Positions 1 to 64,000 are shown, numbered from the stretch's first letter. The stretch: DNA of 64,000 bases from Candidatus Krumholzibacteriota bacterium (GCA_963764625.1 CAVXTH010000004.1:1-64000); one strand, 5' to 3'. Made by a program: numbers and translations. Notes: generated by a model not told the origin, from the letters alone.

Positions 1-62
1 CCCCAACCCCTATACTCCCCCCATCCCCCTGACCCGCGCCCGCGTCCTGGAGTCGCCACCCC

Positions 63-2479
63 GTGACCCTCAAGCCCGGCACCAAACTCGGCCGCTACGA
101 GATCCTCGGACCGCTCGGTGCCGGAGGCATGGGAGAGGTCTACCGGGCGCGCGATGGGCGCCTACAACGTGAAGTGGCGCTCAAGGTCCTCCCCGCCGCC
201 ATCGCGCACGACGCCGAGCGGCTGCAGCGCTTCGAACGCGAGGCGCGCGCCGCCTCCGCCCTCAATCACCCCGGCATCCTCACCGTCTACGACTTCTGCC
301 AGGAAGACGATCTCAGCTTCCTGGTCACCGAACTGCTCGAAGGCGAGTCGCTGCGCGAGCGCCTGGGGCGCGGCGCCCTCCCCACGCGCGAGGCGCTCGA
401 GTACGCGGCGCAGGCGGCCCAGGCCCTGGCCGCGGTGCACGCCAGGGAATCATCCATCGCGACCTCAAGCCCGAGAACCTCTTCCTCACCCGCGACGGCC
501 ACATCAAGATCCTCGACTTCGGCATCGCGCTGCAGCTGGCGCCCCTCGCTTCGGCGGACGACTCCGCAAACACCACCATCGTCGACGCCCTCACCCAACC
601 CGGCCAGATGATCGGCACCGTCGGCTACATGGCGCCCGAGCAGGCGCGGGGGCAGGCGGTCGACGCGCGCACCGATCTCTTCGCCCTGGGATGCGTGCTC
701 TACGAGATGCTCACCGGCCAGTCCGCCTTTGCTCGCGGCTCGCACGCCGACACCCTCAAGGCCATCCTCGACGAGGATCCCCTCGCCCAAGCTCACATAG
801 AAGGAACGGTGAGCGAGGAAGAGGAACGCGTCCTGCGCCACTGCCTCGAAAAGGATCCCGCCAAGCGCTTCCAGACCGCCGGCGACGCCGCCTTCGCCTT
901 CAAGAGTCTCCTCAGCGCGAGCGGCACGCGCCGCACCACCGGCGCCACCGAGCCCTCGGGCAAGAAAACCGGGTTTCCCATCCTCCCCATCGCGGCGGTC
1001 GTGCTGATCGCCGCTCTCGCGATTAGCTGGGTCCTCCTCGGGCGAAAAACAAAGGACGCAACGCCACCGGGCACCGTGCGCTCGATCGCGGTTTTGCCCT
1101 TCGTGAGTGGAGATCAGGACTCCAGCCTGGAGTACCTGGGCGACGGGATCGCGGAGACCCTGATCGGCCGCCTCTCCCCGCTCGAAGATCTCGAAGTGCT
1201 GGCGCGCACCACCACCTTCCGCTTCAAGGGAAAGGACGTCGACCCTCTGCAAGTGGGACGCACTCTCAAGGTCAACGCCATCGTGTCCGGGCACGTCGAG
1301 GTGGTAAAAGGGCGCGTGCAGATCGGCGCCGAACTGGTCGACGTGGCCAGCGGCGCGCAGTTGTGGGGCGAGCGCTTCGACCGCCCCTTCTCCGATCTCT
1401 TCGAAGTCGAGGAGAACGTGGCCCGCGAGATCGGCCAGCGCCTCTCGCAAAGGCTGGGCAAGGTCGAGGACACAAAGCTCATCACACGCCCCACCGAAAG
1501 CGACGAGGCCTACCGGCTCTACCTGAAGGGTCGGCACCTCTGGTATCAGCGCACCCTCGAGAGCGTGCAAAAGAGCACCGAACTCTTCCGGCAGGCGGTG
1601 GAGCTCGATCCCGAGTTTGCCCTGGCCTGGAACGGACTCGGCGACGCCTACACCGTGGGCTGGGCCGGCTACCAGGACCTCCCCCTCGATGAGGCCTACA
1701 CCCGCGGTGAGCGAGCGGTGCGGCGCGCCCTCGAACTCGACGACAAGCTGGCCGAGGCCCACACCTCGCTGGCCTTCCTTCTCTTCGAACGGCACTGGGA
1801 CTTTGCCGGGGCAGAGCGGGAGTTCCAACGCTCTTTGGAACTCGACCCCGGCAACGCCTACACGCACCAGTCCTACGGCGAGTACCTCTACTGCGTCGGG
1901 CGCTTCGACGAATCGATGACCCATCTTCAGCGCGCCCTGCAGCTCGATCCGCTCTCGGAGATCGTGCAGTCGGTCATCGGTTGGAGCTATCTCACGCGCC
2001 GCGATACGCAGAAAGCCATCGCGCAGTTCGAATCCATCCTGAAGCGCGAGCCGGGTTTCATCGATTCCCAGGTTGGTTTGACGCTCACGACCTTCATGGT
2101 TGAGAATTCCGAGTCCGAGCGAGCCGCGAGCCTTCTGGACATGGCGAGAGCCGTCGGACAGGACACGAAGACCATGAAAGAGCTTGCCAGCGCGAATGAC
2201 GAAGGAGGGCTTCAGGCTCTTTTGACCACCTTCCACGAGCTCCAGCAAAACGGTCAGATCAGTGGCGGGCTTTCCAATCCGCTCTACATACTCTGGATCG
2301 ATGGTCTGATCGGCCAGAAAGACAAGGCACTCCAGGTTCTCGAAACGATGTACGCGGATCACAGCCCGGGGCTGAGCTACGCCAAGACCAGCCCCGTCTT
2401 CGATCCCATCCGCGACGAACCGCGCTTTCAGGAAATCCTGGCCGAGATGGACTTTCCGAAGTCTGCGGGTGGAAGCTAA
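63..2479 (+). CDS. Ser/Thr protein kinase (Hanks type) + TM helix + TolB-N-like domain + TPR repeats; one frameshift at ~444-447
   Basis: GAGGMGEVY and VALK in ORF 63..611. After 'gccagggaatc' (G-run one base short) the next frame gives IIHRDLKPEN, DFG and GTVGYMAPE, then TM 'ILPIAAVVLIAALAISWVLL', 'RSIAVLPF', TPRs and 'FDPIRDEPRFQEIL'. Confidence 0.9.
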
Positions 2480-2484
2480 GCGCC

Positions 2485-5322
2485 CTACTCCACCTTCCCC
2501 AAATACCGATCCAACCACGCCATCGATTCACGGATCAGATCCGCTTTGGGAACGGTATGGCCGCGCTCGTACATCAGCTGCTTCTTGTCCTTAGGCGGCG
2601 TACCCAAGAGATCGAACATGGGACGTTGGGAAGTCTCGGCGGGGAAGAAGAAGTCCAGGGCGCCATTGAGCATCAGCGTGGGTTGCGTCACGCGAGTGAC
2701 ATAGTTGATCTGATCGGCTTCGGGCAGCGCCCGCTGGAAACAAATCCCTGCCACGTAGAGCACGTTGGCTTTGATCCGGGGCTCGATCGCCGGCAGGATG
2801 GCCCCCATCGCGCCGCCCCAGCTGACCCCGAAGTAGGCCAGGCGATCGGCGTCCAGATCTTCGCGTGACTCCACGAAGTCGATGGCCCGTCCCAGATCCT
2901 TGCCCCACATGATCACATGGTCCTTGTAGAGCGCGGTCTCCTCCGGAGTGTCGGCCGTCAACTCGCCACCGCGTTCATAGGTGCCCTTGTAGACCGGCAA
3001 CAGCACGGCCCGCCCGCCGCGGGCCAAGAAGTCCAGGCGGTGGAATTCCGCGGGACTGAACACCCGATTGTGCAGCGCCAGCGATCCCGGGAAGATGATG
3101 ACGGTCTGGTACGGCGGCTTGGCGCGCGACGGCAAGAACAGGTGCAGGTTCATCCGCTCGCCGCCGTAAGCGGTCGTGACCTCGCAGGTCTGCCAGCGGC
3201 CGGTCGAGATCTCCTGATCATCGATCAACTTGGTCTCGAGCGGCTTTCGGTCGTAATGGAACTGGCGCTTGAAGTATTCGAACACCTCATCCGGCACCGG
3301 CGTTTCGGCGCGCACGTCACGGAAGGGGATCGGGATCGAGCGCTCCAGCTGCTGCGCATTGGGATCATCCTCGAGCGCGCGCATGCAGCGAAATCCGTTG
3401 CTCACCGAACGGTCGAAGGCCAGCTGCGCGTAGGCGTCGACAAACGCATAGCCCTGATCGTTCCAGCCACCGCCCAGGATGAAGCGCTCCCCGGGTCGAT
3501 CGATGGGGTTGAGAATCCACTCGCGCACGTTGCCGGCCAGGTCGTGCACCCCGAAACGATTGAGGCTGGAGGTCGTGCCCACCGGCACCGTGCCGTGGCC
3601 CGCGAAATTGGCGGCCGGCGCGATCTGCGCGCTGGAGAACGTGAACGCCACCCGACTCCAGTGAAAGATCGTGGGAAGTGACTTGGCAGCCCACGCGGCA
3701 TAGGCCGCCGCTTCGTACCAGCTGATCCCCGTCACCGGGTGCTCGTCCTCGCCGGCGGGATACTCGCCCATCATCCAGCTCGCGGGGCCGGGTTGTCCCA
3801 CCGCGTCCACGAAACGCGCCATCGCCTCCGCGCGCGAAAGCACCTGGTCCTTGTCCTGGAAGGGCTCGCGCCAGAACTCCTCGCGCGCGTAGCCGCCGTC
3901 ATCCACGAAGCGCTTATACTGGCGATTCGTCACCGGATGCCGGTCCATGAGATAGGCGCCCATCATTTCGGTTTCCAGATGGTCCAGTCCCGGCATGTAG
4001 AGGGGGAAGCCGCCCGGAGCCACCTCCTCCATCTCCTCGGGCAGTTCTGACGGCGGGCGCATCGCGTAATGCCAGGTGCAGCTTTCCTGGTCCATGGCGT
4101 TGGTCAGGTTGGGCGCGAGGTTCCACACCAGGTCGTGCACGGTGCGGTGGCGGGGCATCTCCAAGCGCAGCCGCGTCAGCCCGCGCGGAAACGAGATCGA
4201 CTGCAAGGGGGTGGTGCCGAGCGCGATCTCCTTCCCGGGCGGATCCTCATAGTACGCGGCGAAGGCCTGCGCGCCCGGCGGATCCGTGGTGATCGAGATC
4301 GGATTGGCGAAGTCGGACCGCAGCCTCTCCACCATCGTTTCTCCCGGCGCGATTCTCTCGATTTCGGCCGCCAGTTCGAAGGCGGTCCAGCAGTCGCGAT
4401 CCTCCTGCACGACCGTGTTTCCCTCGCACAGCCGGATCAACTCCGGCAGCCCCTCTTCACGCGGCCAGCGGCGCAGGGCGGCCAGGGCGTCGACCACTTG
4501 CGAAACCTCGCCGAAGCGGTCGGCCGGGTCCTTCTCCAGGCAACGCGCTACGATCCGCTCCAGCCTCTGTGGCATGGCATCGTTGCGGCGCTGAAGGGGC
4601 TCGGGCCTCTCGTGCAGCATCGAACTCAGACGCGTCACCGGATCCTCGCCCGAGAAGGGGCGCTGGCCGGTCGCCATCTCGTAGAGCACGCAACCCAGGG
4701 CGAAGATGTCCGAGCGTTCGTCGGCCTCCTTGCCTTCGATTTGTTCCGGCGACATGTAGGCGAAGGTGCCGACCAGGGCTCCCGGCGTGGTCAGCGGGGA
4801 CACGACCGTGCGCGCGAGCTCGGCGTCTGTTTCCTGCTGAGGCAGCGCCGCCGGACGCGCCAGTCCGAAGTCCAGCAACTTGATGCCCTTGGTGGTCACC
4901 ATCAGGTTGCTGGGCTTCAGATCGCGATGCACCAGCCCGACACGGTGAGCTTCCATGAGCGCCGCGCTGATCTGTTCCGCGAATTCCAACAGTTCGTCGA
5001 AGGGCAACGGCCCGCGCGCCAAGCGCGAGTCCAGCGTCTCGCCTTCGATGAGTTCCATCACCAGATAGTGGAGCTCGTCGTGCTGCCCCACGTCGTGCAG
5101 CGTGCAGATGTTCGGATGGCTGAGTCGTGACAGAGTGCGCGCTTCGCGGGTGAAGCGCTCCCTGAATTCGGAGGAGGTCTGCAGGCTCGGCGGCAGGACC
5201 TTGATCGCTACCTCACGCTCCAGCCGCGTGTCGCGAGCCCGATAGACCTCGCCCATCCCCCCCGCACCGAGAGAATCGACGATCAGATAGGGGCCCAGTT
5301 TGGTGTTGGGGGCAAGGGACAC
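2485..5322 (-). CDS. Ser/Thr kinase fused to FGE-sulfatase (SUMF1-like) domain and alpha/beta hydrolase
   Basis: Kinase motifs GAGGMG, HRDLKPSN, DFG and MSPE. SUMF1-like motifs 'PVTNRQY', 'HPVTGISWYEA', 'DLAGNVREW' and 'NGFRC'. Hydrolase nucleophile elbow GVSWG, then Asp (LDFFF) and His (GHTVP). Confidence 0.9.
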   Translation of the reverse strand: MSLAPNTKLGPYLIVDSLGAGGMGEVYRARDTRLEREVAIKVLPPSLQTSSEFRERFTREARTLSRLSHPNICTLHDVGQHDELHYLVMELIEGETLDSRLARGPLPFDELLEFAEQISAALMEAHRVGLVHRDLKPSNLMVTTKGIKLLDFGLARPAALPQQETDAELARTVVSPLTTPGALVGTFAYMSPEQIEGKEADERSDIFALGCVLYEMATGQRPFSGEDPVTRLSSMLHERPEPLQRRNDAMPQRLERIVARCLEKDPADRFGEVSQVVDALAALRRWPREEGLPELIRLCEGNTVVQEDRDCWTAFELAAEIERIAPGETMVERLRSDFANPISITTDPPGAQAFAAYYEDPPGKEIALGTTPLQSISFPRGLTRLRLEMPRHRTVHDLVWNLAPNLTNAMDQESCTWHYAMRPPSELPEEMEEVAPGGFPLYMPGLDHLETEMMGAYLMDRHPVTNRQYKRFVDDGGYAREEFWREPFQDKDQVLSRAEAMARFVDAVGQPGPASWMMGEYPAGEDEHPVTGISWYEAAAYAAWAAKSLPTIFHWSRVAFTFSSAQIAPAANFAGHGTVPVGTTSSLNRFGVHDLAGNVREWILNPIDRPGERFILGGGWNDQGYAFVDAYAQLAFDRSVSNGFRCMRALEDDPNAQQLERSIPIPFRDVRAETPVPDEVFEYFKRQFHYDRKPLETKLIDDQEISTGRWQTCEVTTAYGGERMNLHLFLPSRAKPPYQTVIIFPGSLALHNRVFSPAEFHRLDFLARGGRAVLLPVYKGTYERGGELTADTPEETALYKDHVIMWGKDLGRAIDFVESREDLDADRLAYFGVSWGGAMGAILPAIEPRIKANVLYVAGICFQRALPEADQINYVTRVTQPTLMLNGALDFFFPAETSQRPMFDLLGTPPKDKKQLMYERGHTVPKADLIRESMAWLDRYLGKVE

Positions 5323-5466
5323 GTTTCATCCTCTCGCAGGGGGTGCCAGGATACCACGATTGCCAATATTCTCTTGATCGGAAAATCCGCCGACTAGAAA
5401 TCTCGACAGAATCTGGCTGAGCACTCGTTGCGGCCGGGCGACTCTTACCCATCGTGCTTACCATGA

Positions 5467-6480
<1,014 letters not shown>

Positions 6481-6592
6481 GCGCCCTAAGTCTCCACCCG
6501 AGTGCGCCTGGCCGGAGTGGCGCCCTCACGGATTGACCATCCCCCAGCCGGCCTCTACACTCATGGCACTCCCCAGGTCCCGGAGTCCACCC

Positions 6593-9247
6593 TTGATCGG
6601 AAAGACGCTGGCCCACTACGAGATCACCGCGCTGATCGGTCAGGGTGGCATGGGAGAGGTCTATCGGGCCCGCGACACGAAGCTCGGGCGCGAGGTCGCC
6701 CTCAAGCTCCTTCCTGAAGATGTGTCCCAGAACCAGGAACGCTTCGTGCGCTTCCAGCGCGAGGCGAAGGTCCTGGCCTCGCTCAGCCACCCCAACATCG
6801 CCGCGCTCCACGGATTGGAGGAAGCGGATGGCCGCGTCTTCCTGGTGATGGAGCTGGCCGAGGGCGAGGATCTCAGCGAAAGAGAGCGGCGAGGGCCCAT
6901 CCCGGTCGAGGAAGCGCTCGCACTCGCTCGGCAGATCGCCGAGGGGCTTCAGGCGGCGCACGCCAAGGGCATCGTCCATCGTGACCTGAAACCGGCGAAC
7001 ATCAAGGTGTCACAAGATGGGCGCGTCAAGCTGCTCGACTTCGGGCTCGCCCGTGTATTTCTGGGCGACGAGACCGACGGCGACCCTGCGACCTCGCCCA
7101 CGATCACCGCGGCCATGACGCAGCAGGGCGTCATCTTGGGAACGGCCGCCTACATGTCGCCCGAACAGGCGCGCGGCAAGTCCGTCGACCAACAGACCGA
7201 CGTGTGGGCCTTCGGGGTCGTTCTCTTCGAGATGCTCACCGGTCACCGGCTCTTCGGCGGGGAGACGATCTCCGACTCCATCGGCGCCATCCTGCATCGC
7301 GAACCCGACTGGTCGCTGTTGCCGGCAAGCACTCCGCTCCCCGTGCACCGGCTCTTGCGCCGCTGCCTGCAGAGAGAGCCCGGCCGGCGTCTTCATCACA
7401 TCGCCGACGCGCGAATCGAACTCGAGGATCTCGATTCGATGTCTTCCGACCTCATGGCCGCGGGGCCAGGCAAGGGCTCGCGCGGTTCCCGGAGCACCAT
7501 CCTCATCGGAACGCTGCTTACCATCGTGCTCCTCGCGATTCTCGCCGACCTATCGGGCTTGCTGCGCCGCCCCCCCACCGTCGCTCCGCTGGCCAACCCT
7601 CTCGACGGTGCGACCTTTACCCGGCTCACCGATTTCGCCGGGGACGAGTTCGACGCCGCCATCTCTCCGGACGGACGCTTCGTCGCCTTCATTTCGGATC
7701 GAGATGGACCCTTCGACGTCTTCGTGGGCCAGACCGATTCCCGGGAGTTCCGCAACATCACCCGGAAACAGAAGCTGGACATCGGCTCCAACGTCTACGC
7801 GTCGTCGGGAGTCCGCAGAGTCGGGTTTTCCGGAGACGGATCGAGCATCTGGTTCGGCGGTCTCCCGAGGGACGGTCTGCGGATCTTGCCCTTGCTGGGC
7901 GGTCCTGCGCGCAACTTCCTTAGTCAGGAGGTGGGCGAGGTCGAATGGTCCCCCGACGCACAGCAGATCGTCTATCACCTGGGCATAGCGGGCGATCCCA
8001 TCTACGTCTCCGATCCCAGCGGCGCCAACGCGAAATTGATTCTACCCTCCACCGAAGGCCATCATCAGCACTTTCCCATCTGGTCCCGCGACGGGCAGTG
8101 GTTCTATCTGGTGCGCGGCCGTCCCATCACGGGCGAGATGGATCTCTGGCGCGTGCATCCCGACGGCAGCAAACTCGAGCGTCTCACCGAGGGCCTGAGG
8201 CAAGTCACCTACCCTGTTCCTCTGGGCGACCGGACCGTGCTGTTCTGTGCGCACGAGCCCGACGGCGCCGGACCCTGGCTGTGGGCACTCGACACGGAAA
8301 CAAAGGAGTACAAGAGAGCCAGTGTCGGCGTGGAGTACTACTCCTCCGTGTCGGCGAGCGCGGATGGCCGTCGCATCGTGGCGACGGTGGCGAACCCGCA
8401 GGCGACGGTGTGGCGCATTCCAATTCAGGATCGTGTGGCGACCGAGAGCGATGCGGCTCCGCTACCCCTTCCCACCGTTCGCGCCCTGGCTCCCCGTGTC
8501 AGTGGTGACCAACTCTTCTACCTCTCCTCGCGCGGCGCCGGAGACGGGTTGTGGAAATATGAGGATGGGAAATCCACCGAGATCTGGGATGGGGCCAAAG
8601 ACCCGCTGCTCGATCCGCCCGCCGTGTCGCCCGACGGGCAGGCGCTGGTCCTCACTCTGCAACGAGGAGGACGACAGCAGCTCCATGTACTGCGTGCGGA
8701 CGGTGCCGAGCTTCGGGCGCTGACGGATCTCGTCGACGTGCGCGGCACCGCTTCCTGGTCGCCCGATGGCCGCTGGATCGTCGTGGGCGGCTGGAAGGAT
8801 GGCGTCCAGGGCCTCTACCGGGTTCCCGTCGACGGCGGGGCGCCTGAGGCAATCGTGCTTGGGGAGGCATTGGACCCCGTGTGGTCGCCGGCCGGAGATT
8901 GCATCGTCTACACCGACCATCAGATCAGAGCGTATTCGTCCCTGAAGTGCGTTACCCCCGACGGTGCACCGATCGAAATCCCACCCATCTTCATCATTGT
9001 TGAAGAGGGCGGAGAGCGGACCCGCTTTCTCCCTGACGGAAAACGCCTCATCTACATGCAAGGCAAGTCGTTCGCTCAGGATTTCTACATGCTCGACCTT
9101 GGCACCATGAAGAGCCGCCGGCTCACCCGGCTCGACAACGCGGCGGCCATGCGAACCTTCGATGTGACGCCTGACGGCTCCGCGATCGTCTTCGACCGCC
9201 TTCGCCGCAATTCGGACCTCGTGTTGATCGAGCGCCCGGATCTTTGA
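6593..9247 (+). CDS. Ser/Thr kinase + TM + PD40/TolB-like beta-propeller
   Basis: Likely TTG start at 6593 after ggag (ATG 6563 is an alternative). GQGGMGEVY, HRDLKPAN, DFG and YMSPE; TM 'ILIGTLLTIVLLAILA'; repeated SPDG/WSPDG blades. Confidence 0.9.
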   Translation: MIGKTLAHYEITALIGQGGMGEVYRARDTKLGREVALKLLPEDVSQNQERFVRFQREAKVLASLSHPNIAALHGLEEADGRVFLVMELAEGEDLSERERRGPIPVEEALALARQIAEGLQAAHAKGIVHRDLKPANIKVSQDGRVKLLDFGLARVFLGDETDGDPATSPTITAAMTQQGVILGTAAYMSPEQARGKSVDQQTDVWAFGVVLFEMLTGHRLFGGETISDSIGAILHREPDWSLLPASTPLPVHRLLRRCLQREPGRRLHHIADARIELEDLDSMSSDLMAAGPGKGSRGSRSTILIGTLLTIVLLAILADLSGLLRRPPTVAPLANPLDGATFTRLTDFAGDEFDAAISPDGRFVAFISDRDGPFDVFVGQTDSREFRNITRKQKLDIGSNVYASSGVRRVGFSGDGSSIWFGGLPRDGLRILPLLGGPARNFLSQEVGEVEWSPDAQQIVYHLGIAGDPIYVSDPSGANAKLILPSTEGHHQHFPIWSRDGQWFYLVRGRPITGEMDLWRVHPDGSKLERLTEGLRQVTYPVPLGDRTVLFCAHEPDGAGPWLWALDTETKEYKRASVGVEYYSSVSASADGRRIVATVANPQATVWRIPIQDRVATESDAAPLPLPTVRALAPRVSGDQLFYLSSRGAGDGLWKYEDGKSTEIWDGAKDPLLDPPAVSPDGQALVLTLQRGGRQQLHVLRADGAELRALTDLVDVRGTASWSPDGRWIVVGGWKDGVQGLYRVPVDGGAPEAIVLGEALDPVWSPAGDCIVYTDHQIRAYSSLKCVTPDGAPIEIPPIFIIVEEGGERTRFLPDGKRLIYMQGKSFAQDFYMLDLGTMKSRRLTRLDNAAAMRTFDVTPDGSAIVFDRLRRNSDLVLIERPDL

Positions 9248-9461
9248 GACTCCAAGTGCGCAGGTTGTCGGGGCTCGGCATGATTCGCGCGCGGCGGCGA
9301 AGTTCTGGATTCTCTACTGTCCGGAGCTTGATGAGCCTGCAATTTGAAATCCGGATGGGAAAGGGGGTAAACTACCACGTACGCTCGTGGCACCGGCGTT
9401 GCCCTGTGCCGAGGTCGACACTCTGAGCGTGAATTCCCCGCTTGAGCCAGGAGGTTCCTCC

Positions 9462-11216
9462 ATGCGCTCACGCAACTCGCATCCCGCTCTGCACCTCTTC
9501 CTTCTCTGCCTTCTCTGCCTTCTCTGCCTTCTTCTGCTCTCGCCCGTCGTCGTACGCGCGGCGTGGCAGATCGACGGTGTCCCGCTCTCGAACCTCTCCG
9601 AGGATTACCAGAACACCCCGGCCATCACCACCGACGGCGTGGGCGGTGCGATCATCGCCTGGCAGGAGGAGATGAACGGGAACTACGACATCTACGCGCA
9701 GCGGATCGATGCTTCGGGCGCGGTCCGGTGGACGGCGGCTGGAGTTCCCGTCTGTACCGCCCCGGGTACGCAGTACCTTCCCAAGATCATCTCGGACGGA
9801 GCCGGTGGGGCGATCGTCTGCTGGATCGACAGTCGGAGCGGCACTGCCTATTGGGCCGTCTACGCCCAGAGGATCGACTCCTCCGGAGTGGCCCAGTGGA
9901 CGCTCAACGGCGTGGCGCTCAACGTGATCGGCGACGCTTACGGTCCCGGGCTCGTTACGGACGGGGCCGGCGGGGCGATCGTCGTCTGGCATGACTTCCG
10001 CAACGGCAACGACGACGACATCTACGCGCGGCGAGTGACCGCCTCGGGGACTGCACTCTGGACTTACGGGGGCGTCCCCCTCTGTACCGCCCCGGGCGGT
10101 CAGTACTCTGTTCACACCATTTCGGATGGAGCCGGTGGTGCGGTCGTGACCTGGAAGGACGATCGGGACGGCGCTGCGAACGGTCACATCTACGAGGGCG
10201 ACATCTACGCGCAGCGGATCAACGGATCGGGTGCGACGCAGTGGGCTTTGAACGGAACGCCGCTCTGCACTGCCGCGGGTAGCCAAGCCGCTCCCTCGAG
10301 TGCCCCGGACTGGACCGGCGGAGCGACCGTGGTCTGGATTGATTATCGAGACAGCGGGACGACCGGCGACATCTACGCCCAGCGGATTGACGGATCGGGC
10401 ACGGTGCAGTGGACGGCCGATGGCGTCGCCGTCTGCACCGCCCCGGGTGACCAGAGTTACATGACGGCTACCAGCGACGGAGCCGGCGGCTTGATCGCGG
10501 TGTGGGAGGACCACCGCAGCGGCACGACCGAGGATCTCTACGCCCAGCGGATCGACGTTTCGGGCGCGGTCCAGTGGACGGTGAACGGCATCGCCCTCTG
10601 CACGGCCCCAAGCGCTCAGTTGTACGCCAAACTCGTCCCGGACGGGGCCGGGGGGGCAATCGTGACCTGGGAGGACCTTCGAAGCGGGGTCGACTACGAC
10701 ATCTACGGGCAACGGGTCGACGGCTCGGGCGCGAGCCAGTGGATGCCCGACGGAGTCGCCTTTTGCGCCGCCGCACAAAATCAGGAATATCCCGTGATCG
10801 TTGCCAACACTGGTGGGCCGATCGTGGCCTGGGTGGACTACCGGAGCGGCACCAACAGGAATGACGTCTACGCGCAGAGGGCCGACGCGAACGGCGCGAT
10901 CGCCACGGCGGTCCCTGGAACCGCCACTTCCTGGAACTCCGAAATAGCGCTCTCGTCCAATTACCCCAACCCGTTCGCGGGGTCGAGCCGCATCAACCTG
11001 AGCTTGCAGCGTGAGAGTCCGGTGACCGTCGAAGTCTTCGATGCATCCGGTCGTCGCGTTCGTAAGATCGACGTGGGCTACCTTGGAGCAGGGAGCACCC
11101 CCCTCACCTTCGATGGCCTCAACGACAGCCGCCATCACCTGCCGAGCGGCGTGTATTTCTACCAGGTGCATGCGAGAGGTCAGACGGCGACGCGAAAAAT
11201 ACTGATCATGAGGTGA
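9462..11216 (+). CDS. Secreted repeat (beta-propeller-like) protein with FlgD-Ig/T9SS type-A-like CTD
   Basis: RBS ggagg and a signal peptide ending VVRA. Eight 'D(I/L/V)YAQRID.SG'-like repeats. C-terminal 'NYPNPF...VFDASGRRVR...PSGVYFYQV...RKILIMR'. Confidence 0.85.
   Translation: MRSRNSHPALHLFLLCLLCLLCLLLLSPVVVRAAWQIDGVPLSNLSEDYQNTPAITTDGVGGAIIAWQEEMNGNYDIYAQRIDASGAVRWTAAGVPVCTAPGTQYLPKIISDGAGGAIVCWIDSRSGTAYWAVYAQRIDSSGVAQWTLNGVALNVIGDAYGPGLVTDGAGGAIVVWHDFRNGNDDDIYARRVTASGTALWTYGGVPLCTAPGGQYSVHTISDGAGGAVVTWKDDRDGAANGHIYEGDIYAQRINGSGATQWALNGTPLCTAAGSQAAPSSAPDWTGGATVVWIDYRDSGTTGDIYAQRIDGSGTVQWTADGVAVCTAPGDQSYMTATSDGAGGLIAVWEDHRSGTTEDLYAQRIDVSGAVQWTVNGIALCTAPSAQLYAKLVPDGAGGAIVTWEDLRSGVDYDIYGQRVDGSGASQWMPDGVAFCAAAQNQEYPVIVANTGGPIVAWVDYRSGTNRNDVYAQRADANGAIATAVPGTATSWNSEIALSSNYPNPFAGSSRINLSLQRESPVTVEVFDASGRRVRKIDVGYLGAGSTPLTFDGLNDSRHHLPSGVYFYQVHARGQTATRKILIMR
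9501..9530 (+). repeat. 9-bp tandem repeat (CTTCTCTGC)x3 in signal peptide
   Basis: cttctctgc cttctctgc cttctctgc ctt encodes LLC-LLC-LLC-L. Confidence 0.85.
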
Positions 11217-11225
11217 CGCGAGCGC

Positions 11226-12575
11226 TCAGCGAATCACCGTCATCTTGCGCACTTCGCTGAACGAGTCGAGGTCGATGCGATAGAAGTAAACGCCCGACGG
11301 GACTTCCTCGCCCAACTCGTCGCGCCCGTCCCAAACCACGCGGTGCTCGCCGAACTTGCTCAGCTTGTCCACCAGCGTTCGGCGGAGACGTCCGCGCGGA
11401 TCGTAGATCACCAGGCGCACGTGCCCGTCCTGGCTGAGATAGTAGGGAATCACAGTGGTGGGATTGAACGGATTGGGCGCGTTCTGCTCCAGAGTCACCG
11501 GCGCCGGCACGGACGCCGGCTGCGCTGCGGTCGGAACGGCCTCGGAAGAGTACTTGTACACGGCCTGGCCGACCGCATACCCAAGATCGTCGCGCAGCAT
11601 GAAGACACGATCCAGCCGCCTACCCCAATCGACGGATGTCCAGGTCACACCACCGTTAGTCGTTTGTCGGGCCTGGGTTTCTCCACCCCCCAGCCAACCC
11701 AGCATCGGGGTCGCGAACCCAATCCCCTGCTCGAGGTAGTTGCTTCCGTATCCGAAAGTCATGACGCTCCAAGTCGCACCACCGTCGGTGGTCTTGAGGA
11801 ACCGGTTGAGAGAATTCGCGTCGGTCTCGAGCGAGACATAACCGATTTCGGGAGTAGGGAAGCTGATCTTCCAGCCCCACTCCCCTCTTGCCTGGCCCTG
11901 CCACTTCACCTGCCAGGTGTCTCCGCCATCGCCCGTCCACAGCACCTCGGCCCGCGTGGAGTCGGGGAAGGCACCGATTCCCCCCACCACGAATCCAGAG
12001 TCGGGGTTGGTGAAGTAGCAGTCGATGAGGGTCGTGGCCTGGGCCGAGAGATCGATGCTCTCCCACGTGGCGCCGGCATCATCGCTCTTGAGCACGGTCG
12101 GCGGTCCGGTGTACCTCCCGCATCCGTAAACGGTGCTGTCGTTCACCGCCCATAATCCGCACATTCCGGCGGGTCGCGGCTCGGGAATGTTGTCGACGAC
12201 CTTCCAGCTGTGGCCTCCGTCGTCGGTACTGAAGAGCAGATTGACCTCGAACACCGAGCCCAGAAAACCATGCTGATGGTCGAGGAACGCGATGGAACGG
12301 AAGGCCTCGTCCGTCTGAACCTGGTTCGTCCAAGAGTACCCGCCGTCTTCGGTCTTCCACACCTCTCCCTGCAGATTGCAGATCCATCCGGTATCGTCAT
12401 CCACGAACCACAGGCCGTCATGGCGGGCAAAGTTGGCGTTGGGTGCAGAATTCAATGTGCGCCACTGCGGAGATTGCGCCGCAGCCGGGAGACTCGTGAG
12501 CCCCAAGCAGGCCGAGAGAAGAAAACACGCCACACCCAGCGGCAGCCTTGAAAGAACGGGATGGGGGAATTTCAT
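11226..12575 (-). CDS. Secreted YCF48/BNR (Asp-box) beta-propeller protein with FlgD-Ig/T9SS-like CTD
   Basis: Signal peptide ending AAA-Q; repeated (S/T)xDGGxxW Asp-boxes; C-terminal 'QNAPNPFNP...WDGRDE.G..VPSGVYFYRI...RKMTVIR'. Start 12575 or 12587. Confidence 0.85.
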   Translation of the reverse strand: MKFPHPVLSRLPLGVACFLLSACLGLTSLPAAAQSPQWRTLNSAPNANFARHDGLWFVDDDTGWICNLQGEVWKTEDGGYSWTNQVQTDEAFRSIAFLDHQHGFLGSVFEVNLLFSTDDGGHSWKVVDNIPEPRPAGMCGLWAVNDSTVYGCGRYTGPPTVLKSDDAGATWESIDLSAQATTLIDCYFTNPDSGFVVGGIGAFPDSTRAEVLWTGDGGDTWQVKWQGQARGEWGWKISFPTPEIGYVSLETDANSLNRFLKTTDGGATWSVMTFGYGSNYLEQGIGFATPMLGWLGGGETQARQTTNGGVTWTSVDWGRRLDRVFMLRDDLGYAVGQAVYKYSSEAVPTAAQPASVPAPVTLEQNAPNPFNPTTVIPYYLSQDGHVRLVIYDPRGRLRRTLVDKLSKFGEHRVVWDGRDELGEEVPSGVYFYRIDLDSFSEVRKMTVIR

Positions 12576-12710
12576 AGCACTTAGCATAACACGACCATTC
12601 CTTCTCGAGTGCCGCGCGAGGCGGCCGTAGGGACCGTTTGTCCGGGAAGCAGATGAGCTTGTCCCCTTTTCTGCCAGGCCCCGAGCTCTTGATTCAAGCC
12701 CGTCACCCCC

Positions 12711-12766
12711 GCAAAAAAAAGTTGACCCGCGTTCCTTTCTCTCTACTATTTGAAAACGATTCTCAA
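12711..12766 (+). promoter_or_regulatory. Sigma70-type promoter with overlapping Fur-like box
   Basis: A-tract to 12720, TTGACC (12722-27), 16 nt, TACTAT (12744-49). Directly after it is TGAAAAC-G-ATTCTCA (12751-65), matching the 7-1-7 Fur box TGATAAT-N-ATTATCA with 3 mismatches. Confidence 0.7.
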
Positions 12767-12831
12767 TTTCAATTAGAAAACAGGACCAACTCAGGGGGCC
12801 CCGTGCCCCACCCCACAGGAGGAAAAAGCCC

Positions 12832-13641
12832 ATGAAAAGGCTTCGAATGGCGGGTTTTACGGCCATGCTCTGTCTCTTCGCGCTCGGCGCCCTGAACTCG
12901 CATGCCCGGGCCAGCGAGCGCCGCTTCACCTACACCTACGGCTCGAGCGTTGCGAGCCCCGGTTCGATCGAGTTCGAGCCCTGGACTACCTTTCGCAGCG
13001 GCCGCGACGGCTTCTACAATCGCTTCGACCACCGTTTCGAGTTCGAGCTGGGCCTCACCGATCGCCTGCAGACCGCCTGGTACTTCAACTTCTCCTCGAT
13101 CACCCAGGACGAGGGGGATCAGCGCGTCTCGGAGTTCGAGTGGTCCGGCATCTCCTGGGAATGGAAGTATAAGCTGCTCGATCCGGTGGCCGACCCCGTG
13201 GGGATGGGTCTGTATCTGGAGCCTCGTCTTTCCACCGGTGAGGCCGAGCTCGAGACCAAGCTCATTGTGGACAAGCGCGTCGGCAACACCTACGGCGCCT
13301 TCAACGCCACGGTCGAACACGAATGGAATTTCGAGCAGCAGGACGAAACCGAGCGCGAAGTGAGTCTTGAATTCAACCTGGGCCTGGCCTACTTCCTCGG
13401 CTCCTCTCTCTCGGCCGGCCTCGAGGTGCGCAACCACAACCAGTTCCCCGGAGGTGAGGGACTGGAATACTCCGCCCTCTTCGCGGGCCCAGTGATCAGC
13501 TACGCCACCAGCACTTGGTGGGCAACCCTTACCCTCATGCCCCAACTTCCCGCGCTGAAGAAAAAGGACTCCGGCGGCTCGCTCATCCTCGACGAGCACG
13601 AGCGGTACAACGCGCGTCTGATTTTCGGGATAGATCTATGA
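12832..13641 (+). CDS. Outer-membrane beta-barrel protein (DUF6662-like)
   Basis: Signal peptide; 'ERRFTYTY...G.IEFEPWTT' N-terminus; alternating aromatic strands; C-terminal strand 'RLIFGIDL'; RBS aggagg. Confidence 0.7.
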   Translation: MKRLRMAGFTAMLCLFALGALNSHARASERRFTYTYGSSVASPGSIEFEPWTTFRSGRDGFYNRFDHRFEFELGLTDRLQTAWYFNFSSITQDEGDQRVSEFEWSGISWEWKYKLLDPVADPVGMGLYLEPRLSTGEAELETKLIVDKRVGNTYGAFNATVEHEWNFEQQDETEREVSLEFNLGLAYFLGSSLSAGLEVRNHNQFPGGEGLEYSALFAGPVISYATSTWWATLTLMPQLPALKKKDSGGSLILDEHERYNARLIFGIDL

Positions 13642-13988
13642 GTGGACGAGAAGCGATGCAGCTACGTGTTTTCCTCTTCAGCGTCCTTTTAATCGTCACC
13701 GCGGGCTGCGCGACGACCATCATCCAACCGACGCAGGAAGATCTACGCTGGGCCCAGTCCCACTGGCCTGCCGTCACGCTTCAGGATCTTCAAGACGGCC
13801 GGAGCCTCTATGTGCAGAAGTGCGCCAGCTGTCATCACCTGCGTCAGCCCGCCAAGTACGAGCCCGAACGTTGGCCGCAGCTCGTGGCAAAAATGCGGCC
13901 GAACGCGAAGATCGACGAAGCCCAGGCGGAGCTGCTCGTACGATACTTGAGTACCGCGAGCGAACGGCTTCGGAGCCAGGGGGAATGA
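13638..13988 (+). CDS. Monoheme c-type cytochrome lipoprotein
   Basis: ATGA overlap with the upstream stop; lipobox-like TAG-C; CASCH heme motif; downstream Met (KMRP) is a possible axial ligand. Confidence 0.8.
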   Translation: MSGREAMQLRVFLFSVLLIVTAGCATTIIQPTQEDLRWAQSHWPAVTLQDLQDGRSLYVQKCASCHHLRQPAKYEPERWPQLVAKMRPNAKIDEAQAELLVRYLSTASERLRSQGE

Positions 13989-14081
13989 ACTGAGGAAAAT
14001 CCTAGCTTTCTCTCCACATTTGTGGCCGTCGTGTTTCTTGGGTTCGATTCCGTAGGTTTCTAACCTGTCTTGCTCCTTCCC

Positions 14082-14283
14082 TGTCCCCACCATAAAGTCC
14101 ATCCGCATTGCCTAATTTCGATCCCGCCGTTCCGTGATTTTGGAGTATGTCGCGCTGCGCCATCAGCTACATGTCCTCGGCCGCCACGAACAACGCCCCG
14201 TGGTCGGAGGGCTCCATCACCGCTACTCTCGAAAGGCCGCGTAGCCGTGGATTCGATGCCGGATCGAATTAATGGAAGGGACA
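14082..14283 (+). mobile_element. Miniature IS relic A (TGT...ACA ends, internally deleted rve-type transposase)
   Basis: Terminal IRs TGTCCCCACCATAAAGTCCATCCG and (rc) TGTCCCTTCCATTAATTCGATCCG match at 19/24. One internal frame reads FRSRRSVILEYVALRHQLHVLGR...PVVGGLHHRYSRKAA*, i.e. transposase N- and C-terminal motifs joined. Confidence 0.8.
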
Positions 14284-14363
14284 GAGGGGAACACTTGTGA
14301 CTCTGAATTGACACCGTGACGCGAGCTAATGCACTCTCTCTGAACTGACCGGAGGGAGTCGAC

Positions 14364-14630
14364 ATGAGAGTTTTTCTCAGCGTATTCGCGGCTGTGTTCA
14401 TCGCTGAACTGGGCGACAAGACCCAGCTGGCCACCATGCTCTTCGCGGCCGACAAGAGTGTGAACAAGTTCGTCGTTTTTCTCGGTGCCTCCTTGGCACT
14501 CGTTCTCGCGTCGGCTATCGGAGTACTCGCGGGCGGAGTTCTCTCGAACTACGTGAGCGAACGGCACTTACATCTGGTCGCAGGACTGGGCTTCATTGGC
14601 ATCGGTCTCTGGATGCTCGTGCGGGCGTGA
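14364..14630 (+). CDS. TMEM165/GDT1 (UPF0016) family Mn2+/Ca2+ transporter, half-size
   Basis: Signature AELGDKTQ; three hydrophobic helices; RBS ggaggg. Confidence 0.9.
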   Translation: MRVFLSVFAAVFIAELGDKTQLATMLFAADKSVNKFVVFLGASLALVLASAIGVLAGGVLSNYVSERHLHLVAGLGFIGIGLWMLVRA

Positions 14631-14888
14631 TAGGGGCTGTATTGGTCCACCGAATTCAATGCTCACTTTCTCGCTCAGAATCACCAGCGGGCGCGAACTT
14701 ATCAACGAAGGTACTTGAGACATTCCACGGAGAGTAACGAAAGGGCTCATCTGAAATGTGGCGAAATCGCGTGGCGGCGTCTCAGAGTCTCGGTGTCTCT
14801 GCATCGGAACGGGAAAAACTTAACGCGCCCAGGATATTATGGGGTCACGCGCAGGCCGCCTTCGCATAGATGGTCACGATTGGCTCCG

Positions 14889-15944
14889 TCAGAAACTGTA
14901 GCCAGCCGCCCCGGATGACCGCGTGGTGTCTGCCTCCATGCGCGCCCGCCGCAGCCGTCTCCATGCGCTCGGCGACACGCCGACCATCCGCTTGAACGCC
15001 CTCGAGAACGCTGCCTCGTTCTTGTAGCCTACGTCGAATGCGATCTCGATTACTTTCGCATCAGTATCACGCAGCCGCACGGAGGCCAGTTGCATCCTCC
15101 ATTGGGTCAAGTATTGCATCGGGGGTTGCCCGATAAAGTGAACGAAATGCTCGTGCAGCGTCGAGCGCGAAACTGCCGCCTCCTCGCCCAGTCGCTGGAC
15201 TGTCCATGGTTCTGCGGGTCGATCGTGCATGAGCGCAAGTACGCGCCCGATGGCCTCGTCACGGAGTCCCGCCAGCCAGCTCGGCTGGCCCTGTGGCAGT
15301 GCATCTGCGTATCGGCGCACCACTTCTACAAAGAGCATTTCGCTCATACGCTCGAGGACGGCCTCTCCGCCCGGTCGTTTGCGGCTCGACTCCTCGACCA
15401 CAGATCGCAGGAAGTTCGCAACCCACGAGCTGGAATCGGTGGCGATTCCCGGCATGCGCAACACTCTTGGCATCGACGCGAGAAGTGGGTTGAAGGGCCT
15501 CGCGTCGCAGCCCAAAAAGCCGCAGACCACGGTCGTCTTCTGGCCACCACCCCCATCGAGCTGAGCAACGGCAGCGCTTTCACCGGAAACATTGAGGCAG
15601 TATGGCAATTGTGGAGGGCGAGGCGCGAACTGTAGCCCGGCATCCTGGATGGTCGCCCGCAATCCCGGTGCGCTCGACATGACGTGGGCATCGCCGTGTG
15701 GAAACAGTACGACGTCGCCCTCATGCAGACGAATCGGCTCGCCGCCAATGATTGTCGCCCAACACGATCCGCTGGCGATCCCGTGGAACTCCATCATGTG
15801 CTCGACGCCGGGCATGATTCGGGGAATGAGGTCCCGCGAATGGGAGGTTTCGACGACCCAGGGGTCGGATCCCTTGATGTAAAAGAAGAACGCGCCTCGC
15901 AGCCGAACAGCACGTAGTAAGTCGGAAAGAATATCGCGGCTCAC
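14889..15944 (-). CDS. AraC family transcriptional regulator (cupin_6 + HTH; RclR-like)
   Basis: 'DILSDLLRAVRLRGA' N-terminus; C-terminal 'PPMQYLTQWRM...IAFDVGYKNEAAFSRAFKR'; GTG start after GAGGAG. Confidence 0.92.
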   Translation of the reverse strand: MSRDILSDLLRAVRLRGAFFFYIKGSDPWVVETSHSRDLIPRIMPGVEHMMEFHGIASGSCWATIIGGEPIRLHEGDVVLFPHGDAHVMSSAPGLRATIQDAGLQFAPRPPQLPYCLNVSGESAAVAQLDGGGGQKTTVVCGFLGCDARPFNPLLASMPRVLRMPGIATDSSSWVANFLRSVVEESSRKRPGGEAVLERMSEMLFVEVVRRYADALPQGQPSWLAGLRDEAIGRVLALMHDRPAEPWTVQRLGEEAAVSRSTLHEHFVHFIGQPPMQYLTQWRMQLASVRLRDTDAKVIEIAFDVGYKNEAAFSRAFKRMVGVSPSAWRRLRRARMEADTTRSSGAAGYSF

Positions 15945-16001
15945 GTGCTCCTCACATGTCCGTCCCGACCGTTGGGGGATCACTTCCGGACGAACAGCAC
16001 A

Positions 16002-16029
16002 ATTCTACCGACACTAGGCAGTGTGTCAA
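16002..16029 (-). promoter_or_regulatory. Sigma70 promoter for the AraC gene
   Basis: Minus strand reads TTGACA-16 nt-TAGAAT, about 60 nt upstream of the GTG start. Confidence 0.7.
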
Positions 16030-16160
16030 GCCAACCACTTGCGGCATCTTAGGTTTGGCGCGAAGGGGAGTGACCTGATTCGCCCTAGTGGTGAGGGAAT
16101 GGGCGTCCCCTCACGCGGTGTGTGTCGAACAGCAGACGCCAAACCAGGAGGATTGGAGAA

Positions 16161-16586
16161 ATGGGTCAATCGAAAATTGAGCATCGGGCACGACTCGGGT
16201 CCGGTTCTCGAAAGAACACGAAACGGTGGGCTTCTTCTCTCTTTCTGGCCGGGGTGATCGCTGCGCTGGTGGCGTGCGGAAGCGATTACGGTGGCGGCTA
16301 CACGACTGCGCCTACCTCTGGAGGCAAGGAGCTCGACTCCGGCAATATCAGCCCGGGAGCCACCTACCAGCATCGCTTCGCAAGCGCAGGTTCGTTTCCC
16401 TACCACTGTATTTATCACGCTCCGATGACCGGAACCGTCGAGGTATCGACTGGTGCGGCCGACACGCTCGTAAACGTCAGTATCACAAGCAGCTCTGCCC
16501 CATTCCCGGCGGCCTCTGTCAAACCGGGCGGGAGGGTGGTCTGGACCAACAACACGAGCGTGGTGCACACCGTCACCAGCGACTGA
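16161..16586 (+). CDS. Cupredoxin (plastocyanin/amicyanin-like) lipoprotein, apparently circularly permuted
   Basis: Lipobox LVA-C. 'DSGNISPG..Y...F...G.FPYHCIYHAPMTGTVEV' comes before 'VKPGGRVVWTN....HTVTSD*'. Confidence 0.8.
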   Translation: MGQSKIEHRARLGSGSRKNTKRWASSLFLAGVIAALVACGSDYGGGYTTAPTSGGKELDSGNISPGATYQHRFASAGSFPYHCIYHAPMTGTVEVSTGAADTLVNVSITSSSAPFPAASVKPGGRVVWTNNTSVVHTVTSD

Positions 16587-16588
16587 GC

Positions 16589-16699
16589 TGTCCTTACCAC
16601 TAAGTCCATGCGGCGACCGAGAACCCGCAGCTGATGGCAAAGGGCGATGTTCTCCAAGATGAGCGAACGGCCGCATCGATGGAGTTTTTGGTAGGGACA
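16589..16699 (-). mobile_element. Miniature IS relic B
   Basis: IRs TGTCCTTACCACTAAGTCCAT and (rc) TGTCCCTACCAAAAACTCCAT match at 17/21; minus strand reads GRSLILENIALCHQLRVLGRR. Confidence 0.8.
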
Positions 16700-16741
16700 G
16701 CTCGGGCGAGTCTTGTGGATCCTATAGATGAAAGGAATCGC

Positions 16742-17704
16742 ATGAAACAATTTCACGTTTTCACCCTGGCAACTTTCTTCCTGCTACTGAGCTCGACTGC
16801 CTGGGCCAGCGTCCACTTGATGCAGATTGAGAGAGTAATCGCAGGAGTCGACGGAGACGCTTCGGCACAGGCGGTCCAATTACGCATGCGCTCTGCGTTC
16901 CAGAACCAAACCCAACTCGCACGTCTGGTTGCATACGATGCGGCTGGCCTGAACCCTGTCATACTTGTCGCGCCGAGCACTACCGTCCCCAACAGTTCCG
17001 CAGGAGACCGAATCCTGTTCTGCACCAGTGCCTTCGCGGCCGATACGGATCCACTGACGGCAACCGATTTTACGATGGTGCCAATTCCCTCCTCTTACCT
17101 TGCCGCAGGTAGCCTCACTTGGGAGAGCACCACGGGAAGCATCTACTGGCGACTGAGCTGGGGCGGGTCCTCTTACACCGGTAACACCACGGGAACCACC
17201 TTCAACGATGTGGACGGTCAATTCGCTCCGGTCTACACTTCCGAGCTGCCTTCGGCGGGGACAAATGCACTGAGCTTCCTCGGAACCGCGACGGACCTGA
17301 GCACCAACAACGCGAACGATTACGCACTCACTGCAGACAACGCCGATTTTATGAACAACGCCGGCACCGTCTTCACGGTGCAGTCGACAGCTACCGCCGT
17401 AGAATCGTTACCTCGTCTGTCCACTGGGGTGGAAATGCAGCCGGCGTTTCCCAATCCTTTCAATCCGCGCACTAACGTGCGCTTCGAACTGGCCGAGGAG
17501 GGTCGCGTTTCCCTGCGGATTTATGGACTGGATGGGCGACTCGTAAACGTCCTGCTCGACGGAGTGCAACCACCGGGCACCCAGCTACGAAGCTGGACTG
17601 GCACGGATCTTCAGGGACGCAGCGTGGCATCCGGGGTATACCTCATTCAGCTCGAAGTCGGGGATGGATCGGCCGCGAGCCAGAGGGTGACCCTCGTGAA
17701 GTGA
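16742..17704 (+). CDS. Secreted protein with FlgD-Ig/T9SS-like CTD
   Basis: Signal peptide ending AWA; C-terminal 'AFPNPFNP.T...IYGLDGRLV...WTGTDLQGRSVASGVY...QRVTLVK'. Confidence 0.8.
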   Translation: MKQFHVFTLATFFLLLSSTAWASVHLMQIERVIAGVDGDASAQAVQLRMRSAFQNQTQLARLVAYDAAGLNPVILVAPSTTVPNSSAGDRILFCTSAFAADTDPLTATDFTMVPIPSSYLAAGSLTWESTTGSIYWRLSWGGSSYTGNTTGTTFNDVDGQFAPVYTSELPSAGTNALSFLGTATDLSTNNANDYALTADNADFMNNAGTVFTVQSTATAVESLPRLSTGVEMQPAFPNPFNPRTNVRFELAEEGRVSLRIYGLDGRLVNVLLDGVQPPGTQLRSWTGTDLQGRSVASGVYLIQLEVGDGSAASQRVTLVK

Positions 17705-17852
17705 TCCAAAACAAGGGAGAGCGCCCGCAAGTTAAGGAGTAGCATGGCCTTCTTTCCTCTATCTCCCCGTTGTGTCTCGTGCATTCAATTCCCTAGGTTT
17801 TTAGCCCGCGATTTTCTTCTCCCCGAAACTCAATGCGACAAGGAGAGGTTCT

Positions 17853-18299
17853 ATGCAACTAAAACGAATGAACAACGCGGCCCTATCCCTGGCAGTGCTT
17901 CTTGCGGCGTGCGGAAGCGATAGCAGCCCGACCTCTTCCGACAATTCCGGTAACGCTCCGCGCACGATCAAAGCCGACCCGTCCTTCGTAAATGACGTGT
18001 TCGAAATTCTCCAGCGGAGACAATGTACCAGTAGCGGCTGTCACGGAGGTGGCACCGGAGGTCTCACCATGACTTCAGCATCCGTCGCTTTCTCCAATCT
18101 CGTGAACCAACCGGCGGTAGGAAAGACCGGAGAGATTCGCGTCATTCCCGGAGACGCCGAAGGCAGTTACATGGTCAAGAAGCTGGAGGGTGCCGCCGGA
18201 ATCGTGGGTGAGCAGATGCCCCGGGGGATGACGCCCTTGGATGACATTGACATGTCAAACATCAAGAATTGGATCAACCAGGGCGCCAAGGATAACTGA
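17853..18299 (+). CDS. Lipoprotein, cytochrome c-like with CX4CH motif
   Basis: Lipobox LAA-C; CTSSGCH; 'RVIPGDAEGS...KL..G......MP....L......IKNWINQGA' resembles planctomycete-type cytochrome c domains. Confidence 0.65.
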   Translation: MQLKRMNNAALSLAVLLAACGSDSSPTSSDNSGNAPRTIKADPSFVNDVFEILQRRQCTSSGCHGGGTGGLTMTSASVAFSNLVNQPAVGKTGEIRVIPGDAEGSYMVKKLEGAAGIVGEQMPRGMTPLDDIDMSNIKNWINQGAKDN

Positions 18300-18907
18300 T
18301 GCGCAGTCTCTCCAAGCGACTCGGCTGCGCTTTCGGGCTGGGCCTGTTTTTTCTCTTGCGGCTTTCCCCCGCGCTCGCACGCGAATACGACGTCAATCTT
18401 CAGGCCAAGCGCGAGGTCCGCTTCCGCTCGACGACCAAAGTCAACGAATTCGATGGGATCACCGATCACATCGATGGTTACGTGCTTCTTCCCGACTCCG
18501 CCCCGCCCCTAAACGAGAACGCCAAGGGTTCAGAGCTGCACTTCGAAGTTGATCTGGCCAGCCTGGATACCGGGATCGGACTTCGCAACCGTCACATGCG
18601 CGACAACTACCTGGAAGTGAAAAAGTATCCCTACGCCACCTTCAGTGGTAGCATTAGCGAGGTCAAGACGGCAGGCGAGGATAGCCTCGGAGTGATGACC
18701 AAGGGAACGATGCAGATTCACGGAGTGAAGAAGGACTTGAACATTCCGTGTACCGTGAGTTCCGAAGGTTCCGGGTACAGAGTGCACGGCGAGTTCATGG
18801 TGCTCCTCTCCGACTTCGACATCCCGATTCCGAAGATTATGTTTCTCCAGCTCGACAACGAGATCCACGTGCAGGTAAACTTCGAGGTACAGCCGATCAA
18901 GAACTAG
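18299..18907 (+). CDS. YceI family lipid/polyisoprenoid-binding protein
   Basis: 'VDLASLDTGIGLRNRHMRDNYLEVKKYPYATF' and 'G.MQIHGVKK' motifs; signal peptide; start overlaps the upstream stop. Confidence 0.9.
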   Translation: MRSLSKRLGCAFGLGLFFLLRLSPALAREYDVNLQAKREVRFRSTTKVNEFDGITDHIDGYVLLPDSAPPLNENAKGSELHFEVDLASLDTGIGLRNRHMRDNYLEVKKYPYATFSGSISEVKTAGEDSLGVMTKGTMQIHGVKKDLNIPCTVSSEGSGYRVHGEFMVLLSDFDIPIPKIMFLQLDNEIHVQVNFEVQPIKN

Positions 18908-18921
18908 CAGGGAGGCGTTTC

Positions 18922-19782
18922 ATGAAGCTGCGAAGCACGCTCGCGGCAGTTCTCATTCTGAGCTTCATCCCCACCACGCTCTATGCCATGGAACAGTCGG
19001 TCGGGTGGCATCGCAGGGAAGAAACCACGACTCCTCCCATCACGGTTTTTCACTCTCCTCAATCGGCCAACCTTCCCACGGCCCAGACCCTCTTCAAAGG
19101 CGAGTGGCAATTCGAAATCTCGCACCGTTTCCTGCCTCCCTTTTCGGCTGGAACGAATGCGCTATGGGGACTCGATGGGCCCATCTACAATCGTCTGGGT
19201 CTCTCCTATGCGCCCAGCGATGTAGTGATGCTCACCGCGCTCAGAAGCAATCTCGATGACAACCTGGAACTCGGCGCGAAGTGGCGCTTTCGCGAGGGTC
19301 ACTTCAAGGCGGTGCCGTATCAATTTGCCGTCAAGGGTGGGCTCGCTTCGAATACCGCGACAAAACCGGCAGATGGCCCCGGGTACCGGAACAAGGAAGC
19401 ACAGGCCTACGCCCAACTCATTCTCGATGCGCTTCTGGCCGACCGACTCGCCGTGGGCGTAGTGAGTTCGTATCTCAACAACGCGCGGATCGCCGACTCG
19501 AGGACCCTCAATGAAGTGACGGTGGGTCTCAACGCCCAACTGTACCTTGCCCGCATGTTCAGCGTGTTTACCGAGTGGAATGCTTCCAAGAGTTACCCTG
19601 GGCTCGAGCACGACGCCCTCAGCTTTGGACTGGAGATCGAGACCGGCGGCCACTTCTTCAAGCTGATGGCCAGCAATAGCGACCGTCCGAATCCCACCCA
19701 GTTCCTCGGGGGAACCCCCGTTGCCTTCACCCCTCACGAGTGGCGCTTCGGATTCAACCTGACCCGGATCTTGCGGTTCTGA
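18922..19782 (+). CDS. Outer-membrane beta-barrel protein (DUF5777-like)
   Basis: 'F.ISHRF', 'LWGLD', 'G.EIETGGHFF' and C-terminal 'FGFNLTR..F' motifs; signal peptide; RBS ggagg. Confidence 0.8.
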   Translation: MKLRSTLAAVLILSFIPTTLYAMEQSVGWHRREETTTPPITVFHSPQSANLPTAQTLFKGEWQFEISHRFLPPFSAGTNALWGLDGPIYNRLGLSYAPSDVVMLTALRSNLDDNLELGAKWRFREGHFKAVPYQFAVKGGLASNTATKPADGPGYRNKEAQAYAQLILDALLADRLAVGVVSSYLNNARIADSRTLNEVTVGLNAQLYLARMFSVFTEWNASKSYPGLEHDALSFGLEIETGGHFFKLMASNSDRPNPTQFLGGTPVAFTPHEWRFGFNLTRILRF

Positions 19783-19794
19783 GCTCTGGGAATC

Positions 19795-20394
19795 ATGGGT
19801 GACTCTAACGAACCACTTCATTTCGCCGATCCCGCATTCGTGAAGAAACTGCGAGCTGGAGACTCCGCCGCTCTGGAGAATGTCGTCCACGCCTACTTGC
19901 CGCAAATTTTGCGTGCCGCGCGCGGTGCGGGTCTGGATCGTGAGCAGGCCGAGGACGTGACCCAGTCAGTCTTTCTGACCTTCGTGGAGAGTATTGGCCG
20001 CTTCGAGGGGCGCTCGCACGTCCGCACCTGGCTATTCGGCATTCTCTATCGGAAGATCTCGGCGGGCTGGCGCGCGAAGCGTCGAGAGATCGGGCTCGAC
20101 GACATCGATGGAATCGTGGAATCGCGCTTTGCTCCCGATGGCAGCTGGCTTCGTCCCCCTCGTGAGGCCGACCGGGAGACTCTGGATGCCGAAATTCGCG
20201 CGAATCTGGCGGAATGCCTCGAGGGGGTGCCTGAGCGGCAGAGAATGGCCTTCGTGCTACGGGAAATCGAGGCCATGCCCACGACGGAAATCTGTAATGT
20301 AATGAGTGTGACGGACACTAACTTGGGAGTCCTTCTCTACAGGGTCCGCAACCGCTTGCGAGAGTGCCTCGAAAAGCGGAGCATCAGGGGGTGA
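19795..20394 (+). CDS. ECF RNA polymerase sigma factor
   Basis: 'AEDVTQSVF', 'FEGRSHVRTWLFGIL', and region 4 'QRMAFVLREIE...EIC......NLGVLLYR'. Confidence 0.92.
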   Translation: MGDSNEPLHFADPAFVKKLRAGDSAALENVVHAYLPQILRAARGAGLDREQAEDVTQSVFLTFVESIGRFEGRSHVRTWLFGILYRKISAGWRAKRREIGLDDIDGIVESRFAPDGSWLRPPREADRETLDAEIRANLAECLEGVPERQRMAFVLREIEAMPTTEICNVMSVTDTNLGVLLYRVRNRLRECLEKRSIRG

Positions 20395-20401
20395 GCGCGA
20401 G

Positions 20402-20692
20402 ATGCTGAAATGCCGTGAAGTCACCCGAATGGTGGCTGCCGACGCGATCGGTCGCGCGGGAATCCTCCGTCGACTCGAGCTTCGCCTGCACCTCATGATG
20501 TGCCATCGGTGCAGAGCCTACGTCAGGGAGATTGGCCTTATAGGGAACGTCGCCCGTCACCTTTGGGGAAGTGAAGCGGAAGACGTCGAGAGCGCGGCGA
20601 GTGTTGAGCAACGCGTCCTGCAGGCGATTCGCGGAGCTGCGCCAACCGACTCATCCCCTGAAGTTGATCCGGAGATCCCGCCGACCGACTGA
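20402..20692 (+). CDS. Zinc-binding anti-sigma factor (zf-HC2/ZAS), soluble
   Basis: 'MLKC...' plus HLMMCHRC (Hx3Cx2C); directly after the ECF gene; no TM segment. Confidence 0.85.
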   Translation: MLKCREVTRMVAADAIGRAGILRRLELRLHLMMCHRCRAYVREIGLIGNVARHLWGSEAEDVESAASVEQRVLQAIRGAAPTDSSPEVDPEIPPTD

Positions 20693-20705
20693 ACCGCGCT
20701 TCCGT

Positions 20706-21365
20706 TCAATTCGCTGTTTGCCAGAGTGAGTTCGAGGAAGGCCCGAGCCACTTTCGACTCAGTGACCCCAGGATCAGTCCAAAGGCAAGGTGCGCCAGCA
20801 CGACCGTCAGCGGCATGGCGGGCATCTTCGCTCCCATGAAGCCGATTCCCAACGCCTGCACCGCGGGACTCAAGAGGAACCCCAGGCCGATGAGCTGCGC
20901 GTAGATGATAGCCCAGAGAATGGGCTTTCTTCCCACCAGTACGGTGAAAATAAGTCCGAAGCTGACCCCGTTCCAGAAGTGGTACGCATATCCGAGGGTA
21001 TCCGACCATGGTGACGGACCGAGCATGAAGCGATTCGTCAATAGAACACCGAGAAGACGCGGCATGTCGCCGGGCATTCCCCCCAAATGGAAGCTTACAT
21101 TGCGTATGGCCTCCAGTCCGAGAGTCGCGACGAATCCCACGGCCGCTCCGGTCAAAGCTCTGTGAACCAACTCCCGCCGTCCCCGCACCGCCGCAATCAC
21201 GATCACTGCGATGAGCAAAACGATGGAGGGCAAGAGCACTTTCATACCGAGCACGGACATCTTGGCCAGCCCAGTCTGTGCTGCGGGAAAGAGATTGGGC
21301 GAGACGCCGGCGAAGATCACCAGCAACCCACCCAGAATGGTTCGCTCGTTCAAGAGGTGTCGCAT
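20706..21365 (-). CDS. Multi-pass membrane protein of unknown function
   Basis: About six hydrophobic helices; 'GYAYHFWNG.SFG' and 'LAHLAFG' His motifs; ATG 21365 preceded by AAGGAG. Confidence 0.7.
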   Translation of the reverse strand: MRHLLNERTILGGLLVIFAGVSPNLFPAAQTGLAKMSVLGMKVLLPSIVLLIAVIVIAAVRGRRELVHRALTGAAVGFVATLGLEAIRNVSFHLGGMPGDMPRLLGVLLTNRFMLGPSPWSDTLGYAYHFWNGVSFGLIFTVLVGRKPILWAIIYAQLIGLGFLLSPAVQALGIGFMGAKMPAMPLTVVLAHLAFGLILGSLSRKWLGPSSNSLWQTAN

Positions 21366-21449
21366 GGATCTGCTCCTTGAAATGGGTTTCATCCTCGGGG
21401 CCTCGGACACTCGAGTCTTTTGAACTCGCTCCGATGCAACCGCCATTTC

Positions 21450-21480
21450 GTGAGTGATCCCAAGAGAACGATTCTTACAC
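21450..21480 (-). promoter_or_regulatory. Putative ECF promoter GTGTAAGAA-N15-CACTCAC (leftward)
   Basis: Minus strand reads gtgtaagaa tcgttctcttgggat cactcac; same boxes and spacing as the copy at 21546-21576. Confidence 0.7.
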
Positions 21481-21545
21481 TCTGAATGAACAGAGGTAAG
21501 GGAGTATCGAATCCTCTACGAAATCAGACGCAGCTTGGAATTTCT

Positions 21546-21576
21546 GTGTAAGAACCTACGCACCGTGCGCACTCAC
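21546..21576 (+). promoter_or_regulatory. Putative ECF promoter GTGTAAGAA-N15-CACTCAC (rightward)
   Basis: gtgtaagaa cctacgcaccgtgcg cactcac, about 65 nt upstream of the DUF302 gene. Confidence 0.7.
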
Positions 21577-21640
21577 TGGTCGTGAGCGCGGCGTTCCAGA
21601 GGGGGCGCCCGGATCAAGTACTCTGAGAAAGGCGTAGATC

Positions 21641-22123
21641 ATGAAGACAAAGAAGAATCCTCTTTTAATGACGGGGCTGTTGAGCCTTGTCCTCTTGCTG
21701 CTGCCCTTGGCGGGGTATGCGAGCTCCAATACCTCGACCACCACCGTCAGTCAGACGATTGTCAAGGGTTCGGTCGAGCAGACGCTCGACGCCCTTCACA
21801 AGCTCGTCGCCGACAACGGAATGATGGTCATGGGAGAGTTGCACCAGGGAAAGGTGCTCACGATGACGGGCCTGAAGGTGAAGTCCGAGTCGGTGTTCTT
21901 GGGCAACCCGAACGTGGGCAAGAAACTGTTCACGATCGAGCCCGGCGCCGGTGTGGCGTTGCCTGTCCGTGTCAACATCTTCGAAAACTCAGAGGGCAAG
22001 ACCGTGGTGGCCTACATCCCTCCTTCCCAGCTACTCGCCAGTTTCGACAATCCAATGTTGGAGAAAGCGGCGGGAATGCTCGACGAAAAACTGTCGGGAC
22101 TCGTAGGGATGCTGGACAAGTAA
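21641..22123 (+). CDS. DUF302 family periplasmic protein
   Basis: Signal peptide; 'GNPNVG..L....PGAGVALPVRV.I.EN..GKT.V.Y..P' pattern typical of DUF302. Confidence 0.8.
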   Translation: MKTKKNPLLMTGLLSLVLLLLPLAGYASSNTSTTTVSQTIVKGSVEQTLDALHKLVADNGMMVMGELHQGKVLTMTGLKVKSESVFLGNPNVGKKLFTIEPGAGVALPVRVNIFENSEGKTVVAYIPPSQLLASFDNPMLEKAAGMLDEKLSGLVGMLDK

Positions 22124-22187
22124 TCGAACGGATCCCCGTCTTCGGGCGTACACGTCCCATGGCATACACTCAATCGCTGGAGAGCCA

Positions 22188-22217
22188 AACCGGGGCGATC
22201 GCAAGACCGCCCCGGTT
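22188..22217 (+). terminator. GC-rich hairpin after DUF302 gene (possible terminator)
   Basis: aaccggggcgatc-GCAA-gaccgccccggtt stem-loop; no clear U-tract. Confidence 0.4.
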
Positions 22218-22290
22218 GTCTGTACCGTCCCAGCTTACCGTCTTTTGACCCGCCGGCTGGAACATCGTAGCGAATCAGCGTGCCGGGATT

Positions 22291-22928
22291 TGTAGGATAG
22301 TCAGACTCTCCGAGACACATCAGCTGTTAGATCAACGCACACTGAAAGAGGTCTCGATATGAATCAGGAGGTGCTGGATGTCCTGCGAGCTCGGCGTCGG
22401 CGAACGATTCTCGAGTTAGCCGAGACCGTAGGGAACACAGTTGAGGGGTGGGAAGGGCTGCTTCGCAAGAGGCCCGTGGCGCGCAGTCACCCAAGGCAGA
22501 TTTTTCCGGAGTTTGTGGAGAAGATCCTCCATTTGAGAGCCAACTACCACCTGGAACCCCAGAGAATCGCCTGGTATCTCGAGCGTTCCCATGGCTTCGT
22601 GACCTCCTGTTCGAGTGTCTATCGCACGCTCAAGCTTAAACGACTACTGACATGTGGAAGACAAGGCCATGCGGCATGTGTATATCAAGCCGCGGTCGCC
22701 ACAGTTGAATGGCAGGGTTGAGAGGTCACATCGGACCGACCAGGAGGAGTTCTACCAGCTCTTGACGTACACGGATGATGTGGATCTGAACGCAAAGCTG
22801 AGGGAGTGGGAGAGGTTTTACAACCTCAGCCGGCCGTATGGAGCGCACAACGGAAAGACGCCTTACGAAGCTCTGAAACGTCTGCTAGAATAACTGCCAA
22901 TCTGTCCCGAAGGGTCCGGAACATCACA
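22291..22928 (+). mobile_element. Internally deleted IS481-family element (transposase pseudogene)
   Basis: TGT...ACA ends with imperfect IRs (...CAGACTCTCCGAGACA vs rc ...CGGACCCTTCGGGACA). ORF pieces 22359..22721 (HTH part) and 22654..22893 ('IKPRSPQLNGRVERSHRTD...YN..RP...GKTP'); the middle of the catalytic core is missing. Confidence 0.85.
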
Positions 22929-22957
22929 CTTCCTGAACTCCCAGATTCGAGTCAAAT

Positions 22958-23956
22958 ATGTTCCGAAAATCACTGCAGCTTTTCGTGCTGACGGCCGCCG
23001 CACTCACGCTGTGGATCCAACCAGCCTTCTCAACAGAACTCGATCGCACCGATACGGGTCCCCTGCCCGGGGATGAGGCGCCAACGATCCACGCCTCGCA
23101 GTGGCTTCGCGGTGATCCCGTCGAGCACTACCTCCCGGGCCATATCTACATCGTGGATCTGTGGGCCACCTGGTGTGGTCCCTGCCTTGTGGCCATGCCA
23201 CTCTTCAGAGAGATTCAAGATCGCCATCCCGAAGAGCTCACCGTCATCGCCATGAACGTGTGGGAGATGCAGCCCAAGCGCGTTCCCGAACTCGTCGAGG
23301 CTCGCGCGGATTCCATGCCCTCGACCGTGGCCATGGACAGCATTCCCCCGGGAAAGGAATTCAACGAAGGGCTGACTGCAGTCGCGTTCCTCGGTACCGC
23401 CGACCTGGTGTCCATTCCCCGCACCTACTTGATCGACAAAAAGGGCCGCATCGCCTGGATCGGCACCCCGAACGAACTTCAAGATCCGCTCACCCAGGTC
23501 CTGACCGGCACCTGGGATCTCGAGCCCCACGCCACGAACTATGCGGGGAAACTGAAGGTGGAGCTCAGGTTTCGAAAGCTCTCCAAACCGGTGGAAGCCG
23601 CCATTACCGAAAAGCGCTGGCAAGCTGCCCTCGACGCGAGCGAGGCCGTCGTGGCCGCGGACTCTTCCTTCGGTCCTCGGATCGCCCATTCCGGATTCAT
23701 CTTTCTCGCCATGTCCGTTCTGAAGCAGGACGCGCCCGGCACGGAAGCACTCTCGATAGCCGACCGAGCTCTGAAACGATCCATGAAGCTCGACCCCAAA
23801 CCAGACTGGCGAACCTTCCTCATGGGCGCCAAGCTCGCCAAGGCCTTGGGCAAGCTCGAGGAAGCAGAGAGTCTCTTGGCGAAAGCCCGGCTCCACGCGC
23901 CTCCTGAAAGCAAGCAACAAGTCCCCTCAACCGTAAAGGAGCTTTCGCTGAAATGA
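22958..23956 (+). CDS. TlpA/ResA-like thiol-disulfide oxidoreductase with helical C-terminus
   Basis: Signal peptide; 'VDLWATWCGPC'; cis-Pro motif 'IPRTYLIDKKG'. Confidence 0.88.
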   Translation: MFRKSLQLFVLTAAALTLWIQPAFSTELDRTDTGPLPGDEAPTIHASQWLRGDPVEHYLPGHIYIVDLWATWCGPCLVAMPLFREIQDRHPEELTVIAMNVWEMQPKRVPELVEARADSMPSTVAMDSIPPGKEFNEGLTAVAFLGTADLVSIPRTYLIDKKGRIAWIGTPNELQDPLTQVLTGTWDLEPHATNYAGKLKVELRFRKLSKPVEAAITEKRWQAALDASEAVVAADSSFGPRIAHSGFIFLAMSVLKQDAPGTEALSIADRALKRSMKLDPKPDWRTFLMGAKLAKALGKLEEAESLLAKARLHAPPESKQQVPSTVKELSLK

Positions 23957-24420
23957 ACGAACCCGAATACGCCTGGGCCGGCGCCCGTACACTCGTCGCC
24001 ATGCACGCACACCATCTCGAGGAGTTCCTCGAGGTCTGGCGACGCGCGGACGCGTCTGATCTCGCCTTACCGGAAACCGACGATAAATCCTACGCCTCCC
24101 GCGAAGCACTGCTCGTTCACGTCATGCGGTGCGCGGCTAGTTACCTGAGCTGGATCTGCAACAACCTCGAACTTCCCCGCCCGAAGCTGGATGCGACGCC
24201 CAAAGTTGGAGGTTTCACAGAGCGCGTGGACGACTACATGCGGACGCTGCTCGAGGCGTGGGATTCCTCACTGCGGACGGTACGCTTCGAGCAGAGTGAC
24301 CATCCGACCTTCGTCTCTCGTTGGGGCGTTCCCTACAGCATCGATGCGATGCTCGAACACGCGGTCATGCACCCCATGCGCCACTCCTTTCAACTCCAGG
24401 CCCTGATGGACCAGGCTTGA
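23953..24420 (+). CDS. DinB/YfiT-like four-helix protein
   Basis: 'LLVHV' and 'LEHAVMHPMRH..Q' His pattern; ATGA overlap with upstream gene. Confidence 0.7.
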   Translation: MNEPEYAWAGARTLVAMHAHHLEEFLEVWRRADASDLALPETDDKSYASREALLVHVMRCAASYLSWICNNLELPRPKLDATPKVGGFTERVDDYMRTLLEAWDSSLRTVRFEQSDHPTFVSRWGVPYSIDAMLEHAVMHPMRHSFQLQALMDQA

Positions 24421-24460
24421 TCGGAGACCCGACCCGAAGGGAATGAAGGCACTCACTGGC

Positions 24461-24530
24461 GCCAAGCTCGGCGCCTTCTTCGACCCCATCCGCGACAAGC
24501 CTCGCTTCCGGGAGATCCTGACCGAGAGAG
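24461..24530 (+). pseudogene. Relic of the 3' end of a kinase-TPR gene
   Basis: 55/70 nt identical by hand alignment to 2381-2450; reads AKLGAFFDPIRDKPRFREILTE. Confidence 0.7.
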
Positions 24531-24542
24531 CGGTCTTTCGTC

Positions 24543-25781
24543 TCAGGGCAAGGCCACGGAGTGGTCGCGGCTGAATTGATAGTCACGGAAGACGTGTTCG
24601 GCGCTCAGAATTCGATAGCTTCCGTCCGGCTGGCGCGTCGTGGTGTCCTTGAGACGATACACGTAATGTCCGCAGGTAAAGCAGTTGTTCCGGCTGAAGT
24701 GGTAGCAGAGACAGACCTTCTCGTGCACGGGCCCATGGCGTCCACTCGCATCCGGGGCCGTCTTCCGATACTCGTCGAGATACGAGCAGTGGCCTTCTCC
24801 GTCGAGTAAGTACCCGAACCCTTCGCACATGGGTTTCACGTTCGAATCCAGGCAGGGACTGTTCCGCAGCATGCGGATGAGATATCCGGTGGGTGAAGTC
24901 GTCGAGACGACGACATCTTCCTCGGAGGCGCTAAAATAGCGTTGTTGCACCTCGGGTCCGAGTCCGCACTCTTTCGTCACGGTGAAGCGGGTGGCGACCT
25001 GCACTGCTCCCGCACCCGCCTCAAGGGCCTCGACAGCATCGGTGCCCGTGAAGATCCCTCCGGCGGGAATCACGGGAATGGAAAGTCCCTGCTTCTTCAG
25101 GAAATCCAGGACCTCGGCGGTGATCACCTTCAGAGAGAACCGTTTCCAATCGGCGCCGAATCCCAGATGCCCTCCGGCGAGCGGACCCTCCACCACGACG
25201 TAGTCCGGTAGACGGGACAGTTGCTTGGCGCGCCGCAGGAAAATTTGCAGCGCGCGCGTGCTCGACACCACGATACCGAGCAGGGCGTCGTGAAAGCGCG
25301 GATGGTCGGCGATGTGTTGCAGACTGCTCGTGTGCAAACCGGCGGAGAGTGTGATGCCGTCGATCCCGCCGTCGAGCGCCGCGCGGAGTCGTGCGCGCAG
25401 GGTCCCCGCGGGGTCAGCCATGGTGAGCTTCTCCATCACGTTGATGAAGATCGCCCCCGTGCCCGTCTTCTTTTCCATGGTGCTGCGCACGTGATTCAGC
25501 TGCGCCTGCCGGATCGACTGGAGATCGAAGTGGATGCCGGACTTGTCACTGCGAGCGCGCCAAGCCCGATGCAGAGCACGCTTGCCCTGGGTGAAGCGGG
25601 TCTTGAAATTCCGGTCCGAGACGAAGGCGATCATGGCGTCGGAGATGTGTCCGACTCCTCCGAGCCGACTGGCCTCTTGCGCAAGACCCTCGGTGGAGAT
25701 GTCCACTCCCATGCCGCCGATGACGATCGGCACGAGTTCGAAGCTCCCCAGTCGCAAACGAAAATCATCGACGATGGGCAC
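24543..25781 (-). CDS. Nitronate monooxygenase/FabK-FabX-like FMN-dependent oxidoreductase with Cys-rich C-terminus
   Basis: 'PIVIGGMGV', 'VVEGPLAGGHLG', 'PVIPAGGI' and 'GAGAVQVATRF' motifs; several C-terminal Cys. Confidence 0.85.
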   Translation of the reverse strand: MPIVDDFRLRLGSFELVPIVIGGMGVDISTEGLAQEASRLGGVGHISDAMIAFVSDRNFKTRFTQGKRALHRAWRARSDKSGIHFDLQSIRQAQLNHVRSTMEKKTGTGAIFINVMEKLTMADPAGTLRARLRAALDGGIDGITLSAGLHTSSLQHIADHPRFHDALLGIVVSSTRALQIFLRRAKQLSRLPDYVVVEGPLAGGHLGFGADWKRFSLKVITAEVLDFLKKQGLSIPVIPAGGIFTGTDAVEALEAGAGAVQVATRFTVTKECGLGPEVQQRYFSASEEDVVVSTTSPTGYLIRMLRNSPCLDSNVKPMCEGFGYLLDGEGHCSYLDEYRKTAPDASGRHGPVHEKVCLCYHFSRNNCFTCGHYVYRLKDTTTRQPDGSYRILSAEHVFRDYQFSRDHSVALP

Positions 25782-25967
25782 AGCTTACTCCTCAGTGTCT
25801 CCGCTCACGCGAAGACTAACTCGATGTAGAGAGAATCGCTAGCGGATGGGACGCGGCGGACAGGTCTTTGTCAATGACAGATCCACCGGACCGATCGGGG
25901 CGATCTCGGGGCCTTTCGTGGGTTCCACTTCGCCAGCCTCTTCGTCAGTCTAGTCACGTGCACAACC

Positions 25968-26073
25968 CATGCCTACCACATATTCCATTCGGGCTCAAAT
26001 TCACGCCTGAGCGGCCTTTCGGTAGTATCGGTGGTGCAGCCCGGCAACGTGGATCTAATGAATGGTAGGGACA
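25968..26073 (-). mobile_element. Miniature IS relic C
   Basis: Right end ...GGATCTAATGAATGGTAGGGACA; degenerate left end (CAT)GCCTACCACATATTCCATTCG; minus strand reads GLHHRYYRKAAQA*. Confidence 0.7.
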
Positions 26074-26091
26074 GCTGAGGCATATGCTAAA

Positions 26092-27546
26092 ATGACCGCA
26101 ATTTTGTCCCATGGGGTCCGGGATATCACAGTCTTCAAGTATTTCGGTCAACTGTGCCTCGCGCTCGGCGCACTGACGCTGGTGCCGTTCGCAATGTCGC
26201 TGATCTTCGGCGAGTGGCACATCGCCCTGAGATATACCGTTGTGGTTTGTGGGCTAATCGGCTTGGGCTTGGGGACGGTCCGGCTGCGGGCTCCTTTCCG
26301 TGTGCAGGCCAATGAGGGCCTGGTGTTGGTCGCGCTGGTGTTTTTCTTCACTCCGCTGGTGTTGTCCTACCCGATGATGGGTGCGGGGTTGAAGTTTCTG
26401 GATGCCTTCTTCGAAGCTGTTTCCGCCGTGACGACCACGGGGTTGAGCACTAAGGCGACGCTCGTTGGCGCGCCGTCGACGTTTCTTTTTGCCCGCGCCT
26501 GGATGCAGTGGTACGGAGGGCTGGGCATCGTCGTCCTCTCGCTGGCGCTCGTAATGCAACCGGGGCTGGTGGCGAAAGGCCTGACTGCCTCAGAGATCGA
26601 AACCGGGGATTAGGGCGGTAGCGCGCGGGCACACGCGCAGCGAGTCCTGAAAGTCTATGGCGTTATCACCGCTCTGGGCATCATTGGCTCCCTAATGCTG
26701 GGAGTCGGCCTTTTCGACGCGGTATTGTACACATTCACGGCGGTATCGACCGCAGGTTTTGCACCCCATGACAATAGCCTTGCAGCCTTAGGCTTGCTCC
26801 AACAGTGGTGGATTACGCTGCTTTGCCTCGCCGGTGCGATCCCACTGGCGTTCTATCACCGAATGTTAAAGGAGAGACGGCGCGTTGCAGTGGACTTTCT
26901 TCAACTCCAGGCCGTGGTAATCGCTTGCCTGGTCGTTTCGCTAGCGGTGGGCGCTTCCATGCGGCTGAGTGCCGGCATGACTTGGCCACAAGTACTCCAT
27001 CACGCCCCCTTGCTGTCTCTCTCGGCGCAGACAACTACGGGTTTTGCCTCGACGCCGTGTGCGCAACTCGATGCGGGTTCCAAGCTGGTTCTGATCGTCT
27101 CGATGCTCGTGGGAGGCGGAGTGGGATCGACCGCAGGCGGATTTAAGCTGCTGCGGCTGTTGATTGCAGTGAGCGTGTTTCGATGGATAATCCTGCGGAC
27201 CTGCTTGCCGAAGCACGTTGTCACCGAACCTCGGCTGGCAGGCCGCCGACTGCAGAACGAAGAGATCTACGCGACCCTGCTGCTCATCGTACTGTTTGTC
27301 GTCGTCGTCACGCTGTCCTGGCTGCCCTTTGTGGCAATGGGATACGGCCCGCTCGACTCGTTGTTCGAAGTGGTTTCGGCGGTGGCAACGGCGGGGCTTT
27401 CGGTCGGGCTGTCGAGTGAAACATTACCCGCGCTGCTCAAGGGAGTTCTATGCGCTGACATGCTGATGGGAAGACTCGAAATCATCGCATGGTTAGTGCT
27501 GCTGTATCCAGGAACGTGGTTTGGCAGGAGAATGGAGGGAACATGA
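26092..27546 (+). pseudogene. trkH: TrkH family K+ uptake membrane protein interrupted by one in-frame TAG (26611-26613)
   Basis: Four pore-loop motifs (TTTGLS, STAGFA, TTTGFA, ATAGLS) and 'GRLE'. ORFs 26062..26613 and 26695..27546 are in the same frame, with sense codons between them. Confidence 0.85.
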
Positions 27547-28229
27547 GAGTTGTTCTTATCGGAGCCGGAAGAGTGAGCGTCGAAACGGCCAAGGCGCTCA
27601 TTAAAAAGGGCCATGAGGTCATCATCATCGAAACCGTCAAGGCCAAGATCGATGAATTATCCGAAGAGATGGATTGCAGCTTTCTGCTGGGCGATGGCAG
27701 TCATCCTAGCCTCCTGTGCGAAGTCAATCCCGCGCAGACCGATTTCCTGTTTTGCTTGGCGGACAGCGACCAGGATAACATCATCGCCAGTCTCGTCGGC
27801 CGTTCCCTCGGTTTCAAGCGTATCGTGACGAGCATAGGCGATCCGCAGTTCGAGGATATCTGCCATGTGTTGGAGCTGGAGGACACGATCATCCGCTCTC
27901 GCACCATCAGCCGCTACCTCGAAGACATGGTGGGCGGCAGCAAAGACACCGAAATTTCTGCGGTCATCAAAGACGAGGCCCGGTTTTTCACTTTAATTGC
28001 AAAAGAGGAAGATACGGTCGCGGCAAAGGATCTGAAATTGCCTACCGATGCCAAGGTCATCTGCTATTACCGCGATGGCGAGTTTTCACATGCTGATAAA
28101 GAAACGAAATTCCGCATAGGCGACGAGGTTGTGATTCTCACACACAGCAAAAATATACCCGCGTTGCAGGAGCGTTGGCAGCCGAAGACCGCGCAGGAGG
28201 AGCCGGCGGATGCGGGCTCGCCGGGTTGA
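27543..28229 (+). CDS. trkA: TrkA/KtrA family RCK regulatory subunit
   Basis: 'MRVVLIGAGRV' Rossmann motif, 'GDG', C-terminal RCK_C 'GDEVVIL'; ATGA overlap with trkH. Confidence 0.9.
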   Translation: MRVVLIGAGRVSVETAKALIKKGHEVIIIETVKAKIDELSEEMDCSFLLGDGSHPSLLCEVNPAQTDFLFCLADSDQDNIIASLVGRSLGFKRIVTSIGDPQFEDICHVLELEDTIIRSRTISRYLEDMVGGSKDTEISAVIKDEARFFTLIAKEEDTVAAKDLKLPTDAKVICYYRDGEFSHADKETKFRIGDEVVILTHSKNIPALQERWQPKTAQEEPADAGSPG

Positions 28230-28340
28230 TTGCAACTGTCGACAACGACGACGCACAATCATTCTGAGGTCTCCTCCATCATTCTGAGTTATCCAGGGGT
28301 TGCTACCTGCAGCCCCACCCAGTCTAAAGCCTTACGTTAC

Positions 28341-28380
28341 AATCGATTACTTGTAGCCACACCGGGGCATTCCGCTTGCC
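28341..28380 (+). promoter_or_regulatory. Putative sigma54 promoter with upstream IHF-like site
   Basis: GGCATTCCGCTTGC (GG-N10-GC, 28366-79); AATCGATTACTTG (28341-53) is one mismatch from WATCAR-N4-TTR. Confidence 0.55.
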
Positions 28381-28437
28381 TATCCCTCTAGCAGGTCTGG
28401 GATCGTTCGAAACTCGAAAAAAAGGAATACACCCACC

Positions 28438-28800
28438 ATGGTAACCACAAGGAAGCCGCAGGAGAAGTTCGGCGTTGTTTCTGCGACGACGATCAAGGGC
28501 GAGTCGGTCATCAATCACGAAAAAGAGAAGTTGGGCAAGATCGATGAGCTGATGATCGACGCAAATACGGGGCATCTGGCTTATGCGGTGCTCTCCTTCA
28601 GCGGTAATCACTACGCCGTACCCTGGAGCGCGTTCGAGTTCGCCAACACCGAGAAAGTACTCATCCTCGATGTGGACAAGGAGAAGCTCAAGGCCGCTCC
28701 CGGGTTCGACAAGAGTGAAACCTGGCCGGATTTTGCGGACCGAACCTGGGGTGGCAAAATCCACAAATACTACGGTTCCGCACCGTACTGGGGAGAGTAG
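28438..28800 (+). CDS. PRC-barrel domain protein
   Basis: 'SATTIKG..V.N...EKLGKIDELMID...G..AYAVLSF...AVPW' and 'KLKAAPGFD..WP'. Confidence 0.9.
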   Translation: MVTTRKPQEKFGVVSATTIKGESVINHEKEKLGKIDELMIDANTGHLAYAVLSFSGNHYAVPWSAFEFANTEKVLILDVDKEKLKAAPGFDKSETWPDFADRTWGGKIHKYYGSAPYWGE

Positions 28801-28866
28801 AGACGGATTCGATGCTCGTTGATTCCGACGACGTCGACTGGTTGGGCATTTACAAGGAGGCACCCC

Positions 28867-28941
28867 ATGGGTGAGCACATGGACAAGACCAAGGGCAAGG
28901 CCAAGAAGGCGAAGAAGTCGATTAAGGCTGCCGGCAAGTAA
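28867..28941 (+). pseudogene. Short CsbD-like ORF (24 aa), probably internally deleted
   Basis: Strong RBS AAGGAGG; MGEHMDKTKGKAKKAKKSIKAAGK* resembles the CsbD 'DKxKGKxK' start; lies next to the PRC-barrel stress gene. Confidence 0.5.
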
Positions 28942-29158
28942 CGCGATTCGACCGCGAGAAAGCAGGAACCCCATGAGTACGGGAACCCTCATCATCGTGG
29001 TTGTCCGGTTCTATTCGCCGGCGCATCTTCTCGCAGCTCTATGGACAGGCCGCGCAGCCGAACATCAGTGATCTCTCACGCGACCCCGCCAGAGATACGA
29101 GCGCCCGACCGTGTTGGCCGGGCGCTCTGTCAACCTCGCAGCGGAGTTTCGCTGAGAG

Positions 29159-30625
29159 TTACAGGAGGGAATCTCCGAGAGCTCTTTTGGCGATGCCCTC
29201 GAGCATCCCTTTGAAGACGAGGCCATGGACCGGGTACAGAGCGTACCAATAGAGCAGACCGAAAAGGCCATGTGGGTCATAGACCGCGATCTGATGAATG
29301 ACCGAGCCCCTCGTCGTCGGCTCGATCTTGAATTCGAGCCAGGCTTGCCCTGGAACTCTCATCTCGGCGCGGAGCCGCAACAATCGGTTGGGTTCGACGA
29401 GTTCGACGCGCCAGAAATCGACAGCGTCACCGACGTGAAGGGCCTCCGGATCGCGGCGACCGCGACGCAGGCCGACACCACCGACCAACAGATCGAGCCA
29501 ACCTCGCAGCTTCCAGAGCCACGAATAGGCGTACCAACCCTGCTCACCGCCGATGCGACGGATGGGTGCGAACGCAGCGGCTGGGGATGCATCGACCTGC
29601 CTCGAGCGAGCGTCCAGCATCCGGTTTCCGAAGCGCATGCCGGCATGACTCTTGAGTGGGCCGGCCGAGGACACGGCATCAAACCAGCTGGTCTCGGCGT
29701 AACGCCGATCCTCATGCCGAAGCGCCAAGGCGATCGCCGCCGTCAGACCTCGCGGCCGCACGCTGAAGACTTCGGATGCCGAATCATCCATGACGACGGT
29801 GGGATGTTCGATGCTCTGGATGAGTTTCCGGCCGATCCGCGCGTAAAGTGGGGTTACCAGGCCCAGCCAAAGACTGGATAGGCGCGGCGTGAGAACAGGT
29901 ACGGGAACCATGAGACGTCGCAGCCCGCGTTGACGTGCATATTCGCGCATCAGATCCCCGTAGGACGCGCGGTCGGCACCTCCAATCTCGACCACCCTGC
30001 TCTCGGCCGGCAACTCCAGGGACTCGACGAGATAATCGAGGAGGTCGTCAATGGCGATGGGCTGAGCTTTCACGTCGACCCATTTGGGCGTCACCATGGC
30101 CGGGAGGCGCTCCACGAGAGAGCGGATCATCTCAAAAGAGAGACTGCCCGAACCAAGGACGATCGAGGCCCGCAGCTCGATCGTGGGAACACCAGAGGCC
30201 CGCAGGATTCGGCCCACTTCATGTCGGCTGCGCAGGTGTGGAGAGAGCTCGTCGTTTTCGTCGGCGAGTCCGCCCAGATACACGATACGACGCACGCTTG
30301 CCTGGCGAGCCGCCGCTGCGAAGTTCTCCGCTCCGAGCCGATCGAGTTCTTCGAACCCCTCGTCGGATCCCATGGCATGCACCATGTAGAAGGCATCGCC
30401 GACTCCGGACAGAGCTTTGTCGAGTGAATCGGCATCGAGGACATCGCCGCGCACGACCTCGGTACCCGGCGCCACGCGACTCTCGAGTCGCTCCGGCGCA
30501 CGCGCCAAACAGCGGACCAAAAGACCGAGGGACTCGAGTCGACGCAGAAGGCGCCCCCCGACATATCCGGTGGCACCCGTCAACAGGATGGGCCTGGTTC
30601 CTTTGCTGTCGTCGGAAACGATCAT
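29159..30625 (-). CDS. Atypical SDR NAD(P)-binding oxidoreductase with DUF2867-like C-terminal domain (YbjT-like)
   Basis: 'LLTGATGYVG', 'SPHLRSRHEVG' and C-terminal 'IGGEQGWY...DFWRVE...LRLRAEMRVPG.AWL'. Confidence 0.9.
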   Translation of the reverse strand: MIVSDDSKGTRPILLTGATGYVGGRLLRRLESLGLLVRCLARAPERLESRVAPGTEVVRGDVLDADSLDKALSGVGDAFYMVHAMGSDEGFEELDRLGAENFAAAARQASVRRIVYLGGLADENDELSPHLRSRHEVGRILRASGVPTIELRASIVLGSGSLSFEMIRSLVERLPAMVTPKWVDVKAQPIAIDDLLDYLVESLELPAESRVVEIGGADRASYGDLMREYARQRGLRRLMVPVPVLTPRLSSLWLGLVTPLYARIGRKLIQSIEHPTVVMDDSASEVFSVRPRGLTAAIALALRHEDRRYAETSWFDAVSSAGPLKSHAGMRFGNRMLDARSRQVDASPAAAFAPIRRIGGEQGWYAYSWLWKLRGWLDLLVGGVGLRRGRRDPEALHVGDAVDFWRVELVEPNRLLRLRAEMRVPGQAWLEFKIEPTTRGSVIHQIAVYDPHGLFGLLYWYALYPVHGLVFKGMLEGIAKRALGDSLL

Positions 30626-30662
30626 GAAACCAGGCTAGACCAGGTCCGAGTCGAGGGCAAGC

Positions 30663-30755
30663 TGGGCCCACCGCCACACCGAATCCACGGCTACCCGGCC
30701 TCTCGATAGTAGCGGTGGTGAAACCGCGGGGCCGCAATGGCGCGCGAAGTGAACA
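30663..30755 (-). mobile_element. Miniature IS relic D (degenerate ends)
   Basis: 'cgaatccacggctacccggcctctcgatagtagcggtggtg' is near-identical to the reverse complement of relic A 14215-14255; minus strand reads HHRYYREAG*. Confidence 0.7.
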
Positions 30756-30791
30756 GATTCGGCGCTGCCAGTGCTACTCCTTCCATTTCGC

Positions 30792-32447
30792 TCAGTGCAT
30801 GTCGATGCGGGCGATCACGTAGGCATGGTCCGTCGCCTTGTCGCCAAGCTGGCCCGGCTTGACACCGATCAGCTCGTTTCCGTGCAAGATTTCGTATTCC
30901 ATGCCGCGCTCTTCGGCGTGTAGCTTCGAGACAATGCCGTGCATGAGGGCCTCTGACTTGCCACGGTGGTTGTAGTCGTAGCGCTCCTCGCGCCGCACGC
31001 GGTCGACGAGGTTGATGCTCTCGTCCCCAAGCATTGCGCGAAGCGTTTCGCTGAACTCGAAGTCATTGAAATCGCCAGTGACGTAGTAATTGATATCGCG
31101 TTTGGTGAGATTCAAGAGCGTGTCCCGCACGAGTAACGCCTGACGTATGCGGGTCTCCATACGTGCATCGAATCCGGGGCGCTCGGGCGCGAAGATACCG
31201 CGCTGGTGACGCTTCGATGCCAGATGTACGTTGATCACCGCGAGCTCGCGATTCGTGCTCAGCATGCGAAACCGCACCATCAGCGGCTTACGAGAATCCT
31301 CGAACGCAGCATCATCAGCGCCGATGCGTTGCACCGATCCCGACGCGATCGCGACGCGCTCAGGATTGTACAGAAACGCGTTGCGAATATTACCGCCAGG
31401 CTGGCCGCCGTCGGCTCCCGGCTGCGGCAGAACGTCCACCCAACGATACGTGGGGCCGCCGACCCTCCCAATGGCACGAACTAGTTTCTTGTAGTTTTCG
31501 TCGGCGTCCACGACATCCGTGATCTCCGCGCCGTCGTTGTCCTGCATTTCTTGAAGCGCAACGATATCGGGCGCCGCCGCATCGCGCGCGATCGCTGCGG
31601 CAAGCATCACGTAGCGGCCATCGGCATCGTCGTCGTCGATGTCGCGGCGCGGATCCTGTACGAGGCTCGGATCTTCGACGCGTGAATCGAGGTTGAACCC
31701 GTTGAGAGTGAGAATTGTAGCCTGCGTTGAGGTGGGCCCCAGCGTCGTTGGCTCGAGTTTGATGCTCGCAGGTCGCACCCGAATGCGCCCCAACGCCGCG
31801 ATCTGATACGACGAGACCCGGTAGTTCAGCGGTCCCACGACCGGAGACAGAAGTTCGGCTCCCACGTTGACCTTCGGCGCTCTCGAGTAGTCGACGATTC
31901 GAAAACTCGGATACCAACGTTCTGGATTGTCCGGATCGACCAGCACTCCGCCGTGTCGCGTGCGCGTTGCGTTGGTTCCAGCCGGCGCGACAACGTAGTC
32001 TCCGAACGGGTTACTCGGGGCCACAAACGTTGCCCCAGCTTCGATTCCCACGAGCATCCCCTCGATGCTATTGAGGTATGCCGCAAGCGCGTCGTTGTCG
32101 AGCGCAATGCGCTCAGCGGTAAGCCACACTGGTTTCAAGCGCGGCCCCTCGTCTGCGAGGGTTCGCGTGTCGACCGCGTGGATTTGCGTGGTGGGGCGTT
32201 CCGCTTCTTCCAAAACGAAGTCCGTTACTTGGCCCTGGACTTCGACAAGCGCGCCAACCGGGGGTTTGCGGCGAGGACTGAACACAAAGACCGCATGCGA
32301 ACAACCCGCTTCGCCGCCATCTGGATTTTGCACAAAAAACCCTTTGTGCGTGGTACCGGTAACGACACCGCGCGCGCACACCTCGGTTCCCGCGAGCGGA
32401 GACCGTAGGCCCGAGCCCTGAATGGCGTGTATGGGAGTGCACTTCAC
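30792..32447 (-). CDS. OB-fold + endonuclease/exonuclease/phosphatase (EEP) nuclease (YhcR/ExeM-like)
   Basis: 'IHAIQG....SPL.G..V...GVVT....GFFVQ' OB domain; EEP motifs 'PDIVALQE', 'NVHLAS', 'GDFND' and 'TDH'. Confidence 0.88.
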   Translation of the reverse strand: MKCTPIHAIQGSGLRSPLAGTEVCARGVVTGTTHKGFFVQNPDGGEAGCSHAVFVFSPRRKPPVGALVEVQGQVTDFVLEEAERPTTQIHAVDTRTLADEGPRLKPVWLTAERIALDNDALAAYLNSIEGMLVGIEAGATFVAPSNPFGDYVVAPAGTNATRTRHGGVLVDPDNPERWYPSFRIVDYSRAPKVNVGAELLSPVVGPLNYRVSSYQIAALGRIRVRPASIKLEPTTLGPTSTQATILTLNGFNLDSRVEDPSLVQDPRRDIDDDDADGRYVMLAAAIARDAAAPDIVALQEMQDNDGAEITDVVDADENYKKLVRAIGRVGGPTYRWVDVLPQPGADGGQPGGNIRNAFLYNPERVAIASGSVQRIGADDAAFEDSRKPLMVRFRMLSTNRELAVINVHLASKRHQRGIFAPERPGFDARMETRIRQALLVRDTLLNLTKRDINYYVTGDFNDFEFSETLRAMLGDESINLVDRVRREERYDYNHRGKSEALMHGIVSKLHAEERGMEYEILHGNELIGVKPGQLGDKATDHAYVIARIDMH

Positions 32448-32486
32448 TGGATTAGCTCGCTCTTCCGAAGTGGGTTACGATTAGGC

Positions 32487-32634
32487 TGTGCCAACCCCTT
32501 CTTCCATTTGTTGTCGTATCCACGGCTACCCGACGTCCCGATAGTAGCGGTGGTGCGGCGCGCCGACCATAGGATGTTTGCGGACCGGCGGGATCGAAAT
32601 GGCGCGCGAAATAGGTTTAAATTGAGATTGAGCA
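32487..32634 (-). mobile_element. Miniature IS relic E
   Basis: Left end TGTGCCAACCCCTTCTTCCAT; 'atccacggctacccg...gatagtagcggtggtg' shared with relic D; 'ggcgggatcgaaat' is the reverse complement of a relic A segment. Right end degenerate, so the end coordinate is approximate. Confidence 0.7.
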
Positions 32635-32813
32635 TCCATGAAACCTATCAGGTCGAACGCTGTAAGTTCAAGTCAGGCAACGCGGATCCAATAAATCGGA
32701 GGGTCAGGACCAATACCCCGAGAATTGGCCTTTGAGGACTGCGTAACGCAATCCACATTTAGGATGGGGATGTTACATGAAACCGCAAGCCAGCTTGTCC
32801 ATGTGAGGAGAAC

Positions 32814-34103
32814 GTGATGACGAAGCGACCGTTCAGCTCTTTCGAGATGGCCCAGCAGCAGTTCGATTCTGCGGCCGACATGCTCGGGCTCGATCAGTCG
32901 GCCCGAGATCTATTGCGATATCCGATGAAAGAGTATTCCTTCGCAATCCCAACCCGCATGGACGATGGGGAAACTAGAATCTTCAGGGGCTTTCGTGTTC
33001 AGCACAACGATGCAAGGGGACCCTGCAAGGGGGGGATACGGTTCCATCCTCTTGAGACTTTGGACACAGTCCGGGCCCTGGCAATGTGGATGACCTGGAA
33101 ATGCGCCGTGGTCGATCTCCCCTTGGGAGGCGGAAAGGGAGGCATTGTCTGCGACCCGCACAATCTCAGTGCACGCGAGCAGGAGTCACTCTGCCGCGGA
33201 TACGTGCGCCGTCTGGGACTGAACATCGGACCACATGTCGACGTGCCAGCCCCAGACATCATGACCACATCTCAGCACATGCTGTGGATGCTGGACGAGT
33301 ACGAGGCCATTCATGGAGATAGGCAGCCTGGCTTCATCACCGGGAAGCCGGTGGGGGTTGGCGGTTCTCAGGGGCGAACCGAAGCCACCGGATTCGGCCT
33401 GGTTTTCACGCTTCGAGAGGCCTTGAAAGAACTCGGACTCCGTGCCGAGGATACTACCGCCAGCGTTCAGGGCTTCGGTAATGTGAGCCGTCACGCCATT
33501 CGGCTCTATCATCAAATCGGGGGAAGAACGATTGCTGTTGCCTGTTGGGATCAGCAGGATCAGACCAGCTACACCTACCGAAAGAAAGACGGTGTGGACC
33601 TTGACGAGTTGGTCGGCATTTCCGATCGTTTCGGCGGTTTAGACCGCGCCAAGGCCCAGGATCTCGGGTACGAAGTCCTTTCGGGGGAAGCCTGGCTCGA
33701 GCAGGACGTCGACATCCTGATCCCCGCGGCTCTCGAGAACCAGATTACAGCCGAGAACGCTGGGCAGATCCGCCCTCAAGTCAAGATCTTGGCGGAGGGA
33801 GCTAACGGTCCCACGACCCCGGAGGCCGACGAGATTCTCCAGGAACGGGGCGTGTACCTGATTCCCGATCTCCTTGCCAATGCCGGTGGTGTCACCTGTA
33901 GCTACTTCGAGCAGGTGCAGAGCAACATGAACTACTACTGGGACCTGGATGAGGTTCTCGGAAAGCTCGACGTAAGGATGACGAGCGCCTTCATGGCGGT
34001 GAACGGATTAGCGCAAAGGAAGAAGCTTCCCATGCGCACGGCCGCCTATGTCCTTGCACTCGATCGGGTGACCCAGGCTTGCCGCGACCGTGGCTGGATC
34101 TAG
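32814..34103 (+). CDS. gdhA: Glu/Leu/Phe/Val dehydrogenase, glutamate dehydrogenase
   Basis: KGGIRFHP, MTWKCA, GGGKGG, DVPAPD, GRTEATG, VQGFGNV, EGANGP and NAGGVTCSYFE motifs. Confidence 0.93.
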   Translation: MMTKRPFSSFEMAQQQFDSAADMLGLDQSARDLLRYPMKEYSFAIPTRMDDGETRIFRGFRVQHNDARGPCKGGIRFHPLETLDTVRALAMWMTWKCAVVDLPLGGGKGGIVCDPHNLSAREQESLCRGYVRRLGLNIGPHVDVPAPDIMTTSQHMLWMLDEYEAIHGDRQPGFITGKPVGVGGSQGRTEATGFGLVFTLREALKELGLRAEDTTASVQGFGNVSRHAIRLYHQIGGRTIAVACWDQQDQTSYTYRKKDGVDLDELVGISDRFGGLDRAKAQDLGYEVLSGEAWLEQDVDILIPAALENQITAENAGQIRPQVKILAEGANGPTTPEADEILQERGVYLIPDLLANAGGVTCSYFEQVQSNMNYYWDLDEVLGKLDVRMTSAFMAVNGLAQRKKLPMRTAAYVLALDRVTQACRDRGWI

Positions 34104-34129
34104 CAGCGCTGCAGTAGTCGGAGTGAGGA

Positions 34130-35884
34130 ATGTCTAAAGAGTCCCAGCCGCAATCGATTCCAGCGTTCGACCGCACGTGGACGGCTTCCGGCGGCGTCAG
34201 TCGAATTGGCACCGGGGATATCGGCGGCAAGGCGCAGGGTTTGCTCCAACTCCGTGACTTGATTTCATGCATGGATTCTTCCGCATTCGAGCCGATCGAG
34301 ATTATCGTACCGACGTTCACTGTGGTCGCCACCGACGTGTTCGATGCGTTCCTCGACCGAAATGAACTCCACGGCCTTGCTCAGTCCGGGGAATCGGATG
34401 AACGGATTGCCCATGCCTTTCAGAATGCACCGCTTCCCAGTGAGATACTCGGGGACCTGCGTGCACTGACGGAACGGGTCAAGTGGCCCCTGGCAATTCG
34501 GTCTTCCAGCCGACTGGAGGACGCGCTTCTTCGTCCCTTCGCCGGCGTCTATGAGACCAAGATGACACCCAACAACCAGCCGGATGCGAACACAAGATTC
34601 CAGAAGCTGGTAGAGGCGATCAAGTTTGTCTACGCCAGCACGTTCTTCCTCGCGGCCCGGGAGTACCTCAAGACCATACCTGACCAAACGGGTGACGAGA
34701 AGATGGCCGTGATCATCCAAGATGTCGTGGGGGCCCGTCATCAGGAGCGTTTCTACCCCAACCTGTCCGGAGTGGCCCGCACGTTCAACTTTTATCCCCT
34801 CGGGGACGTCGCGCGCGAGAACGGGATAGTCGACCTCGCTCTGGGGCTTGGCAAGATCATCGTGGACGAGGGGATCAGCTATCCGTACGTACCTTCTCAT
34901 CCCAAACGCCCTCCACCGTTCTCATCCGTGCGTGATTTTCTGCAGAACTCCCAGACGGAGTTCTGGGCCGTCAACATGGGGAGGCCGCCGGCCTTCGACC
35001 CAACACGAGAGACGGAGTACCTCGTGCGGGCGACTCTCTCAGACGCCGAGTACGACGGCTCCCTAGCGCACGTGGCTTCAACCTACGATCCCGAGTCGGA
35101 GCGTCTTTCGCCTGGAGTCGGTCGCTTAGGCCCTCGGGTTCTGAGTTTCGCACCACTGCTCCTCCTCGACGAGTTCCCCTTCAACGCGGCCGTCTCGACT
35201 GTGATGAAAGAGTCCAGACGCAAGTTAGGAAGTGATGTAGAGATCGAATTTGCCATGACTTTTCCCGGTTCCCGACAGAGTGGGAATCCCTGTCTTGGCT
35301 TTGTCCAGGTTCGGCCTATGGTGACTTCCGACGAGATCGTCGATATCGATCCAGCCGAGCGTGAAGCTCCGAACCTCCTATTGTCCTCTGAGCGTGTGAT
35401 GGGGAACGGGACTGTGGCAGACATCCGGGATGTCATCTATACCAAACCCAAGGGTTTCGACCTGTCCAATACACAGGCAATCGCCGATCAACTCACGCAG
35501 TTCAACTCCAAACTTCTTGCGGCTGGGCGACCATACCTTCTCATCGGATTCGGGAGATGGGGTAGCTCGGATCCGTGGCTAGGAATCCCAGTCAAGTGGG
35601 GCCAGGTGAGCGGTGCCCGAGCTATCGTAGAGGCCACACTTGCGGAGCGTGTGATCGAGGCCAGTCAGGGGACGCACTTTTTCCACAATATCACGAGCTT
35701 CGGGGTTAGCTATTTTCATGTGAGCGGCAGCGCGACCCCGGGAATCCAGTGGGATTGGCTTGACTCCAGAGTCGCTGATCTGGAGACCGAGCACTTGCGA
35801 CACATCTGCCTTGATAGGCCCCTCACCGTGAAGGTGGACGGACGGTCCGGCCTGGGCGGCATCTGGTTTCCGGAATCGGCCTGA
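34130..35884 (+). CDS. PEP/pyruvate-binding (PPDK_N ATP-grasp) domain protein with putative His-swivel-like C-terminus
   Basis: 'IGGKA', 'PLAIRSSS.LED...FAG.Y.T', 'MAVIIQ', 'GLG' and 'VEIEFA' motifs; C-terminal 'GRWGS' and 'SQGTHFF'. Confidence 0.85.
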   Translation: MSKESQPQSIPAFDRTWTASGGVSRIGTGDIGGKAQGLLQLRDLISCMDSSAFEPIEIIVPTFTVVATDVFDAFLDRNELHGLAQSGESDERIAHAFQNAPLPSEILGDLRALTERVKWPLAIRSSSRLEDALLRPFAGVYETKMTPNNQPDANTRFQKLVEAIKFVYASTFFLAAREYLKTIPDQTGDEKMAVIIQDVVGARHQERFYPNLSGVARTFNFYPLGDVARENGIVDLALGLGKIIVDEGISYPYVPSHPKRPPPFSSVRDFLQNSQTEFWAVNMGRPPAFDPTRETEYLVRATLSDAEYDGSLAHVASTYDPESERLSPGVGRLGPRVLSFAPLLLLDEFPFNAAVSTVMKESRRKLGSDVEIEFAMTFPGSRQSGNPCLGFVQVRPMVTSDEIVDIDPAEREAPNLLLSSERVMGNGTVADIRDVIYTKPKGFDLSNTQAIADQLTQFNSKLLAAGRPYLLIGFGRWGSSDPWLGIPVKWGQVSGARAIVEATLAERVIEASQGTHFFHNITSFGVSYFHVSGSATPGIQWDWLDSRVADLETEHLRHICLDRPLTVKVDGRSGLGGIWFPESA

Positions 35885-35937
35885 AGCCGGGACAAGAACT
35901 TCACGCCGGAAGCCCGAGCGTCAGGAGGAGATAGACG

Positions 35938-38900
35938 ATGCCAGCCCCCGAACGTCCAGCTGTGAAACTTCTCAAGGCTCTCCAGGAACGGGCGAAGGAA
36001 CTGAACTGTCTTTACGGCGTTGACGAGGTGCTCAGCCGATCGGAAGCGCAAGAAGACGACGTTTACAAGGATCTCCTGGAAATCATCCCACCTGGCTGGC
36101 AGTACCCCGACGTGTGCCAGGCCCGAATCACGATCGGACGGCACGCCTACGCGTCCGCTGCCTACAAAGAAACAAAGTGGACTCTGAACTCAGACATTAC
36201 AGTTCGCGGCGAGAAGGTGGGGGATGTGGCCGTCTCCTACGTGGAGGAGCTCCCACACATAGACCGTGACAGTCCCTTTCTCGCTGAGGAGCGCCGACTC
36301 ATTCTGGCCATCGCCGAGCGCATAAGTCTCTTCGTCCTTCAACGCCGCCTGAGGCGCGATCACGAGACTTGGGAGCGAGCAGTTCACGGAATCGAAGATC
36401 GCGGAGAGAGACCCTGGCTGGTCCTGCTCGACTTCCTCCAGCGCACCGACAAAAATCTTTTCGCCCGAATCGCACGAAAGATGGTCAATCATCTTTGTTG
36501 GAACGACGTTGCGAAGGCGCATGATCTCTTGGAGGCGAGTTTTGCGTTCATCGAAAAAGAGGGCGAATCGGACGACAACCGACCACTCGAGAAACGTCAA
36601 TTCGCCGACATGGCTACGTGGGCAAAGACCGTCTTCGAGACAGCGGCGGAGCATCTCAGTGATGCGGAGATCATTTCCAACGTTCAGGCTTGGATCAACG
36701 AGGAGAATTCCACTTACCTGATCAAGTCGCTGGAAAACCCCGGCACGGGCTTGTCGGAATTGTCTGATGCCGTCATTCGGTTCAAGAACTCATCCATCAA
36801 CGAGTCCGAGCTGTCTTTCGCCGTCAGGATGAGCCTACGAGTAGCGCTTTTGCGGCGCTTCTTCGTGGACCAACTGGACTTTATCTCTGTGGCCAAGAAA
36901 CACGTCCGCGTGGAGGACTTCTACGACCTCGTCCAACGCTTGATCTATCCTGAGCGGAGCCAGGGAAAGATCGGCGGCAAGGGAGCAGGTCTGTTTCTGG
37001 CCACTCAAGTTGTTCGAAAGGCAACTGAGTACGCGGATTCCCTCCGGAACATCAAGTTTCCAAGGACCTGGTACGTCGCATCTGACGGAATCCTGGATTT
37101 CATTCAGCACAACACACTCAATGAGGTGTACAACCAAAAGTACATGGACATCGAACGAGTGCGACAGGACTACCCGCAAATCATCCAGGTGTTCAAGAAC
37201 TCGCACTTTCCCACGGAAATCGAGAAAGGCCTCGCAGTAGCACTCGATGACCTCGGGGATTGTCCGATCATCGTCCGCAGTTCGAGCATCTTGGAAGATC
37301 GTCAGGGTTCCTCCTTCTCGGGAAAGTACAAGAGCCTCTTTCTCGCCAACCAGGGGTCAAAAGAGGAGCGTCTGGATGCACTGAAGGACGCCATTGCCGA
37401 AGTATACGCCTCGGTGTTTTCCCCAGATCCGATAGAGTACCGAGCCGAACGCGGACTTCTCGACTTCCGCGAAGAGATGGGAATCCTCATCCAACAGGTT
37501 GTGGGATCCCGTATAGGCAAGTACTTCCTGCCCGCTTTTTCGGGAGTCGCCTTTAGCAACAACGAATTCCGATGGTCTCCTCGGATCAAGCGCAGGGATG
37601 GGCTACTCCGTATGGTTCCCGGACTGGGTACTCGCGCAGTAGACCGTGTGAGCAATGACTATCCCATCCTCGTGAGCCCCGGAAACCCGGGGCTTCGAGT
37701 CAACGTCTCTCCCGACGAGACGATTCGGTACTCTCCCCGATGCGTGGACGTCATTGACTTGGAGACGGGCGTTTTCGGTACCGTCGATGCTGTTGCCCTC
37801 TTGCGCGAGACTGGGGACGAGTATCCCATGGCCCGTGAGCTCGTCTCAATCGTCGAGGGGGATCGATTGCGGCGACCGCTAGGCTTGGGCCCGGATTGGG
37901 AGAAAGGCGATTTCGTTATCACTTTCGACGGCCTGATCAGCTCAACTCCATTTGTTGGGCAGATGAACGTCTTGTTGAAGCTCCTCCGAGAGAAGCTTGA
38001 AACACCCGTAGACTTGGAGTTCGCCTGCGATGGACAGGATATCTACATCGTCCAGTGCCGGTCGCAAAGCTCTCGCGCCGAACACGCGCCGGCGGAAATC
38101 CCGCGCGACCTGCCTAGTGATAAGGTACTCTTCTCTGTCAACCGATACGTGTCCAATGGGTATGTGCCGGGAATCTCCCATATCGTATACGTTGATCCCG
38201 ACCAATACTCCCGTCTTTCCGAACTTCGTGAGTTGGCTGATGTTGGCCGGGCGGTCGGCAAGCTGAACAAGCTGCTCCCCAGCCGCCGGTTCATCCTCAT
38301 TGGCCCGGGTAGGTGGGGAAGCCGGGGTGATATCAAGCTCGGGGTGAGTGTGACTTACTCCGATATCAACAATACGGCGGTGCTGATGGAGATAGCCCGG
38401 AAAGCCGGGAACTACCTGCCTGATCTGTCCTTCGGAACTCATTTCTTTCAGGATCTCGTAGAATCTGACATTCGTTACCTGCCGCTCTACGCAGACGAAC
38501 CGGAGACTGTCTTCAAGGAAGACATGCTCCGCCGGGCTACCAACCTTCTCCCGGAGATTCTGCCTGAGTTCACGCACATCGCCGACGTGCTGCGAGTGAT
38601 CGACGTGGCGAAGGAAAGGGATGGAGAGATTCTCAGGATTCTCATGAACGCAGAGTTGCGCCAGGCGGTCGGTGTGTTCGCGAAATCAGAGGCCGTTCCG
38701 GAGCCGAGTTCGCGAACGGAAAGTGCGCCGGAGGCTCCTCCCGAGAGTCACTGGCGGTGGCGAATGCGGATGGCCGAGAAGATTGCAAGCCACCTCGATC
38801 CGACGCGTTTTGGCGTCAAGGCAGTCTACGTGCTCGGGAGCACGAAGAACGCCACCGCCCGGTCTGGCAGCGATCTCGACCTCATCATTCACTTTGCGGG

Positions 38901-39129
38901 CAGCGAGGCTCAGCGCGCAGAACTCCAACTCTGGCTGGAAGGATGGAGCCTTTCCTTGGCAGAGAGCAACTACCTTCGGACTGGCTACAGATCTCAAGGC
39001 TTGCTCGACGTCCACTTCATCAGCGATCAGGACATCGCCAACAAGACGAGCTATGCTGCCAAGATCAATGCCGTGACGGATGCCGCTAGGCAACTCCCCA
39101 TGGCGACTGCACGGAGGAAGGGATCTTAG
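35938..39129 (+). CDS. PPDK_N ATP-grasp protein with N-terminal GAF-like sensory domain and C-terminal nucleotidyltransferase domain
   Basis: N-terminal 'ERAKELNCLY...IPPGWQYP...FL.EER'; 'IGGKG', 'IVRSSS.LED...FSGKY', 'GLGTRAV', 'GRWGS' and 'SFGTHFF'; C-terminal 'VYVLGS........SDLDL'. Confidence 0.85.
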   Translation: MPAPERPAVKLLKALQERAKELNCLYGVDEVLSRSEAQEDDVYKDLLEIIPPGWQYPDVCQARITIGRHAYASAAYKETKWTLNSDITVRGEKVGDVAVSYVEELPHIDRDSPFLAEERRLILAIAERISLFVLQRRLRRDHETWERAVHGIEDRGERPWLVLLDFLQRTDKNLFARIARKMVNHLCWNDVAKAHDLLEASFAFIEKEGESDDNRPLEKRQFADMATWAKTVFETAAEHLSDAEIISNVQAWINEENSTYLIKSLENPGTGLSELSDAVIRFKNSSINESELSFAVRMSLRVALLRRFFVDQLDFISVAKKHVRVEDFYDLVQRLIYPERSQGKIGGKGAGLFLATQVVRKATEYADSLRNIKFPRTWYVASDGILDFIQHNTLNEVYNQKYMDIERVRQDYPQIIQVFKNSHFPTEIEKGLAVALDDLGDCPIIVRSSSILEDRQGSSFSGKYKSLFLANQGSKEERLDALKDAIAEVYASVFSPDPIEYRAERGLLDFREEMGILIQQVVGSRIGKYFLPAFSGVAFSNNEFRWSPRIKRRDGLLRMVPGLGTRAVDRVSNDYPILVSPGNPGLRVNVSPDETIRYSPRCVDVIDLETGVFGTVDAVALLRETGDEYPMARELVSIVEGDRLRRPLGLGPDWEKGDFVITFDGLISSTPFVGQMNVLLKLLREKLETPVDLEFACDGQDIYIVQCRSQSSRAEHAPAEIPRDLPSDKVLFSVNRYVSNGYVPGISHIVYVDPDQYSRLSELRELADVGRAVGKLNKLLPSRRFILIGPGRWGSRGDIKLGVSVTYSDINNTAVLMEIARKAGNYLPDLSFGTHFFQDLVESDIRYLPLYADEPETVFKEDMLRRATNLLPEILPEFTHIADVLRVIDVAKERDGEILRILMNAELRQAVGVFAKSEAVPEPSSRTESAPEAPPESHWRWRMRMAEKIASHLDPTRFGVKAVYVLGSTKNATARSGSDLDLIIHFAGSEAQRAELQLWLEGWSLSLAESNYLRTGYRSQGLLDVHFISDQDIANKTSYAAKINAVTDAARQLPMATARRKGS

Positions 39130-40016
39130 ATAAGTCGCCGGTCAGCTCGTGCGGGATCCTCGAGATCAAAGCGCACCAATGCGAGCTCAGGGCCGTCGTG
39201 GGCGGCGCCAAACAAGTAAGTTCGACCTAGTCGTTGCCGCCACGATCCGGTTAGCCGTGCGGATTCGTGAACGTGCCCGTGCAAGCTGACATGTGGTTGC
39301 TTCAGCTCGATGAATCGGCGCACTGCGATGCTTCCGACGTGCACGTCCATCGGCACGTGGTCGATCATTCTACCGTCCAGGGCCGCTCGGTCGAGATTCG
39401 TGTCATGGGGTGGACCGTGGAATAGGAACACAGCGCGGTCTGTTGGGGAGTCCCCTACCAATTTTTCCAAGTCGGCCGCAATGGTTCCGTACCGGATATC
39501 ATGGTCCCTCACTGCGACTGAGCGGTTCCCTTCCTCCGGGGACACGCAACCAGGTGGTACGTAGCGCCCAACGTCATACTTCTCCCAATCCTTGAACAGA
39601 AACGGTGTTGGGGGAACGTAGGAGTAGCCGTAGACCGCGTACTCGTCGAGAACGTGGCAGCGGCCGTGAACGTAGTGCCAAAGGCCGCCGAACTCCTGTC
39701 CGAGGAGAGCGTCTTCCTCCACCCTTCCGTCGTCATTTCCAAGAATCAATAGTACATGGGGGTAATCCTCAGCCAGGCTCTTACGAAGGCCACGAAAACC
39801 AGAGGCAAGGAAATCCCGAAGGAACTCTTCATCAGGATCCAAAAGCCAGGGAGATGGAAAAAGGTCGCCCCCGAGAAACACTACCGCGGGGCGCTCCTGA
39901 CGGATGGCGTGAAAGAGCTTCTGGTACCGGTCCTTGCGACCGTGCAGATCAGAAGCGAATAGGCACATTCTCAAGTGCACAACTCCTGGTCTACGCTGCG
40001 AAATCCGACGCGCCAT
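39126..40016 (-). CDS. Metallophosphoesterase (calcineurin-like, Icc-related)
   Basis: DLH, GD, GND(D), H-x-PP and GHVHE motifs; exact start uncertain. Confidence 0.88.
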   Translation of the reverse strand: MARRISQRRPGVVHLRMCLFASDLHGRKDRYQKLFHAIRQERPAVVFLGGDLFPSPWLLDPDEEFLRDFLASGFRGLRKSLAEDYPHVLLILGNDDGRVEEDALLGQEFGGLWHYVHGRCHVLDEYAVYGYSYVPPTPFLFKDWEKYDVGRYVPPGCVSPEEGNRSVAVRDHDIRYGTIAADLEKLVGDSPTDRAVFLFHGPPHDTNLDRAALDGRMIDHVPMDVHVGSIAVRRFIELKQPHVSLHGHVHESARLTGSWRQRLGRTYLFGAAHDGPELALVRFDLEDPARADRRLI

Positions 40017-40167
40017 CCATCCAAGCTATTGGCGCTCCTTCTCAACGCACTGAACAGAGGACACTTCAGATAAGGTATCCCTAAGCCCTCGAAGGGAGTG
40101 TACCATGTCTGATTCTACGAGTCCCGGGGATAAAGCAACCCCTGTGCCTACCCCCCCGCGCTCATCA

Positions 40168-40671
40168 TTAGCTACCGAACTGGGCGTAGACATCCTCATA
40201 GAGTTTCTGTGACTTCTGCAGAGCGGCGTCGAGCGCGGGCTTGACGTTCTGCTGCCAGTCCTCGTCGCTGGCGTCCCTCGCCTCCACAAGTTTCGCTTTG
40301 GCCGTGGCGAGAGCCTCAGCCATCTGCTTGTCGGCGTCCTGTAGTTCGACCTTGGCTTTGTCGGTAGTCGGCGTGGCCTTAACTAGCAAAGCCTGCCAAT
40401 CCTGTTCGATCTCAGCGAGCTTCTCCTGGGCGGCCTCGACGGCCTCGTCCTTCGGCTGATTCAGGAACTCGCCCGTAGCCTGTACGGCGTCGCCGAGGGC
40501 GTCGCCGGTGGTCGTTGCTGCGTCGCTGATGACATCAGCGGTTTTGTTTGCTGCATCGCCAACCGCGTCGCCGGCGGCCCTGGCCTTCTCGGCTGGCGTT
40601 TTGTTCCCGCACGCTGTCATTCCGAGCGCCAGCACGATCAGGACCATGAAAGTCCCCAGTTTTTTCCTCAT
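40168..40671 (-). CDS. Ala-rich helical lipoprotein of unknown function
   Basis: MRKK + hydrophobic stretch + MTA-C lipobox; 'AGDAVGDAA...TGDALGDA' repeats and coiled-coil C-terminus. Confidence 0.7.
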   Translation of the reverse strand: MRKKLGTFMVLIVLALGMTACGNKTPAEKARAAGDAVGDAANKTADVISDAATTTGDALGDAVQATGEFLNQPKDEAVEAAQEKLAEIEQDWQALLVKATPTTDKAKVELQDADKQMAEALATAKAKLVEARDASDEDWQQNVKPALDAALQKSQKLYEDVYAQFGS

Positions 40672-40994
40672 GAGCTTCCTCCCTTTTACGGCAAAATATC
40701 GCATGCTACTTGTCTCTTTGAAACCAGTGGTCCAACAGGACCTCAACCAGCGGGCGAATTTTCAGGCAGTAGCGAAACGTCACCGCGCCAAGAACTCTTT
40801 GTCAGTGGAAACAGAATTTTATCTGTCGTTTGACGGTTCCTGGTCATCGACGGCCGCATTCATGATGTCTTCGCCACACAACCCAATAGCCACTATCGTG
40901 CCCGAGCTAAGCGCTTACGAGCGCGTAGCTTAGATGGCGCAGCAGTTTGAATTGCCCATCATAATGAGGCGGAGTTGATCAAAACGAAGGAGGA

Positions 40995-41030
40995 AGCCCA
41001 GCAACGTGGATCTAATGAATGGTTGGGACA
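40995..41030. mobile_element. Miniature IS relic F end; possible partner end at 40143 (TGTGCCTACC)
   Basis: agcccagcaacgtggatctaatgaatggttgggaca differs from relic C 26038-26073 at only 2 positions. Confidence 0.7.
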
Positions 41031-41081
41031 GGATGATAATGGTGCCTGTCAAAGTCGTGATAGGAAGTTGCGCGTTCCGCG

Positions 41082-41999
41082 CTAGTCGGCAAAGGCTGCG
41101 AGTTTGCCTTCTTCGTACACGCTGTCCTCGCCAGGATAGCGCAGGCCTTTGATCCCTTGTTGCCTAGCGAGACTCCAAAGGATGCTTTCGCCGGCGGGCA
41201 GCCCGGTGGGTTGCATCCGATACAGCGGATCGGTATAGGCCTGCTCTGGGCTTACGATGGGCCAGCCTTTGCTGCGGAACATGGCGATGATGTCGGGCAA
41301 GAAGACGGCGTTGATGGCATTGGTGTGCAACAAGATCACGTACTGAGCATGGCGTTTGAGTACTTTTTGCGCGAGCCCATCGTAGTACTGCGCGCGATCC
41401 CATAAGTGTGCAAGATAGAGCGCGCGAAATTCCGCGATGTCCGCGTTCGAATGTCGCTGGTGCCATCGTGTAAAGCGACTGCTGTAGTACCAATCGCTGG
41501 TGTCGATGCTGACCTCGCCGGAGCGGTAGTGATGACGCTGTAGCCAGGCGCGAAAGCCGTCACGCTTTTCTGCCGTGTCGCCTTCTTTCAGGTAAGGAAA
41601 GCGAAAGCGTGGGACCCAGCCCGGCAGCGTCCTCAGCAGGGCGTCGTTGCGTGCGACGTCTGCAATGAAATCCGACAGCTGCGTTGCGTGGGCACCGAGA
41701 TTGGCATGGCTGTAGGAATGATTGCCTATTTCGTGGCCGGCGCTTCCCCAGGCCCGGACCAAATCCAGGCCCTCAGGAGAGTCGACGTTACGTCCCGCGG
41801 CAAAGAGGATGCTCTGGACTTTGGCCGACGCTAGCGCTGCCAGTATTTGCTCGTTCCATTCGGCCGCGTGCGCGTTGCTGCGCGGATCCAGACCATCATC
41901 AAACGACAGCGCAATCGCTGGGCCGGTGTCTGCGGCCTCCGCCGGTAGCGCGAGCGCAGCAGCAGTGGCCAAAAGCAAGCCAAGCAAGCATCCTCTCAT
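41082..41999 (-). CDS. Polysaccharide deacetylase (NodB/CE4), secreted
   Basis: Signal peptide ending AEA; 'LSFDDG', 'GNHSYSH', 'FRFPY', 'DW' and 'ILLH' motifs. Confidence 0.9.
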   Translation of the reverse strand: MRGCLLGLLLATAAALALPAEAADTGPAIALSFDDGLDPRSNAHAAEWNEQILAALASAKVQSILFAAGRNVDSPEGLDLVRAWGSAGHEIGNHSYSHANLGAHATQLSDFIADVARNDALLRTLPGWVPRFRFPYLKEGDTAEKRDGFRAWLQRHHYRSGEVSIDTSDWYYSSRFTRWHQRHSNADIAEFRALYLAHLWDRAQYYDGLAQKVLKRHAQYVILLHTNAINAVFLPDIIAMFRSKGWPIVSPEQAYTDPLYRMQPTGLPAGESILWSLARQQGIKGLRYPGEDSVYEEGKLAAFAD

Positions 42000-42256
42000 C
42001 GTGCAATCTCCTGTCCGATCAAGCACTAACTCCTACATATAGATCGGCAGAACGTGTTCGCTGAGTCGGCATTTCCCTTTCTGTTCCGGTGAGTTTAGCG
42101 CTTCCTCATCCTCATTGTGAAGCCAGAAACCGTCGTCCATGGAGAGCTGGCGGCGTGACCAGGGGCGCATGTGATGGTACTCTTGTGACCGGGGCGGCGT
42201 CGGCGCATTTCCTGCGGCAGCGCCAAACCTATACCCTTCCTCTGGAGCTACCCGAC

Positions 42257-43222
42257 GTGCGCCGAATTCCACTGATGCTGCTCTGCCTGGCCTTCCTGTC
42301 ACTCTCGATCATTTTGCCTGCGAACGCCAAACCCCTCCCCTCCTGGCGACCGGGCGCGGCACGAACGGCAATCCTGACCTTCGTGGCCGCGGTGACCGAC
42401 ACAACGAGCTCGGACTTCGTTCCACGCGCTGATCGCATTGCCGTACTCGACAACGACGGGACGTGCTGGTGTGAGCAGCCGCAGTCGGTCAGCGAGGCTT
42501 TTCAGCTCTCGCTGCTGCGAGATTTGGTGGCGAGCGGGCGGGTCGATGGCGACCAAATGCCGCTGCGAGCCTGGCTTGCCCACGACGAGGGTGCCTTGCG
42601 AACATTCGGGTGGAGTGCGGCTTACGAGGGGCTGAACGCTGCATTTGAGGGCATGGACGTGGAGGCCTACCGCGATTCGTCGCTGGCCTTTCTCGGCCGG
42701 GCGCGCGACCCGCGCTTCGACCGGCCATATACCAGACTCTTCTATGCTCCCATGCTCGAGCTGAAGGCGTATCTGGAGGCCAATGGCTTCGAGGTTTGGA
42801 TCGTCACGGGAGGGGAACAGGCCTTCGTGCGTGTCCTGTACGAAAGGGTGGTCGGCCTTGCCCCCGCGCGGGTGATCGGCACCTGGACGACCCCAGTCTA
42901 CAGCGTGGTGGAGGGAAAGCCTCAGCTGGTACGCGGGAATGTCCGCGTGTACAACGGCCATGAGCACAAACCGGAAGATATCTCCGTGCGGATTGGCCGC
43001 CGGCCGATCTTCGCCGCGGGCAATAGCGACAACGACGAACCCATGTGCCTGTACGCCGTGACCGGCACGCATCACGGCCTTGCGATCTGGATCCAGCACG
43101 ACGACCCCGACCGTGAATACGCGCTTCGCGGACACACCGACAAGATCGACGCACTGTGCCGGCGGAGTCCGACCGCCGTCCCGGTGAGCATGAAGCATGA
43201 CTGGACCTGCGTGTTCCCCTAA
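42257..43222 (+). CDS. Secreted HAD-superfamily phosphatase (nonspecific acid phosphatase-like)
   Basis: Signal peptide ending ANA; 'LPSW', DNDGT, 'IVTGG', K and 'GNSDND' HAD motifs. Confidence 0.85.
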   Translation: MRRIPLMLLCLAFLSLSIILPANAKPLPSWRPGAARTAILTFVAAVTDTTSSDFVPRADRIAVLDNDGTCWCEQPQSVSEAFQLSLLRDLVASGRVDGDQMPLRAWLAHDEGALRTFGWSAAYEGLNAAFEGMDVEAYRDSSLAFLGRARDPRFDRPYTRLFYAPMLELKAYLEANGFEVWIVTGGEQAFVRVLYERVVGLAPARVIGTWTTPVYSVVEGKPQLVRGNVRVYNGHEHKPEDISVRIGRRPIFAAGNSDNDEPMCLYAVTGTHHGLAIWIQHDDPDREYALRGHTDKIDALCRRSPTAVPVSMKHDWTCVFP

Positions 43223-43282
43223 GCTGAAGGCTGTTCCTGTCGCTGAGTAGATTCGTGCTCGATCTTCCGCGGGAGCCCAGAT

Positions 43283-44279
43283 TTGATCGGAAAGTTTCTT
43301 GCCCACTACGAGATCACCGGTCTGCTCGGCAAGGGCGGAATGGGCGAGGTCGTGAGAGAGAATTGAAGGTGACGCTCCTCGACACAGCGCCGAAGGCGCG
43401 CACGACCGATCCGAAGGCCTATGCGCTGCACTTACAGGCGGTGCAGCTGTCACGGAAGCGAACCGCCGAAGGCTATGCGCAGTCTGACTCGCTGTATCAC
43501 CAAGTATTGGCTATCGATCCCAGCTATGCCCCATCATGGGTCAATCTGGCTTCGAACCTCGTCAACGAAGTCTATATCGGGTTGCGCAGCGCCGATAAGG
43601 GGTTCCGCCCGCCAGGGAGGCAGCAAAAAAGGCGCTCGAGATCGACCCCGGGTCGGCACAAGCACACGCTGGCCTGGGCAGCATCGCCGTCGCCGAAGGC
43701 GAGCTCGCGGACGCCGCCACGCATTTCGAGTGAGCCCTCGAACTCGATCCGACGGCTCCGATCGTCCTGGGAAACAGCTCCGCCCTGCTCAAGTCGCTGG
43801 GAAGGCTTGACGAAGCGATCGCGCTCTTTCGCACCGTGCTCAGTCTCCGTCCGGGCTATAGCGGCGCACGGTTCATGCTCGGAGAGGCCCTGCTCGAAAA
43901 AGGTGACGCCGAAGCAGCGCTGGCGGAATTTAAACAGGAGACATACGAGGCGTTCCGCATGATCGGTTTGCCAATGGCCTACCACGATCTCGGACGCAAG
44001 GTCGAGTTCCAGACTGCGCTGGACAAACTCATTGCGAACCTGGGCCCGTCATCGCCCTACGACGTCGGGTCCGTGTTCGCCTACTGTGGCGATGCGGATC
44101 GCGCTTTCGAGTGGCTCGACAAGTCGGTCGCGGCCAACGACGGCGGAACCATTCTCATCCTCGTGGACAGGCTCTTCACGAGCGTCCGCTCCGATCCACG
44201 CTGGCTGCCGTTTCTGCGCAGACTCGGCAAGGCACCCGATCAGGTCAAGAAAATCAAGTTCGAGGTAGTGCTGCAGTAA
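43283..44279 (+). pseudogene. Deleted Ser/Thr kinase-TPR gene
   Basis: Starts LIGKFLAHYEITGLLGKGGMGEV (DNA close to 6593-6660), then jumps to TPR-region sequence; frameshift near 43610 and in-frame TGA at 43731; ends 'RSDPRW..FLRRLG'. Confidence 0.8.
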
Positions 44280-44525
44280 CCTGCTCGTTGCAGTTCTCCC
44301 AATTCCCCATGCTCGTGCATTCGGCTTGAAACTTCCGGATTTTTTCATGAGTCCTCGGACACGATGAGGAAGCATTGGAAACGTGAAGCCACCGGCAACC
44401 GATGGCATGCGTATTGCCTTCCCCTGGCCGAGGAAAAGCACGCAGCGGCGTCCTGAGGATTCCGCGTCGTGTCTCCACGGGAATCACCCGTACTCGACAC
44501 ACAACCCGTGCACTCTCAGGGTCTC

Positions 44526-47500
44526 ATGAGAATCAATCTGCGCACCCAGCTAATTGCCGTTGTGACCTTCCTCAGCGCGCTGCTCGTCGCGAACGTGGCC
44601 GTGGCCTTCGATCATCTGGAAATCACGGTCGTAAATCCACAGATCGTGCAGGGACGACCCGCCGTCACGGCGCAGGTCGGTTTCAGTGTCCGTGTTCGCG
44701 CTGCAAATGCCGATGGAAGCACCGATACCGCCGCGGACTTCATCAACGCAGAGTTCTACACCGACGACGTTCCCGCCAATCTTCCGCCCCGCTCCTACTT
44801 GCAGGGCGGTGAGCGTCAGTTCGACAACCTGGTGCTCCTCGCATCGGGCTCACCGATCCGTCTGCGGGTGCGTGACGCCGACGATTCATCGGTACCATTT
44901 GGTGAAATTCTCATCGATTGCTACGACTACGTGGAGTCATTCACGCTCGTAGTGCCTCCGGGCGACAAATTCGTCGACCAGGTCGTCAACGTGACCCTCC
45001 AGGCGCGAGACATCGGGGGCGGGTTGGTATTGAATTTCCGCGATGACATCGTTCTCGACGCAGCCATCGGAGATTTTGCGAGCGGAACCACGATCACTGT
45101 CCCCGGCACCGCTTTCAGCCTTGGTGAGGCAACCGTGCCCATCGTATTCTGGGGAACTGATCCGGTCACGCGAGAAAACACCCTGAGCGCGATAAACACC
45201 AGGGTATACCCTGGCCAAGGTTCTGCAGCCACCGGGAGCGCCATCGTCTCCCCCCTTCGTCCGGGACCCCTAGGCACTGTCGTCCTTTTGTTGCCCGGAG
45301 AATCTCTTACGCCTGGCGTGAGTCCGGGCAAGACCGGCACCCCTCTCCCTCAGATTTCCGGCAACTCCTTCAACGGGATCGATGTCTACGCCACCGACTC
45401 GCACTGGAACCCCGTCGAACCAACCGCCTACCCCCAACTGTCCTGGAGCAGCGATGATCCCAGCGCCGGTGTAATTCTTCCACCCGGTGGAGCGATGGCC
45501 AGCAACGCCGAACTGGACGAAACGGTCCGCCTCATCCAATCGGGCTTGCGGCGGGTAACGGTCACGGCAAGCGGCTCGCTCAACGCCAGCAGCGAAAGCA
45601 ACGTGGTGGTCAATCCCGAGGGATTGGACCACTTCGTCTTCGACTATACCGCGTGGGATACCCTCGACGTTCAGGTCACCACCATTCCATTCTCGCTTCG
45701 AGTTCGAGCGGAAGACGTCAACAACAATCCATTTCCCTTCAATGGACAAGTGACGATCCGCGCCAAGCTAGGCGCAACGGATGAATCCGAAGACTATGCG
45801 ATCGTCAATAATACGAATTTTGTGAACGGACAACTCGACGCCTTGGTCCAAGTTACCAAGCGCGCATTCAGCGCGCGCGTGATCGTCGACAGCAACGGTG
45901 GCGTCGTGGGACAGAGCGGGCACTTCCAGGTGAACTCAGGGCCGCTCAATCGTATTCTCCTTACCTTTCCTGGCGAGACTTGGGTACCGGGGCTCAACGA
46001 CGAGACTTTCAGCGGCAACACTGGAACCCCCAACAATGTCATCGCGGGCCAAGAGATATTTCCGGTCACAGTGCGACCGGTCGACCGCTACGCCAATATC
46101 GTCTCTGGACTGCGTAACGTCACGATCAGTTCACCTACCGGGTACTTTGAACTTCCGGATTATCCGAACAATCTGATCTCCCTCAATAACCCCGTGGATG
46201 TCCGCGTAATTCTGCGGACTGCGGGAAGGAACAACTCGCGGCCGACGCAAGCGGGGTGAACCCGAATCTGTCTGCCCGTGTCAATGTTTCTCCCGCCCCT
46301 TACAATCGCGTTGTCGTCGAGGCGCCCGGCGAGTCCCTCGACCCGGGTATCTTCGACAGCATCGAGGATGATGGAAAAATCGGGCAACCTTCCGTGCAAG
46401 ACGCAGGCGTGCCTTTCAACGTGCGCGTCTATGCGACAGATGTCTATTGGAACCCCATCACCGACTTCGACCCCGCGCTTCCGATCAGTGCCGACTTTAG
46501 CAGCAGCGATCTGGCTGCGGTTCTACCGTCCAACCCCCAGGCGCTCAACAATAACTCCCAGGTCTTCGCGGTAACGCTGATCACTCTGGCTGATCCGAAC
46601 CAGCAGACCATCCGCGTCGACGACAATGCAGCGACAATTCGGTTTCACCACGATCCCGGTAAAGGCGGGCACCATCGATCACTTCGACATCGGCATCAAC
46701 AACCGGACGAATCCCACTCCGGGTGAGTTCTGGAGCCGATTCCCGACCATCAGGCGGGTTCCTTCCTGCCCAACGTCACCATCGTGGCGCGGGATGTCTT
46801 CAACAACCACGTCGCGGACTACAGCGACAGCGTGACAATGTACGTCAGCCACGGTCCGAACGTCTTGCAGCCGGTGCGCGTGAGCATGGGCGACGGCTTC
46901 GGCAGCGGTGCCTACAAGGGCGTCTGGCGCGGACCGATCCAGATCACCAAGGCTGGCACCGGACGTGCGCCTCTTCGTACGCGAGGAGGTCTTCGCGAGT
47001 ACCGACAGCAGCAATACATTCACGGTCTTCCCCGGAGCCTACGAGGATCTGTCCTGCTGCTGCCGGGCGAGACCCCGACGCCGGGTATCGCGCCCGGAAA
47101 GGTCGGCACGCCGCTTCCGGTAGTGGCCGGCGATCCCATGGTGGCCACGGTGGTCGGCGACCGACCGCTTCTGGAATCCGGTGACCAGCTCGCCGACCGT
47201 GCACTTCGACAGCGACAACTACTTCCAGATGGTCTCGGCCAACGATCAGCCCCTGGATCCATCGGAACCGGGAGCTTCGACCTCTTCTTCAAGACGGCGA
47301 CCACCCACGCGGTTTCGGTCAACGACCTCATCTCGCCGGCGCAGAACGACACCTCACGGATTGGTCCAGGCAGGAACCTTCGACCGTCTCATGGTCCTGG
47401 CTCCGGGCGAAACCCCCAATCCCGGCGGACCGGATTCCGATGGAAAGGTGGGGGCGCCGGTTCCCCAGACCGCGAGCCTGGAGTTCGATCTGCACGTGCT

Positions 47501-50500
47501 GTCGGTCGATCAGTTCTGGAACCAGGTGGACAACAGCACCGAGCACATCTCCCTCGCCAGCGACGACAACTCGCTCTCGCCGACCAATCCCGTGAACAAC
47601 GGTCAGCCCCTGGTCAACGGCGAGATCGTGTTCCCGATCTTCCTGACCTCGCCGGGATTCGTCACTCTGGGCGTGGCCGGAATGGACAACACCGATCTGC
47701 TGGGCCAGTCGGTGACCATCCCCGTGGAGCAGGGCGCGGCCTATCAGATCACGGTGCCGCCCACCGCCAACGTCGGGCCGCCGTCGACCTTCTCCATGAC
47801 CATCGCGCTGGTGGACTCCAACGGGGTCCCGCTTCCCGCCGCGAACAACTACGTCACGCTGAAGGCACTCAAGAGCAACCTGGAGCCGGCCAGCTCGACC
47901 CTCTTCGTGACCGGGGCCCAGCTCCAAACGGATCGGTGACCCTCACGAACCAGGCCTACGACACCGTCGAAGACATCGTGATCCAGATCAGCGACGTGTC
48001 GGGGCGCCTCAGCTACTCGAACATCATCCAGATGCAGCCCAACGGGCTGGAGTACGTGGTCAACGTCGAGTCGGATCCTCCGCCGCGCGTGGGGCCGCCC
48101 CACCTTCGGCATGAGCGTGCGTCTGCAGGACAGCGAGACCAAGACCCTCGTGCGCGAGGATCGTCCCCTACGTCCAGGTCTTCGATGGTCTCGGGCAGAC
48201 GGGACGCGGCTCGCTGGGGGTCACCTCGCAGCGTCTCGACCACGGAAAGGTCAGCTTCCAGCAGAGCTACACCCGAGCCGAGAACATCTACATCACCGTC
48301 ACCGACAGCACCGGTCTGGCCGGCAGCAGCCCGATCTTCGCGCTGACTTCCGACGGATACAAGAAGCTCCAGATCGTCGCCCCCGGCGAAGTCGTCGAAG
48401 CCGGAGTCGACAGCTTCAGCACCACGGGCAAGAGCGGACCCCTGCGCCATCGCAGCGGCGAACTCTTCCCGCTGACGGTGCGCGCCGTGGATCAGTACTG
48501 GAATCTCGCCGACTCGACGAATTCCGGGGATCTGCGACTCGTCGCCAGCGACAACAGCTACGCGCTGCCGGGCAATCCCAACGTCAACCACGTGCCTTTC
48601 GTCAACGGCAAGCGCACCTTCAACAGTTTCCTCACCGACCCCGGCCAGGTCACGGTGACCGTGTACGACGAGGCAAATCTCGCCAGACCCGAGCAGGACG
48701 TCGTGATTCCGGTGGATCCGCCCTACCAGTACGAGATCACCGTACCGGCGACCGCGACCACGGGGTCCATCCCCGGGTTCCAGGTGGTGGTGAAGCTCGT
48801 CGATCCCTCGACGGGGAACGTCGTGCCCACCGCGCAGCATCGCTTATCTCACGCCGCTCTTCCGAGTCTGGCGCTGGCCAACGGAACCCTCGGAGACCGC
48901 CGCCCAGCTCATCGACGGAGTCGCGGTCCTCAACAACCAGAGCTACGACACGGTGGAGGACATCCTCATCCGGGTGAGCGATGCATTCGGTCGCGAGACC
49001 ATGTCGAGCCTGATCCACATGGACACCGGCGGCCTCTACTTCTCCGGTGCCGTACCCGACGCCGCGGTGGGGCCGCCCGGGACCTTCCCCCTGAACATCG
49101 AGCTGCTCGACAGCAACACCGGCCAGCGCGTGGTGACCCAGGATCGAGTCGTGGACATCCGCGTGCTCAGCGCGAGCACGGGACAGCCGGGTACCGGCGT
49201 GTTGGGAATCGTGCAGGGACAGTTGAACGCGGGTCTGCTCTCGGTGTCCGAGAGCTACACCCGAGCCGAGGACATCTTCCTCGCGATCAGCGACTCCTCC
49301 GGCGTCACCGGTCTGAGCAACACCTGTCGCATGCTGGCCGACGGTTTCAAACGGATGCAGATCGTGGCTCCCGGCGAGACGGTGATTCCCGGAAGCACTT
49401 CGGCCACCGGCAAGACCGGTTCGCCGGCGACCCAGCAGGCCGAGGCTCCGTTCACGGTCCGGGTCCGCGCAGTGGACCAGTATTTCAACCTCGTCGAGAC
49501 GATCGACGACGGCGAGCTGCACCTGACCTCTTCTGGAAGCGGGCTCGAACTCGCCGATCCCAATCTGGATGGATCGCCATTCATCAACGGAATGCGCGAC
49601 TTCGAGGTGGTCCTCGGCGACCCCGGCGTGATCCCGGTCTTCGTGACCGACGCGACGCGTCCGCAGATCAGCACCGGGCGGGTGGACATCCCCGTCAACG
49701 AGGCCGAGTACCGCATCATTCTGCCCGACCCGCCGGTGGTCACCGCGGGACCGCCCGCGACCTTCCCGGTGACCGTCCGCCTGGTCAATCCGATCACCGA
49801 CGAGCGGATCAATGCCGGCAACGACTTCACCATGCAGGCGTTACTCCGGACCGCAGCGCGGCCAGCAATATCCTCGGCATCACCGGGGGAACGCTGGTGG
49901 CCGGCGAAGCAGTCATCGGCGGTCAGAGCTACGCGACCAGCGAGCAGATCGTCATTCGAGTGAGGGACTCACGGGGCCGAGAGGCCTTCAGCGAACCGCT
50001 CACCGTACAGCCGGTCGGCGTGACCTGGGCATTCGACGTCCCCGACACCGTGGTGGCCGGCGCGCCGTGGACGATGGCGGTCCGCCGCGTGGACATCGTG
50101 ACCGGGCAGCTCGTCACCCTCGATGACCGGAGCTTCACTCTGCGTGCGTTCAGCGGCAACGCCGCGGCCCGATATGCTCTCACCCCGTCCGGCGCTCTGC
50201 GACACACCGGCAGCACCACCGGCGGCGAATCATCTTCACCTCCCAGTGCTACGACCGCGCCGAAGGGATCTACCTCGAACTCACCGATCTCTCCGGCGAG
50301 CGCGCGTTCAGCCCGGTCATCACCGTACTTCCCGCGGCTCCGGCCGAGGTGCAGGCTGACGGTGGAAGAAGTCCCGGGCCGCATCTTACCCGGCCGCTGC
50401 GCCAACGAACAGGGTACGCCAGGGCGCGGATCACCGACGGGGCGGGCAACCCACTGCCGGCGGTGGGAGTGGACTTTCGGATTCTCCAGGGCGATGCCTG

Positions 50501-51230
50501 GTTGGGCAGCGGCCAGGACGTCACCCTCCATGCGACCACCAGCGCCCTCGGTGAGGCGAGCGTGGATCTGAGCGCGCGGCCCTACGCGCAGAACGACGTG
50601 CGCCTCGTGGCCACGTGTATCCGACGAGGTCCTCGTGGACGTGGTGGGGCCGCCGCACACGAGGTCAGATTCGATCCGCCGGCCACGCCCTATCAGGGCG
50701 GTTGGTATCTGAGTCCGGACACGCGGATCACCTTGGTGGGGACCACCGAGGACGCAGCGGGGATCCAGGCCATCTTCACCGACGTCGATGTGGTGGATCC
50801 GCCGCAACCCCGGCCTCTACACCCGGCCCTTCACCTGCGCGTCGCGGCCACAACCCGGAGTTCACACGCTGCGCTTCTATTCCGAGGAAGTCTCGGGCGC
50901 CCTCGAGCCGGTCCAGTCGGTGCGACTGTACACCAGCGCGGCCTCGCGACCGAGAAGCAGGTCACCAATCGCCCCAATCCCTTCCGAGCCGGTCGAGGAG
51001 ACCATCATCCTGTTCCATCCGCAGTCACCGGAACCGCGGCACTCGTGATCTACGACATCTTCGGCGCCACGGTCTTCTCGACCGAGATGCCGGTGACCGC
51101 GGGGACCACGGCCCAGTTCTCCTGGAACGGCCGCAACGGCGAGGGACACGTGGTGGCCAACGGTGGCTACATCTGTCGCATCGTCGGCTCTGGCTATGAC
51201 CTTCGCCGCAAGATCGCGGTCGTGAAATAG
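44526..51230 (+). CDS. Giant (~2,200 aa) secreted Ig-like repeat protein with FlgD/T9SS-like CTD; multiple frameshifts
   Basis: Signal peptide ending AVA. Seven 'PGE...PG...GKxG.P...F...V.A.D.(Y/F)WN'-like repeats spread across successive frames. C-terminal 'NRPNPF...IYDIFG...WNGRNGEG..VANGGY...RRKIAVVK*'. Confidence 0.75.
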
Positions 51231-51244
51231 GAAGGGGAGGTACG

Positions 51245-52549
51245 ATGATGCACGAACAACGACTCAATCCCCGCGCCGGCATAGCGGTCGACTTGCTCTT
51301 CGCCGCGCTGATCGTCGGACTGGCAGTCGGGCCGGTCGTCGCGGCTGAAGACGCCGGCGTACCCGGAGCGTTCCTGCGCTACGGAACGGGCGCCCGGGTT
51401 TGGCCATGGGAACGCGATGACCGCGATCGCCGACGAGCAGCGTCCTCCTATGGAATCCCGCGGGCTTCGCTCGGCTGCGGACGATGGAGTTCACCGCGAT
51501 GGGCGCCACCCTTCTCGAGGACACCCAGTACACATTTTTCGCCCTCGGCTTTCCCACCGAAAATTACGGGAGTTTCGCTCTCAACGGGGCCTACCTCAGC
51601 AGCGGGAATTTCGAGAGGTCCACCCTGTTCGAGGACCTGCCCGAGACTTTCAAACAGGGTTCGAGTTTCCTCGGCCTGGGCTACGCCCGTACGCAGGGAC
51701 GCTGGACGTGGGGAGTCAATCTCAAAACGATCTCACAAGATCTCGCCGGAAACCAGGGCACCGGCTTCGGCGTCGATTTGGGACTGTATTTAAGGCCTCA
51801 CAGCAGCCTGAGCCTGGGCTTCAGTCTGCAGAACGCCATCGCTCCCACTGTGACTCTCGACCAGGAGAGCGAGCGCGACCCTCGCACATTGCGCGGCGGA
51901 ATGGCCCTTCATCTTTTCCACAACCGCATGCTCGTGAGCAGTGATCTGGTCAAGACCGAGGAGATGCAGGCCAAATTGCGGAGCGGATTGGAATTTGGCC
52001 CGCCCGTCAGTTTGCCTTGCGTAGCGGTTACGACGCGGTGCGCGACCAGCTCGGCTTCGGAGCCGCCTTCCGCTGGGAGAACTGGCAGCTCGACTACCAA
52101 TACCTAGATGACGATCTCGGGGGAACCCAGGTGGTCAGCGTGACGTTCCGTTTTGGCGTGCCTTACGGCGTGAAACTGCATTGGGATCGCACGCTATTCA
52201 GTCCTTCGGGTGAGGATCGCTCCGTGACCTTTGATGTCCAAACCGCGGTAACGGGCAAAGTCGAATCATGGAACCTCGTTATCCTCGACCACGAAGGCAA
52301 TGCCGTTCGGACTCTCTCGGGAACGGATCGCCCCCGGACAACATCGAGTGGGGCGGGAAGACGACGACGGCCGTCTGGTCGCGGACGGTCATTACGAAGT
52401 TCGCATGACCATTCTCGACGAAATGCGCGAGGAGTGGGACTACGAGACCTCGGTCGAGGCATTGGGTTTCTCATCGGACACGCTCTCCGATCAAGGTCGA
52501 GATCAGCGGCGGTGGCAAAGAAGAGAAACACAGGGAGAAGAATCGATGA
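51245..52549 (+). CDS. PorV/PorQ (FadL-fold) outer-membrane barrel with C-terminal FlgD-Ig domain; frameshifted
   Basis: Joined frames give 'GAFLRYGTGAR..AMGNA.TAIAD......NPAG' and 'GFGVDLG'. Then 'FSP...SW.L.I.D.EG..VRT....I.W.G.DDDG.LVADG.Y'. RBS ggagg. Confidence 0.7.
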
Positions 52550-55500
52550 GGACCCCAACATGCTCAGGCAGCGAGTACGCCGTGCACGATCACACGGCAG
52601 GCGGCATCTACGACGTGCGCGGCCCCGGTCGCCATGGGACTCATCTTCGCCTCCCCTGCGGACCTGCCGCTTATCGGAGTTACGGGACTTGCCCACGCTC
52701 AGAGCTTGGAGAAGAAGATCCCATCCGAGATGGCCTATGGCGAGGAGCCGGCAATGCTTTTGCCGAAGGAACCGACGAATCGGCCGCCATGCAACAATAC
52801 CGGCTCTTCGTGAAGACCTATGGTGGCAGCGAGCACGCGGCAAGCGCCCAGTACATGCTGGCTGAGTGCTACTTCGCCAGTGGTGACTACGAGACGGCGC
52901 TACAAGAGTATGAGCGCGTCCACAAGTTCAAGGGAGATGACAAGTACATCCAGGCCTCGGTGCTATTGCGAAGCGCGGAGTGCCAGTTCAATCTTCACAA
53001 ATTCGCTGCAGCCGTCAACACCTATGACCAACTCATCAGCAAGTACGAAGACAGCTTTCTGCTTGCCGAAGGCCTGTATGAGGCTGGCCGCGCCTACATT
53101 GCCAATGGCAACTGGCTCAAACTCGAGCTTAGCTACAAGCAGCTCCTCGAAGCGCGTCCTGGATATGCAAAACTACCCCAAGTTAAGTTTGCGCTCGGCC
53201 TCTTTGTGAACCGGGACCAGAACTACGAACAGGCCCTCGCGTACTTCAAGGAAGTCCCGAATGATCGCGGTCTGTTCTACATGGGCAAGACCCTCGAGGA
53301 CATGGGCCAAGCACTCCTCGCCATCCAGCGCTACCGGAAGGTTCGGCTCAAGTATCCCGACAGCCCTCTGCGCCATGACTTCGTGGCTTTTACAGCGTCG
53401 GGAAGCGTTTTATCACAGTAAGCAGAACGAACTCGCTGTTCGCAGCTATCGCTCTTTCATCGACGAATATTCCTATCTTTATTTTTAAAAAAACGCGCGC
53501 TACAAGCTTGCCTGCATCACCTACCGCGAAGGCGACTTCGATGAGAGCATTCGGCAACTCAAGGAAGTATGTGCGCTTTTCCCAGGGCAGATGGTGTGCG
53601 CGTACGCTCGCTACCTCATCGGTGACGCCTACATGCGCCTCGACGACACCTCCGATGCGATATTCTCGTACACGGACGTCGTACGCAATTTCGGAGAGAT
53701 CGAAGTTGCTTCCGCCGCACTACACAAAATCGTATACGGCTACGCTCACGAGAACAACTTTGGCCAGACGATTCAAATGGCCGAAGAGTCTTCCGCGCTG
53801 CTTCCCGGGTGACCCTCTCGCCCCGCGGGTGCACGTTCTGAAGGGCTACGCCCACCTGATGCTCGATGAGCAAGACCAGGCAGTAAGAGACTTCCAAAAC
53901 GTCCTGGATAAGAATGTCAATACCGACGTGGCCGAGCGGGCTCTATTCCTGTCTACCGACGCTTACTCTAAGAGTGGCCAGTACGACCGGCTAATCACGA
54001 ATTACAATTACATCGCCAAGCGACTGTTGCCAACGCCCAGCCACTGGCGCGCCCGTACCTATTACTACCTCGGTGAAGCCTATTATGCTCAGGGCTTATA
54101 CAAAGCTTCCAATGCAATGTATCGCCTCGTGCTGACCGGGTATCCCCGAAGCAACGTAGCTGCCGCGTCTCTACAGGGCTTGGTCGCAAGCTACAGCCAG
54201 ATGGGTGAATACGACGTGGCGCTGGATGAGCAGCGAAAGTTCCTGCTCGCTTTGGCGAATTCTGATAGCGATGAAGGTACTAACTCACTGGCCGTGGGTT
54301 CGATCTACTTCAACCAGCATAAGTATGAAGATGCCCTTCGACAATACAAACAGGACTTCTTGTCCGCCCATCCCGACGATCCAGAGGCGGCGGGCGCGCT
54401 GCTCAACGCAGGTGACAGTTACTATCGACTGCAATACTACGACCAGGCGATCAAGAGCTGGGGAGATCTGCTTACTGGCTTCCCGGACTCCAAGGAGGCG
54501 GCGGAAGGCCTCTACCGTATTGCTGATACGCAATTCGGACTCGGCAAATTCGAGGCAGCCCACAAATCGTACAACCGCTTGGCCACTCAATACCCCAACG
54601 GCAAGTTCGCGGCGGACGCCGCCTTTGGCCTGGCGAATTGCGCCTATAACCTAGGTCAGGACGAGGCGGCAATAGCGGCCTTTGGCGCTTTTGTGAAGTC
54701 CTATCCGAAGGATCCGCGAGTTGAAGATGCCCAGCTGGGAATTCAATCCTGCTACTACCGTAGCGGCAAAGACATGGAGGAGTACCTCTCCAAATTCCCC
54801 GACAGCGCTCTCGCGGCCGATATTTTCGGAAGAAGGGGCAAGCAGCCTTTGGAGCAGGCGACTACGCCACTGCCGCTCGCGCCTTCGAGAAAGTGACCCT
54901 CGACTATCCCGAGTCCGAAAGCGGTCCCGCTGCACTCTTATTACTTGGCCGAGAGCTACTACCGAATGGATCAGCTGGAGCCCGCTTTGGCGGGATTCCG
55001 AAATTTCGTGACTACTCATCCCGAGCACGACTTGGCTGAGCTGGCACAATTCCGTCTGGGCACCGTGTTGTTCAAACTCGAGAAGTTTGAGGGCCGCAGC
55101 GCGCGAATATGAAACCATGCGCGACCGATTCCCCAATGGGGAGTACGCGGCACTCGGCCTATTCAACACTGCGATCTGTTACCAGCAGACCGAGGATTGG
55201 ACTGCCGCGATCGCAAGCTACGAAGAATTCCTGAAGCTCTATCCGACCCATGAGAAGGCGGCGGGGCTGTGGCTCGAATTGCGTCGATCGACCAAGACGA
55301 GCTGGAGCTCTACGGGCAAGCGATTGAAGCATACGGAAAAGCTCTCGCCAATAAGGACGGCAACCCAGTCGAAATTCGTTATCGCCAAGGCGAATGCCAC
55401 GAGAAAGCGAAGGACATCGACTCCGCCATCAACAGCTATCGCGAAGCTGGCAAGGGATCCGGCGACGATCCCTTCGTCATCGCGGCTTTGGCGAAGGTCG

Positions 55501-55646
55501 GAGAATTGCTCGAAGACCGCGGAGACTTTCGCGGAGCGGTCAAGGCATACCAAGACATTCTCGCTAAAGCAACAAAGCCGGAATGGACAGCAATGGCGCA
55601 ATCCCGCGTCGACGCTCTCCAAGAGAAGGCAATGGCCGGTCGCTGA
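52546..55646 (+). CDS. Large TPR protein (BamD/CpoB-like repeats, ~1,000 aa); frameshifted
   Basis: Many 'A.Y.LG..Y...G.Y..A...(Y/F)......YP.S' repeats across ORFs 52300.., 53591.., 53508.., 55087.. and 55269..; ATGA overlap with the upstream gene. Confidence 0.75.
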
Positions 55647-55670
55647 CCGGCGCGTGGGAGGAAAATTAGC

Positions 55671-56387
55671 ATGATTGGTGATCTCTCGGTCCTCGACCTT
55701 TTTCGCACTTCGATCACGATGGTCGTCTTGCTTGCATGCTCGATCGTGACCGTCGGCTTCGCGGTAGAACGCTGGCTTTTCTTCGGGCGCAGCTCGACTA
55801 ACGCGAAATCGTTCATGAAGAACATCCACGGAAAGCTCAAGTCCGGAAACGTGTCTGGCGCACGAGCCTTCTGCGAACAGCAAAAGAGCGCCGTAGCTCG
55901 CGTGATCGGGCAAGGTCTTGCTCACGCGCATCTACGCCGCAACGACCTACAGCAGCGGATGAACACCGCGATCGAGATCGAGCAAGTCGAAATGGAGCGC
56001 AACCTCAATGTGTTGGGGACAATGAGTAACATCGCTCCTCTGCTCGGGCTCTTCGGTACCGTAGTTGGTATCATCAGAGCTTTCGCCGCGATTGCGCGTT
56101 CAGGCTCAGGTGGAAGCCAGGTCGTCGCGATGGGTGTGGCTGAAGCACTCATGACCACTGCCGCCGGTATCATCGTGGCAGTCATTGCCACGGTCTTCTT
56201 CAACATATTCATCCGGCGGATTCGTACGCGGACTGTCGATCTCGAAGATGCACGCGAAGAACTCCTCGTATTGTTGGCGGAGGCTGCCATCCAACAACAG
56301 CGCGCCACCAATCCCGCTCCGGCGCTTAGGAATACAGTCCGACCCGCAGTCGAACAGGAACCCGCAACCTCCGGCATTCTGAGCTAG
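55671..56387 (+). CDS. exbB: MotA/TolQ/ExbB proton channel protein
   Basis: 'LGTMSNIAPLLGLFGTVVGII' and 'GVAEALMTTAAG' TM motifs. Confidence 0.93.
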   Translation: MIGDLSVLDLFRTSITMVVLLACSIVTVGFAVERWLFFGRSSTNAKSFMKNIHGKLKSGNVSGARAFCEQQKSAVARVIGQGLAHAHLRRNDLQQRMNTAIEIEQVEMERNLNVLGTMSNIAPLLGLFGTVVGIIRAFAAIARSGSGGSQVVAMGVAEALMTTAAGIIVAVIATVFFNIFIRRIRTRTVDLEDAREELLVLLAEAAIQQQRATNPAPALRNTVRPAVEQEPATSGILS

Positions 56388-56421
56388 ATCGAGCCAGAAG
56401 CGCCAAGTAAGGGAAAGCACC

Positions 56422-56868
56422 ATGACATCGCGGCACAGCATTGCACACGGTGGCATCAGCGAGGTCAACATCACGCCATTGGCCGATGTTACGACAACTC
56501 TGATCGTTGTGTTTCTCGTTGCCTTACCGACTCTCCTTTGGAGCGGCATTCAAGTGCAGAGCAAGGCAGCAACACAGGGTTCGCAACATATCGTTCAGCC
56601 GACCAAGAATGAGAGAGTCGGATTGCTGACGGTCGCGGTAAACCCAGGAGGCATCACCCTCAATCAGAGACCCATCGCGCTGTCGGATCTCGAGGATGAG
56701 CTTCGAAGCCGCCTCGCGTCGCGGCAGAACCGCACGGTGGTCATCGTACCGAACGATCAGGTTTACCTGGGCGATGTGGTCAGCGTGCTCGACATTGCCA
56801 AGGCGAGTGGAGCTACTGATCTGGCGTTACTCAATTTCAAGCAAACTTCCGGGGGTCGCTCTAAATGA
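56422..56868 (+). CDS. exbD: ExbD/TolR family protein (canonical TM Asp)
   Basis: 'SEVNITPLADV...LIVVF' with D22; 'G.VVSVLDIAKASG'. Confidence 0.9.
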   Translation: MTSRHSIAHGGISEVNITPLADVTTTLIVVFLVALPTLLWSGIQVQSKAATQGSQHIVQPTKNERVGLLTVAVNPGGITLNQRPIALSDLEDELRSRLASRQNRTVVIVPNDQVYLGDVVSVLDIAKASGATDLALLNFKQTSGGRSK

Positions 56869-57308
56869 AGATCAAACCTGATCTGGCGACAAAGACGGAC
56901 GTTGTTCCCATCATTAACGTCGCGCTGGTAATCGTACTGACGCTGATGATCATTTCCCCTTCTCTCAACCAGGTCACAACGGACGTTGATCTGCCCGAAG
57001 CGCGTGCAACACAGACCGATGAAGAGAACAAGGTTGAGATCACTTGCACCCTCGACGGTCAGATCTACTTGGCCGATATGGCGGTGAGTCCAGAAGAGAT
57101 CGCTTCGATATTGGGAGAGCTCCTCGAGGAAAACCCGGGTGCGATCGCAGTGGTGCGTGCCGACAAGAATCTCGTGTACGGAAACGTGGAGCGCATCATC
57201 GCAGAGGTCGAGAAAGCCAAACCAGCGGAAATCTCACTGGCCACCGCGCCCCCCAGGAAAGCGGTAGAGAGGAAGTTGATTCACGACCATGATGCGTTAC
57301 GCCCATAG
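56865..57308 (+). CDS. exbD: Second ExbD/TolR family protein (TM Asp replaced by Asn)
   Basis: 'DVVPIINVALVIVLTLMI', 'VDLPEA' and 'VVRADK...YG'. Confidence 0.85.
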   Translation: MKIKPDLATKTDVVPIINVALVIVLTLMIISPSLNQVTTDVDLPEARATQTDEENKVEITCTLDGQIYLADMAVSPEEIASILGELLEENPGAIAVVRADKNLVYGNVERIIAEVEKAKPAEISLATAPPRKAVERKLIHDHDALRP

Positions 57309-58566
57309 CCGGGCTCGTCCCACTCAGGGGGGCATGGTCACCAGCGTGATGGTGCATTCCCTGCTATTGCTCCTGCTGGGTTTGGCATTACGCCATGGCG
57401 CGTCGCTTCCCATTCCCATGGATAAGCTGACCAAGATCACCTACATCGAGGCGCATCAGGGTGAAAATGTAGATGAAATGATACGCCTCAAGACGATGGC
57501 CAAGCGCCATCCCAAGTTAGCCGACGGCGCAGGCATATCGACGCGCTCTGCCGTCAAGAGCAAGTCAGTGGCAGAACCGGGTCCTCTGCCACAATTGCGA
57601 ACGCCCGAGCGCAAGAGTGTTGCCGAGATCACGACGCCCCTGCCCACTCCGACTCGCATGCAGCAGCGCGAATTGGCCACCGCTCCGCAGCTCGATGCCA
57701 AGTCGAAGGACTTGGCGCAGGTTGCAGTCTGCCTTCCTGACGCCCTGCGCAGACCCCAGCTTGAGGATGCGTCCTCCGCTACGCCCAGGCTGACCGCGAA
57801 GTCGGCCCCGCAGAGTCTTGAAGGTGCGACTCACTCCCTCGAGAGTCGGCGGACCGAATTTGATCTCGCAGGTGGCGACGTCGACCCCGCACCTCGCTCC
57901 TCGACTGGTTCTGCCGAAGGTTTAGCTGAAACAGGAGTGGCCGGACCGGGCAAGGCCACCCTACGACCATCCAAGGGTGGCACCGGATATCGAGCGCCTC
58001 GGCCGGGTCGGCCCGCACACCGCCAGGGAGAAGCGATCGCTGATGTAGGCGCTGACGACATCGTCGGAAATGGCGAAGGCGGTGGCACGGCAGACAAGGT
58101 GGACGCCGCACCCGTTCGACTACGGCAGTGGAAGCGGTGGCGGCTTGCGTGGGCGCGCGAGCGGAGATATCGCCCCCGATCGCAGCGCGATCAAACCAAC
58201 CCAAAAAGCCAAGGAAGACGCTCAGAAGCAACTTGCCGACACCAAGGCCACCGAACTCACTGCAAATGGCATGAACATGAGCATCACCGGAGAATTTCAG
58301 GTCGAAAGGTTTTGCACATGGTCCCGCCGAAGTACAGCAGCTTGGCCAAGAAGAAGGGTTGGGAGGGCGTGGTAGCGGTGCACTTCACCGTGTTTCCCGA
58401 TGGACGGGTCAAGGACAATCTCTACTTCGAACAGACTTCCGCCCATCGCGATCTCAATCAGGCAGCGATGACCGCGATTCGCCAGTTCAAGTTCGCCCCC
58501 CTCTCCGGCGATGACTCGCAGGTCGAGCAGTGGGGATTGATTACTTTCGTCTTCCGCTTGCACTAG
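57289..58566 (+). CDS. tonB: TonB family energy transducer (probable internal compensating frameshifts)
   Basis: TM 'SVMVHSLLL' (SxxxH); long Pro/Ala-rich linker; TonB_C 'PKYS.LA...GWEGVV.V.F.V..DG.V........S....L..AA..A..Q.KF.P'. Confidence 0.85.
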   Translation: MMRYAHSRARPTQGGMVTSVMVHSLLLLLLGLALRHGASLPIPMDKLTKITYIEAHQGENVDEMIRLKTMAKRHPKLADGAGISTRSAVKSKSVAEPGPLPQLRTPERKSVAEITTPLPTPTRMQQRELATAPQLDAKSKDLAQVAVCLPDALRRPQLEDASSATPRLTAKSAPQSLEGATHSLESRRTEFDLAGGDVDPAPRSSTGSAEGLAETGVAGPGKATLRPSKGGTGYRAPRPGRPAHRQGEAIADVGADDIVGNGEGGGTADKVDAAPVRLRQWKRWRLAWARERRYRPRSQRDQTNPKSQGRRSEATCRHQGHRTHCKWHEHEHHRRISGRKVLHMVPPKYSSLAKKKGWEGVVAVHFTVFPDGRVKDNLYFEQTSAHRDLNQAAMTAIRQFKFAPLSGDDSQVEQWGLITFVFRLH

Positions 58567-58631
58567 TGAGAAGCAGGAGCCAGACCCGGTACGCAGAGAT
58601 GCAAAAGGAATGAACAATGTTCGGGTTCAAC

Positions 58632-59634
58632 ATGAAGAAGAGAGTGACTCCGATACGCGCCCTGCTCGTTTGGGTTTCGATGCTCTCGGAGCCCTCGCAC
58701 TCACGCCCGCGGCTTCGGCACAGCCAGGTACCACCGCACGGCCAGACAGTTCGGCGACGCTAGACAGTCCGGCGCAGAAAGTCTCCGACGAGAATGAATC
58801 CGGGAACACCTTCACCGAGCCCGGTGAGAATGGCGCTGTCCTGGACGACGTGGTCGTCGAAGCAGAGAACGAAGTGCGGCAAGGCGTCGAGAAGACCTCC
58901 TTCGAATTCGAACTCAGTGCTGCTGTGATCGATTCCTTTCTGAGTGAGGTCGACAAGGAAGCTCTCGAGGTCAGTCCAGTGAGCGGTCTTCAGCCGTACT
59001 TGAACAACTTGCAACCCATGGCCAGCGATCAAACTCCCCATCTCTGGCTACCCGAGATACCGGGCACCCCGGTGCGACCTCTACCCCGACCCCGAACCAG
59101 GGCGACAGATGAGCCATTGGCAGCTGACGATCACGGACTTCCGAGGCTCTCCCTATCGAACTTTCGAAGGCAAGGGATCCCCCCCGACAAACTCCGCTGG
59201 GACGGACGCAGCGGTGAGGGCAAATGATCCACACCGGCTATCCTTACAGCTACGTATTCACCACGACCGACAAGGGAACTAACGCGTACAACCATGCCGG
59301 CGTGAGTTCCGGTTGCCTGCCCTGGACTATCATGCTGGCGACGACCGTATTCTCGAACTCAGTGGTAGCGAACTCTTCGAGCGCTCGGATGTGACACTGC
59401 TGGAGACCGGAGAGAAATGCGCTAGTACAAGCTACCGACATCATGCGCCAACACCCCTATTCGCCATTCGAGGTGGTCTGTGTTGCCGAAGACGCTGAAC
59501 TAGCTCGCAAGCGGGCCGAGGTCGTGGCGAGATTTTTGGCAGATCGTATGGTTTTGCCGCGCGAGCAGGTGGAAGTCTCCTTCAACAGCAACCAGACCTA
59601 CGCTCGGAGATGGACGGTCATGTGCGGATCCTAA
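58632..59634 (+). CDS. Exported protein with FlgD-Ig-like and OmpA-like C-terminal domains; frameshifted
   Basis: MKKR + hydrophobic N-terminus. Joined frames give 'WQLTITDFRG...RTFEG..PP..L.WDGR..G', then 'LF......L...LARKRAEVVARFL'. Confidence 0.55.
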
Positions 59635-59664
59635 TCCAGCACGCGGAGTGAGTGGAGTGACGGC

Positions 59665-59788
59665 TGTTCCTACCATGGGGCGCTGCTCGTAACAAGCCGA
59701 GGGCCTGAAGCTGATGACGGATTGCAATGTTCTCCAAAAATCGGTCTCGGGATCTAAAGAGAGCGACTACGTTCCTTGGGCAGGGACA
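59665..59788 (-). mobile_element. Miniature IS relic G
   Basis: Ends TGTTCCTACC... and ...GGCAGGGACA; minus strand reads LFRSRDRFLENIAIRHQLQAL. Confidence 0.7.
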
Positions 59789-59836
59789 ACCCCGATCCTG
59801 GTCCCACGGGTTCCGCCATTCGCAAACGAAATGCTC

Positions 59837-59985
59837 ATGCTGCCCGTCAATCGTAGTAGTTGAACATTCCACGAAGGCGCTGCTTAAGCTCAACCTTCCC
59901 CACTCTCTGAGGCTCTGCCCCCGCTAACGAGTTGGTTTCCAATACCTTGGTGACTGCGCTTGTCTTCATCGTGAGCCAAGAACTC
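59837..59985 (-). pseudogene. Degenerate C-terminal fragment of an rve-type (IS481-like) transposase
   Basis: Minus strand reads FLAHDEDKRSHQGIGNQLV...GKVELKQRLRGMFNYYD*RAA*, resembling the 'H..R.HQGLGN..I...RLGGLL.YY.RAA' ending. Confidence 0.55.
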
Positions 59986-60155
59986 GCGATGGCTCGATCA
60001 AGGGATGTTCGCCCCGCGGTTCTCGTGCGTATCAGAAAGAAAGAGGCAGGATGGCGGCATCCCTGCCGCGATCGTAAGCGCGGGCCGACGGCCGAACGCG
60101 AGGGTCGCGGCCGTGAGGGTGCAGCGTTCTCAAAAGCCCAATGGAGTGATAAACC

Positions 60156-62975
60156 ATGAAATACTACGAACGCTCGAAGCTCGTGCGCAGCGTCCTCATC
60201 GTGCTGGGATGCACGGCATTGCTGGCATCGGGCCGTCGTCGGCCCATGCCGACTCCGGGAGATCTCGACCCCTCGTTCGGGGGCTTCAGCTACGACGGCG
60301 TGGCGACCCAGTACGGCTATCCGATGGATGGCGGGGAACGCGGCATGGCGATCCAGCCGGACGGCAAGATCGTCATGGCTGGATACACCTCGCTGGGAAT
60401 CCTCGTCATGCGCTATCTTCCAGACGGCACTCCCGATCCTACGTTCGGCGGTGGGGAGGGCGCGGTGGCCCTCCTACATCCGAGCGTGGTGACCAGGGCG
60501 ACGGACGTAGCGATCCAGGCCGATGGGAGGATCGTCGTGGCCGGATGGGCCGACACGGGACCGGCCGACTATATGCTGGCCCGTCTCACCCCGAGCGGCT
60601 ATCTCGATCCCTCGTTCGGCTCGGGCGGCTGGGTCCTCACCGACTTCTCGGACGACACCGATCAGGCGTACAGCGTCGTCATCCAGAGCGACGGCAAGAT
60701 CATCGCCGCCGGCCGCTCGCTCATCGGCAATGACTACGATTTCTCCGCCGCCCGTTACAACCCGAACGGAACTCTGGACATGAGTTTCGGCGGTGACGGG
60801 CTCGTCACGGTCGGGTTCGGCAAGCTCGGACCCGACAACAACGAAGCCTGCTACGACATCGCTCTCGACAGCAGCGGTCGGCTAGTGATGGTCGGCGGCG
60901 GCACCGATGTCTGGACGACGGGCACGTTCGATATCGCCCGCCTGACGACGAGCGGCTCGTTGGATGTCACGTTCAACACGATCGGCAGGAAGCACTGGGA
61001 CGTCGGACCGGACAACACGCAGGCGTCGGCCGTCGCCATCGCGCCGGACGGCAAGATCGTCGTCGCAGGGTCGCAGGTTTACTTCAATTCGTCGCAGAGC
61101 GGCGAAGCCTATGCCGCTCGCTTCCTTCCGAACGGTGACTTCGACAACTCGTTCGACGACGACGGCAAGCTCAAGGTCTCGGACAACTACTTCATCAGGG
61201 ACGTCGTCGTGCAACCTGACGGCAGAATCTTACTGCTGGGCGACGCCGCGTTCTCGGCGAGTCAGTGCTCTGCGCTGTTCATGCGCCTCGCGCTGGACGG
61301 ATCGCGCGATCCGACGTTCAGTGACAACGGCACGTACTACTCCGCAGAGAGCGGCTACTGCAAGGGCTATGACCTCGCCCTTTTGCCCGACGGCCGCCTG
61401 CTTGCCTACGGCGCGAAGGACCAGAACCATCTGCTCGTTCAGCTCTGGCCCGACGGCACGCTCGATGTGGCCGGCAAGCAGGCGATCGGCTTTGATACGC
61501 CCGGATTCGGAGCCGGCACGTACTCGATCGGCTACGGCATGGCCATTCAACCGGACGAGAAGATCATCGTCGCGGGAACCGTCTATGGCCCTGCGGGGGA
61601 CGCCGATTTCGGTCTGGCGCGCGTCTTTTCAACCGGGAGGATTGACGACACCTTCGGCACCTACGGACGCGCCACGTTTGCATTCGACGAGGACGACCTC
61701 GGTACCTGCGTCGCCTTGCAAAGCGACGGCAAGATCATCATGGCCGGCGACACCCAAAACGGTTCGGATCGCGACTTCATGGTCGTGCGCTTCAACCCCG
61801 ACGGCAGCGTCGACGGATCGTTCGGATTTCTCGGCTTCTCTGTACTCGACTTCCTGGGCGGAGACGACTACGGCCGCGCGATTGCCATCGCGCCGGACGG
61901 GAAGATCGTCGTCGTCGGAACGGTTTTCAACGGCGCCCGCAACGTCTTTGGGGTGGCTCGCTTCAACAGCAACGGCACGCCCGACACCTCCTTCGACATC
62001 GATGGCAAGCAACTGGTCGAATTCGCAGTCGGACCGACCCATTGGGCGTCCAGCGTCGCCGTCCTTCCCGACAACCGGATCCTCGTCGGCGGCAGCGTCG
62101 GCGGCGACTTCGCTCTGGCACGCTTAAACGTGGACGGCAGCCTCGATACAACCTTCGGCAGCGCGTTCGGCGGATCTGGTAGGCGCACCTATGATTTCGG
62201 CGGCAATGACTACTTGAACGCACTCAAGCTGAGTTCGGGCGGCGCGATCTATGCGGCCGGCAGCAGTGAGATCGCTGGTCACACCGTCTTCGCGATGCTG
62301 CAGTTGCCCTCGCACGGCGGGCCGCCGACCTGCTTCCCCACTCCCTGCCCTTGGCCGAGTGGACAGGCGACCGTCGACTGGGGCGCGAGCGTGAATGGCG
62401 CAGCCTATGCGATCGACCTGAGTGACGATGGCCAGGTGTTGGTGGGCGGAATCGCGGGCGGAAAGATGGCGTGGGCCCAGGTTCCCGCATCGTCGACGCC
62501 GATGCCGATCCTGGGCATGGCCGATTTCCCGGGCGCCAGTGACACCGCCACCGGCATCAGCTTCACCAGCTTGGGCAAACTCGTCGCGTCTGGCTACTAC
62601 GATCAGAACGGAGTCAAAGCCCTGGCGCTGGCGAGCTTCGAGACGACCTTTAACGCGGTTAGCGTCCCTGACGATGGCACGACTCGGGCCTCGACGCAGG
62701 TGCGCTTCCTCTCCGCCTACCCCAATCCCGCGTCGGGTCGAACCCTGTTCGACTTCGAGCTCCCGAGCTCCGGCACCACGCGCGTCTCGGTCTACGATCT
62801 GGCCGGTCGACGCGTTCGGGTGCTTGCCAACGAGCCTCTCGCCGCCGGGAGACACGAGCTGGCATGGGACACGAACGACAGCCACGGGCGACCGGTGGCG
62901 GCGGGGATCTACCTGGCGCGCGTGGAGTTCGGGACCTTCCACGCGCAGAAGAAGATCATCGTATTCAGTCGCTGA
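60156..62975 (+). CDS. Delta-60 repeat (DUF5122) beta-propeller protein with FlgD-Ig/T9SS-like CTD
   Basis: Many 'QPDGKIVVAG' and 'AR...DG.LD.SFG' repeats; C-terminal 'AYPNP...VYDLAGRRVR...W......G.PVAAGIY'. Confidence 0.9.
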   Translation: MKYYERSKLVRSVLIVLGCTALLASGRRRPMPTPGDLDPSFGGFSYDGVATQYGYPMDGGERGMAIQPDGKIVMAGYTSLGILVMRYLPDGTPDPTFGGGEGAVALLHPSVVTRATDVAIQADGRIVVAGWADTGPADYMLARLTPSGYLDPSFGSGGWVLTDFSDDTDQAYSVVIQSDGKIIAAGRSLIGNDYDFSAARYNPNGTLDMSFGGDGLVTVGFGKLGPDNNEACYDIALDSSGRLVMVGGGTDVWTTGTFDIARLTTSGSLDVTFNTIGRKHWDVGPDNTQASAVAIAPDGKIVVAGSQVYFNSSQSGEAYAARFLPNGDFDNSFDDDGKLKVSDNYFIRDVVVQPDGRILLLGDAAFSASQCSALFMRLALDGSRDPTFSDNGTYYSAESGYCKGYDLALLPDGRLLAYGAKDQNHLLVQLWPDGTLDVAGKQAIGFDTPGFGAGTYSIGYGMAIQPDEKIIVAGTVYGPAGDADFGLARVFSTGRIDDTFGTYGRATFAFDEDDLGTCVALQSDGKIIMAGDTQNGSDRDFMVVRFNPDGSVDGSFGFLGFSVLDFLGGDDYGRAIAIAPDGKIVVVGTVFNGARNVFGVARFNSNGTPDTSFDIDGKQLVEFAVGPTHWASSVAVLPDNRILVGGSVGGDFALARLNVDGSLDTTFGSAFGGSGRRTYDFGGNDYLNALKLSSGGAIYAAGSSEIAGHTVFAMLQLPSHGGPPTCFPTPCPWPSGQATVDWGASVNGAAYAIDLSDDGQVLVGGIAGGKMAWAQVPASSTPMPILGMADFPGASDTATGISFTSLGKLVASGYYDQNGVKALALASFETTFNAVSVPDDGTTRASTQVRFLSAYPNPASGRTLFDFELPSSGTTRVSVYDLAGRRVRVLANEPLAAGRHELAWDTNDSHGRPVAAGIYLARVEFGTFHAQKKIIVFSR

Positions 62976-63089
62976 GCTGGTGACGTGAAACGGTCCCAGC
63001 CGGCGACTCGTCCGGGGGGATCCCTCGCGCGCCCCATGTCGGTGCCGCTGTGCTATATTTAGCCTCCCCCAATGCGGCGGAGGCGCCCC

Positions 63090-63713
63090 ATGTCCCACGC
63101 GGCTTCCGGGGAGGGACCGGGTAATCGTGATCCGGTCCCCTCCCAGCGAACCGCCATCACGATCGAGCTTCTGGATCGCGCCAAGCAGGGCGATGCGGAG
63201 GCCCTCTCGCAGATCATGGAGAGGTACGCTCCCCGTCTGCAACGCTGGGCCACCGCGCGGCTTCCCCGGTATGCGCGCTCGATGTTCGACACTTCCGATC
63301 TCGTTCAGGACTCCCTCGCGCGGACCCTGCAGGGCTTGGACCGGGTCGAGGTTCGCGGCCCCGGCGGCTTCGAGGCCTACGTGCGGCAGGCCATCCTCAA
63401 CGGCATCAAGGATCAGATCCGGCGCGCGCGCGTCCGCGGCAACCCTGAGAACATCTCCGACGCGATGGTCCATTCCGCACCGTCTCCCCTGGAGGAGGCC
63501 ATCGGCTTCGACCTGCTCGAGCGCTTCGAGCGGGGCATGTCCGCCCTTGGTCCCGAGGATCGCCGGCTCCTGCACCTGCGCATCGAACTCGACTTCGACT
63601 TCGACGAGATCGCCGCGGCCACGGGACGACCGAGCCGCGACGCAGCTCGCATGGCCCTCCAACGCGCGCTTGCGCGGCTGTCGAAGGTAATGGGACATGA
63701 CCGACGACCGTAA
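63090..63713 (+). CDS. ECF sigma factor, Ser/Thr-kinase-associated type
   Basis: 'LL.RA..GD.EAL'; region 2 'DTSDLVQD'; region 4 'FDEIA...G....AARM...RAL.RL'; overlaps the downstream kinase; RBS ggagg. Confidence 0.88.
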   Translation: MSHAASGEGPGNRDPVPSQRTAITIELLDRAKQGDAEALSQIMERYAPRLQRWATARLPRYARSMFDTSDLVQDSLARTLQGLDRVEVRGPGGFEAYVRQAILNGIKDQIRRARVRGNPENISDAMVHSAPSPLEEAIGFDLLERFERGMSALGPEDRRLLHLRIELDFDFDEIAAATGRPSRDAARMALQRALARLSKVMGHDRRP

Positions 63714-64000
63714 GATCGAGGAACTGATCGCCAAGATGACACGCGGAGAGCCGATCGACTGGGATGCGGCGTGGAACCGCGCTACGACCGACGAGGGACG
63801 CGCCCGTCTGGAAGCGCTGCGCGGGATCGACCAGATCGCGGCTTTCAACCATGCCGAGTGGGAGCGCTTCGCGCCGCTGCTCGCACACCTGCGCGAGATG
63901 GAATCGGACGGGCCAGCGCCCGAATCCCCCACCCCCCCGCTTGCCGGCGCCACCATCGGTGCCTACACGCTGGAGTCCCCGCTGGGCGTGGGAGGCATGG
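63697..64000 (+). CDS. Ser/Thr protein kinase, N-terminal part (runs off window)
   Basis: MTDDRKIEELIAKMTRGEPIDW...IGAYTLESPLGVGGM, the start of the kinase Gly-rich loop. Confidence 0.8.
   Translation, partial: MTDDRKIEELIAKMTRGEPIDWDAAWNRATTDEGRARLEALRGIDQIAAFNHAEWERFAPLLAHLREMESDGPAPESPTPPLAGATIGAYTLESPLGVGGM

Follow-up and report, generated by a model that had tools for sequence, protein, structure and literature searches.

The energy routes known to reach the outer membrane of Gram-negative bacteria are few: Ton, Tol-Pal, the flagellar and type IX secretion system (T9SS) motors, and Agl-Glt. According to Luciano et al. (2011, PMC3169522), the core of Agl-Glt in Myxococcus and relatives comprises AglR/Q/S, GltD, GltE, GltG and GltC. 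Williams-Jones et al. (2025, PMC12204202) describe clusters of unknown function that encode a TPR protein, a TolQ-like protein, two TolR-like proteins and a vWA-headed transducer, and propose PorE as a possible user of a TonB-like transducer. Here we analysed a 64,000-nt stretch of DNA (CAVXTH010000004.1:1-64000, the window) from an uncultured salt-marsh Candidatus Krumholzibacteriota bacterium. Eight co-oriented genes on its + strand (44526-59648) encode, in this order, a giant Ig-repeat/CTD protein, an outer-membrane barrel, a TPR protein, ExbB, ExbD1, ExbD2, a TonB_C protein and an Ig + OmpA-like protein. We found no paper describing this operon, which has seemingly never been described or tested.

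The operon resembles Tol-Pal (TolQ-TolR-TolA-TolB-Pal-CpoB) in combining a PMF-driven ExbB/TolQ-type channel and ExbD/TolR-type partners with a TonB_C/TolA-like transducer carrying an S-x3-H anchor, a TPR protein of CpoB units and a periplasmic protein of OmpA fold. As in TolB, the transducer probably has its handle in a strand motif of a disordered N-terminus. By contrast with Tol-Pal, the operon has no TolB, contains two different ExbD subunits and a TPR protein four times longer, and includes a PorV-family barrel and a giant CTD protein; its OmpA-like protein is not a lipoprotein, and itself bears the handle and an Ig domain.

As in the Bacteroidota T9SS pairs PorU-PorV, PorZ-PorQ and SprB-SprF, the gene of a CTD surface protein adjoins that of its own PorV/PorQ-family barrel, and the OmpA-like, Ig-containing periplasmic protein and the TPR units recall PorE of the PorP-PorE anchor. 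Unlike in these pairs, the barrel is an equivalog of neither PorV nor PorQ and continues into a periplasmic Ig domain, the operon includes a complete ExbB-ExbD-ExbD-TonB motor, and the phyla concerned lie outside Bacteroidota. We know of no T9SS component that has such a motor encoded in its own operon.

With Agl-Glt, as described in PMC3169522, the operon shares one TolQ-like and two TolR-like proteins, a TonB_C-type transducer and a TPR protein of more than 1,000 aa with a signal peptide, and it recalls the conserved block of unknown function found in non-gliding bacteria. The transducer of the operon, however, has no FHA domain (Pfam), and the outer-membrane partners are a PorV-family barrel, a CTD giant and an Ig-OmpA protein rather than GltA/B/H/K-CglB. 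A loose likeness to Agl-Glt, suggested in a first-pass annotation of the window, holds as an analogy only. The vWA-headed clusters, as described in PMC12204202, have the same succession of a TPR protein, one TolQ-like protein, a heterologous TolR-like pair and an anchored transducer with an S-H-L-S-type helix, but the head domain in the operon is a true TonB_C, and the barrel, the giant and the Ig-OmpA protein are added. Finally, the operon is Ton-like in its ExbB, ExbD and TonB_C domains, all over their Pfam cut-offs, but a plug-and-barrel TonB-dependent receptor is found neither in the operon nor among 56 flanking ORFs of 12 loci.

The eight-gene block is the conserved unit

The first-pass annotation had placed a tightly packed operon of eight genes at 44526..59634. 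The gene number and the start were confirmed, while the end had to be moved, the last stop codon being at 59646-59648. The packing was borne out by two overlaps (ExbD1/ExbD2, 4 nt; ExbD2/TonB, 20 nt) and by short remaining gaps of 14 to 43 nt. Profile searches of the window and of the orthologue found no gene for a TonB-dependent receptor, TolB, Pal or GldK/L/M/N in the operon, in line with the same annotation, which had seen no TonB-dependent receptor, TolB/Pal or PorL/M/K/N gene there.

In the window copy, five of the eight genes are frameshifted: those of the giant, the barrel, the TPR protein and the last protein, and probably the middle of the TonB gene. Their frames were mapped by tblastn with intact orthologues. 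As had been proposed at first pass, the frameshifts were checked against short-read data: short-read contigs of 95-99% likeness, taken from four other public runs, differ from the window at 56 indel places between 44400 and 59700, and several of these lie exactly at frame switches (52321, 52354, 53388/53392, 53790). Since several indels coincide with the frame-switch points and the orthologues are intact, the frameshifts are sequence or assembly errors rather than signs of gene decay.

All eight genes were found in order in each of the 8 Krumholzibacteriota loci that are long enough, 6 cut loci being consistent with this, and in 4 of the 6 Elusimicrobiota loci fetched. The other two Elusimicrobiota loci contain the half from the TPR gene to the last gene, with no barrel or giant recognised by profiles, so the motor half may work with other partners. 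FCPU426 and Firestonebacteria have a seven-gene form, from the barrel through the last gene, and a large upstream protein without a recognisable CTD. Apart from the two Elusimicrobiota loci, all loci examined, from four phyla, have the barrel gene directly 5' of the TPR gene. The flanks of the loci vary, and a Plug/TBDR domain occurs in none of the 56 flanking ORFs. The eight-gene block is the conserved unit. There is a second, paralogous copy of the operon in the same genome. The last protein had no match in 50 of the 151 genomes of the phylum, a group that includes 0 of the 3 same-genus genomes.

The giant surface protein and its barrel

The first gene (44526..51230, +) encodes a giant secreted Ig-repeat protein that starts with a signal peptide and has a FlgD_ig or T9SS type-A-like domain at its C-terminus. 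It measures ~2,230 aa if read through its ~8 frameshifts in the window, and is 45-82% identical, across changing frames, to the 2,297-aa orthologue of genome G007 (tblastn). The alignment of the orthologues shows an N-terminal signal peptide and a conserved C-terminus. In the window, FlgD_ig (PF13860) is marginally over its Pfam cut-off (28.0 bits vs 27), while in G007, the closest intact orthologue, both FlgD_ig (22.3 vs 27) and TIGR04183 (type-A sorting domain, PF18962 in Pfam; 18.2 vs 23) are under theirs; the Elusimicrobiota orthologues score 27.3-31.5 bits with TIGR04183 (cut-off 23). A ~2,200-aa protein with a type-A/FlgD-like CTD had been annotated at first pass.

The second gene (51245..52549, end approximate, +) encodes an outer-membrane barrel of the PorV/PorQ family, of 14-strand type, extended C-terminally by a periplasmic FlgD-Ig domain and a conserved tail. 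Because the gene is broken by ~5 frameshifts, the window piece alone matched nothing above the Pfam cut-offs, and NF033709 (PorV/PorQ family) reached only 72.2 bits in one fragment. The intact G007 barrel scored 114.5 bits (cut-off 90; positions 6-321 of 326), the operon barrels of G005, G006 and G008 scored 116-120 bits, and the Ig domain of the G007 barrel matched FlgD_ig with 34.2 bits (cut-off 27). The AF2 model (pLDDT 79.0) had its best Foldseek matches in the PDB to PorV (8gl6_F, E 4.5e-10, TMt 0.62; 6h3i_F), and then to FadL. With the equivalog models (PorV NF033710/PorQ NF033711 set) the barrel remained under the cut-offs for PorV (37.4 vs 250), PorQ (71.4 vs 220) and PorV2 (53.5 vs 325). 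The mature barrel begins directly with a conserved barrel motif, with no N-terminal extension bearing a TonB box, and its conserved tail reads ...RTRSPIRVEISG.

Motor, TPR protein and a candidate TonB target

The TPR protein (52495..55646, start approximate, +) is periplasmic, ~1,040 aa long, and composed of ~11 YbgF/CpoB-like units; it has a signal peptide and, in the orthologues, no lipobox. In the window the gene is interrupted by at least 5 frameshifts, with indels at 53310-55310, and matches many TPR families (Pfam). The G007 protein matches TIGR02795 (tol_pal_ybgF) with 345.5 bits in 11 stretches.

ExbB and a heterodimer-type ExbD1/ExbD2 pair constitute parts of an inner-membrane motor of the 5:2 type. 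The ExbB/TolQ-type proton channel subunit (55671..56387, +; 238 aa) is intact and matches MotA_ExbB (PF01618) with 104.3 bits. The best model for its orthologue was TolQ (106.6 bits, cut-off 221), followed by ExbB (76.3, cut-off 206), and PDB sequences of TolQ and ExbB gave 64.8 and 63.7 bits, respectively. ExbD1 (56422..56868, +; 148 aa; PF02472, 59.0 bits) has the transmembrane Asp, which is kept in 13/13 orthologues. In ExbD2 (56865..57308, +; 147 aa; PF02472, 66.9 bits) an Asn replaces it, as in 12 of 13 type-1 orthologues, the window included. The TonB-like transducer (57289..58566, +; 425 aa; TonB_C, PF03544, 50.1 bits) consists of an N-terminal anchor with the S-x3-H motif, a ~300-residue linker and the C-terminal TonB_C domain; its middle aligns poorly with the orthologues in the window, so that compensating frameshifts are likely. 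The remaining Tol equivalog models were, like TolQ, under their cut-offs (TolR, 45.0 and 56.1 vs 127.3; TolA, 27.4 vs 59.45).

The last gene (58610..59648, +), with 2-3 frameshifts in the window, encodes a periplasmic protein of ~325 aa whose signal peptide is of type I and lacks a lipobox Cys; a disordered N-terminal region, an Ig domain and a C-terminal domain of OmpA-like type follow. AF2 modelled residues 125-325 with pLDDT >90 and residues 29-116 with pLDDT <50. OmpA (PF00691) scored 18.1 bits in the window (59395-59631; cut-off 27.2), and the G007 protein had no Pfam or NCBIfam match. The Foldseek top 50 were all OmpA-like domains (probability 1.00, TMt 0.5-0.7), headed by FopA, PA0833, MotS and the PorE C-terminal domain (6top). 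OmpA-like domains bind peptidoglycan through an Asp/Arg pair. Of these residues, Arg R280 is nearly invariant in the last protein, but conservation is lacking at the usual position of the Asp. The Ig domains of the last protein and of the barrel are homologous (hhalign probability 97.3%, E 2.4e-11).

The disordered N-terminus holds a TonB-box-like motif, in the window ...VLDDVVVEAENEV..., a new observation of this analysis. Despite the pLDDT of <50, residues L55, V59, V60, E61, A62, N64 and V66 are invariant or nearly so among 52 aligned sequences, and 14/14 aligned sequences from four phyla conform to the pattern L-x-[DE]-hydrophobic-V-[VI]-x-[GA]. Similar segments precede the plug in the genome's own TonB-dependent receptors, e.g. 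...TDEVVVRAE... and ...DEFVVEGQ.... Such conservation within a disordered region suggests that the last protein, by way of this short candidate motif, is likely the target of the operon's TonB. Other conserved strands, such as the barrel tail, could be the target instead.

Proposed function and rival explanations

The genome has SprA, PorU and PorV apart from the operon. SprA_N is over its cut-off in 5/5 Krumholzibacteriota genomes and PorU in 4/5 (in G000 it is fragmented, best 277.9 bits), neither being in the operon; G000 has 14 matches to PorV-family barrels, 7 of them over cut-off, and CTD matches number at least 40 in each genome. Of 21 relatives, 19 also have SprA_N, among them 6 of the 7 that lack the last gene of the operon, so T9SS cargo export in the phylum is independent of the operon, and the possibility that the operon is the general T9SS was ruled out. 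The idea that it is the housekeeping Tol-Pal was likewise discarded, since a canonical TolQ...TolB-Pal-CpoB cluster sits apart from it (G000:C6:616-621 kb). All 6 Plug matches in the genome lie away from the operon. Searches of the five genomes (93-99% complete) gave no match to GldL (TIGR03513) or GldM (TIGR03517, PF12081) and none over cut-off to GldK (TIGR03525), with control genomes that themselves hold no T9SS.

The reading that we prefer, and to which we give about an even chance, is that the operon is a proton-driven, envelope-spanning force transducer of the Ton/Tol class, dedicated to one outer-membrane complex and acting on the anchor of a T9SS-delivered giant. The giant would leave the cell via the general T9SS and then be held on its own PorV-like barrel, like PorU-PorV, PorZ-PorQ and SprB-SprF. 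The Ig-OmpA protein may dock beneath the barrel, Ig to Ig, and tie it to peptidoglycan, with the TPR protein as a putative periplasmic scaffold. The TonB head would grip and pull the TonB-box-like strand in the disordered N-terminus of the Ig-OmpA protein, a pull that, like that of TolA on TolB and Pal, may free or re-set the anchor. In this way the giant and the barrel could be moved, tensioned, exposed or shed on demand.

The first-pass annotation had favoured a compact export machine pairing CTD/PorV recognition with an ExbBD-TonB motor and a TPR scaffold. None of the three observations that it had named as refuting came about: the barrel is similar to PorV and FadL, the gene order is kept across several phyla, and the motor travels with the barrel and the giant rather than with TonB-dependent receptors. 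What found no support is the role as a stand-in for the T9SS core, for SprA, PorU and PorV are encoded elsewhere in the genome, and SprA_N persists in relatives without the last gene. That reading as a dedicated export motor, in which ExbB-ExbD-TonB-TPR replaces GldL/GldM-GldK/GldN in driving the giant across the outer membrane with the barrel as shuttle, would fit the missing GldKLM matches in genomes that hold SprA_N, PorU, PorV-family barrels and CTD proteins, the layout, to judge by which cargo gene, barrel and motor are co-transcribed, and another PorV-family barrel 2 kb from another ExbB-ExbD-TonB set. We consider it unlikely, as the operon has no translocon, SprA_N persists in relatives without the last gene, no CTD cargo is recognisable in FCPU426 and Firestonebacteria, and the GldKLM absence lacks a positive control, the control genomes being devoid of a T9SS. 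It is also doubtful that the operon is a machine analogous to Agl-Glt, moving or unmasking the giant adhesin via the barrel platform for surface movement or regulated adhesion. The shared core parts, a giant Ig-repeat surface protein on an outer-membrane platform, a CheR methyltransferase gene directly 3' of the FCPU426 locus and the ExbD2 without Asp, which suggests an asymmetric stator pair, argue for it; but the NCBIfam Glt models score far under cut-off (GltE, 45.7 vs 225; GltC, 32.2 vs 450; AgmX/PglI tail, 23.1 vs 40), the transducer lacks the FHA domain, and the block includes no cytoplasmic track or MreB-linked parts.

There is a slim chance of TonB-dependent uptake, in which the giant would capture a substrate on the cell surface for import through the barrel once opened by the TonB set. 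In the FCB group, surface capture proteins commonly occur beside transport barrels, the barrel fold is of the FadL family, and a complete ExbB-ExbD-TonB set has no TonB-dependent receptor nearby. FadL-type channels, however, need no energy input, the TonB-box-like motif is on the Ig-OmpA protein instead of an N-terminal extension of the mature barrel, and the block, whose flanks are not conserved, contains no binding protein, ABC transporter or catabolic gene. The least probable reading is a second, specialised Tol-Pal-like system for envelope integrity (TPR, TolQ, TolR, TolR, TolA-like, Pal-like) with the giant and the barrel as mere neighbours. The preference of ExbB and both ExbD proteins for TolQ/TolR models, the CpoB units, the Pal-like OmpA fold and the two Elusimicrobiota loci without a recognised barrel or giant are consistent with it. 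Against it stand the TolQ, TolR and TolA scores far under cut-off, the missing TolB and lipobox, the canonical Tol-Pal cluster elsewhere, the specific homology between the Ig domains of the barrel and the last protein, and the constant position of the barrel gene next to the TPR gene in the other loci of four phyla.

To return to the force transducer, in phyla without a cultured model the conserved block couples outer-membrane parts of type IX style to a Ton/Tol-type motor. If the TonB box on the Ig-OmpA protein is indeed the handle, it connects force transduction with giant surface protein anchoring in a concrete and testable way, and bears on T9SS-like cargo handling outside Bacteroidota, where the usual GldKLM motor genes were not found. 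It is tempting to speculate, though only tentatively, that beside Ton, Tol-Pal and Agl-Glt there may be a further class of TonB/TolA-type machines, spread over the deep-branching, uncultured Krumholzibacteriota, Elusimicrobiota, FCPU426 and Firestonebacteria, in which the motor pulls a TonB-box-bearing Ig-OmpA latch under a PorV-type barrel and so moves, tensions, unmasks or releases a T9SS-delivered giant adhesin. Where no GldLM is found, such Ton-like sets might also energise type IX secretion.

A sigma-54-type -24/-12 promoter-like element, TGGCAT-N5-TTGC (44403..44417, +), lies ~110 nt 5' of the ATG of the giant gene and has one mismatch to the sigma-54 consensus. Counts of such elements across the whole window were not above chance. 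Of 14 orthologous loci, 13 have the same element 5' of the giant gene, rpoN is encoded in the genome (452.6 bits vs cut-off 277), and expression of the operon is probably sigma-54 dependent.

Reading frames and integrity of the operon

From about 44.5 to 59.65 kb, ORF listing and translation revealed one long + strand coding run, split over many frames. Submitted to Pfam as 28 stop-to-stop pieces, the window gave a FlgD_ig match at the end of the first (giant) gene, just above threshold (28.0 bits; cut-off 27). Three pieces matched numerous TPR families, and the motor genes were recognised as MotA_ExbB (104.3 bits), ExbD (twice, with 59.0 and 66.9 bits) and TonB_C (50.1 bits); an OmpA match at 59395-59631 stayed below threshold (18.1 against 27.2). 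An Rfam scan found no family in the window. Eight of 21 related genomes were matched in a DNA search, among them the window's own (G000; 3.57 Mb in 9 contigs, 62% G+C, with the window on contig C4), and intact orthologous loci were reached in this way. The eight-gene order is unbroken in two of these relatives, G007 and G006, where the genes encode, respectively, a giant protein of 2,297 and 2,288 aa, a barrel of 447 and 464 aa, a TPR protein of 1,047 and 1,002 aa, ExbB of 238 and 230 aa, a first ExbD of 155 and 143 aa, a second ExbD of 143 and 136 aa, TonB of 428 and 399 aa, and a last protein of 325 and 336 aa. With the G007 proteins as tblastn queries, every gene of the operon was placed on the window and the frame switches were located.

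Comparison of window 44400-59700 with contigs of four public salt-marsh metagenome runs, which are 95-99% similar to it, brought out 56 small indels in 15.3 kb. Examples, taken from 12 of the 56, include +C after 52321, +G after 52354 and the loss of one base each at 53388, 53392 and 53790; these positions coincide with frame switches of the barrel and TPR genes, and several of the indels recur in three or four of the four runs. Together, the intact orthologues and the indels at the frame switches establish that the operon is whole in nature and that the frameshifts in the window are assembly errors. The same two observations rule out a pseudogenised relic. An assembly with 56 indels in 15.3 kb must therefore have a high indel error rate, and gene calls in this genome need a frameshift-tolerant reading. 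The layout described in the first-pass annotation, with a CTD giant, a barrel, a TPR protein, ExbB-ExbD-ExbD-TonB and an Ig-OmpA protein, was confirmed by Pfam, tblastn and the intact orthologues.

The encoded proteins and a candidate TonB box

For the family and structure searches, the window genes were represented by their intact counterparts from G007 (49-82% identity). The barrel scored 114.5 bits against the PorV/PorQ family NF033709 (cut-off 90). Against the PorV and PorQ equivalogs it stays well below the cut-offs, and it ends in a FlgD_ig domain (34.2 bits). Its AF2 model (pLDDT 79.0) matches first the PorV chains of 8gl6 and 6h3i and then FadL; in the PDB sequence search PorV surfaced only at E 0.27. 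The PorV/PorQ likeness claimed from the sequence alone is upheld by the family score and the model. Given the even strand number, the Ig domain of the barrel is probably periplasmic. The giant is a signal-peptide protein with internal repeat units of roughly 335 residues, which appear only as tblastn cross-matches; its self-BLAST gave no off-diagonal rows. Its matches to Big_1 and MG4 are weak, and nothing usable came out of the PDB sequence search. The conserved C-terminal domain of the giant has FlgD_ig / T9SS type A character, marginal against curated cut-offs in the window and G007 and above cut-off in the Elusimicrobiota orthologues.

The orthologous TPR proteins carry a signal peptide without a lipobox, and the one from G007 matches the CpoB/YbgF model in 11 stretches (345.5 bits). 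ExbB is as close to solved TolQ (64.8 bits) as to solved ExbB (63.7 bits). The transmembrane Asp of the first ExbD is kept in 13/13 orthologues; the second ExbD (56865-57308) has Asn at the proton-binding Asp position in 12 of the 13 orthologues of the window's operon type (type-1). Both ExbD subunits carry Asp in the copies from FCPU426 and Firestonebacteria and in most of those from Elusimicrobiota. In the TonB-like protein, a linker of ~300 residues connects an anchor bearing the S-x3-H motif to a TonB_C head.

For the last protein (58610-59648), the G007 orthologue had no Pfam, NCBIfam or usable PDB sequence match. A database search returned 196 relatives, and each of the top 120 reaches 54% identity or more. 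In an AF2 model based on 52 sequences, residues 125-325 form a confident domain pair (pLDDT above 90) and residues 29-116 are disordered. The C-terminal half is OmpA-like, with Foldseek matches to FopA, PA0833, MotS/MotB, Pal and the C-terminal domain of PorE, all at probability 1.00. In profile-profile comparison, the Ig sandwich in the middle of the protein aligns with the Ig domain of the barrel (probability 97.3%, E 2.4e-11), and the C-terminal domain of the giant is weakly alike (probability 51% and 21%). ESM Atlas look-alikes, a lead only, fall in clusters commonest in Elusimicrobiota and candidate division WOR-3.

Within the disordered N-region, L55, V59, V60, E61, A62, N64 and V66 show little or no variation across the 52 sequences, and the window sequence of this stretch is VLDDVVVEAENEV. 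All 14 aligned last-protein sequences, from four phyla, keep the pattern L-x-[DE]-hydrophobic-V-[VI]-x-[GA], and the motif resembles pre-plug segments of the genome's own TonB-dependent receptors (TDEVVVRAE, DEFVVEGQ). TonB and TolA grip a disordered strand. On account of this mode of gripping and the sequence likeness, we regard the conserved motif as a candidate TonB box. Co-folding of the TonB_C domain with the mature last protein gave a score of 0.00 and a mark of 0.32, which weighs neither way on binding.

Spread of the operon and its upstream element

A scan with the barrel alignment, using one genome per species, left 80 loci, which were annotated with orthologue-built profiles. All eight genes were present in order in 8/8 Krumholzibacteriota-type loci of sufficient length, and 6 further loci of this type, cut by contig ends, had the expected genes as far as they reach. 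One locus was of the paralogue type, and the remaining 65 (Elusimicrobia, Poribacteria and others) contained general PorV-family barrels, some of them behind a giant CTD protein, and neither ExbB, ExbD nor TonB_C was found within their flanks. The spread beyond Krumholzibacteriota was revealed only when the last protein, and not the barrel, served as the query. Within the phylum, the last-protein family was found in 101 of the 151 sampled genomes, in 80/117 of the high-quality ones and in 52/69 genera; the DNA-level search, which was blind to remoter relatives, had matched 8/21 genomes. In many genomes the second match of this profile was the Ig domain of the barrel, ~6-7 kb away on the same strand. 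The profile matched none of three same-genus genomes (G001, G003 and G004), which gave one faint match only at the DNA level; G000, by contrast, carries the operon twice. This points either to a loosely assigned genus or to a recent loss or gain of the operon.

Outside the phylum, two of the five genomes tried (FCPU426 and Firestonebacteria) had the last-gene family, in loci reading barrel-Ig, TPR, ExbB, ExbD, ExbD, TonB_C and last; upstream of these barrels lies an Ig-domain protein of 1,546-1,871 aa without a recognisable CTD. In the Elusimicrobiota, 30/121 genomes matched the last-protein profile at E ≤ 1e-8. Six of these loci were fetched: four had all eight genes, including a giant homologous to that of the window, and the other two had the genes from TPR to last only. 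The operon flanks vary between loci, and there was no TonB-dependent receptor among 56 flanking ORFs at 12 loci. The gene order is therefore conserved elsewhere (8/8 Krumholzibacteriota-type and 4/6 Elusimicrobiota loci), and the motor set does not travel with TonB-dependent receptors, both in keeping with the first-pass annotation. In the FCPU426 locus (L113:98-919, G153 contig C82), the operon is directly followed on the same strand by a gene for a CheR-type methyltransferase and by a no-family gene of 461 aa; the Firestonebacteria locus L115 has similar-sized ORFs at this position.

The second, divergent copy in G000 (G000:C9:306500-317800; L016:6531-17808) is 26-46% identical and comprises an Ig-repeat protein with a FlgD_ig C-terminus, a barrel with FlgD_ig, a 1,055-aa TPR protein, ExbB, ExbD, TonB_C and Ig-OmpA. 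This paralogue type (100-190 bits with the profile) seems to be more widespread in the phylum than the window's type.

A sigma-54-type element, TGGCAT-N5-TTGC, is located at 44403-44417, ~110 nt before the ATG at 44526. Over the whole window the consensus is not above chance (51 found, 57.6 expected), and this candidate site gains weight only because it is conserved across loci, preceding the giant gene in 13 of the 14 orthologous loci and being absent from locus L034 and from the paralogue. The genome has rpoN, and no activator gene was seen in the nearby ORFs scanned.

Function of the operon and alternative readings

The genome of the window contains seven MotA/ExbB-family genes. One has the canonical Tol-Pal neighbours, namely a full-length TolB (304 bits), a Pal of OmpA type and a CpoB-like protein of 335 aa. 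Others adjoin a TonB-dependent receptor or belong to a PstS-TPR-ExbB-ExbD-ExbD-TonB cluster and to a giant-TPR cluster, and one is part of the divergent second operon copy on contig C9. All six Plug domains are away from the operon. SprA_N was above cut-off in 5/5 genomes (G000 and G005-G008), each with at least 40 CTD-type matches, PorU adjoins a PorV outside the operon, and G000 has 14 PorV-family matches, 7 of them above cut-off. The operon is not the genome's Tol-Pal, Ton or T9SS.

What, then, is the operon for? Four readings are less likely than the one favoured below. The operon could be an export motor, and the first-pass annotation had proposed a compact export or surface-display machine. 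This was supported in part: GldL and GldM had no match and GldK none above cut-off in 5/5 genomes, a comparison in which the control genomes had no T9SS and which does not prove absence. Against it, SprA_N was found in 19 of the 21 relatives and is present in six of the seven that had no last-gene match, so the phylum's T9SS in general does not depend on the operon. A gliding-type machine would recall the Agl-Glt core complex (PMC3169522), to which the annotation had loosely likened the operon. An uptake system is less likely still. The operon might also be a second Tol-Pal next to an unrelated giant and barrel, a reading to which the CpoB/YbgF and Pal likenesses lend themselves. A plain divergent Tol-Pal is ruled out by the TolQ...TolB-Pal-CpoB cluster elsewhere in G000, and giant and barrel are kept in the conserved block.

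In our best reading, the operon is a variant of the Ton/Tol-class envelope-spanning force transducers, wired to T9SS-style outer-membrane parts. The giant would be exported by the general T9SS and retained on its own PorV-like barrel. The Ig-OmpA protein would dock both to the periplasmic Ig domain of the barrel and to the wall, and the TonB head, with ExbB-ExbD1-ExbD2 as the energy source and the TPR protein as a scaffold for the pull, would draw on its N-terminal box and thereby re-set or free the anchor. What this mechanism builds on has been established: which proteins the operon encodes and how they fold, the homology between the two Ig domains, the conservation of both the motif and the gene block, and the location of Tol-Pal and T9SS genes outside the operon. 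The gain for the cell could be adhesin movement, tension, unmasking or shedding, or local remodelling of an outer-membrane tether. The operon is conserved over several uncultured phyla, and the candidate TonB box offers a specific, testable handle.

Among the listings from full-text searches of bioRxiv and PMC, no description was found of a PorV-family barrel, a giant CTD protein and ExbB-ExbD-ExbD-TonB in one operon, and passages of PMC11495043 contained nothing on such an operon. TPR-tolQ-tolR-tolR-vWA transducer clusters have been described, and PorE has been discussed as a possible TonB-linked CpoB-TolB-Pal fusion (PMC12204202).

Two other motor neighbourhoods were noted in G000. At L017 (G000:C9:1046000-1066000), the barrel with the highest NF033709 score in the genome (186.6 bits), again of the PorV family, precedes by ~2 kb the genes for an N-extended ExbB, an ExbD and a TonB_C protein; a CarboxypepD_reg-type TonB-dependent receptor is found upstream and a TolC-like gene downstream, and this neighbourhood recurs in G007 contig C53. 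L021 (G000:C9:271000-287000, minus strand) comprises, in a row, two TPR proteins of 1,635 and 335 aa, ExbB, two ExbD and a no-family protein of 346 aa; this motor cluster is Glt-core-like or "TonB-less". Immediately after the operon, 60153-62972 codes for a secreted protein of 939 aa that combines ten DUF5122 beta-propeller repeats with a C-terminal domain of the FlgD_ig / Por_Secre_tail kind and is another T9SS-type cargo. Finally, three clustered Ser/Thr protein kinase genes at 173-9244 are fused to TPR repeats, an FGE-sulfatase domain and PD40 propeller repeats, respectively, and the paralogous operon is likewise followed by a kinase-PD40 gene of similar type (L016:17715-20000).
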